Shown in pieces: positions 1 through 64,000 of a DNA stretch of 64,000 bases. This stretch comes from Bilabrum cf. latius (lineage: Eukaryota). The stretch is from positions 1,116,001 through 1,180,000 of the forward strand of contig OZ237745.1 in the NCBI GenBank assembly GCA_965178125.1. Reading direction: 5' to 3'. The translations under genes and the position numbers were made by a program. Positions within the stretch are counted from its first letter, which is position 1; the number at the start of each line of letters is the position of its first letter. The notes beneath the pieces were generated by a model. The model was not told the DNA's origin. It was given only the letters and a program-made list of their open reading frames with translations, and did not search any database.

Positions 1-2
1 AC

Positions 3-2471
3 GCCGAGGCGAGGCATCGATCGGAGCTGTTCGAGCTGCAGAAGCAAGTCACGCAGCAAGGGGACAGCCTGCGGGCCGCGAACCGCCGCCTGGCCCGCGC
101 GACGGCCGAGCGCCGAGAGGCGGAAGCCCGCGCGGAGGCTCTGCTGCGAGGCATCGAGCGGGTTTGCGTGGGCCTCGTAGCGCCATTTGATGAAGCTGCA
201 GAGAGAGGGGAGGGGCGCGGGGAGCTAGTCGGCCTACATGACAGCGTAGACCCGCGCAGCGCGGCTCTGCTGGAAGCAAGGAGGGTGCGTGACGAGCTGC
301 AGCGCACTGTCCTGGAGCTGCAAACAGAGTTGGTCCGGGCGCAGACGCAGGCACGGCCCGCACAGGGAACAAGCGGTGGAGGCCACAAGAAGCTGCAAGC
401 AAAGGCTCCCAAAGGCCAGGCTGCGGCGAGTGGAGGCGCAGACGAGGCCAGCGGCAGCGGCGGAGGTGAGGGCTAGGAGGGGCCCGGAGTAGGCGACAGC
501 GTGCTGCTGGACGACTCGCTCGCGGAGCTGCAGGCCCTGTGGCGTCGCAGGGCGCATCAGGCGCAGGCAGTCTCCAAGGGGGCACTCGCGCAGCTGGAGG
601 CAGCCAAGGGCGAGGCTGCGCGGTTCGCTGCAGCGGCGATGCTCGCGCACGACCGGCTGCGGCAGCTCGCGAGAGGGCGGATGCGGGCAGCAAACGTGAA
701 CGGTAGCGACGATGTGGACGGCGGCGGCGAGTCGGGGCATCGGGGCGGCAGGCGCAATGGGAGGGACGCCGACGATGATGGGGCCGGCATCGGGGACCGG
801 TCGGGCCCCGTGTCCCGAGCCTCCTCCCGGCGGTCCTCTGCCGGCGGCCGCAGTCGGAGCCGGGGCGGTCAGCAGAAAACCGGTGGTACCGAGGCTGGCA
901 AGTCCCACGGCCAGGGCTCCAGTGCTGCGCGAATGAAGTAGCAGGAGCAGCAGCAGCAGCAGGAGCAGAGGCGGTCTGCGCCGAGTGCATCGGCGGCAGC
1001 TGCTGGCCCAACTGACTCAGCCGTAGATCGGATTCAGAGCCTTGGCGCACAGGAACTTCCCGCCGGCACGCAGCATGACACCGAGCTGCTTGGCCCGGCC
1101 GCTGCTGGCCGTCCCGACTCTGCAAGCAAGGCAGGGGTCCAGGAGGAGGACGGGCCGAAGAGTAGTATCCATGTCTAGCAGCATGAAGTCACCAAGAGCT
1201 TGAGCTAGAGCGGAGGCCCCTCCCTTCGAAGCGCTGAAGGTGCTGACGGTGGGACAGATACTGACGGCACCAACAGCAGCCCCATCGGCAAAAATGACGA
1301 TGCGAGCGAATCTCCCAGCAGCAGCACCAGCGAAGGCGCCGACAGCCGCGGGGCGGTCAGCCTCCCAGCGACCATTGGCGGCCCAGGCGCTAGCGCATCG
1401 AGGACGCCCACACCCTTCACCACTTTCTCCAGACCCTCGTACCTCGACTTCGACTCTGGCCGCCGCATGGACCGCCGCGAGTCCTTGTCTAGAGACGAGT
1501 CAGGCATGGTAAGCCCCATGGACCTCGGTGGCGGCGGAAGGGGCGAGCAGGGCCCTGGGACACCGGGTGCAGTGGAAGGAGGAGGGGCGAGGGCAGGAAC
1601 ACCAAGTTTGCAGGCAGGCGCACAGGAGGAGGTGCCACGGATGAGTGCACTCAGGGGCATAGCATCCGCGGTGTCGAACTGTAAAAGCAGCTTGCCGCCA
1701 CAGGCGCAATTGGTGCAGCCAGCAGCCGGGGCACACTTGCCTGTGGCGGCGGCGCCGCGCCTGTCCCCGCGGTCTGCAGGCAGCCCAGGCAGCCCCGGCA
1801 GCCGCAGCACCAGCGCGCCCATCCGAATGGAGTCCCCCGAGGGATAGCTCGATTCGGATTCCGAGTCGCTTCCGGACGGAGGCGGTCCCCCGGGGGACTC
1901 CCCCGAGGGCCCCGTGGGCGAGACAGCCGTTGGTAGCAAGCAAGGATAGTACGTGTTCGCTGATGCAAGCGCGGGCGTCTAGGGGCCGGAGCATCCGCAC
2001 CACCAAGAAGACGAGAACGGTAGCGGCACCGGCGGCATCCCTCTCCGTGCCCTGGTGCGGCGTGTGCGGGAGGGCAGGCCTCAACCGCTACCGCTGACTT
2101 CGAGCAGCAGTAAACCTAGCAGTTCCACCGGCAGCAAGCATGCGGATAAGGGTCACTCCACGCCATCTCCAGGCACGCGGCGTCTGGTCAGCAGGGCGGC
2201 TGCTCACGAGGTCAGAAGCATCGTGGATCGCAGGCTGGCAGGCCCCGTTGGTGGCTCAAGCAACTACCCCAAGCAAGCGGAAGGAGATGCGGGGGCTGAT
2301 GGAGACAGTGCGGGGCAGTTTGTGCAGCCGGGGCACCTATCTAGTCCCATTCCAACCCCTGACTTGGGAGCAGTCCCCGTCTTGTCCCGGACCCTCGAGC
2401 GCAAGAAGATGCGTAGACGTGGGCGGCCTGCATCTACAGGATCCAAGATCAACAGGCCGCCTGGGCTGTAA
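3..2471 (+). CDS. 5'-truncated coiled-coil/low-complexity hypothetical protein (requires TAG=sense)
   Basis: ORF pieces 168-476, 501-941, 1467-1847 and 2055-2471 share one frame. They are broken only by TAG (474, 939, 1176, 1206, 1845, 1947, 1980) and end in TAA at 2469-2471. The TAG at 939 opens a CAG-rich Q/E tract. Confidence 0.7.
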
Positions 2472-2584
2472 CAGAAATAATGCTATTGTTTTTTAAGTAT
2501 GTTTTTTGCGGACCGGGATGCAAGATTCAGATCAGAGATTCGAGCGCAAAGGGGTGATTCTTCGAATTGTGCATTTGTCTTTCT

Positions 2585-2609
2585 TGGTGGTGTTTAATTG
2601 AACACCGGG
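2585..2609 (-). terminator. Histone 3' stem-loop element (H4 copy 1)
   Basis: CCCGGTGTTCAATTAAACACCACCA on the minus strand, ~50 nt after the H4 stop; identical in all 12 histone genes. Confidence 0.8.
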
Positions 2610-2658
2610 TTGAGGTTTGGTTTGCTTGAAAGCTGCTTTCGCGCATTCAAGTGGCTGC

Positions 2659-3654
<996 letters not shown>

Positions 3655-3730
3655 GCGTCCGGCTGATGTTCGATCTGTCGGTCCGCCGGTCGGGCTGGCA
3701 GGCGTTCAAACGCAACCACCAAACCACAAC

Positions 3731-3755
3731 CCCGGTGTTCAATTAAACACCACCA
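3731..3755 (+). terminator. Histone 3' stem-loop element (H3 copy 1)
   Basis: Same 25-mer CCCGGTGTTCAATTAAACACCACCA downstream of the H3 stop. Confidence 0.8.
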
Positions 3756-3951
3756 TCGATGCAATCAATCACCAAATCGACTAATGTGAATCCAAGACTA
3801 CCTGAGATAGCATGAGTCTAGTCGGTATTATCCCAAGAACGATCAAAACAAATTTTGGTGCCCAAGCAAAACATGCGCTCAGAGAGAATAGAGATTAAGC
3901 CAGAATTGTGCTTGTAGACAATGTAGGCGTGAATAGTTCGCGATTGTTATC

Positions 3952-3976
3952 TGGTGGTGTTTAATTGAACACCGGG
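3952..3976 (-). terminator. Histone 3' stem-loop element (H2B copy 1)
   Basis: Same 25-mer on the minus strand downstream of the H2B stop. Confidence 0.8.
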
Positions 3977-4060
3977 GTATTGGTTGTGTTTGGGCAGGGC
4001 TCCGTGTATGCGCAGCGATTGGCTGCGCATCCGTCGTCCACCCAGCTGCCGTCAGGCTAT

Positions 4061-4411
4061 TCACTGGGAGAACTTAGTCACGGCCTTGGTGCCCTCAGAC
4101 ACGGCGTGCTTTGCCAGCTCGCCGGGCAGCACCAGGCGCACGGCGGTCTGCACCTCGCGGCTCGACAGCGTGGCCTTCTTGTTGTACTGGCCCAGGCGGG
4201 CAGCCTCGGTGCACACGCGCTCGAAGATGTCGTTGATGAACGAGTTCATGATGCTCATGCCCTTCTTGGAGATGCCCACCTCGGGGTGCACCTGCTTCAG
4301 CACGCGGTAGATGTACGTGGCGTACGACTCCACACGGCGCTTCCTCTTGCCTCCGGTGGAAGCTGCCTTCTTGGAGGCCTTGCCGGACTTCTTGGACGGG
4401 GTCTTGGGCAT
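4061..4411 (-). CDS. H2B: Histone H2B
   Basis: [16 protein letters not shown]...[32 protein letters not shown], 116 aa, TGA stop. Confidence 0.99.
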
Positions 4412-4709
4412 CTTGGTTCTTTTCTTGTTGCTTTGGAATGAAGAGGGACCGGCAGGGCAAACGACCGTGGATGTCAGTTTGAGTTGGTTGATGCATGCAC
4501 CTGTTCTGGCTGTGTTGATGTATCATGCATTGTAGCATACATGCAGATGCACATGTATGGACTGCATGACACACACGTACCCACGATGCATGCAATCCGG
4601 GTCCATCGATGCATGCAAGTTGCGCACCATGCGCGGCGCCAAACGGCAATCCAACAGCTGCGGCTCGATCCACCTGAACCTCATTCCAAAGCAACACAAA
4701 CAAAACAAC
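4412..4709. promoter_or_regulatory. Bidirectional H2B/H2A promoter
   Basis: Divergent spacer with TCATTCCAA at 4433-4441 (minus) and 4681-4689 (plus). GCAGATGCACAT and CATGCAATCCG are shared with the H4/H3 spacer. Confidence 0.75.
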
Positions 4710-5096
4710 ATGTCTGGCAAAGGAAAGGGTGGCCGTGGCAAGTCCTCTGGCAAGTCTGTCTCTCGGTCTGAGAAGGCCGGTCTGCAGTTCCCCGTGGGCC
4801 GTGTGGCCCGCTACATGCGCAACCAGCGCGTGGCCCAGCGCATCGGCTCTGGCGCCCCCGTGTACATGGCGGCTGTGCTTGAGTACCTCGCCGCTGAGGT
4901 GCTCGAGCTGGCCGGCCAGGCCGCTCGCGACAACAAGAAGGCGCGCATCATCCCCCGGCACATCCAGCTGGCGGTGCGCAACGACGAGGAGCTCAACAAG
5001 CTGTTCGGCAGCGTGACCATCGCTTCCGGCGGTGTGCTCCCCAACATCCACCAGGTGCTCCTGCCCAAGACCAAGGGCAAGAAGGGCGGCAAGTAA
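4710..5096 (+). CDS. H2A: Histone H2A
   Basis: [15 protein letters not shown]...[21 protein letters not shown]...GGVLPNIH, 128 aa; ATG at 4710, TAA stop. Confidence 0.99.
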
Positions 5097-5145
5097 GCAC
5101 CCTATCCTGGCGCACGAAGCCTGCAACAAGCTGGCAACGCAAAAT

Positions 5146-5170
5146 CCCGGTGTTCAATTAAACACCACCA
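5146..5170 (+). terminator. Histone 3' stem-loop element (H2A copy 1)
   Basis: Same 25-mer downstream of the H2A stop. Confidence 0.8.
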
Positions 5171-5407
5171 TGTAGCACAGCTTATCCCACTATAGACGAC
5201 AAAAATGTGTGCTAACTGAAGATTTCCAACTGGAGTTATTATTTGTGCTTAATTCAGCTGCGGTCTTGGTAGAATTCAGCGTAATAAAACTGTCACAATT
5301 GAGCCAAAACGAGATTGGCCAAACACATGATCACCGCCACTGCGTTGGCAGGCAATCGGCATTGCTTGCTTTGTCTGAGCCCTGCCATTTTGAAGCGGCA
5401 TGGTATC

Positions 5408-6007
5408 TCAGCCGCGTAATCCGGCGCCACCCTTGGCCGTTGGCGGGTTCGCCGAGGGGTGAACGTCTGAGAACGCGGGCTCAGTCACGTCCTTTGGCAC
5501 GCCGCTGCGAGACTTGTTCTTGCTGCTCCCGCTTGCGCAGCAGCCGGTCCGGTACACGACCACGCCGATCGTCACGGCGACCAGGCACAGCAGGCCGATG
5601 GTGAGAAGGGAAATCGCGGCGCCGGTGAAGTCGTCGTCATCTTCATCGATGTCATCGTCCACAGAGGGCCGGGCCCCCACCTGGGACCTCTCGGGGTCCA
5701 CGACGACCGCACCTGGGACGAAGGTCTCGGTGCGGATGGCCAAGGACAGCACCGGGTCAGCGGCAATTCGCGCGGCCAGCTGCCCGGACTCGACCACGCG
5801 CACGGATTCCTGGTACAGGGCAGCCCCCTCTGCCTCGGAGTCCACCGTGATTTGGGTGTCCACTGCCACGCTGGTATCGGCCTGTAGCGCCCTGGCGCCG
5901 TCGCGGAGTGCCCTCCGGTTGTCGTCGAGGATGGTATGGAACACAGCGCGGCGGTCGTCTCCACCCACCACGCCCAAGAGCTCCATCAGGATGTCGGCGA
6001 ACGCCAC
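5408..6007 (-). CDS. C-terminal part of a single-pass membrane protein; 5' exons unresolved
   Basis: Acidic stretch, then hydrophobic AAISLLTIGLLCLVAVTIGVVVY followed by a basic/Cys tail; TGA stop. The frame is closed just upstream, so an intron or frameshift is needed. Confidence 0.55.
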   Translation of the reverse strand: MAFADILMELLGVVGGDDRRAVFHTILDDNRRALRDGARALQADTSVAVDTQITVDSEAEGAALYQESVRVVESGQLAARIAADPVLSLAIRTETFVPGAVVVDPERSQVGARPSVDDDIDEDDDDFTGAAISLLTIGLLCLVAVTIGVVVYRTGCCASGSSKNKSRSGVPKDVTEPAFSDVHPSANPPTAKGGAGLRG

Positions 6008-6869
6008 GGACTCCTTGAAACGCGATCCTTGCGTTCACCCACGTCTGAGTATCCACTCTGCCGCAGTTCAGCAACAACCTTCGCTCAAGATCAACCAAGG
6101 CACAGGCTTGCGTGCATTGCCAAGCATAACCCGGGCCTCGGGGACAACTGGGTCGGTACACGCGTTCCGAGCAGAATCTCGGGATCGAGGCATCCTAACG
6201 GATTCAACATGGTGCCTGATTGATTCAAATCACACATTTGAACATATCTTATGAGTCCATCAGTGGCATTTCGCAAAAAGCGAACATAAAACTCGTCCAA
6301 TCTCTCTAGAGAAACGTCACGTGGACATCACGGCAAGCCAATCGGGTGCAGAGAGGCCAAGCAGCACAGTTTCAAGGCAAAATATAGCATCCCATAAACG
6401 AATGTGGGGTGCACTGGTGGTATTTGACCGGGTACGCTGCAAGTACACTCGAAATTCTCCTATACCATGCCGTCAACGTCGTTCCCGTGAGGAGTACACG
6501 CTACGATTGCATACAGGCCAAAGTTAGAGCCTAATAGGCATGCAACACTTCTTACATTGTCTTTACGAACTTGTGGACCACGTCCAAGAAGCGTTACTAC
6601 ACCGAAGGTGCCAGTAATGTGGCAAGACCGCGGGACAGACCAGGAATTTCGTTCGAGTCGCTTGCGATCACTGGCAACTGCGAAAAAAGTTCGTTCTCGA
6701 CGGAACCGAAGGCTGCGCGGCCTGCAGAAGGCATCCGAAGCCTGGATCGAGATGATTCCTGCCGCGTATGACAGAATAATTATTCTCCCCATTTTGTTCG
6801 GCATCCTAAAAACGCCGATAGCAACAGAGTTGCCTCACACTGTAGATCTGCTGGACTCCGCGGTCCAAC

Positions 6870-8675
6870 TCACCGCCCCCGCGCAAACCGAAGCGAGCGG
6901 TCCCCTTCGTCCTCGCTCACCAGCGTCGGCTTGCTCACTCGCCGAGCAGAACCAGCACCACCCCCTCCTACCACTACCCCTCCCCCTCGACTCGTCACAC
7001 TGCCGCTGCCCACGCTAAAGTCCCTCCCCGACGACTCGGCCGTCAGCGCATAGGGGGGCTCGTACCCGACACCCCCGCCGCTGCTGGTGCCGCCGCTCGC
7101 GAACCGCCCGCCGTCTCCGTAGTTCCGGTTAGGTGCCAGCGCGGACCCGGCCTCCTCCAGATCCGAGTCCGCGTGTGCGTTCGCAAACATGAGCTGCTGG
7201 GGGTCCAGGCCCCCGTCTGGGCCCGCGGCGCCCGGGACGACCGGCGGCTCCGCCATGCCGTCCACGTCGGTGTGCGCATGCAGCAGCGCGAAAATTGCGC
7301 CCCCCAGCACGGACCCGGCCAGCTCAGCGATCCAGTACACCCACATCCACCTCCCGCTCTTCTCTCCGTTGGCAAGCGCCGCGGACGCCACGCCCGTGGC
7401 CATGGCGGGGTTGAAGTAGCCTCCGCTGCCGGCCCCGTTCGGGCCCGCCATGTACCTGCCGATGGCATAGACCATCCCTATGGCAAGGCCGTGATACGAC
7501 GCCTGGTGCCCCTGCCGCTGCCCTGGGGTCTCCCACACGTCCATGATCTGCGTGGTGCAGGCCCACACCGTGTACACCAGCATGGCCGTCCAAACGAACT
7601 CGAACACGCCCGCCCCCGCCGGCCCGTGGCTGCCCTCGGGACCCCCGAACTTGACGTCACCCTGCAGTACCAGCGCCGCGAAGCCCGCCAGCACCGCCCC
7701 GACGACCTGCGCCAGGCTGACGATGGCCGTCTTCCAGGCGTCCGCGATGTAGCCGAACCGGGTGAGGAGCCCGAAGGACACCGCGGGGTTGTAATCGCCC
7801 CCGCACATGTGGTCCCCCATGTGAACCATGGCAGTGACCATGGCCCCCACCGCCAGGGGGTGTCCCCCCAGCGCCGCCACCAGCGTGATGAAGAACGCCC
7901 CGATCATCTCCACCAGGGGCACGCGGAGGCTCAGCCGCCGGTCCCCCTCGTCCTGGGGCACCGTGCCTCCCTGTGCCTCGGCCTCGGCCTGCCTCAGCTC
8001 CAGCGCCTTGGACTCTTCCTGTTCCTTCTGGTACATGAACATGAGCCAAGAGGAGAGCACCCCGCTGAGGATGCCCCCGATGGGGGGACCCACCCAGTAG
8101 ACCCACACGTCGCCCATCGAGCCGCCGTTGAAGAGCGCGGCCAGGTCCCGGCCGGTGCCTACCGCGGAATTGAAGCACCCGCCGGAAATACCCCCGGCGG
8201 CACTGACTCCCGCGAGCAGCGACGAGCCGATGGCAATCCCCGTGTAGCTGTTCGGCTCGAGCTGGTTCTGGTGAGACACCTGCTGCACCACCAGAGACAG
8301 CGAAAAAGCGAACAGGCCCTCCACGAAAACCGCGCTGATGTTGGGATGGCTTAGCTTCGGGTTCGGCTGGAACTCGGATATGTTGCTAGCTCCAGCCACA
8401 GCATACGAGAGCAACGCGCCTACCGTCCCGCCAAGCACCTGGACGAGAATGTACAGAAAGCACATCACGGCTGTCATGCGACCGGCAGCCAGCATGCTAA
8501 GGGATACAGTAGGGTTATAATGTGCGCCGCAAATGTGGTCGAACGCGTACACGATAACCATAAGAGTGAGTCCGGCCGCCAGATACGTATCGTCCGGGCT
8601 CAGGCAGATCGCCATCGTCAAGATCATAGTTCCAAGAAACTCAGCTACCAGTGCCTGCGTTGCTCGAGGCATCAT
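6870..8675 (-). CDS. Tandem (double) MIP/aquaporin family channel
   Basis: 601-aa intact ORF with two MIP units: AEFLGT...GAHYNPTVS...GGCFNSAVG...WVYWVGP, then VEMIGAF...GGDYNPAVS...GGYFNPAMA...WVYWIAE; TGA stop. Confidence 0.92.
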   Translation of the reverse strand: MMPRATQALVAEFLGTMILTMAICLSPDDTYLAAGLTLMVIVYAFDHICGAHYNPTVSLSMLAAGRMTAVMCFLYILVQVLGGTVGALLSYAVAGASNISEFQPNPKLSHPNISAVFVEGLFAFSLSLVVQQVSHQNQLEPNSYTGIAIGSSLLAGVSAAGGISGGCFNSAVGTGRDLAALFNGGSMGDVWVYWVGPPIGGILSGVLSSWLMFMYQKEQEESKALELRQAEAEAQGGTVPQDEGDRRLSLRVPLVEMIGAFFITLVAALGGHPLAVGAMVTAMVHMGDHMCGGDYNPAVSFGLLTRFGYIADAWKTAIVSLAQVVGAVLAGFAALVLQGDVKFGGPEGSHGPAGAGVFEFVWTAMLVYTVWACTTQIMDVWETPGQRQGHQASYHGLAIGMVYAIGRYMAGPNGAGSGGYFNPAMATGVASAALANGEKSGRWMWVYWIAELAGSVLGGAIFALLHAHTDVDGMAEPPVVPGAAGPDGGLDPQQLMFANAHADSDLEEAGSALAPNRNYGDGGRFASGGTSSGGGVGYEPPYALTAESSGRDFSVGSGSVTSRGGGVVVGGGGAGSARRVSKPTLVSEDEGDRSLRFARGR

Positions 8676-9282
8676 ACATCAAGATATCCAAGGTGCAATT
8701 CTCCGCCTGGTCGGGATAAAGCATGGGTGCGATGCCACATTGGTCCGGCAAAACGGGCGACGCACTGCAACTACCAACCACGCTGCCTCACCTGCACGAC
8801 TCTGACTTGCGCCTTTGCTCGCTTCACTTCCTCAAACTAGGCTATTTGTTCTTCTCTTATATCATCGTAATAATTGTCCATGGCTGACTAATAGTCCGAT
8901 CGGACGCGGGCTTTCAACTGCCAAATAGTCCGTCTGCAACCTCACAAACCACTGCACGTTACAATATCCGGGTTTTGTTGCATGTGACGAGGAGAAATCG
9001 TCCACCGAACTACTGCTCGCCGTAGCTCGCATCTAGAGGCTTTTGCTGCTATTTGTCCCTCTGAAGTCGCTAACACGTCCTTTATAATTGTCGATCAGGC
9101 AGTAACGTCTGAAATTATACTTAGTTTGGCAGGAAGGGGGCTAATGCCAAGGGTCACTAGTTGAATTTTTGCGGACGAGTGCATCGAACGGCATTCACTT
9201 TAGTTCTCTAGCTGGTGCATCCTATTACTTACCGGATTGATTTGCATCGAGAGGGGCAAGCTAGTGCCGAGATTCCTGTCTC

Positions 9283-12200
9283 ATGTCTAGTAGGCCGTCA
9301 AAGTACTTTTAGCGAGCGCGGAGGGGAGCAAGGACGTCTCAGAGACCAGACGCCGGCAATTCTGCAACTAACGCAAGACTTGGGTCCAACTTAAAGCATG
9401 TATCATCAGTTTCACGCGGGGCGTCGGCCAGTGGAGCTTCTGGCAGCCCTAGCGGAGCGCTGCGGCCTGCCCATTTGAATGGGCGGATCCGAGATCTAGC
9501 GGGAGCCTCGCCGGCGGCAGCAGGTCCGGCGGTTTCATTTGTGCGGGAGCAACGCGTGGATATTGTCTCGCACCGGAGCCCTTCGCTGCCAGGGACCGGA
9601 TCGGCTGCGCCCAGACTGCCTGCCACTGTGTCACTGCCCGCTGCCCGCTCCAAATCCTCATCGAGGACCAGACTCAGCGCAGCGAGCAGCTCCGGGCCGG
9701 CCGGGTCCGATGGTATGCATGAGTCCTCGGGGACCCCTTCTGCGCTTAGCCAAGGGGCCTGCGCCCCCTCGGGGGGTGGCATCTTGCGGTCGCCAGGGCT
9801 CCCCAAGCGCGACCTCCGCGTTCGGTTTGCCGTGAGTGGAGTGGGTTGGACGCGGGATTGGGGCTGGGTAGCGCCCCTTGCTTTGCGACTGCCGCGCCCC
9901 TCGCTTGATTTGTCGCCGTTCAGCCGCTCGCTTGGCGCAAGTCTGCCCTTCCCTGACCCGCACCTCCCCAAAGTAGTCATGCTTCACGTTCGTTTCCCCT
10001 TTACACCGCAGGAGAGCGTCACGATCACCTCGGTGGACTCCCGCACGCCCACTAGGGATAGGAACAGGGGCGCTGGGGGGGTGTCGTCGTCGAGGTCCAG
10101 GACGGGGACGGCACGCATCGCGCCCCCTGCTGAGGACGGTGGCAGGGGCAAGCCGGGCAGCAGCAGCAGCAGCAGCAGCAAGGGAGGCATCCCGCGAACA
10201 AGAATCGGAGCCGGCGGGGGTGCTAGCAGAGCTAGCAGCGCCCAGCGACGCGCCGACGCAGCCGCTGACCTGGCCTCGCAGCAGGACGTGGAGGCGCTCT
10301 TCGCCGAGGCGAGGCCGCCCGTGCTGGCGACGCCTAGGCCCAGGCTAGCTGTTCTGGGCGGCAATGGCCCTCGCCTGGGCTCTGGCCATGGTAGCAGTGG
10401 TGCCAGTCGCAGCGCAGGTGCGGGATCAGCGTCCAGCAGCAGGGCTGGGGGCGGGTACTCGGGACCTGCTGCTGGAGAGCATCATCCTAGCAAGAAGCTA
10501 TCTCCGGGAGACCCCAGTATGGGAGGCCAGAGCCAGAGCAGGAGCAGGAGCAGGGGCAGCAAAAGAACGCAGGGTCGAGGAGGCAGGCTGCTGAGTGCGG
10601 CCCGACAGGCCGCGAACGCGTGGACAGGCGCAGGCGCAGATGCTTAGCCTCACAGCGTCACTGCTGCAGAAGCGCAGGATGATGCTAGCCCCCGTGCGCA
10701 GGCCAGAGGCACCACTTCGGCTTCGGCTCGGATGCAGCGAGAGCTCGGGTCGTCTTCCCCGAGCGCATGGGATCCCCAGGACAGCCCGGACCACGGCACG
10801 CGCGGAGGAAGAGGCAGACCAGCGCCCACTGCCTCTGCGGCGGGTGCGGGCCGCCGGGCACGCGGTGGTGCGCGCGGGACGAAGCTGTTCGCTGCCGCCG
10901 GTGGACAGCTAAGCCGTGATCTCGCCTTGACCGACGGCTAGCCGCAAGGGCAAGGGCTGCAGATCAGCAGCGCGTCCTCTGGGCAGGCGGCACAGCGCAC
11001 CGGCACAGGTGGTCCTAGGTCTGGCGGCCTCGTGGCCGGCTTGGACGACCTCAGCAGCCCTTCGAGTGCCATCAGCCAAGAAAGCGCCTCTTCTCTTGAA
11101 GGCAGCGCTGACATGGCCTCTCCGAAGCGGGCTAGCCCCGTCTTGACCGAGGACGCAAGCTAGCGGAGGCAGAGGTCGCCAAGGAAGCGGTCCCCCGGCC
11201 TCGCTTCCATCGTGTCGGCGGGGTCCTCTTCCAGCGCCGCCTCCTCGCCCGCATCGTTGGCGGGATGGGGAGACAGCGCGGCGGAGCCCGGCGCTTCCAC
11301 AGGATCAACCCGCGATGCGCCGTCGCCTCGGCGTGCGCAAGACAAGGGAAGCAGCAGCAGTAGCAAGGCAAGGCGGCGGCGGCAGCTGTCACCACAGGAT
11401 CTGTCGCCAACGAGCAGCGATGCAGATGCACCAAGCAGTGCTGACGCGGCCACTGCTCGGCGGCAGGCAAGACGCCACCGTGCTCTGGCTCGCGCGAGGC
11501 TGGAACAGGGGTAGGTGCAGGGGCAAGGTGGCCCAGCTTCAGGACAAAGCCAGACACCACCTCCTGCATCGTCTTTGCCACTGACTGCCCGCTAGAGGAG
11601 CCGAGCCGTGCCCCAGTCCCAGTCTCCATCGCAACGAGCAGCGCCCCCCTCGTCATCTGACGGCTCGGGGCCCAGCTCCAGGACATAGCTTGGCTTGGGC
11701 TCCCCGCAGCGCCCGAGGAATCTGCTCGCCGCTCTCGATCGAGAGGCAGCTGCGCCACGGCGACAACTGGGGGAGTCCAGAAAACGACATGAATCCGCTG
11801 CTACCAACGAGGCGCTAGAAGCCATGCAGCAGCGTCTCAGTACGAGCAGCGCCGCGGCTGCGCTAGCATGCTGGACAGGGCACGCGCACGCCTTGAGTGC
11901 TGGGATATTGGGGGCTGTGCCAGCCAGGGCGCACATGCAGCCGTGTAAAGTAGTCCGGCTGCGCTGCACCGAAACAGGCCACCCAGCGGAGCACTTCGCA
12001 GCAGTGGAGGCATCCATGGAGTGCGCAAGGGCGTTGGACTTCTGCCCGTCACGCAGTGCGCTCGCAGACTACCGATATGCTGCAGATTCGAGCGGGCCGA
12101 TCGACGGGACAGCTGAAGTGGCCCCTCCCACACCAGCCCAAGCGGCAGCCAGTGCTGCGTGGATCGATATTTCGTCTGAGGACGGCAGCGAGACCGGCCA

Positions 12201-14232
12201 GCAGGCAGCCGAGATCCGAATCGAGACTGCCCACGGCACTCACCGCTCGCACGACACCTCGCTGGCCGGCGCGGAGTGGCCGGATGGAGCTGTGAGCTGC
12301 CTCTTGCTATCTCCGCTGCTGCCTGCAGTCCCGGGATCTGGCACCGGCGCTGCATCAGCATCGGTTCACGCGAATTTGGTACCGGTTGGCTTGCACTAGC
12401 TCACGGCTGCACAGCCCAGCCAAAACCCAGGCTTGGTCCAGCCCGACGAGGCAGACTCGGTGGCGCTGGCTGAACAGCAAAACGCCAGAGCCTCATCGGC
12501 TGGGGAACAGCATGGGCCCACCAGCGGCGCCACTGATGTGCCCGCCTCTCCGCTCCAGTCTCGCGGGGCAGTGCCGTCTTGCTCCGCCGGGATGCTCGCC
12601 AGTCCCCTAGTGCGAGCCGCCCGCCGCAGCATGAGCAGGTCTCCCAGGTCGACGTCACTCGCTCCTTTCTCCTCTGATGCGGCGTGGCCCGTGGGCTCGG
12701 CTCGGCCGTCTGCAACCATTGCTGCCCATCGATTCACGGTGCGCGACCGTCCGAGCCGGGCGGCCCGCATGCGCGCCCAGGCTGCCCTATTGGAGATGGC
12801 AGCAGGCTCGGAGAGCGGCAGCAGCAGTGACTCGGAGAGTGCCAGTGGCAGCGAAGATGACGATGACACGGATGACGATGACGATGAGGAGGATGAAGAG
12901 TACGACGAGTACGATGCTGAGCTGAGTGCAGATGTGGTCGCCTAGCTCCACTGGACTGCAGCCGATGCGGGCGGAACTACCACAGGGCCAGGCCATCTGC
13001 TTGGCTCCGAAACTGCAGCCGATGCAGCGGCAGGAGGGCCTGCTGCGGTCACGGCCTAGGGTAGTCCCATGCAGCAAGCGGATGCGAGCTAGCTGTCACA
13101 GGGGAAGCAGTCGCTGGAGGACCGAAGTGAGTGGGGTGGGGACGCACAGGCCGTTGCCACTGCGGCATCGGTGTAGTAGGAAGCTCATTCACCGGGCGCT
13201 GCAGCAGTGCCCAGTGCACAAAGTCCCCTCCTGGCAGCTAGGCGCGGCTCAGCGGCCTCGCCGCACGGCTCCCCGTCGCTTGCACGGCTGCAGAAGCCCG
13301 GGCCAGCAGGCAGCGCGGATAGGCCGGTGCCGGTCCCCTCCGGCGCTACCGATGCAAAGCCGCCCCCAAGCCCAAGCAGCGGCAGCGACGAGGAGCGCCG
13401 AGGGATAGGCGGCGTCAGCAGCGCGGCAGGGGACGCGGGTGAGGCGCGCACAGACGGCCGTGACGATGGCAGTGAGCATGGCGGTGGCGTGAGCCGTGGC
13501 AGGAGAGGCAAGAAACGGCCCCGCCTGGTCATGGCCGTCGGGCACTCGCCTGTCGACGACACGGGCGACGAAAGTAGCGAAGACGAAGAGGAAGAGCAAG
13601 ACGACAAGCAAGACAACGGCAGAGAAGAAGCCAGTTCGCTTCCAGAGGAGCGGCCCATGAAGCGCAGGCGCAGGGCAGCAGCAGACGAGCAGCGCAACGA
13701 CAGAATCAGGGACACCAATCGCAGCGTGGGTGGACATGGCGGTGGTGACCCGGACAGCTCGAGCGGCACAGATTCTGACGATGGGGGTAATTCGGGATTA
13801 TCCAGGTCCAGCAATGCAGGCGAAATCGAACGGGCAGCCCGCTCAGTGCAGGACAGGCCGGGCAAGGACAAGGGACAGGAACCGAGAACGGGCAAGCGCA
13901 GGCCAGGGCAACATCAGGAGCGAGGCAGTGCACCGACGAGGGTCAGCTCTTCCCCAAGGCACAAGTCGGCGGGCAGAAACGAGGGGACGGGTGCAGCGAA
14001 TGGTGGCTCGGGGCAGGCAGCTGCAGCCACGACCAAGGACCATGAAGAGGATTTGGCGAATGCGAAGGGGAAGAGGAAGGGGAGGGGCGCGGGAAGGGGG
14101 GCGGCTGTGCACGTGCCACGCCGACCGAGGCGGCAGGCAGCCTCGCCCAAGGCCAGGGAGGCATTTGCGAACAGGAACTCCTTCCTGGGCACCTTCCCGC
14201 CCAAGGCCTCGGAGCAGGCGGTTGTGCTGTGA
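9283..14232 (+). CDS. Large (~1,650 aa) S/A/G/R-rich, probably disordered hypothetical protein (requires TAG=sense)
   Basis: ORFs at 9475, 10732, 11212, 11695, 12433 and 13207 share one frame. About 13 in-frame TAGs, including tandem TAG TAG at 13174-13179, with no TAA/TGA until TGA at 14230-14232. Start codon tentative. Confidence 0.72.
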
Positions 14233-14378
14233 TGATCGAAGATGGGCTGTGGCTGGCTGTGCACTGCCACAGGTAGCGAGCGCCGTCGAAGCGATAGACT
14301 ATGCATCGATCGTGCTCATCGACCGGTGTGGTTGCCGGGCGTGCTCGTGATTCGTGACGCAGTCTTCGAATTTCAGGT

Positions 14379-15038
14379 TCACGTCCGTTTCAATTTAACT
14401 CCAATCATGTCTGCGTCCTCTCCCACCCCAGACTCGAAGAGGTCGGCCCGCCCGCTGTCGCGCAGGCACCGGACGGCTGCGAGCACTGTCCCGGCGTCCA
14501 GCCCATGGAACGAGGCATCGCTCGTCGTGGTCCCTTCCCGGAGCTCAAACACTGTCAGCACCGAACCAAACATATTTGTGCGCTGCGCATACTGGTATAT
14601 GGCGTCTGCCCACTCCGCCGGGGACTTGAAGTATATGCGGCAACGCAGCTTGGCGCTATCTTCCCATTCACCATTGCCCATGGCGACAACAAAGTCCATC
14701 ACTTTGCGAATTCCCGCTTCATCTAGTTTCCCTGCGCAAAAAAGTGCCAATTGATGCAAAGGTCGCCACATTTCAATGGCGACGCGGTCCAGAACGGCCA
14801 AAGGAAACAAGATATGCTGCTCACGATCTATTCTCTTATTCTCGAACAGCGGCCAGTCAAGCACGCTCATGCTTGTTTTTGCGTTTGCTTCGTGCCACTT
14901 AATTACAACGTCTCGCCATTCTTTCAGCTGCATCATCCTGACCTCGTCATTCGGCTGAATGGTGAAGAAAGGGGGGAAATTATAGGTAGGCGGCAACTCA
15001 AACTTGGCTTTCGCCGAGTCGGCTCCAGCACCAGCCAT
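14379..15038 (-). CDS. VPS25: ESCRT-II subunit VPS25; one 93-nt intron at 14732-14824
   Basis: PPTYNFPPFFTIQPN motif, LFENKRIDR|KLD, and SPAEWADAIYQY...VLTVFEL. Removing the GTGAGC...GCAG intron restores the family alignment. TGA stop. Confidence 0.93.
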   Translation of the reverse strand: MAGAGADSAKAKFELPPTYNFPPFFTIQPNDEVRMMQLKEWRDVVIKWHEANAKTSMSVLDWPLFENKRIDREQHILFPLAVLDRVAIEMWRPLHQLALFCAGKLDEAGIRKVMDFVVAMGNGEWEDSAKLRCRIYFKSPAEWADAIYQYAQRTNMFGSVLTVFELREGTTTSDASFHGLDAGTVLAAVRCLRDSGRADLFESGVGEDADMIGVKLKRT

Positions 15039-15227
15039 ACTACAGTTTTGCTACAAGGCACTTGCAATGTTCGATCTCCTTGTGCGCTACAGCACAAATA
15101 ATTATTGGATTTAGGCGTGGTCGTCACATCCCCGCCGTCGACTGTGCCGAGCTGCAGAAAGTACCGATTCGCACAAACGGTCGCCCATTGGAAACGTTTC
15201 CACCAGAGTCCGACTTCAGCAGTGATC

Positions 15228-16061
15228 ATGTCAAAGATTGTGCTACCTGGTGACAAAGTTGGGAGTACTTACGACCTCGATAGCGGGCCTGGAACATTTG
15301 TTGTCGGATCAGACATTGTTGCCTCTCTTGCAGGCGAGCCAGTCGTTCTTCCCGCGTTGCCTGCAAGCTCCGCTGTTTCTAGGCCTTCGATAGGAGCTCA
15401 ATCAGCATCTGGATCAAGTGCACTTGCCACAGCTTCAATGAAGGGCATGATTGCAGTGCAGAGACCAAACCGAGTGGGCTCCGGCACAAGTATTCTGCCT
15501 GACGTTGGGGATGAAGTGCTTGGCAGAGTATCGAAGGCAGACGAACGGTAGTGTCGCATTGAGATTTTAGTTGTCCGGGGCCTTGCCGTAAAGGAGCCTC
15601 TCTAGGCTGTACTTCGGAAGGAAAACGTACGAGCCGCCGACATCGATCGCGTGCGATTAGAGGAGTGCTTCAGGCCGGGCGATGTTGTTAAGGCTCAAGT
15701 TGCTTCCATGGGAGATGCTCGTACATATCAATTGACGACAGTCGGGACCGACCTGGGCGTCATCCACGCTGAGGCTCCGGCAGAGACTGCGACCAGAGCT
15801 GGTCTCGCTGCGGACGCCTTCTCGTCGGGCCTCGGGCTGGCCACGAAGGGATCCTTCGCGCCCCGCGGCGCTTCCCTTGCCCCAGGCGGTGCCTCGCTGG
15901 TGGCAGTGAGTGGCGGCCTCATGGTGGAGCCCACCACTGGGAGCGAGCACCGCCGCAAGGTCGCTCGAGGGGCGGCGCCTCCAGCCGCACTGCGGGGCAT
16001 TGCCAGTGGTACTGCTGCCAGCGGCAGCGGCAGCGGGGAAAGCAAGCCGATGGCTACATAA
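15228..16061 (+). CDS. CSL4: Exosome complex component CSL4/EXOSC1 (two in-frame TAG)
   Basis: IVLPGD...GPGTFV N-domain; S1 domain LPDVGDEVLGRV...DER*CRIEILVV...EPL*AVLRKENVRAADID...CFRPGDVVKAQV...LGVI; C-terminal EHRRKVA. TAG at 15549 and 15603; TAA stop. Confidence 0.92.
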
Positions 16062-16243
16062 TGCTTGTTAGTTGGCCGCCGGGCGTGCGTCGTGGATCGC
16101 GGATCAAATACATGAGTTGTTTTTCCCCATCATGGCACCGCATCTGTTTGTGGCATGAACCCTTCAATAGTCTATCTTGCATACCCGCTGCATGCCATTG
16201 AATGCTAGTGCGCAACACCTTACACTCGCCTGCAGTTCCCCTT

Positions 16244-18466
16244 TCAGTCTGTAGGCCGCCGCCTGCAGTTGCCCCTGCCCACCGAGGCCATGGCTCGGCA
16301 CATGCCCACTGGCTGCCCGGAATCGATCACTCGGCGGACGAACCGCCAGTAGTTGCCCTCCACGGCTGCCCTTGGCTCGGCTGGATCTGTGGCATTCGCA
16401 GCAGCAGCAACTCCTCCTCCTCCACGAGTGGCGGTGGGCAAGGCATCGTCAGAGTCGTCCACCTCCGCCTCCCTCTCCCTGTCCCTGTTGTCTCGCTCCT
16501 CTGCTTCGCTCGTCGACACGGCGGCCTCTCTGCCCGCGGGTTCCCCAAGTTCCTGCTGCTAGATCTATTCTAGCAGGCGATCCCCCGCACCTGCACTCGG
16601 ACTTGCTTCACTCAGGTTGTCCGCGCATTCATCACCGTGCAAGGCTCCGCTCCCATAGCATCGTTTCCTTGCTGCAGGCACGCCTCCCGGCTCCGCCTCC
16701 GACTCCAGATCTCCAAGAAACAAGCCGGGGAGGCCCCCATAGGCCCGGCTGGGCAGCCTCCAGAAAGGCATCTTGGGCTTTGCGTCGTGCTTGGCCATGG
16801 CATGCGAGACCTCCGGGTGCCTGTCCGAGGCGCTGTGCAGGTCCCAGCAGCTGTCAGAGGCGCCCCCACCGGGGAGCAGCCCGCTCGGGTGGAAGCGGGT
16901 CGCGGCGGCATCGAGCCGGGCCAGCAGCAGCCTGGTCTCCTCCGATGCCTCCTTCCTCCAGGCGCCCACGCGGCCTTGGGTCAGCGGCTGCCTCACTTGG
17001 GATGCCCTGTACAGGCCGTGGTGCGTGAACTGCAGCGGGCTGGTGCCGGCCAACTGACCGGTGCCAAAAGCCTGGCCCTGGCCCTGGCCCTGGCCCTAAC
17101 CCTGACCCGAGCCCTAACCCGAGCCCTGGCCCTGCAGCAGCTGCGAGGGACTGAAGGTGGCCTTCCCGTTGGCCCTCCCGTCGCTGTCCCTCGGCAGCTC
17201 AGGCCTCAGCATCTTGGGATCGAAGGGAACACGCACCCCCCTGCTGGCCAGCTGCCTGCACAGCTCCCTCAGGACCAGCTAGGGCCGCGCGACCAGCCGC
17301 TCGTATACGACGGGAATGGCGGGTAGCGCCCGAGCTAGGGCTCCTCGAAATATGGGCGAGCGTGTCCAGCCCAGCGAGCGTTGCCCCTTGGACTTAACCG
17401 CGGAATGCGTTCTTGCCAAGAGGCGCGATTCAGGTTTTCCGCGCAACGCTCGACCGTCGTCGTTGCCCCACGCCATCCGGCGACCACGCCCGCGCCCCTG
17501 CTGCCCCTATTGCTCCTTTTCATTCCTCTGTACGTGCTCCTGCTTGCCGTGCCAAAGTTCACCGGCTCGCTGCACGCCATCCGCAGCGCCCCATCCCCCC
17601 TTGAGGCTGCTGCCGCCACTAAGCGGAGGCACACAGGCCAGGACGGCCGCTTCCTCCGTTGACCACGCCGGTGGCGGCCCCGCGATGGAAGGAATCTGCC
17701 GTGCTCCCGTCCATGGAGCCGCTGTGACGAGTGCGGCTGCCCTGCCGAGGGACTCCCAGGCGCCAAAGTGAAACTCCCGCGAGGAGATGAGGCGCCCGTG
17801 CTTCCCCTGCGGCGCCTGCGCGGCATCCACGCCGAGCATGCGCTTCATGAGCGAAAACGTTGTATCCATTGGGTCTCGTACAAGCACAACCGTCGCGGCA
17901 AGACGCCACCGGATCCGTGGGATGCGGAGCGCCTGCTGCTCCATGTGCTTGCTGCATCCGCCTGAGCCGAACGGGTAGTCATCCAGGTCCAAATTGTCTG
18001 CCGACCACTGAAGCAAACGCAGAAACTCGTCGTCATTAATGGTTTTCTTTGTCAAGACGACCGGTACATCCGCCTGAGTCTTTGGGTGCGAGCTCTGTCC
18101 TAACAGCGCCGTGCCGGCCGTCGTATTGCAATTCTGCGCATGGGCGGCCGTACTGCAGGGATGAAGCCACTCGCAAGGAACAAGGCCTACCTGTGGTGTT
18201 GCTGCATCCCTATGATGCTCCAGAATGCGAGAGCTGCCGCCAAGTAGACGTCGCAATAACGTGGATCCAGTGTGATGGAAAGCTACGATCAGCACCACCT
18301 TGCCCTCCAGTGGCGTTCCTGTTTCCGCATTGGAGGCAGGTTGTATAGTCAAGTTGCTGTGAGATTCGTCTGCCAGTCGCTAATCCTCGCCCGTTGCGAG
18401 CGCTAGAAGCCCCAACACCAAAAAGAGAGACGCCGATCTTGACACGGCAGAATGACTGTTTAACAT
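16244..18466 (-). CDS. Sulfotransferase-like protein with N-terminal signal/anchor (~740 aa; requires TAG=sense)
   Basis: Hydrophobic N-terminus, 5'-PSB-like VLIVAFHHTGSTLLRRLLG, 3'-PB-like VVLVRDPMDTTFS, and VVYERLVARP*LVLRELC. Seven TAGs (18380, 17507, 17279, 17114, 17096, 16565, 16559); TGA stop. Confidence 0.75.
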
Positions 18467-19088
18467 GCGCCTCCAGCCCAAAAACAAGTGTCCCACCAAA
18501 GGTAACGACCGCACACGCGATCTTGGCAAGGTATAGGTCGCCCAGACAAGCTGCAGACAGTTGATCGCCCTGCGTCGACCGGTGTGCGCGGCTCCGAATA
18601 CGCTACCTGCCAGTTTGCTCACAACGCCTCTGGCTTCTTCAAAATCGTTTAATCAACCCCGTAAAACCTACAGAGAAGACAAACTACCACCACAAATGGG
18701 TCTCCTTGCTAGAATTGGTTCTTCGGGACTCACCTATGGGCGGCGTGCGGTAGGCCCCTTGCGCGGCTGTGGGAGGTTGTGGTGGCGTGGATCGCACCGC
18801 ATGCGAGCGATGCAGCTGAGGGTGGAGTGGCTATCGATGAGGTCCAGAAATACGCGCAGCGGGCAGGCGGTGGCCCTGGTAATGCCTGGCGTACAAGCCC
18901 GTGGGGCTGCCTGACGTGGAGACGGTGGGTATGGCTCGGCTTGGCACTAGGCGGGTGCTCCACGGCCAAGCCCGCGGAGGGTCAGGTGGTGGAGGGCCAA
19001 GAGACGGCGGGTCTTGCGCTGGACGGCCTGCGGGCGTGTGGCAGACATATGGCGCTGGCGCGATTCCGCCAGTCTGCAATTGTCACAC

Positions 19089-19137
19089 ACCACATTCCAG
19101 GGGGACCTTCGAAATGGAGGTCCCGCTGGAATGTGGT
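19089..19137. repeat. Intergenic near-perfect inverted repeat/hairpin
   Basis: ACCACATTCCAG-G-GGGACCT...AGGTCCC-G-CTGGAATGTGGT: 12-bp and 7-bp arms separated by one mismatch. Confidence 0.75.
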
Positions 19138-19400
19138 ATGTGGTGTGTGAGAATTTGGAGCAGCCATGTCGTCGGATTGAATGATAGATTATATTATGCA
19201 AATTTGCGTCACTGCAGAATCAGTACGGTACCGGAAGCTGCCAATCCCCGACAAGCCAAGGTACAGCTGCTGCACGGCGAAAAGTGCTCGTTACATTGCA
19301 ACTCTGTCGGTTGAGCTCTGCACGTCATCAACCCGCCGATTGGGGCAGTACTGCGACAGCAGCATACCTTGCACGTACAAATCGCTTCCTCCGTGCTAAA

Positions 19401-20356
19401 ATGGCAGCGTCATCTACCGATGTCCCACTGTTAGACAAAGAGGAGGCGCAGAAAATATATGTTTGGATCGACGCAATCCCCCTCACCCGACCGAAACGAA
19501 ACATCACAAGGGATTTTAGCGATGGCGGTAAGACCAACTCGTATGCTTACCATGAATGTTGTGTGTTGGTGCGGCCATTGCCTCGCTGGGAACCTTCGGG
19601 CGCGCGTTCGATGCACGCGGCACATGAGCCAGGTTCTCGCTGCCTTCCCTGTCCTTCGCAGTCTTGGTAGCTGAAGTGGTCCATGCGTACTTCCCGAAAC
19701 TTGTGCAGTTGCACAACTACAGTGCGGCTAACAGCGTGAAGCAGAAAATGTACAACTGGGGCACGCTCAACAAGAAGGTGTTCAAGCGAATGGGGTTCGA
19801 CATCAAGCGCCACGAGATCGAAGCTATTGTAAATGGGGTGCCTGGCATGGTTGAGGTTATTTTGATGCGATTGCAAGCCCGCATGAGCGAGATTCGAGCC
19901 GCGAAGAGGCGAAAAGGGGCGTCTGGAGGGTCGGGGTCCTTCGGGGGCGGAACGAGCGGGGCTTCGGCAGCGCGACCCGGTCCCGCAGGTGGCGCTACAG
20001 TTGGGTCGATGATGAGCCCAGGAAGCATGGGGGGAAGCGGCGGTCGCGCTGCCCTTGCCGCGCCCGCTCCCGCCGCCTACGACGGCGCTGGCCCAGCAGC
20101 CATGGGCGGCATGGACGGGGGCTCCCGCGCCCCAGCCGGCGGGGGGGCCGACATGTCCCTTCTCGCTGAGAAGGAGCGGCGCATCCAGGAGCTGGAGGAG
20201 ATGAACGAGTTCATGGAGCTCAAGATCAAGAAGCTGGAGCAGCTGGTGCAGCTGAAGGACTCGAGGATCCACAACCTGCAGGCTCGGCTGCAGCAGATGC
20301 AGATGGGGGGAGGCGGGGGCGGGCCCATGCCCGCGGGTCCCTCGGGCGGGCGGTGA
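19401..20356 (+). CDS. SPEF1: Sperm flagellar protein 1 (SPEF1/CLAMP) homolog; CH_2 domain plus C-terminal coiled coil; intron 19528-19661
   Basis: YVWIDAIPLTRPKRNITRDFSDG|VLVAEVVHAYFPKLVQLHNY...KMYNWGTLNKKV, and C-terminal ELKIKKLEQLVQLKDSRI; GTAAG...GCAG intron; TGA stop. Confidence 0.93.
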
Positions 20357-20634
20357 GGAGCTGTGCTGTTCCCGCGCGTGTAAATGAACGGTAGTGTCGG
20401 TCTGCTGCACTGTATTGAAGACTGAGTGGCGGTTTCGCTCGGGGGAAACAAACATCATCTGTATGTGTGATCGGAGGGCGAACAGGCAAGGGGGCGCGCA
20501 CAGCATCTCCCTGCACTGCATCTCAACTCTCCACTTCAAGCCACGCTGCAGCTCCAACCCTTGCGTGCCCTCTCCACTGCATGAACGACCGAGCAGCCTT
20601 TCCAAGGACCTCGTTAGCTGGCTGGTTTCCTGCC

Positions 20635-23600
20635 TCACACTGGGCGTCTAAGCTTCTTGGGCTTGGGCTTGCTGGGCTTGGGCTGAGCCGGCTGACCACT
20701 GCCAGCACCCGCGCCCTTGCCTTGACTTTCCACCGCCTGTACTCCGGACCCAGACCCTGAGCCAGCTCCGCCTCGGCCTCGGCCTCCGCCCTTCATTGAG
20801 CGCCCCCCCCTGCCTCCTTGCCCTCCCCCCTGCTGCCTGCGGCCCGGCCTCGGCTTTTCATTCTGCCCCCCGCTGCCTCCTCGCCCTCCCCCCTGCTGCC
20901 TGCGGCCCGGCCTCGGCTTCTCATTCTGCCCCCCGCTGCCTTCGCCATCAACTTGACCCTGCACGCGCACGTCCCCGCCCTCGCCCAAGCCCGCCGCGGC
21001 GCTACGCACCAACGAGGCCCGCCCCTCGCCCCGCCTCTCCCCGGACATTGCAGCAGCCACGAAGGAACTCACGCTAGCACCAGCACCGGCACCGCCGCTG
21101 TCATCGTGAGGGATGCGCCGCACGATGCGCAGCTCGGGCTCCGGCTCGGGCTGGGACCGGGGCGGCCGGTCCTGCTGCCTCTCGTCACGGCCTCGACCGC
21201 CGCTCTCATTCTGCCCCTTCTGCCCCTTCTGCTGCTTGTGCCTGTCACGTCGGTTTCCCGCACCAGCACGACCGGACTCGCCACGAGCCCGCTGGCTGCC
21301 CCGCTAGCTGCCTCCTGGTCCGTCTCTCTAGTTGCGCCGGTTGTTCCCCCGGCTGTTCCCTCGGCCGTTCTTCTTGTCCTCGCTGGTGCTCGTGCCGCCG
21401 CGCCCTCGCTCCCGCACCGCTCCTCTGCTCCCCCCGTCGGCCCGTTCCTGCCACCTCTCGCGGGTATCTCGCCCTCTCATTCCTCCTAAGCTTCCCCTTC
21501 CCCGCTCACCAGCATAGTCCCTGTCCAACTGCCTGGGAACCCTACCGCCCGTACTTCCACTGCTTCCACGTTGCCCCCTGTCTCTGTCTCCCCGTCCGCC
21601 GCTGCCCTCCTCCCACCTGCGAGCGGACCCACGCTCGAGCTCACGGTCACGGTCACGGTCACGGTCACGATCGCGGCCATTCCACTCGCGCGGGCCATCC
21701 TCCCGAGCGGCTTGCCTACCCCAATCTTTGCGAATGTCGGTGTCCCTGCCCCTGCTTTCCCCATCGCGCTACCGCCCATCCCCCCTGCCGGTACCTCGTC
21801 CATCTCCACCCCCACCCCCACTCCCACCAACAGCAACAGCAACAGCAACAGCACTGCCCTGCTACTTGCTGCGTTTGTTGGCGCTGCTGCCCCTCGTGTC
21901 GCTGTCACCGAAGCTGCGTCTCCAGTCGGTCACACCGGCGTGCTCGCTCCCTCCGCTGCCCCCCTGTGACTCCACGCTGCGCTCACCCCGCCCCTGCTCT
22001 GTTCCTTTGTCACTTCGACCTCCGGCTTCGGGTTCTCGAGTCCCAGCACCCGATGCACCGTTCGTGCTTGCCTGCTCCCGCCCCCAGCCGCGAAGCTGCG
22101 CACCTGCCGCAGGACGGGCGGAGGCCATCTGCCTCGGCTGCCCCACCGCCACTACCCCGCTCGCAGCTGGTGGAGGTGGGCGGAGCGAGCCGGCAGCTGC
22201 CACGCGAGGCACGAGGACTGCCGGCACGGGGGGCGGAGGGGCTAGCCCGCCGCCAGCAACCGCTTTCGCGCCAGCGCCGGCGCCGGCTGCCTGGCCCGCA
22301 TACCCTCTCCTGAAGTCGAAATCCCTGGCGCCTTGCCCGACTGGCACACCCATCGCAGGCACGCCTGGTGCTGCTACTCCTACAGCTGATCCGAAAGCAG
22401 CGGGTTGCCGCTACACGTTGGACGAGGAGGACGAGGAGGACCCGTGCAAGGACGAGGAGGACGAGGAGGACCCGTGCAAGGACGAGGAGGCCATCGCACC
22501 GCTCGGTCCAGCGGCTCCACTCCCCGCACCCATGCCCGCGCCCGAATCCCTGCGGTACTACGGTTGCCTGAAGTCTCTAGCTGCGACGCCCGTGGCCGTG
22601 CCCTGGTGGTCAAAGGCAGGGGCAGAGCGCCAGCCAGACCTTGAGTCGGATCCCACCGCAGTTCCGTGCGCGCGGTGCTGTCTGGGCTCCCTTGGCACCT
22701 GCCCCTGCCTCTGTTCCTGCCCCTGCCTCTGACCCTGGCTGCCACTGTCACGCGCAGCTCCCCCTCCCAACGAGCCATCACGAGCAGACCAGCCCTGCGG
22801 TGCTGCAGAGCGGCCCCTGTCTCTGGCTCCGACTGGTCCTCGGGTGCCGCCACTCCCACTCCCACTCCCACTCCCACTCCCTGTCCCACTCCCTGTCCCT
22901 CTAACTCTCCCGCCCACTCGCTGCCACTCCCTACCCCCGCCCCTGTCCCCGCCCCTGTCCCCGCCCCTGTCCCCGCCCCTGTCCCCGCCCCTGTCCCCGC
23001 CCCTGTCCCCGCCCCTGCCCCTGTCCACGCCCCTGTCCCTGTCCCTGCCCCAGTCTCGGGCCGACTTGTCCTGACGGTAGTCTACCGACAGAGGAGCCAG
23101 AGGGGCGCCACCAGCAGTGCCAGCTACAGAGCCGCCCTGGCCATCCGGGGGGTGGGTGGTCCCATGTGGAGGCATTCGTGACGACCGTGATGATGAAGAG
23201 TAAGACGAGGACGAGGAGGTGACGGTGGGGTGAACTGCCATGCTGGGAGGGTGCACCGGCCCCGGCTCGGCTCTGTCGGGAGCCGCGGGGTCGTCCAGAA
23301 GGTCGGCGAGCACGTCATACTCGGCGCTGCGGCTGACGTCTGCGCCAGCGTCGGTTCTTCGCCGCTTTGAGGCAGCTGTGCTGGACGCCTGGCCAGCGGC
23401 ACCGGTGGATTGGACGGTAGCAGCACCGGAGCGGCCACGCTTTGAGCCGGCAGGTGTCGGTGAGATCACAAAACCATGCTCGTCGACCTGCTGCTGTGCG
23501 CCTCCACGCGCCTGTTGCGACGAATGTGCACTTGTCAGCTTGTTGGATTGTCTGGCGCTTTCTTTGTCGACCTGCCGCTCCAGCAGCGAGGCCGATCGTT

Positions 23601-24216
23601 CGCAAATGGCGCCCTGCCGCTTCCATGCAGCAACACACCGCTTCGCGTGATCAAGGCTCTTTTCTGGCTGCCGACGCAACGCAATCTACAGCATTGGCAG
23701 CAGGGCCCAGCGCCAGACAGCGATGGGGTCTCTAGCCTCCAATACTTCCTTGCTGCTGGCCGGCATAGAGCGAACAGCCTCGGGTGTCCACGGCAGCAGC
23801 GTTGAACAGTCCCCTGTCGGTTGGATCGCGGCGATACTTCGCGGGGTTCTGTGTCTTGAACCATCAGGTTTAAGGTTGGTCTTGTACTGCTCATGTCTCC
23901 ACGCTAGTACCTCGTGCACAGCGAAGAGACCCGCCATCCGTCTCTATTGCAGCGATCGCCGACCTTTCTCGCTTTCTTTGGCTTCGCGCTCGAGCCAGTG
24001 CTTGCTTTGCTTCCGAATTCTATCGATAGCTGAAGCCATCGTGTGGCGGTGGGACACTATTGCTTCTCGAAGCTGCTTGACAACATCCTTGTCAACCGAT
24101 GCTTTTTGCACTGCTTTAGTGACAACCTTGACGTCCTCCGGGAAATTAGATGTTTCTATGTGAAGCTACTACCTAAATGATGCTTCGCATGGCGACGTTC
24201 CTTGTTTCGAGGACAT
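20635..24216 (-). CDS. CID (RNAPII CTD-interacting)-like N-terminus plus long RG/RD/GGDR-rich tail (~1,190 aa; requires TAG=sense)
   Basis: One frame from ATG 24216 to TGA 20635 with about 10 TAGs, including tandem 24166/24169. The helical N-terminus (RRMAGLFAVHEVL...AKRCVAAWKRQGAI) resembles CID helices. Domain call is by eye. Confidence 0.68.
20810..20941. repeat. Coding 63-bp tandem duplication
   Basis: Two near-identical units encoding GSGGQNEKPRPGRRQQGGG on the minus strand. Confidence 0.85.
22935..23050. repeat. Coding 12-bp minisatellite (CCCTGTCCCCGC)n
   Basis: Direct tandem array; encodes (GGDR)n on the minus strand. Confidence 0.9.
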
Positions 24217-50462: not shown

Positions 50463-53400
50463 TCACCTAGCTTCCGGATCAAATGAAAGGGCAAGCACGA
50501 TTGTCCCAGCCCCAATCGATTCATCGCCAGGCTTACGCAGCTCGACCTCGACCGGCACGAAGCTCGAGGCAGCAGCACCCAGGAGCATGCCCAATCCAAG
50601 GCTTCCCTCAGCGATGACATCATCCGATGAGAACCTGTCATAATCCAACACCTCGATTGCCAGAGTTGCATTGGAAGCGTCCTGCACCTAGAGATCGAAC
50701 ACGGGTCCTCCATCCTTCCCATCGTCCCATTGAGGATTCAATGTGCCATCTCGGCGCTCGGACACGGCGGGCTCTCCTGGACCCGCACCGGTCCCACGAG
50801 TCTGTAGTCGCACGTATGGGTCCGCAGATCCCATGAGGTCTGCACGGGGCAGGCCCTCTGCGTGGTGCAATCGGATGTGAACCACGCCGGCCGTGGCCGG
50901 TGCTGGCGCTGGAGCTGGAGCTGGCGCTGGAGCTGGCGCTGGAGCTGGCGCTGGAGCTGGCGCTGGCGCTGGCGCTGGCCCTGGCGCTGGCGCTGGAGCT
51001 GGCGCTGGCGCTGGAGCTGGCGCTGGCGCTGGCGCTGGCGCTGGCGCTGGCGCTGGAGCTGGCGCTGGTTCGGATTGACCTCCTTGCCTCTGGTTCGCAG
51101 ATGCATGCCTCTTCCCCTGCCCCTGCCCCTGCCCCTGCCCCTGCCCGTTTGGAAGGAATTTCATCGCTATCGTGAGCACGCCTCCGTCCCCGCCCGCGCC
51201 AGTCCTGCCCTTGGACAGCTGCTGCTGGCAGACGGTCCACTCCCCGGATGCGGACCCTCGCAAGGCCCCGGGCAGGGCCTCAGCAATTGCCTGCTCCGCG
51301 CTGCACAACTCGTCGTCACCAGTCGCACCGTCGTGGTCAAACACGCGCATCCGCACTCGCGCCTTCCGCACGTCCAGCACCGGCAGCCGGAACTCGGGCG
51401 GGTCACCAACCCTGTCCCACTCGGGGTCCTGGGTGCCGTGCTGCGTGTCCGACTGCACCCACGGGCAGCCGTCCTCGTCCACGTTGAACTTGACGTACGG
51501 GTCCGAGGAGCCGAAGAGGTCTCCCTTTGGCAGGCCCTTGCCGTTGTGCAGCCGAAGCAGCAGGCTCCCCGGGCCGGGGATCGGAGCCTCGCTGCCAGCT
51601 GCACCCGCCGTTTTTTCCTGCGATTCTTTTCCTGCGGGCAGTGCTCCCGACGATGACGCACCTTTTCCTGCTGGCAGTGCTCCCGACGATGACGCACCTT
51701 CGTGGGCAGGGACAGGGGCAGGGGCAGGAGCTGCTCTTGTGCTGACAGCCTCCTCCTCCTCGTCCTCCTCTTCCTCTGCCTTCTCCCTGCCCCGGCTCTC
51801 ATTTCCCCCTACTTTGATGTTCCCCGCCTTGTTCTCTTCGCCCAATACAGAGACTGTAGCTGCAGGCTGCTCTACAGAGCCACCATGCGAGGCTGCAGGC
51901 TACTCTACAGAGCCACCATGCGAGGCTGCAGGCTGCTCTACAGAGCCACCATGCGAGGCTTCATCTTCACCTGCTCCCGCCTTTGCATCCTCCGTGTCAG
52001 CCGGTGCGTCTCTCGTGACGTCGCTGCCATTCTCACCACCTTCCCCGTCGCCACCAGCGCCAGCCGCATCGCTGGAAGCTGCCCACTCCGAGGGCAAAGG
52101 CGAGAAACGAAGCGACACAGCGAGGCTGCCCCCGCCCGTCGCCTCAGGCTCGGACCCTCGCGCCAGAGACAGTTCCACCGGAACGAAAGCAGTCTCGCCC
52201 ACGGACCCGACAAGGAACCCCAGCTCGCGATCCGCCCCGCACAGCTGGTCATCCCCGGTGTATCTATCGTGGTCGTACACCTGCACGCGCAGCTTGGCTC
52301 TGCTGGCGTCTTTCACGGGCAGCTAAAACTCGGGTGCGGGCTGGCCTGCGTCCCACCTTGGGTCCTGCGTGTTGTCCCGCTTCTCGGAGGTCACCCACGG
52401 GCAGCCGTCCTCGTCCACGTTGAACTTGACGTACGGGTCCGAGGAGCCGATGGTGTCCGAGTCGGGCAGGCCCTCGGCGTGGTGCAGGCGGATGTGCAGC
52501 GTGCCGCTCGCAGGGCCATTATGAGGAGCCGATGGTGTTGGGGGCTGACTTGAGGCAGCGTCTGCTGTCCCTGTCCCTGTCCCTGTTCCTGCCCCTGTGC
52601 CAGCGCCAGCGCCGGTTGCAGGAGACAGCACCTCGCTGCGGCCCTCGTCCACCAGCGGCTGTCCAGCGGGAGACACTGCTGGCTTCCTGCTGGTTGCAAC
52701 CGGCTGCTCCTGTTCTCCACCGGTGGCGGAAGCGACGGCCGGCGTGTCATCGCCGGCATCGTCGAAGCCATCCTCGCTGTACCCGTCGCCACTGCCCTGC
52801 TCGCTTCCATTGGCACCGTCTGCATCCTTGGCACTGTCTGCATCCTGCTCAGAGTGGAGTACAGCAGCAGCAGCAGCAGGGGGGTCCTGACTGGGTGGCT
52901 CCGGACGTGGTGACCCGGGGGGCGGGCTCTCTGCCGCCAACCGGGCTATCAGGCCTCGGGACCCAGAGGCTGAGGGAGAGGGAGAGGGAGAGGGGGAGTC
53001 TCCTCCAACAGGCTGGACGAGGTACTCTGGGGAGGCGCTGTCCGCGCCCGCAACAAAGCCACCCTCCTCCTCCGGTCCACCGCGCTGAGAGGGCAAAGAG
53101 GGAGAAGCGGCGGGCTCATAGGCCTCCGCGACGGGAGCCGGCGTTCCCTCGGGAGCCACTGGCAGCCGCGGCTCCCCATCGCCGGCAAGCCCATTCGCGT
53201 TCGGCAGCCGAGTCAAGTCTCGCGCGCTGCGGGCGCGCCGACCGGGCAGCGGCGGCCTGTTGCCGCTGCCCGGTCGCTGCGGCTGCGGCGCGAGCAGGTC
53301 CTCGTCATCCTCTTCGTCACCGTCATCGTCACTGTCCAGTAGGCTGAGCCCGCCGCCCGCGCGCCCCCCCGTCCGCCCGATGCCGAGGCCCTCCGCGGAC

Positions 53401-56400
53401 CCATCCCCCCCACCTTGAGCGCCGGGCTTGGCATTGGTCCCTGACTTGGCCCTCCGGCGCTTCGAGAGGGTATCGTTCGCGCTGAGAGGACGAGAGCGCG
53501 CGGACTGTGGCCTCCTCCTCGCGCTGGCCGGGCGCCGGCCCGAGCCCTCCGCCGTGCTGGGCCGCTTGAACCGCTCCAGGTGGTCAAAGTTCTCGTCCAC
53601 CTGAAAGCGGGCCAGGGAGCCGCCCCCCTTCACGCCAGTTTGACCACCACCTGCCCCGCCTTGCTCGTCGCTGCCTCGACTCACCTCCTCCTGATCCTCG
53701 GACCTACTAGTCCGCAGGATTCCCGCGAGCGGGCCGCCGCCCTGCTCCGCTTCCTCCCCATCCGGGTTGCGCCCATGCCTATGCCCAGAGGCAGAGCCAG
53801 GAGGCCCGCTGCCATCGTCCCCTCCGAACACGGCGGCGAAGTCTTTCTCGAACTGCTCTTTTTCTTCCTTGCTTGCGGGCTTGCCCGCGCTCGATGCCAC
53901 TCCGCCCGTGTTGAGAGGAGCATCTTCCTCCTCTTCCTCTTCCTCCTCTTCCTCTTCCTCTTCCTCCTCTTCCTCCTACACCGCCTCCTGCTACCCCGCC
54001 TGCTCATACTCTTCAAGTTGCTTCTGCCTTTGCTCAACTCCGTCCTCCGGGGGTTGCCCTTCTACAGCACCTCTATCTTTGTCGACCTGCAGCTCCCCAC
54101 CACCAGCACCAGCACCAGCGCGCTCGCTTTCACCACCGCGTTTGTCGCCCCCTTTCCTCTCTGCATCGCTGTTGCCGCCATTCCCACTAGTCTGCTCCTG
54201 CTCCTGTAGCAGGGAGGGCCGCGGGGCCGCGGGTGCATCGCCTTGCGGTGCAGCCAGGGCGTTCTCGGACGCTGCTCCCAACTCGTCGGCGCCTGCGTCA
54301 TCATTGTCGGCCTCGTCGTCCTCGTCCGACAGGGCGGGGTGGCCCTGCTGCTGCCTCGACTGCTCATCCACTGCCACGCCCTGCTCCTGCCCCAGCTCTC
54401 CAGCACCCAGCCGGTCCTGCCCCACCCTATCTTCATCTTCATCGCTGGGCACGTGGCCCCTGGGCACCCGGCCCTCTCGCACCCTCCCCCTCCCCCTCTG
54501 CTCCAGCTCCTCCTGCCGGCCGTACACCGCCTCCGCCCCCCGCATCAATGCAGAGGTGGGGCGGGAGGACGGAGCCGAGGAGGAGCCTCGGGACCTGCTA
54601 CTGCCGCCCCCAGGCCCACGGCCTCGACCACGGCCTCGCCTGCGTGAGGGCGACGAGGACGGGGAGCCACGCCGCGCCTGCACCTGGGAGATAGGCCTGC
54701 CCCTGCCCCTACCCCTGCCCCTGCCCCTGCTGCCCCTGGGCGCACCTCTCGCCGGGGAAGACAGCGTCTCCTCCCCCTCTCCCCCCCCCTCCCCGTCAAG
54801 GAGAGGCCCGAACGCGTCCCCCACGTCAGGTCCCTCTTCCCCCGGCCCCATGCTCGGGTCCCAGCTCATGCGGCCCTCCAGCGCGGCGCGCTCCGCCTGC
54901 GAGGGGGAGAGCCGACGGGGCGGGTGCAGGTCTCCGTATCCGCGGCGCCTGCCCCTTGCGGAACCTCCCAGGGGCCCGGCACCGGCGGCCTCCGCGATGG
55001 CTTGCACCCGCAGCCGTCGGTTGCGGAGGTCCGCGCGGGCCCGGGCGATCATCTAGTCGATCTCGCGGACTGCCTCCGCCGCGCGACCGTCGATGGGCAG
55101 GCCGTCGCCGGCGTGCCCTCCCGATTCCACTCCTACTGGACCTCCCACTGGACCTCGACCGTGCCCTTGCCCTTGCCCTTGCCCACCTCCCCCGTACTGG
55201 CCGGGCCTCTGTTCTCCCACCCACTCCGCCTCCTCGAGCGCCCGCCGGTACCTGCCGCTCCCACTACCACCGCTCGCGCCCATTTCCGATTCCGGGTCGT
55301 CCTGGATGCCCAGAGCGGCGGCCTCTTCGTCGTAGGCCTCCTTCGAGGGGGGGGGCTCCCCCCGGGGATATCCCCCCCCAGCACCGGGGTGCTCCCCGAT
55401 GGACGGGAGTGCAGACCCGCGGCCCCCATCCTCAGGCTGCCTCCACCGTTCCCGTCCCTCCTATTCGTAGTCCGCCGCCGCCACGGGATCCGTGCCGCGC
55501 GGCGGAAGGCCCCTGCCCCGCATGCCCCTGCGGCTCCGAGACCTGCTCCCGCCCCGCCCATCCCTTGTTCCCTGGGACCCTGCCACGGAGGGCAGAGCCG
55601 ATGCGGGCCGGCCTCGCTTGCCGCGGCTTTGCCTCGTCCTGCGGCGCCGGTTCTACGAAACACCTCCGGCTGCAGCAGCAGGGGCTGTGCCACCCAGACC
55701 CACGCCCGCACGGGCGGCGAGCCGGGGCCCCCTTCTTCCCGAAGCGAATTCAGACAGTCTCTTGGCGTGCTTGCGGTTTTCCTTGGCCTCCTTGCGCAGC
55801 TTCCTGGCCGAGTAGATGGGCCCGGTGGCTTCGATCCGCTTCAGCATGCTCTGCTTTTTGTGAAAGGTAGGAGATTTGGGAATCGCACGGATATGGGTTT
55901 GCTAAGAATGCATAGATTTTGTTTGGAGCCAGCGATGACCGCCATTGATACACGGGGGACTTGGCTGGAGCGACAGCAGTCAAGTTGCCGTCCACCAGCG
56001 GAGGCAAGGCAGACGGTTCGGCACGGCTGCGCTTGAGCAGGGACCACGCCGATTCTCACCTGGTTCTCGGCAGTGATTTTCTAAAGCCGCTTTCTTCGCT
56101 GTTCAATGTTCATCGAACGCGGCTTGGTGCGCCTGCGGTTATCGACGCTGGCCGGCCCGCGGATGATCGCGTGCATTCGGGTCAGCAGCAGCAAGTTCTG
56201 CCGCTCGATCTCGGCGTAGCGCTCTGCCATTTGCATTTCTTTCTTTGGATTTCGCCTGACGGCCCCAGCTGTCGCGGGTCGTGTCCTCCCGGCGGGTGGA
56301 CGCCTAGGCAAGGCGCTGCGCGGACGCTGGCTAACCTTGGGCCCGCCCGCGATTGGGGGCATCCCCGCAACAGTTTCTGTTGGGGGACCAGTATCAACGG

Positions 56401-56512
56401 TTGCATGCGCTCCCATTACGGCCTCGTGATGCCGTCGCAGCACCTCAGCTTCGGCAGCCTGTTCCACCAAGTGATTCGCGGCAGGGCGGGTCTTCCGCTC
56501 CATGTACGCCAT
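50463..56512 (-). CDS. CFAP97/KIAA1430(Hemingway)-like N-terminus + long disordered linker + three C2 domains (~1,950 aa); intron 55851-56059; nine in-frame TAG
   Basis: NPKKEMQMAERYAEIERQNLLLLTRM...SMNIEQRRKRL*KITAENQ|SMLKRIE...PIYS. Three C2 units with GLPxxDxxGSS/ADPYV...T.DP.WD...V.D.D....DD motifs. One frame after the intron; TGA stop. Confidence 0.85.
50900..51068. repeat. Coding hexamer array (GCTGGC/GCTGGA)n = (AP)n linker
   Basis: Tandem array between the second and third C2 domains. Confidence 0.95.
51859..51960. repeat. Coding 33-bp x3 tandem repeat with CAG/TAG/CAG at one position
   Basis: Encodes SHGGSVEQPAA, SHGGSVE*PAA, SHGGSVEQPAA on the minus strand. Confidence 0.95.
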
Positions 56513-57186
56513 TGTGCTCGTTGATCTTGCGCCGGTGACGGCAACAAGGCTGCAGTCGAGAGGGTTGGCGCGTGGAAATAGGAACGGAGGTGAGGCATGG
56601 CAGGTCCTGGGGTCAGATCCAAGGGTTCACAGCGGCAATGGTCGAATTCGACAGAACAACTGATAGTCAGAGAGGCTACAACGCTGCAGTTCCGCCCATA
56701 GGTTGTGTTTGCTGCCTTACATAGAATCAATGAGGGTTCCAAATCGGGCAAACAGGCGCTTCGCTTCGCTTGCGTGTGGCGACCAAACGGATACAGACCC
56801 AAGGTTGGCGAGGTCGCTGGCGAGCATGTGTGACGAGCATCGATCGGAAATTGACATTATGCTCATTTGGGAGCTTTGGATGGCATCCCTGTCGCATTGC
56901 CTGGGTCTACTGATTGCAGTAGTGGTTTGCTTGCTCCGGGCGAGCGGTTCGGATGCAGGTTAGATCGCCGGAGCACTCTAACAGCGCCTTTCATTGTCCT
57001 GCCTCGATCTTTGTAGATCGAGGCTCTTCGCAGGACTGTCTAGCGTTGTTGCCAACCCTACAGCATTGAATAAAACCCTTGCTGTTGCAATCATCACGGT
57101 CCTGTATCGCAGCGGACACTCTACCACGGCGTGTAGCTGGGGTCGCACCATACCAGCCACTTCGAATCCGCGACCTGCCGATTCAG

Positions 57187-59268
57187 AATGTGTCCAAGTG
57201 CGGGGAGCGAGGCACTCAGTGCGAGTGTGTGAAGGACGCTGAATGCGGGTATTGCACCCTCACGTTTCAGTGCGTTCCGATCACCCGTCACTCCGAGGAC
57301 TGCGGGCACGGGTGCTTCCAGACCGGAGCTTTCGCCTGCCGCGGGGACTTTGGCGCGAGGCCTGCCCTCGCCAGTCTTGTGCTCATCGGGTGCCTTCTAT
57401 TCCCGTGCTGCCTGGCGGGCTGCTTGGCCGCCGCATGGCCGGGCCGCTCGCGTCCCTTCGGCCCTACGAGTGGCCGCCTGTGGCCGCACTGGGAGCTGGC
57501 GGGGGCAGTCGGCTCCATCCCCGACGTGGGAGTGGCGCTGGAGGTGATGCAGGCGGGGAGAGCCGTCCGGGGACTGCCCTCGGTCCCTGCCGCCAAGGAG
57601 GCCGCGCTGGGCATGCTCAACGCTCGGCTCCGAGTCCTCAGCCTTGTTCTCCTGGCGGCGGCCCTCGCTGGGCTCGTGGTGAGTGCCCGCATCGAGGCGC
57701 AGGTGGGTCCCGTCGTGATGGGGCTGGCGGCTGCGCTGGTGGGGGCGCGGGCGGTGGGGGCCGCGCTGCCCCTGTACCCCCACATGCCGTTCATCTCGGC
57801 CGCCACCACAAACGCGTGGTGCTGGGTGCTGCAGGTGGCCGCACTCGTCACGCTGTTTGCTCGGCCGGAGACCCTCACGAACCGAGGGAACTGCGCCTCT
57901 GAGCTGGGCGTGAGCCTGCTGGTGCTGTGCCTCGCGGCGCCGCTTCCGGTGATGTTCCGCTAGCACGTCTGCGTGATGGACGGCGGCGACCCGGCCACGG
58001 CCCCGCGGGCCGTCCTCCTAGCGCACAACTGTTTCCTCGAGTGCGGGAGCTTCCGGTGGCTGGCCGGGGCCGCTGGCCTCCCGGGGCCGCTGGGCCGCTG
58101 GCGGGTCGGGGCTGGGATGCTTCTGGACGATCTGGTTGGTGTGACGAGTGCGGAGGGCGGTGGGTCACCATCGCCGGGGGTTGCTGCCGGGGCGCGGGTG
58201 GGTGGTGGAGGGTACGGCACGGGGGTGGGGCTTTCGAGCAGCAGCGGTGGCGGCGGTGGTGGTGGTGGTGGTGGTGGTGGTGGTGGTGGTGGTGGTGGTG
58301 GTGGTGGTGGTCTGCTAGCTGGGGGTGGCCCAAGCAGCGACAGTCGCAAGGGGGGCAGCACGTCTTGTGCGGAGGACCCTTCTGTGAGTCGAGACGCGTG
58401 CTGCGGCTGCCTGGTGGTGGGCCATGCGGCCCCGTGTGTGTGTATTGCACGGCAGTGCTGCGGGGGCTCTGGTGTTGTCGGTGGCGTGCCCCAGCGGCTG
58501 CAGCGGGTGCTGGGGGCAGCGGGGGAGGCCACCCGGCGCCGCGCACAGGGGCTCGCCAGCGGAACCACAGCGACGCCGCGGGGTTCGGCGGAACCGCTGC
58601 CGCTGCTGCCTCGCATGCTCGGAGTGGGCTGCCCATGCTGTGGCGAGGACAGCGAGTCGTCACCCTCAGCCGACGGGTGCGTGTTGGGCATGGCCGCCTC
58701 CCCTGAGGAGGTGCTGGGGGCGCCCTGGGGGTACAGCGCGCGGGCAGCAGAGGCGATCGCGCAGGGGTAGAGGCAGGGAGACGGAGGGCCAGTGGCATCG
58801 GGGCCTCCTCTGGGCGTGCGCGGAGTGCCGTTGAGCTGCCAGTCTGCGCTGGGTGCCGTGGCGTTCGGCGACCCCGGGGCGGAGGGGGTGGGTGCCGAGG
58901 ACGATGGGCTGGGGAGGGGGGCCCCTGGGAGGCCCCCGAAGGGATGCTGCCTAGGCTTGTGTTCCCCGGGTGGAGGGGGAGTGGGAGGTGCGGGGCAGCA
59001 CGGGGTGGGGGGGTCCAGCGATACGGTTCCCCTGGCACAGGACGCGGAGGAGGAGGCCAGGAGGGCGCGTGCCATGGACCCTGTGCTGTGGAGGGAGGGG
59101 GCACCGAGGTCCTGGGTGTTCCTCGTCGACGTGATGGACGAGAACGTTCTGCGAGGTTCGCTGGCGAGCTCGGGAGGTGCTCGGCTTGACGAGGAGGAGT
59201 GGGCGCAGGCTCTGGCGGCCTGCGACCGGCGATTGGGGATCGTGCAGGATGTGGAAGAAGAAGAATGA
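57187..59268 (+). CDS. Multi-pass membrane protein with Cys-rich (PSI-like) N-terminal region and poly-Gly; 5' exon(s) probably from ~56880
   Basis: CGERGTQCECVKDAECGYCTLTFQCVP followed by several hydrophobic helices. ORFs 57079, 57973 and 58792 are in frame across TAG 57961 and 58768; TGA stop. An upstream signal-peptide-like MASLSHCLGLLIAVVVCLL is not firmly joined. Confidence 0.6.
58246..58311. repeat. (GGT)n coding microsatellite (poly-Gly)
   Basis: Run of GGT triplets. Confidence 0.95.
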
Positions 59269-59456
59269 GTCTGAATGCTTCCAGATCCATTGATTTGGCT
59301 TATTTTCCCCAATCTGCCGTTCGTTCGGATAGCGTTGCTGTCGCTGTGGCACCGCGGCTGTGCGGTGGTGGTTGTGTGAAGGCAGACGTAGGCAGGATTG
59401 TCAAAATGTCAAAAAATTGTTAATACATAATGTCATGCCTCGCCGCAATCACGAAA

Positions 59457-60102
59457 TCAGAACTGCCGCCCGTACTGGCGGCCCTCCCTGAGCTCCTTTG
59501 CCTTGGTCTCCTCCGCGTGCAGGCCCCACATCTGCTGGTATTCCGCCGGGATCTCCCTTGCAGCCTGCGATGTCGAGAAAACAATCAAGATAGGAAGAAC
59601 GCAGCGTGAGTGTACCTACGCCAAAAGCTGAAGCCTGTGCTGTGCGGTTGGGAGTGACTTACGGTCTGCTTTCGTCGGATTGGGAAAGTCTTTGCGCCAA
59701 GCTCCCAAAACACAAAGTACACAGCAATCAGGGTGCCTGCAAGCCACATCAATGCCTTTTCAGCTGGCATGCTGGGGATATCGTAATCAAGCATCATCTC
59801 GGGCGCCACGCCATCCATCCAGACCAAATCGCGCTCCTCCGGCAGCTGCGGGGATAGACGACATTGCGACAATCAATCACGCGCGAGAGTACTAGCTAAA
59901 TTAATAATTCAAGTGATACGACGGCATATTGGGGGCTTACCGGTCCCTTGGGCTGAGGCAGTCTATGAAAGTGGGGATCGATCTGGCCCTTGGGCAGGTA
60001 GGGGCCGGTGGCGTGGTGGGCACCTCCACGAAGCAGCCCACCCCGAGCTACAGATGCTATCCTAAGAGTTCGAGAGGTCGCTGCTCTCAATCGACCCGCC
60101 AT
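59457..60102 (-). CDS. NDUFB8: Mitochondrial complex I subunit NDUFB8/ASHI-like; introns 59846-59940 and 59565-59662
   Basis: Arg-rich presequence, LPEERDLVWMDGVAPEMMLD motif resembling plant/algal NDUFB8, one TM helix; two phase-0 GTAAG...CAG introns; TGA stop. Confidence 0.75.
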
Positions 60103-60241
60103 GACCGGTAGATAAGCAGATTTAGGCTGCGGAGCCTGGCCCAATCCGATTTTTGTAGTAATGGAACGCTACATTTGACACAGCAACTTGCTCGCGAGGC
60201 ATAGTTTGCCCTGCTGCCGGCGATCTGTGATCGGATACGCC

Positions 60242-63200
60242 ATGAAAAGCAGCCATATTATACGATGTGTCTGCTGCATTTTGCTGACCTTGCTGGTAAC
60301 AGAAGAAGCGGGTGCAATTTCGAAGCAGGCCAACGTGCAAGCCGCGATGCGGAGAGCGCTGCAGCGGGCGAAGCAAGCTCGTCAGAGATCCAACACCGGA
60401 AACGAGAAAAGGACAGCTCCATCTAATCTCCAAGTGCCGGCGAGTCCGCAGAATGAGGCTCAAGGCCAGCCAGCCGATCTCTTCGGCAGCGGTGCACCGA
60501 AGCAGCTGCCAACGCACCGGTCCTCCTCATCAACACGGTCTGCTGCAGCTGCCTAGGACACAATGAGCCAGCACTCTGTCCATTCTCATGGCAGTTTATA
60601 CATCCGGGGCATGCCAGAGAGCATTGAATTCTTTCGTGCGACGTTCGGGGCCCCGATCCCGTGCGCTGCCAGGGAGGTAGTGCTCGCTCCCGACGAGGTG
60701 GGCTGCGTCAACACCCAGACGTACCGCCCGTCTGGGTGGCAGTCTCTCCCCAGCGCAGTTGCAACCGCCGAGGCCCTCGCCAGCGGCACTCAGCCCGCGC
60801 CAGAGGGCCTCGATCCGATGGAGCTGGACCCGTACGGCATCCGGGGGCGCTTCGTGGTGGCCCTCCGGGGGCAGTGCCCGTTCACCACCAAAGCTAGGTA
60901 CGTGCAAAACGCGGGCGGGGCGGGCCTGATCGTGATCAACACGCAGCCGGGCATGCTCCGAATGCCGGGGGCCCCGGCCGCCCGGCCCCGCAGCGCCGCC
61001 CCCGACAACGGCACCATCGCGCGGGCGCCTGTCGCCAGCGCCAAGGACCTGATGCGGGACGCTGCCGTGCGGCCGAGGAACGGCACAGGGGGGCAAGAGG
61101 GCTCCTCCATCACGCTGCAGGGAGAGGTCATTCGCCACACCATCCCCGCCGTGATGGTGTCCAGGCGCGCGGGGGGCTCCTTGCTCCTGGCGCTGAGGGC
61201 GCGGCGGCGGCCTGTCGTGGCGCTCCGGCCCACCAGGGCGGACTGCATCCCGGGAATGGAGGCGGAGCAGGACGCGGCGGCTGCTAGGGAAACGGCCATC
61301 AGCGCGGTGGTGGACGCAGAGATGGGCTTCCACAGCCCCTCGGCTAGGGGTCCCGATGGCCTGCTGCTGCCGAGGCACGCGGCGAGGAGGGAGGAGGCCA
61401 TCGGGGTGATGAACGCGACTCTGGCGAGGCCTGTTCCCTGGGTCCCGAGACTGCGGGGTTCAGAAGCACTTCGGGTGGCGTGGTGGCCCGGGGCAGCTGG
61501 GGAACAGGTGGTGCAACGGAACGAGGACGAAGGCTAGGGCAGGGGCGAGGACACGGGCGATGACGAGGATACGGGCGTCGGCAGCGAGCATCAGCAGCAG
61601 CGGAGGAGGAGGCAGCGCGAGCGCAGCATCGCCGCGGCTTTGGCTGCCGATGCCCGGGGGTCAGGGTGGCCCCGACTCGGCGACGTCCTCGCGAGAGATG
61701 GCGACGACGAGGATGTTATGGCTTCGCAGCAGCGCGGACGGAGCCCCAGCTTTGTGGAGGCAGAGGCCTACCTGGCCACCTTTGGGGGAGCTGCCACCGG
61801 CGAGGTGCTGCCAGTGGAGGCAGCCGACCCCCTGGACGCGTGCGAGCCCCTTGTTCCCTGGCTCAACGCGACGAGCGAGCGGTTCGAGGGGGAGGCCCAG
61901 CGGGAGCGGAGGGAGGCCGCCGAGATGGCCGCCACTCAGGGGGGGGTGCAGGTGGTCGCGCTGGACCCAGAAGGCACCAAGAAACCGGCCGTGCTGCCTG
62001 GATCCCTGCCTGGATTCGTGAACGCGACCTGGGCGGGCGGTCAGGGCCGGGGGCGGCGCTCCCCGTACGAGGGTAAGGTGGTGGTGGCTCGGCGGGGCAA
62101 GTGCACGATGGTGGACAAGGCGCGCCGGGCTCAGGCCGCGGGGGCGGTGGGGCTGATCCTGGTGGACGGGGAGGCAGGAGACGTCGGCCTGGCGGGACTG
62201 GCGCGAGCGCTGGAAGAGGTGCGGGAGGGGGATGACGGTGGGGATGGCAGTAGGGGTGGGGATGCTGCCACTACTGCGGGCTCCGCGCGGTGCGGCGGTG
62301 AAGACGACCCCATGGCTGCATCGGGGCAGCACTCTGCGGCACTGGCGCTCGCCAGGAAGGACACCGCGGTCCTGGGCACCGTCGGGAGGCTGCCGCTGGA
62401 AGGGGTCGGTCTGCCCCGGCCGGCGTACGATGACGTCGCCGACTTTGACGCGCAGGTGCACATTCCCGTGGCGGTGTTGTCTGGGCGGGCGGGGGATGCA
62501 CTCCTAGCAGCTGGCACGCGAGGTGCGAGCGGGGCCTCGGTGCACATGCGGCCGGCCGATGGCTCGAGCAGCGCCCAATGGGACGAGGTCAGGGGACTCG
62601 TGGCTGGCGCGCTGAGGCCCGAAGCCCTGCGCGCTGAGACGGAGACGGAAGCGGAAGCTGGGACGGAGGGCCAGGAGGGTGGGGGGAACACCCGGGGGCA
62701 CCACGCCGCCCCGCTGCCTTTCAGGCTGCTCCGCATGCCGCTGCACCCTCGCGCCCTGAGGCGGCGAGCGGTCGGCCTCGTGAGGACACACCACCCGAGC
62801 AGCGCCCGGGGAGACGCGGAGCGATGGGTCGCCGTGCAGCGGGCCGCCGTGCTCTGGGGCCCGTGCGCCGAAGATGCCCTGGAGGACGCCGAGCGCGAGC
62901 TGCAGTTCGGGCCGGACGGGCGGGACGGCGGGCACCCGGAGGTTGACGCGGAGCTGGCGCAGATGGGCCGACGGGCCGTGCGTCGAGGGATGCACTCCGG
63001 CGACCCCGTGACTGCGTTTGCGTCTGCGGCCCTGCGGCCGGAGCAGCTGCCTCTGGCCCGCAGGTCTGCAGTCGGGCTGCAGGTAGGCGGCTCGGGCAGC
63101 GGGGGAAGTGCGCTTCTAGCGGTGGAGGACGGGAGAGGGGACTCGGCTGCGGCGGCGGGGCATGCTTTCTAGGGAACAAGCGACCCCTTCCGGTGCCGCA

Positions 63201-63664
63201 GCGAGAGCCTGACCATGCCGGTAGCGCTGCCGTCGTTTGACCGGAGCAGCAGCTTCCCGTTGGCCAAGCGGCTGCCCGCCCTCCTGCGGCAGCACGTGTG
63301 CCTGGAGCGGGCCCTCATGCACAGCGCCTCTGTGATCGGGGCGTACCTGCATGCGCAGCGGGAGGAGGAGGGGGGCGGCGGCAACGGTGTCGCGGGGAAT
63401 GGTGCGGGCGCGGGTGGGTTCAACGTGGAGGCAGATGGGGGCGCGGTGGAGGACCCGGGCGGCTAGGGCGCCATCGCTGCCGCAGAGGGCCCGGGCAGGC
63501 GCGCCCTGGTGCAGGCGGCTCGCAGGATGCTCGGGCTGGGGACTCAAGAGGCGCGGCGCGTGCTGGAGGGCTTCGAGCTGAGCTACGACTTGCTGGCGAG
63601 GAGTCCCAGGGAGGGGGCTTCCACGGCGGCAGAGCTGCTCCGCGGGGAGGAGGAGAGCGGTTGA
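60242..63664 (+). CDS. Secreted protein with two PA (protease-associated) domains (~1,140 aa; four in-frame TAG)
   Basis: Signal peptide MKSSHIIRCVCCILLTLLV. PA motifs VVALRGQCPFTTKARYVQNAGGAGLIVIN...IPAVMVS and VVVARRGKCTMVDKARRAQAAGAVGLILVD...IPVAVLS. TAG at 60554, 61535, 63170 and 63464; TGA at 63662. Confidence 0.82.
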
Positions 63665-63863
63665 TCGCCGAGGCGGGCTGTTGTACTGAGATGCAAGCGC
63701 TTCTATTGTTCTAATTAGCCTGTGACTACTGGTTGGATCTCGGTGCTTCGGAGACGCCCGCAGTCCCGGAGACAGACGCTCAACAGACCGCATCACGAAG
63801 TGAGACCCCCTTCGTAGGCCTCAGGCCTGAACCGGGCTTGGGCTTGCCTCGCACACTCTTCTT

Positions 63864-63998
63864 TTACTTGGGCACCTTCTTGTCAACCCTGCGGCCTGAT
63901 TTCGCCGCAGGCCTTGCCTCGCCAGCGGCACTCCTTTTCGCCCTACGATCCCGCCTGGTAGCCTCTCTATCGGCCTTGAGCACCTGTGGCATCAAAGA
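63864..63998 (-). CDS. Possible basic C-terminus of a gene running off the window
   Basis: VLKADREATRRDRRAKR...VDKKVPK-TAA; short and with no recognisable family. Confidence 0.3.
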   Translation of the reverse strand, partial: SLMPQVLKADREATRRDRRAKRSAAGEARPAAKSGRRVDKKVPK

Positions 63999-64000
63999 GG

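What the first reader, a model, noticed from the sequence alone, without database searches (positions are those of the whole stretch)
3731..3755. Non-canonical histone 3' stem-loop identical in all 12 histone genes
Seen: CCC-GGTGTT-CAATTA-AACACC-ACCA lies 50-85 nt after the stop of every H2A, H2B, H3 and H4, although the four 3' UTRs are otherwise unrelated. Known: the SLBP-bound histone hairpin is a 6-bp stem starting GG with a 4-nt U-rich loop and an ACC(C)A 3' flank. Here the GG base, 6-bp stem and ACCA flank are kept, but the loop is 6 nt (or 4 nt plus a C-A mismatch) and the stem sequence differs. Inference: a divergent histone mRNA 3'-end system with a co-evolved SLBP. No conserved downstream HDE is visible.
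Basis: partly seen in the sequence, partly recalled or inferred. Interest (0 to 1): 0.75.

Follow-up and report, generated by a model that had tools for sequence, protein, structure and literature searches.

The report
Histone mRNA hairpin with enlarged loop
All twelve histone genes in this stretch are followed by the same RNA hairpin, a relative of the well-known histone mRNA end signal whose loop is two bases longer than usual: a modest new variant of a known signal, not a new system.

Summary
The 25-mer CCC-GGTGTT-CAATTA-AACACC-ACCA occurs 12 times without a mismatch (0 expected). It lies on the sense strand 49-84 nt after the stop of each of the 12 histone genes in the window.

It is a loop-expanded version of the histone mRNA 3' stem-loop, not a separate system. 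In 80 environmental loci with related H2B genes, 87 of 138 histone genes carry a GG...CC 6-bp hairpin followed by A (shuffles: mean 2.2). GGTGTT/AACACC is the commonest stem (33 of 87). Loops are 4 nt in 62 hairpins, 5 nt in 22 and 6 nt in 2 (CAATTC).

A model built only from the 4-nt-loop relatives finds exactly the 12 window hairpins (17.3-21.1 bits; next best 8.3). Rfam Histone3 gives 15 bits against a threshold of 34.

Identity between gene copies is 92-100% up to ACCA and collapses within 0-14 nt after it. That fits an RNA end at ACCA. No RNA data could be laid, and no genome was available to look for SLBP or U7.

A uniform downstream element is absent; only H4 has AAAGA.

The scan noted a divergent histone hairpin before on other DNA (e1-566204).

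The parts
2585..2609 (-). hairpin block CCC-stem-CAAUUA-stem-ACCA after H4 (quartet 1)
   Evidence: exact 25-mer; 49 nt after the stop; R1 hit of 21.1 bits; Rfam Histone3 15.0 bits
3731..3755 (+). hairpin block after H3 (quartet 1), the finding's coordinates
   Evidence: 76 nt after the stop; fold of -7 kcal/mol; R1 20.9 bits
3952..3976 (-). hairpin block after H2B (quartet 1)
   Evidence: 84 nt after the stop; R1 19 bits
5146..5170 (+). hairpin block after H2A (quartet 1)
   Evidence: 49 nt after the stop; R1 20.2 bits
44465..44489 (-). hairpin block after H2B (quartet 2)
   Evidence: R1 17.3 bits
45659..45683 (+). hairpin block after H2A (quartet 2)
   Evidence: R1 20.7 bits
46208..46232 (-). 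hairpin block after H4 (quartet 2)
   Evidence: R1 19.2 bits
47353..47377 (+). hairpin block after H3 (quartet 2)
   Evidence: R1 20.9 bits
47762..47786 (-). hairpin block after H2A (quartet 3)
   Evidence: R1 20.7 bits
48956..48980 (+). hairpin block after H2B (quartet 3)
   Evidence: R1 18.5 bits
49181..49205 (-). hairpin block after H3 (quartet 3)
   Evidence: R1 20.9 bits
50326..50350 (+). hairpin block after H4 (quartet 3)
   Evidence: R1 19.2 bits
2659..2970 (-). histone H4 gene, quartet 1 (103 aa)
3244..3654 (+). histone H3 gene, quartet 1 (136 aa)
4061..4411 (-). histone H2B gene, quartet 1 (116 aa)
4710..5096 (+). histone H2A gene, quartet 1 (128 aa)
44574..44924 (-). histone H2B gene, quartet 2
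45223..45609 (+). histone H2A gene, quartet 2
46282..46593 (-). histone H4 gene, quartet 2
46867..47277 (+). histone H3 gene, quartet 2
47836..48222 (-). histone H2A gene, quartet 3
48521..48871 (+). histone H2B gene, quartet 3
49281..49691 (-). histone H3 gene, quartet 3
49965..50276 (+). histone H4 gene, quartet 3
2573..2584 (-). 12 nt after ACCA of H4 (AGAAAGACAAAT), identical in all three H4 copies; candidate purine-rich downstream element
   Evidence: inferred role only

Best explanation
The 25-mer is the histone mRNA 3' stem-loop of this GC-rich eukaryote, whose lineage I could not resolve. It is a homologue of the SLBP-bound hairpin of animals, green algae and many protists, with the loop enlarged from 4 to 6 nt. 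The loop CAAUUA reads as two extra bases, CA, on the 5' side of a tetraloop-like AUUA, and CCC replaces AA before the stem.

Inferred mechanism: the hairpin forms in the nascent histone pre-mRNA after an unpaired A/C-rich leader. It is bound by an SLBP-type protein that reads mainly the GG stem base and the flanks. It then directs endonucleolytic cleavage at or just after ACCA, so the mature histone mRNAs end in the hairpin rather than a poly(A) tail. The same hairpin on all four histone classes would allow their joint, S-phase-linked control.

Shown here: the sequence, position, orientation, fold, family likeness and conservation boundary. Inferred, not shown: protein binding, the cleavage site, absence of poly(A) and cell-cycle control.
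For: 1. In 12 of 12 histone genes the element is exact, on the sense strand, 49-84 nt after the stop. It does not occur elsewhere in the 64 kb.

2. The predicted fold is a 6-bp stem with a 6-nt loop at -7 kcal/mol. It is kept in 4 of 4 UTR contexts and is preceded by an unpaired A/C-rich stretch.

3. In 80 loci with related H2B genes, 87 of 138 histone genes with a stop codon have a perfect GG...CC 6-bp hairpin followed by A within 300 nt. Fifty shuffles gave a mean of 2.2 and a maximum of 6. Stems covary: 4 of 6 pairs change on both sides, with 3-5 pair types at the variable pairs.

4. Features my scan did not impose match the classic hairpin. Loop position 1 is U in 56 of 62 and position 3 is U in 57 of 62. 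The second 3' flank base is C in 80 of 87. Upstream A+C is 0.79 against 0.51.

5. Model R1, built from the 62 four-nt-loop relatives only, ranks the 12 window hairpins as its top 12 hits in the window (17.3-21.1 bits, E 0.0014-0.019). The next hit scores 8.3 bits.

6. Rfam Histone3 aligns the element as stem, a 2-nt insert, AUUA, stem, ACCA (15.0 bits). The same stem with a UUUC loop scores about 30 bits in relatives.

7. Loop enlargement is not unique to this window. Relatives have 22 five-nt and 2 six-nt loops (CAATTC in L074). The nearest relative by H2A+H2B, L015 (SH-like support 0.991), has 5-nt loops CTATC and CCATC.

8. Gene copies are 92-100% identical in promoter, CDS and UTR up to ACCA. 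In copy pairs without a shared flank, identity falls to 0.41-0.51 over the next 30 nt. The duplicated spacer is 83.6% identical against 97.3% for the whole unit.

9. There is no TGTAA, and only 3 AATAAA (in 2 of 12 genes), from the stop to 120 nt past the hairpin.

10. Literature seen as passages: green algae have non-polyadenylated histone mRNAs with stem-loops and SLBP (PMC13130582; bioRxiv 10.64898/2026.10.14.759114). The G at stem position 2 gives the only base-specific SLBP contacts (PMC10388802).
Against: Rfam Histone3 fails its threshold: no hit at gathering in the whole window. In the 3-kb search only 1 of 4 hairpins was listed, at 15.0 bits against 34, E 2.7.

The 4-nt loop with U at position 1 and the AA before the stem are both absent. 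PMC10388802 names the two 5' adenines as part of the minimal high-affinity SLBP site.

No common purine-rich downstream element was found. AAAGA occurs within +5..+25 in 3 of 12 genes, all H4, against 29 of 86 in relatives. One H2A copy (5171 onward) shares nothing with the other two after ACCA.

No RNA 3' end was seen, because read laying did not run. SLBP, U7 and Lsm10/11 were not searched, because no genome is held.

My hairpin scan imposed GG/CC, perfect pairing and a following A. The 100% pairing is therefore by construction.

In the relatives, 46 of 133 histone genes with at least 100 nt downstream have no such hairpin.
Confidence: 0.75

Rival explanations
1. The hairpin is a retained histone stem-loop, but it no longer defines the RNA end. 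Histone mRNAs would be cleaved and polyadenylated further downstream, and the hairpin would act only as a 3' UTR stability or translation element. This is the 'decoupled' or intermediate state proposed for some plants and early fungi.
For: The preprint 10.64898/2026.10.14.759114 describes lineages with stem-loops plus polyadenylation features (abstract; section 12). PMC13130582 reports genes with both isoforms in moss and fern. No uniform downstream element exists here. The enlarged loop and the missing 5' AA could reflect relaxed constraint.
Against: The 25-mer, loop included, is identical in four otherwise unrelated UTR classes, so it is not relaxed. Identity between copies ends at ACCA or within 14 nt of it. 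There is no TGTAA and almost no AATAAA within 120 nt. The polyadenylation signal of this organism is unknown, so the last point is weak.
Confidence: 0.15
2. The hairpin marks the RNA end but is read by a protein other than a classical SLBP, or by an SLBP with changed loop and 5' flank recognition. Cleavage would not depend on a U7-type guide.
For: The 6-nt loop and CCC flank depart from the minimal SLBP site. No common downstream element was found. The loop sequence is fixed in all 12 genes although relatives vary theirs between histone classes.
Against: The G at stem position 2, the 3' A and the 6-bp stem, which make the key contacts, are kept. Mixed loop lengths on one contig in relatives (L074, L064) suggest simple tolerance. 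Nothing was tested at the protein level.
Confidence: 0.08
3. The palindrome acts at the DNA level, as a recombination or gene-conversion boundary or a transcription-termination site, or it is merely carried along by recent duplication.
For: The three quartets are recent duplicates; Q1 against the inverted Q3 is 97.3% identical. The similarity boundaries lie close to the hairpins.
Against: Duplication explains identity within a histone class but not across four classes with unrelated UTRs. The asymmetric parts (CCC, the loop CAATTA, ACCA) are on the sense strand in 12 of 12 genes. Related organisms keep the hairpin through compensatory stem changes, which points to RNA pairing.
Confidence: 0.02

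Closest known systems
Metazoan replication-dependent histone mRNA 3' stem-loop (Rfam RF00032 Histone3), read by SLBP and cut by the U7 snRNP/CPSF73 machinery
   Same: It lies shortly after the stop of all four core histone classes. It has a 6-bp stem starting GG, a U-A top pair, an ACC(C)A-type 3' flank and an A/C-rich unpaired leader. The Rfam model aligns it full length.
   Different: The loop is 6 nt (CAAUUA) rather than 4 nt (UYUM). CCC rather than AA precedes the stem. The stem is GGUGUU rather than GGCUCU. It lies 49-84 nt from the stop, against a median of 30 nt in animals (preprint passage). The score is 15 bits against the 34-bit threshold. No common purine-rich HDE was found.
Histone 3' palindromes and stem-loops of green algae (Chlamydomonas, Volvox), with non-polyadenylated mRNAs and SLBP
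   Same: It is a non-animal lineage with divergent H3-H4 and H2A-H2B pairs and a hairpin after every core histone gene. The algal case is known to me only through passages citing Fabry 1995 and Muller 1990 and section 12 of the preprint.
   Different: Those algal hairpins are described as relatively canonical and followed by purine-rich HDEs. I could not see their sequences; my impression that they use a similar stem is recalled and untested. The histones here (H2B of 116 aa) match no named species in my searches.
Environmental GGUGUU/AACACC histone hairpins found here (for example L015, L074, L058, L061, L037)
   Same: They have the identical stem and ACC flank. L015 groups with the window (SH-like support 0.991) and has 5-nt loops beginning with C. 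L074 H2A has the 6-nt loop CAAUUC, one base different from CAAUUA.
   Different: Most have 4-nt loops, and loops differ between histone classes on one contig. Many have a clear AAAGA or CAGAA element 8-15 nt after ACC. In the window all four classes share one loop and lack a common downstream element.
   Same: It is a histone-specific hairpin described as a divergent relative of RF00032 in a small alga.
   Different: It is on other DNA. I saw only the short note and did not test it.

Membership tests
Histone 3' UTR stem-loop (Rfam RF00032) / SLBP-type histone mRNA end | Lies in the 3' UTR a few tens of nt after the stop of replication-type core histone genes, on the sense strand | tested here: met
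   12 of 12 genes, 49-84 nt after the stop
Histone 3' UTR stem-loop (Rfam RF00032) / SLBP-type histone mRNA end | 6-bp stem with G-C at positions 1 and 2 (G at position 2 is the base-specific SLBP contact) | tested here: met
   GGUGUU/AACACC, fold; the role of G7 comes from PMC10388802 passages
Histone 3' UTR stem-loop (Rfam RF00032) / SLBP-type histone mRNA end | 4-nt loop with U at positions 1 and 3 | tested here: not met
   The loop is 6 nt, CAAUUA. cmscan treats CA as an insert and aligns AUUA to the loop consensus, which keeps the U at consensus loop position 3.
Histone 3' UTR stem-loop (Rfam RF00032) / SLBP-type histone mRNA end | 3' flank ACC(C)A | tested here: met
   ACCA in 12 of 12
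Histone 3' UTR stem-loop (Rfam RF00032) / SLBP-type histone mRNA end | A-rich 5' flank with two adenines directly before the stem | tested here: not met
   CCC precedes the stem in 12 of 12. The wider 16 nt are A/C-rich (A+C 0.75-1.0), as in relatives (0.79).
Histone 3' UTR stem-loop (Rfam RF00032) / SLBP-type histone mRNA end | Reaches Rfam's gathering score (34 bits) | tested here: not met
   0 hits at gathering. The best hit is 15.0 bits, E 2.7, and 1 of 4 hairpins was listed in the 3-kb search.
Histone 3' UTR stem-loop (Rfam RF00032) / SLBP-type histone mRNA end | Purine-rich histone downstream element (U7 binding site) about 10-20 nt after the cleavage site | tested here: inconclusive
   AAAGA within +5..+25 in 3 of 12 genes (H4 only), against 29 of 86 in relatives and 0 of 86 in their control region. 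The motif [GC]AAAT occurs in 4 of 6 independent downstream classes but was chosen after looking at the data.
Histone 3' UTR stem-loop (Rfam RF00032) / SLBP-type histone mRNA end | Genome encodes SLBP (PF15247), and in animals U7 snRNA, Lsm10/11 and FLASH | not testable with these tools
   No genome is held for the window. There is no U7 or other Rfam hit in the 64 kb.
Histone 3' UTR stem-loop (Rfam RF00032) / SLBP-type histone mRNA end | Mature mRNA ends a few nt after the stem and has no poly(A) tail | not testable with these tools
Indirect only: identity between copies ends at ACCA or within 14 nt of it, and there is no TGTAA.
   All 12 hairpins score 17.3-21.1 bits, E 0.0014-0.019, over 128 kb of strand. 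The next hit scores 8.3 bits. The loop is handled as a local insertion.

The most novel reading that the evidence does not exclude
In this lineage a 6-nt loop has become fixed on every core histone mRNA hairpin and the 5' adenines are lost. Cleavage at ACCA would work without a shared U7-type downstream element. More widely, loop length (4-6 nt) would be a free variable of the histone hairpin in a large set of uncultured protists and algae that 6+4+6 scans have counted as lacking the signal.
Probability: 0.3. Interest if true: 0.55.

Novelty: new variant of a known kind. Interest (0 to 1): 0.38.

Why it matters
The histone hairpin is treated as one of the most invariant RNA signals: a 6-bp stem and a 4-nt loop. 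Current surveys look only for that geometry. The October 2026 preprint scanned a 16-nt 6+4+6 window and states that different loop lengths may be missed. RF00032 also misses the 5- and 6-nt-loop cases.

This window, together with 24 loop-enlarged hairpins in environmental relatives, shows that such variants exist and can be fixed across all four histone classes. Some lineages scored as 'no stem-loop' may therefore be false negatives.

It also offers a natural test of how much the SLBP-type reader and the 3' exonuclease depend on the loop. It does not change the known picture of how histone mRNA ends are made.

Tried and rejected
- **Whole genome.** A search for the motif, SLBP and U7 failed because no genome is held.
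- **RNA evidence.**
  - The look-up of sequencing runs listed 22 runs. Two were guessed to be RNA, with word shares of 0.42 and 0.27. Four held 0.72-0.82, and the metatranscriptomes held 0.07-0.14.
Nothing can be said about expression, RNA ends or habitat from these runs.
- **Taxon.**
  - The Vps25-like ORF gave only 26-36% identical hits.
  - H2B gave unnamed metagenome proteins as its closest hits, at 99% and 93%.
  - The RRP12-like ORF against longer proteins found nothing.
  - The exact H2A and H2B sequences are not in the collection, and their neighbours carry no names.
  - The two Atlas look-ups gave no usable lineage. A green-algal origin is therefore only a guess.
- **Earlier notes.** The look-up by place found none for this genome and only two unrelated giant-virus notes.
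- **Exact pattern elsewhere.** There were 0 matches in viral contigs. There were 2 in prokaryote genomes, both without histone genes and within chance expectation by my estimate.
- **Transcript-like contigs.** None of the 12 hairpins near a locus end lies within 50 nt of it, so these are genomic contigs.
- **Relaxed hairpin scan.** On the 46 hairpin-less histone genes of relatives it found 2, against a shuffle mean of 1.0.
- **Shared downstream motif.** [GC]AAAT has a nominal P of 7e-5 but was chosen after looking at the data, so I do not count it.
- **Literature.**
  - Five searches found no paper describing 5- or 6-nt histone loops.
  - Four papers I asked for by id are not held. Davila Lopez & Samuelsson 2008 and Tan 2013 are therefore known to me only through citing passages, as are Fabry 1995 and Muller 1990, which I did not request.

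Full report
**1. The observation**

The window holds three histone quartets: 2585-5170, 44465-47377 and 47762-50350. tblastn with the window's own four histones finds exactly 12 genes, three of each class, all intronless and 99-100% identical within a class.

The 25-mer CCCGGTGTTCAATTAAACACCACCA, searched with up to three mismatches, matches 12 times, each time exactly. None was found in 100 dinucleotide-preserving shuffles. Each copy lies on the sense strand of one histone gene. The distance from the stop is 49 nt for H4 and H2A, 75-76 nt for H3 and 84 nt for H2B. A looser search, GGTGTT-N3-8-AACACC, adds no further site.

Apart from an A/C-rich tail before the stem (A+C 0.75-1.0 over 16 nt), the four UTR bodies are close to unrelated. 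Alignment z-scores are 0.5-2.3 for five class pairs and 4.2 for H4/H3. As RNA the element folds into a 6-bp stem with a 6-nt loop at -7 kcal/mol. The same hairpin, preceded by an unpaired leader, appears in the minimum-energy fold of all four full 3' UTRs.

**2. What it is**

Rfam's Histone3 model (RF00032) gives no hit at its gathering score anywhere in the window. With relaxed thresholds on 2400-5400 it lists one of the four hairpins at 15.0 bits against a threshold of 34, E 2.7. It aligns the element full length as stem, a two-base insert (CA), AUUA, stem, ACCA. That alone is weak evidence, so I looked for relatives.

A scan of metagenome contigs with the H2B protein returned 80 loci, 62-88% identical. 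These hold 141 histone gene matches, 138 of them with a usable stop codon. Of those 138, 87 have a perfect 6-bp hairpin within 300 nt of the stop that starts GG, ends CC and is followed by A. Fifty shuffles of the same stretches gave a mean of 2.2 and a maximum of 6.

The commonest stem is the window's own, GGTGTT/AACACC (33 of 87). Others include GGATTT/AAATCC, GGTGAA/TTCACC, GGATAT/ATATCC and the animal-type GGCTCT/AGAGCC and GGCCCT/AGGGCC. Four of the six stem pairs therefore change on both sides across the set. The 100% pairing in that count is by construction of my scan.

Features the scan did not impose are those of the classic histone hairpin:
- U at loop position 1 in 56 of 62 four-nt loops.
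- U at loop position 3 in 57 of 62.
- C as the second 3' flank base in 80 of 87.
- An A/C-rich leader (0.79 against 0.51 in the rest of the downstream stretch).

A covariance model built from the 62 four-nt-loop hairpins alone, with no window sequence, finds the 12 window hairpins as its 12 best hits in the window. They score 17.3-21.1 bits, E 0.0014-0.019. The next hit scores 8.3 bits.

Rfam Histone3 on nine relatives gives a graded series:
- GGCUCU hairpins score 24-41 bits.
- GGUGUU with a UUUC loop scores about 30 bits.
- GGUGUU with a UCUU loop scores about 21 bits.
- The loci with 5- or 6-nt loops give no hit.

The stem is thus not unusual. The low Rfam score comes from the loop insert and the flank.

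**3. Loop length**

Among the 87 hairpins of relatives, loops are 3 nt in 1, 4 nt in 62, 5 nt in 22 and 6 nt in 2. A further 5-nt candidate, a second hairpin behind one H4 gene, was set aside as probable chance.

The two 6-nt loops are CAATTC after two H2A genes of L074, one base different from the window's CAATTA. The H2B gene on that contig has the 5-nt loop GCATC. L064 mixes 4-, 5- and 4-nt loops.

I built a FastTree tree from concatenated H2A+H2B. It has 42 rows: the window plus the 41 of 80 loci that hold both genes with enough coverage; the other 39 were left out. In it the window pairs with L015, a contig with G+C 0.66 whose hairpins are GGTGTT-CTATC/CCATC-AACACC-ACC, with SH-like support 0.991.

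Loop enlargement is therefore a recurring feature of this group of uncultured eukaryotes. The window is the case where 6 nt is fixed in all four histone classes.

**4. Where the functional unit ends**

Copies of the same gene are 92-100% identical over 200 nt of promoter, the CDS and the UTR up to the hairpin. Where two copies have different neighbours, identity in the 30 nt after ACCA drops to 0.41-0.47 for H2A and H2B. For H4 and H3 it is 0.70-0.80, because the first 11-14 nt stay the same and the rest does not (sequences).

Quartet 1 is an inverted copy of quartet 3. They match in 2522 of 2591 aligned columns (97.3%), but the spacer between the H3 and H2B hairpins matches in only 168 of 201 (83.6%).

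Across the four classes the shared block is exactly the 25 nt ending in ACCA. TGTAA is absent, and AATAAA occurs at three places in two genes, from the stop to 120 nt past the hairpin. All of this fits a transcript that ends at or just after ACCA, but it is indirect.

**5. Downstream element**

In relatives AAAGA occurs within +5..+25 of the stem in 29 of 86 hairpins and in 0 of 86 in a control region at +35..+56. Purine content peaks at 0.70 at +11..+15. This is the expected signature of a U7-type downstream element. Other sub-groups show their own motifs, such as CAGAA and GGAAT.

In the window only the three H4 copies have AAAGA, within AGAAAGACAAAT directly after ACCA. H3 keeps TCGATG(A/C)AATCAAT. 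Two H2A copies keep ACTCATGAAAT, and the third H2A copy is unrelated after ACCA. A shared [GC]AAAT core occurs in 4 of 6 independent classes against a background of 0.048. I chose it after looking at the data and do not rely on it.

**6. Mechanism and rivals**

Most likely (0.75): this is a homologue of the SLBP-type histone hairpin that marks the end of non-polyadenylated histone mRNAs, with a two-base loop insertion.

The contacts reported as decisive for SLBP are kept. [quoted passage not shown] The two 5' adenines named there are not kept.

Green algae are reported to have such hairpins, SLBP and poly(A)-less histone mRNAs (passages of PMC13130582; preprint section 12).

The rivals are:
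- a retained hairpin with polyadenylation downstream (0.15);
- a changed or different reader without a U7 guide (0.08);
- a DNA-level role or a duplication artefact (0.02).

The last is contradicted by the fixed sense orientation, the identity across unrelated UTRs and the compensatory changes in relatives.

**7. What is known and what is new**

Histone stem-loops outside animals have long been described. I saw this only as cited. An October 2026 preprint surveys them across eukaryotes (abstract and sections 8, 10 and 12). That survey scanned a fixed window of a 6-bp stem, a 4-nt loop and a 6-bp stem, and it states that different loop lengths may be missed.

Five literature searches turned up no description of 5- or 6-nt histone loops.

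I therefore class the finding as a new variant of a known kind. It works like a histone stem-loop and is homologous to it. It fails two defining features of the curated family, the 4-nt loop and the Rfam threshold, so I do not file it as a plain RF00032 member.

**8. Limits**

- The organism is unidentified.
- No genome was available for SLBP, U7 or a genome-wide motif count.
- No RNA reads could be laid.

Noticed in passing
window 2585-5170, 44465-47377, 47762-50350: The three histone quartets are built from two divergent pair units, H4<>H3 and H2B<>H2A, in shuffled order. Quartet 3 is an inverted copy of quartet 1 (97.3% identical) whose inner spacer has diverged to 83.6%. The pair units of quartet 2 are 97.5-98.6% identical to those of quartet 1.
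   Followed up: partly
window 3977-4060 (-) and 2610-2658 (-): The 3' UTR bodies of H2B and H4, upstream of the shared hairpin, fold into additional stable class-specific hairpins. H2B has a 9-bp GC-rich stem. The whole-UTR z-scores are -3.8 and -3.7, with 0 of 200 shuffles folding as well.
   Followed up: no
window 3058-3159 (H4-H3 intergenic promoter): CA/TG-rich, microsatellite-like tracts in the divergent H4-H3 promoter give spurious weak microRNA hits: mir-297 at 25.7 bits against a threshold of 90, and mir-460. Long spurious ORFs cross all the histone promoters.
   Followed up: no
L074 (2306 nt) and L064 (4043 nt): Hairpins of different loop length sit after different histone genes on one environmental contig. 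L074 has H2A CAATTC (6 nt, twice) and H2B GCATC (5 nt). L064 has H2A AATA (4 nt), H2B ATTTA (5 nt) and H4 TTAC (4 nt, with a different stem, GGTTTC).
   Followed up: partly
L001-L080, 5-25 nt after the hairpins: The downstream elements are lineage-specific. (C/G)AAAGA follows GGATTT/GGATAT/GGATCT stems and the CATTT-loop GGTGTT group. GGAAT follows the GGTGTT-TTTC group. CAGAA follows L058 and L074. AAAAATAAAGCAAAT follows GGCCTT stems.
   Followed up: partly
L001-L080: 46 of 133 histone genes with at least 100 nt of downstream sequence have no GG...CC hairpin even under relaxed rules. In L010, L025 and L028 the H3 or H4 gene has one while H2A and H2B on the same contig do not.
   Followed up: no
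window 50688-51350 (-) and 52323-53975 (-): An ORF with a long (AP)n repeat and a GQ repeat lies next to quartet 3. The neighbouring ORF ends in a C2 domain.
   Followed up: no
window 14382-15050 (-), 19628-20353 (+), 6870-8678 (-), 38118-40412 (-): Other recognisable genes are an ESCRT-II/Vps25 subunit, a CH_2 (sperm-flagellar type) domain protein that hints at a flagellate stage, a MIP aquaporin and an RRP12-like HEAT protein. Ten further long ORFs gave 9 with no Pfam match. The 1053-aa ORF at 32017-35178 is Ser/Ala/Gly-rich (not scanned against Pfam).
   Followed up: partly

Follow-up and report, generated by a model that had tools for sequence, protein, structure and literature searches.

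A 33-bp coding repeat with CAG, TAG, and CAG at one codon in a GC-rich eukaryote that seems to read TAG as glutamine

A triple 33-bp repeat in a gene for three C2 domains carries CAG, TAG, and CAG at one and the same codon, which we attribute to a eukaryote that seems to read TAG as glutamine. The window, i.e., the whole 64-kb stretch of DNA analyzed here, very probably belongs to the nuclear genome of a GC-rich eukaryote that uses UAG as an ordinary sense codon for Gln and UAA and UGA as stops (the pattern of NCBI table 15). A preliminary description had read the TAG of the repeat as Gln. We support the translation of TAG as Gln, mostly from comparisons of CSL4, of VPS25, and of a relative's contig (L001), which lie beyond the evidence given in that description. 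The features are collected in Table 1. CFAP97 and SPEF1-like genes are also present in the window.

Table 1. Positions of the genes, domains, repeats, and codons discussed in the text (numbering of the window)
Feature	Coordinates	Strand	Basis
Three-C2-domain gene, minimum coding frame	50466..55052	-	ATG at 55052 to codon before TGA 50463-50465
C2 domain 1, in-frame TAG 52323-52325	52164..52502	-	Pfam; PDB alignment
C2 domain 2, without TAG	51156..51566	-	Pfam
C2 domain 3, in-frame TAG 50688-50690	50481..50885	-	Pfam; PDB alignment
Three 33-bp tandem units, SHGGSVE-x-PAA each	51859..51957	-	Tandem Repeats Finder, unit-by-unit comparison, translation
In-frame TAG of the middle unit (cta on + strand)	51900..51902	-	CAG at equivalent codon of units 1 and 3
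Second TAG/CAG case, sulfotransferase-like gene	17096..17125	-	Codon comparison
Exosome CSL4/EXOSC1 gene, TAGs 15549-15551 and 15603-15605 in S1/CSL4 domain, ends TAA	15225..16058	+	Pfam, PDB
VPS25 (ESCRT-II) gene, one intron	14382..15038	-	Homologue comparison
CH-domain (SPEF1-like) gene exon	19628..20353	+	Pfam; L001 alignment
Histone H4 gene (one of three), ends ...GFGG then TAA	49965..50276	+	Conserved C-terminus

UAG is translated in the window. When TAG is made a sense codon, ORFs of 2892, 1838, 1776, 1663, 1494, 1227, and 1161 aa appear, compared with a standard-code maximum of 1053 aa. Making TAA sense leaves the ORF lengths almost unchanged from the standard code, and making TGA sense gives a maximum of just 1208, though TGA is twice as frequent. 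Counting codons in the 15 long ORFs, we find 68 in-frame TAGs per 15390 codons and 388 per 76890 out of frame; these ORFs run from stop to stop (TGA/TAA), so some TAGs near the 5′ ends may be untranslated. The in-frame density is in line with that out of frame, and thus TAG is not avoided. It makes up ~10% of the Gln codons (68 of 697), and the reassignment looks old enough for the frequency of TAG in coding frames to have become neutral by drift. Conserved domains align ungapped across one TAG each in C2 domains 1 and 3 and across two in CSL4. TAG is also present in transcripts: two GT-AG introns are bridged by contigs of the X5 and X6 runs, and a poly-T end is present on one contig of X5. 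The X5 contigs span the TAGs at 53991, 60554, 61535, 63170, and 63464 without a differing letter.

UAA and UGA terminate. The H4 gene in Table 1 ends ...GFGG-TAA, showing that TAA is still a terminator, and all 12 histone genes end at TGA or TAA (TAA for the three H4 and three H2A genes, TGA for all H3 and H2B genes). Twelve of the 15 long ORFs end at TGA and three at TAA, while in L001, TGA ends each of the five genes whose stop is visible. At about ten C-termini fixed by homology, no TAG terminator was found; these are few genes, and ORFs defined by TGA/TAA ends hide such cases. We tried the UAR=Gln code (NCBI table 6) and rejected it, because H4 and H2A end at TAA and the ORF spectrum with TAA as sense is essentially that of the standard code. 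Other such codes suggest by analogy that a cognate tRNA-Gln with the anticodon CUA would decode UAG and that eRF1 would no longer recognize it. tRNA genes were sought with ARAGORN in the window, L001, and L002, and none turned up; a search of the window with Rfam at gathering thresholds was likewise empty, and three Pfam scans of the window's long ORFs and the two VPS25 exons gave no match to eRF1.

The minimum frame of the C2 gene comprises 1529 codons with five TAG, no TGA, and no TAA; from stop to stop, the frame reaches 55979 and holds nine TAGs. In the other five frames, TGA and TAA together occur at 0.011 per codon, from which 16.8 would be expected in the C2 frame (P(0) = 5e-8). It is the whole frame free of TGA and TAA, rather than the single TAG of the repeat, that is beyond chance. 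Synaptotagmin C2 domains align without a gap across the TAG of domain 1, at whose position domain 2 carries R. The PDB alignment of domain 3 is likewise ungapped across its TAG, where proline stands at the corresponding position of synaptotagmins and of the other two domains of this gene, which speaks against Gln. Also against Gln, a ~92% identical relative (run X8) has GAG at the TAG of domain 1 (52325 A>C; one contig). The preliminary description had placed the repeat TAG upstream of two C2 domains, and the Pfam matches of domains 2 and 3 confirm this; the TAG within the last of them and the third domain upstream are additions to it. Searching for protein homologues of the C2 gene with the C-terminal 619 aa and with a 1095-aa piece, we obtained low-complexity chance matches or nothing; the 1095-aa piece was scored on residues 470-760 (near lengths) and 552-760 (shorter lengths). 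Apparent splicing at many joints in this gene, with sides of 20-23 letters, was rejected as repeat artefacts, as the joints had non-intron ends and lay at simple repeats.

The repeat falls within the linker that separates C2 domain 1 from C2 domain 2. Tandem Repeats Finder reports it at 51859-51960 with a period of 33, 3.1 copies, 97% matches, and a score of 197. Placing the units 51859-51891, 51892-51924, and 51925-51957 side by side, we find a single difference, the + strand base 51902, which reads G/A/G. The minus-strand frame runs ...EDEA SHGGSVEQPAA SHGGSVE(TAG)PAA SHGGSVEQPAA TVSV..., and the CAG/TAG/CAG pattern described earlier is therefore borne out. We propose that the 33-bp repeat was recently triplicated and that the middle unit may then have taken a C-to-T transition, CAG to TAG. 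If UAG is Gln, this change is synonymous, so SHGGSVEQPAA would be read three times and translation would continue into two more C2 domains.

The same description had also argued that the CAG>TAG change is silent and that TAG is hence Gln. TAG as Gln holds by the other evidence, whereas the repeat itself does not prove the silence. Taken alone, the repeat is weak evidence for glutamine. A disordered linker would tolerate many replacements, and CAG>TAG is the commonest one-step route to TAG whatever its meaning. Each unit allows 99 single-base changes, of which 3 create TAG by our count from the unit codons, and a young repeat could gain one by chance from one substitution. Base 51902 is the reading of the assembly alone. 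Logan contigs are expected to break within a 33-bp triple repeat, variant or not. Comparing the window with Logan contigs, we found no listed read-derived contig that spans 51889-51930, and 51900-51902 is absent from the recorded differences, among 40 of 906. No RNA was found among the listed sequencing runs that carry window sequence. The repeat offers a convenient test peptide for proteomics, spanning GGSVEQPAASHGGSVEQPAA.

A second tandem repeat with TAG opposite CAG occurs in the sulfotransferase-like gene. It reads GGC TCG GGT TAG / GGC TCG GGT CAG / GGT TAG and continues with four GGC CAG units, and the TAG-versus-CAG pair lies at 17102-17125. When all in-frame TAGs were checked for copies within the window (15 bases per side, at most 5 mismatches in total), no third case was found besides these two. 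By eye, the residues within two positions of the TAGs left Q and E undecided.

Homologues of conserved genes are more telling. Both CSL4 TAGs (15549 and 15603) are Q in the 64-68% identical orthologue P0008, which is that of L001. Among 150 homologues, the first column is led by Q (Q 41, L 21, F 19, A 18 ... S 4, E 1). The second column is headed by S rather than Q, which counts against Gln (S 31, Q 19, P 17, R 14, K 13, E 12, and L 0). The CSL4 fragments P0009 (96% identical) and P0007 (92%) in the database break exactly at the two TAG positions.

L001 is an 8.7-kb metagenome contig of a relative, syntenic with the window at 13.4-20.3 kb, and it carries in-frame TAGs of its own at positions other than those of the window. 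Its TAGs stand opposite CAG or CAA of the window in perfectly conserved contexts of the CSL4, sulfotransferase-like, CH-domain, and VPS25 genes. The Q in ...VRMMQLKEW... of VPS25 is TAG in L001 and Q in the window, human, and yeast. Similarly, the Q in ...FPKLVQLHNYS... of the CH gene is TAG in L001, with 12/12 flanking residues identical. The window-L001 alignment has 1430 ungapped columns at 61% identity and 22 TAG positions, a small sample of partner residues (Q 7, R 3, S 2, G 2, E 2, A 2, N 1, W 1, D 1, and P 1). In good context (at least 6 identical of 12 ungapped flanking columns), the 11 partners are Q 6, E 2, N 1, D 1, and A 1, and in best context (at least 9 identical), the six are Q 5 and N 1. 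A non-Q partner at 15/22 positions, including E twice in good context, weighs against Gln. The BLOSUM62 sums for Q versus E are 33 versus 16 over all positions and 33 versus 23 in good context. Judged from these homologous sequences, the partner residue of TAG is mainly Gln.

These comparisons bear on whether TAG could encode another amino acid, mainly Glu, or else Ser or Leu, with the CAG>TAG of the repeat as a tolerated replacement in the linker. We consider this unlikely. In good context, Glu ranks second among the partners (2/11), the X8 relative has GAG in C2 domain 1, a run of 17 E directly follows one TAG, and the TAG of RRP12 faces an E of the human protein, a point against Gln that comes from a very weak alignment of 0.9 bits. 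For Ser, one may cite the second CSL4 column (31/150) and the TCG that neighbors TAG in the GS/GQ repeat at 17096..17125; Glu, Ser, and Leu codes for UAG are all on record in the portion of PMC11687900 consulted. However, the ratio of Q to E rises from 7:2 at all positions and 6:2 in good context to 5:0 in best context, and Q leads E in BLOSUM62 sum by 10 to 17 half-bits. Ser is the partner at 2/22 TAG positions, both in poor context, and Leu at 0/22. The first CSL4 column (E 1 and S 4 against Q 41 of 150) and the VPS25 site, which is Q in three distant species, also favor Gln, and neither Ser, Leu, nor Glu matches both CSL4 columns as well as Q does.

Even with Gln as its meaning within genes, TAG might be dual and terminate at some gene ends depending on context, with the result that some of the protein might stop at 51900-51902. 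The stop codons of Condylostoma and some karyorelicts are context-dependent. Ambiguous codes are on record (PMC4967479 and 10.1101/2022.04.12.488043, abstracts), and ORFs defined by TGA/TAA ends would hide a TAG terminator in a sample of only 64 kb. Yet the C-termini fixed by homology all lie at TGA or TAA without an earlier TAG at the conserved end. This holds for the conserved ends of four histone types in 12 copies, for RRP12, which stops at TGA/TAA where the human protein also ends in the alignment, and for the VPS25, CH, sulfotransferase-like, and LC1663 genes, in both the window and L001. Two complete C2 domains also follow in frame after the TAG at 51900. We regard a dual meaning as very unlikely. 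Under the standard code, the repeat TAG would have to be a nonsense mutation that arose recently, damage in a pseudogene, or a mistake in assembly or base calling, as a one-base difference in a perfect repeat, known from the assembly, might indeed be. This we find scarcely credible, since the 15 long ORFs contain their 68 in-frame TAGs without TGA or TAA, including conserved domains of housekeeping genes such as CSL4. In close relatives, the fragments P0009 and P0007 are interrupted precisely where CSL4 has its two TAGs, and the more distant L001 shows the same TAG habit at different positions.

UAG as Gln, our preferred reading, has consequences for annotation and for the history of the code. 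A standard-code annotation of this genome would break most long genes at TAG, and the database already shows such breaks in the CSL4 fragments of close relatives. Public data contain at least three diverged organisms of this kind, namely the window organism, the ~92% identical X8 relative, and the L001 organism (65-84% nucleotide identity in genes). L001 indicates that the code is common to organisms at species-level divergence; as the code is shared, naming the organisms would make it possible to set limits on when the reassignment took place. It is quite possible, although we stop short of favoring it, that an undescribed GC-rich, flagellum-bearing eukaryote lineage evolved UAG=Gln with UAA/UGA=stop independently of Iotanema and ciliates. 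In the literature outside subscription journals, we found no eukaryote with UAG=Gln beyond these two. Nuclear reassignments of UAG only are rare, with a handful of lineages named in the parts of the literature at hand, and each new case tests the idea of a mechanistic coupling of UAG and UAA through eRF1.

Among known codes, the closest is that of the fornicate Iotanema spirale, in which UAG is Gln and UAA/UGA are stops (Panek et al. 2017, PMC5304391, as far as the text available covers it). In both, UAG alone is reassigned, Gln is assigned by homologue comparison, UAA/UGA end genes, and no UAG terminator is seen. The Iotanema case, in the same portion of that text, draws on transcripts in the hundreds and on an eRF1 whose GTS motif is altered, whereas ours draws on 64 kb and one 8.7-kb L001 contig. 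A T32G change in eRF1 is reported for Iotanema. With a GC content of 0.54-0.72 per 2 kb, the window genome is GC-rich, which sets it apart from Iotanema. UAG=Gln is also used by the ciliate Protocruzia tuzeti and by phyllopharyngean ciliates, and there, as here, UAG gains the meaning Gln and UAA stays a stop (PMC11687900, from the passages accessible). Nothing ciliate-like was seen in our DNA, however; its genes lie on a long GC-rich contig and have GT-AG introns of ~95 nt. UAR=Gln (NCBI table 6) is listed for many ciliates, ulvophycean green algae, Hexamita, Streblomastix, and Amoeboaphelidium in the available part of PMC11687900. Those codes resemble ours in turning a stop into Gln, one step from CAG/CAA, but TAA terminates here.

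UAG alone has also been reassigned to Leu in the rhizarian exLh and to Ser in the green alga Scotinosphaera, and the ciliate PL0344 has UAG=Glu with UAA=Lys (PMC11687900, PMC5304391, and PMC10553269, each in the extracts used). Glu for UAG is found in Blastocrithidia as well (PMC11687900, same extracts). As those extracts describe exLh, Scotinosphaera, and PL0344, UAG is uncoupled from UAA and freely used inside genes, as it is here. In contrast to the Leu, Ser, and Glu of these three, the partners of TAG in our alignment are L at 0/22, S at 2/22, and E at 2/22 positions, against Q at 7/22. A change of this type in the genetic code, though rare, has been described before.

Performing a Tandem Repeats Finder search, we found a repeat of period 33 bp at 51859-51960 (3.1 copies, 97% matches, score 197) in the low-complexity linker of a three-C2-domain gene (Pfam PF00168, E = 1.1e-38, three stretches). 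As assembled, the full units (51859-91, 51892-924 and 51925-57) differ solely at + strand base 51902, which is G, A and G, respectively. In the minus-strand frame of the gene, they read SHGGSVE-CAG-PAA, SHGGSVE-TAG-PAA and SHGGSVE-CAG-PAA. The unit-by-unit comparison and translation thus bear out the preliminary description, which had CAG/TAG/CAG at one codon of a triple repeat, with the TAG upstream of two C2 domains; domains 2 and 3 both lie downstream. It had also taken the CAG>TAG change as silent and TAG hence as Gln. Here, Gln itself is supported by homologues, but the repeat illustrates the reading rather than proving it. Since CAG>TAG is the commonest one-step path to TAG under any meaning, and a disordered linker surrounds the site, the repeat by itself could not tell us the amino acid meaning of TAG. 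A second neighbouring pair, GGC TCG GGT TAG beside GGC TCG GGT CAG, was found in the sulfotransferase-like gene.

Features of the window, with strand where assigned
Feature	Position	Strand	Remarks
C2 domain 1	52164-52502	minus	Pfam PF00168; TAG at 52323-25
C2 domain 2	51156-51566	minus	Pfam PF00168
C2 domain 3	50481-50885	minus	Pfam PF00168; TAG at 50688-90
Low-complexity ORF	9241-14229		1663 aa, 14 TAG; C-terminus conserved in L001, a metagenome contig of a relative
Low-complexity ORF	20638-24318		1227 aa, 10 TAG
Low-complexity ORF	3-2468		822 aa, 7 TAG
MIP (aquaporin) ORF	6873-8678	minus	602 aa; two tandem MIP stretches (PF00230, E = 8.1e-39); GC3 0.83, zero TAG
Longest ORF	27226-35901		2892 aa, 4 TAG
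VPS25 intron	14733-14819	minus	approximate bounds
Histone clusters	2659-5096, 44574-47277, 47836-50276		H3, H4, H2A and H2B, three each, in divergent pairs
Small gene	59412-60108	minus	well covered; TGA stop; poly(A) site near 59412
Its introns	59564-59661, 59846-59940	minus	canonical GT-AG; 98 and 95 nt

The C2 gene frame shows that TAG is translated. All nine stop-like codons between 55904 and 50688 were TAG, and TGA appeared first at 50463. The safest part of this frame (ATG 55052 to the end) has 1529 codons with 5 TAG, 0 TGA and 0 TAA, while the remaining five frames of the identical DNA hold 80 TGA and 4 TAA in 7641 codons. This would predict 16.8 TGA plus TAA in the coding frame, and the probability of observing none is therefore 5e-8. 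Across the window, taking TAG as sense gave ORFs of 2892, 1838, 1776, 1663, 1494, 1227 and 1161 aa, against a standard-code maximum of 1053. Taking TAA as sense left the ORF lengths nearly unaltered, and taking TGA as sense raised the maximum to just 1208, despite TGA being twice as frequent as TAG. The TAGs in C2 domains 1 and 3, and the two in the exosome subunit CSL4 (15549 and 15603, both within its S1/CSL4 domain), fall in ungapped alignments of these conserved domains to solved structures. In 15 long ORFs, TAG was equally dense in frame (68 per 15390 codons) and out of frame (388 per 76890); therefore, the coding sequence does not avoid TAG. Taken as Gln, TAG makes up 68 of the 697 Gln codons in these ORFs.

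The genes with the highest GC3 hold the fewest TAGs, as in the longest ORF. The three low-complexity ORFs, for which Pfam returned no family, have flat GC over the three codon positions and are devoid of TGA and TAA. The VPS25 intron is apparently in frame and stop-free, and the stop-to-stop ORF runs through it; it was recognised solely via the L001 comparison and Pfam profile positions.

TGA and TAA terminate. Among the 12 histone genes, H3 (3/3) and H2B (3/3) end in TGA, and H4 (...GFGG, 3/3) and H2A (3/3) in TAA. The 15 long ORFs, which are defined by these stops, end in TGA (12) or TAA (3), and all five visible gene ends of L001 are TGA. A conserved palindrome, GGTGTT CAATTA AACACC followed by ACCA, lies 3' of H4 and H2A; H3 is followed by a shorter one. 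Both resemble histone 3' stem-loops, though Rfam at gathering score gave no match to them.

An exhaustive HMMER search with CSL4 returned three close matches. Two are fragments from close relatives: P0009 (96% identity) has its C-terminal end immediately before the first CSL4 TAG, and P0007 (92%) begins just past the second. The third, P0008 (68%), covers both positions with Q at each. For the residue read at TAG, we consider the CSL4 data decisive. Among the best 150 homologues, the first column held Q 41, L 21, F 19, A 18 and M 13, down to S 4 and E 1; the second held S 31, Q 19, P 17, R 14, K 13 and E 12.

P0008 maps to L001 (8719 bp), which is collinear with 13.4-20.3 kb of the window; the shared genes are the long low-complexity gene (its C-terminus), VPS25, CSL4, and the sulfotransferase-like and CH-domain genes. 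The synteny is interrupted by a 602-aa UNC-93-like gene (PF05978, E = 2.6e-17) at L001 5645-7450 (minus), between the latter two genes; window 18650-19400 is without a counterpart. L001 genes carry their own in-frame TAGs. Of the 1430 columns aligned without gaps (61% identity), 22 held a TAG, 6 from the window and 16 from L001; opposite them stood Q 7, R 3, S 2, G 2, E 2, A 2, N 1, W 1, D 1 and P 1. In good context (12 ungapped flanking columns with at least 6 identical), the 11 partners were Q 6, E 2, N 1, D 1 and A 1. In the best context (at least 9/12 identical), five of six were Q, and one was N. BLOSUM62 sums also placed Q first (33 vs 16 for E over all positions; 33 vs 23 in good context). 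At the L001 VPS25 TAG (...VRMM-TAG-LKEW...), the window, human and yeast VPS25 all have Q. The comparative evidence thus supports the translation of TAG as Gln.

Some observations point away from Gln. A relative in sequencing run X8 (~92% identical; the run is labelled as protist metagenome) has GAG at the C2 domain 1 TAG in one contig, among the 40 of 906 differences listed; if TAG is Gln, this would be a Gln/Glu replacement. The RRP12 TAG stands opposite E of human RRP12 in a weak alignment (0.9 bits). Synaptotagmins have S, D, K or E opposite the C2 domain 1 TAG; the domain 3 TAG is matched by proline, both in synaptotagmins and in the gene's other two domains. Non-Q partners make up 15 of the 22 aligned positions, in line with the 61% overall identity. 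In this small sample, none of the misfit partners appears to support a specific rival. Codes with UAG as Glu, Ser or Leu are on record besides UAG as Gln (PMC11687900); these variants do not fit the window.

Contigs from runs X5 and X6 join across both introns of the small minus-strand gene, and at 59412 one X5 contig has a loose end of poly-T. Transcript-derived sequence is thus present in these runs, although the run-kind labels are guesses. Five TAGs (53991, 60554, 61535, 63170 and 63464) are spanned by X5 contigs with zero differing letters, which argues against editing of TAG in the mRNA insofar as the contigs represent RNA. The product of the small gene may resemble a small mitochondrial complex-I subunit.

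Translation of UAG as Gln would involve a cognate tRNA-Gln(CUA) and an eRF1 with weakened UAG recognition, by analogy with the cases described in PMC5304391. No tRNA gene was found in the window or L001, and three Pfam scans of the window ORFs gave no eRF1 match. The window organism is GC-rich with short GT-AG introns and canonical histone clusters, and carries the flagellar genes CFAP97 and a SPEF1-like CH domain. Our literature search, with most subscription journals outside its coverage, turned up no other eukaryotes with UAG as Gln and UAA/UGA as stop beyond those named below, and the chances that the lineage of the window organism is previously unreported are roughly even. The code with both UAA and UAG as Gln is ruled out because TAA terminates in the window. 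Codon use in the window instead corresponds to NCBI table 15, described in PMC5304391 and PMC11687900 for the nuclear genomes of Iotanema spirale, Protocruzia tuzeti and phyllopharyngean ciliates.
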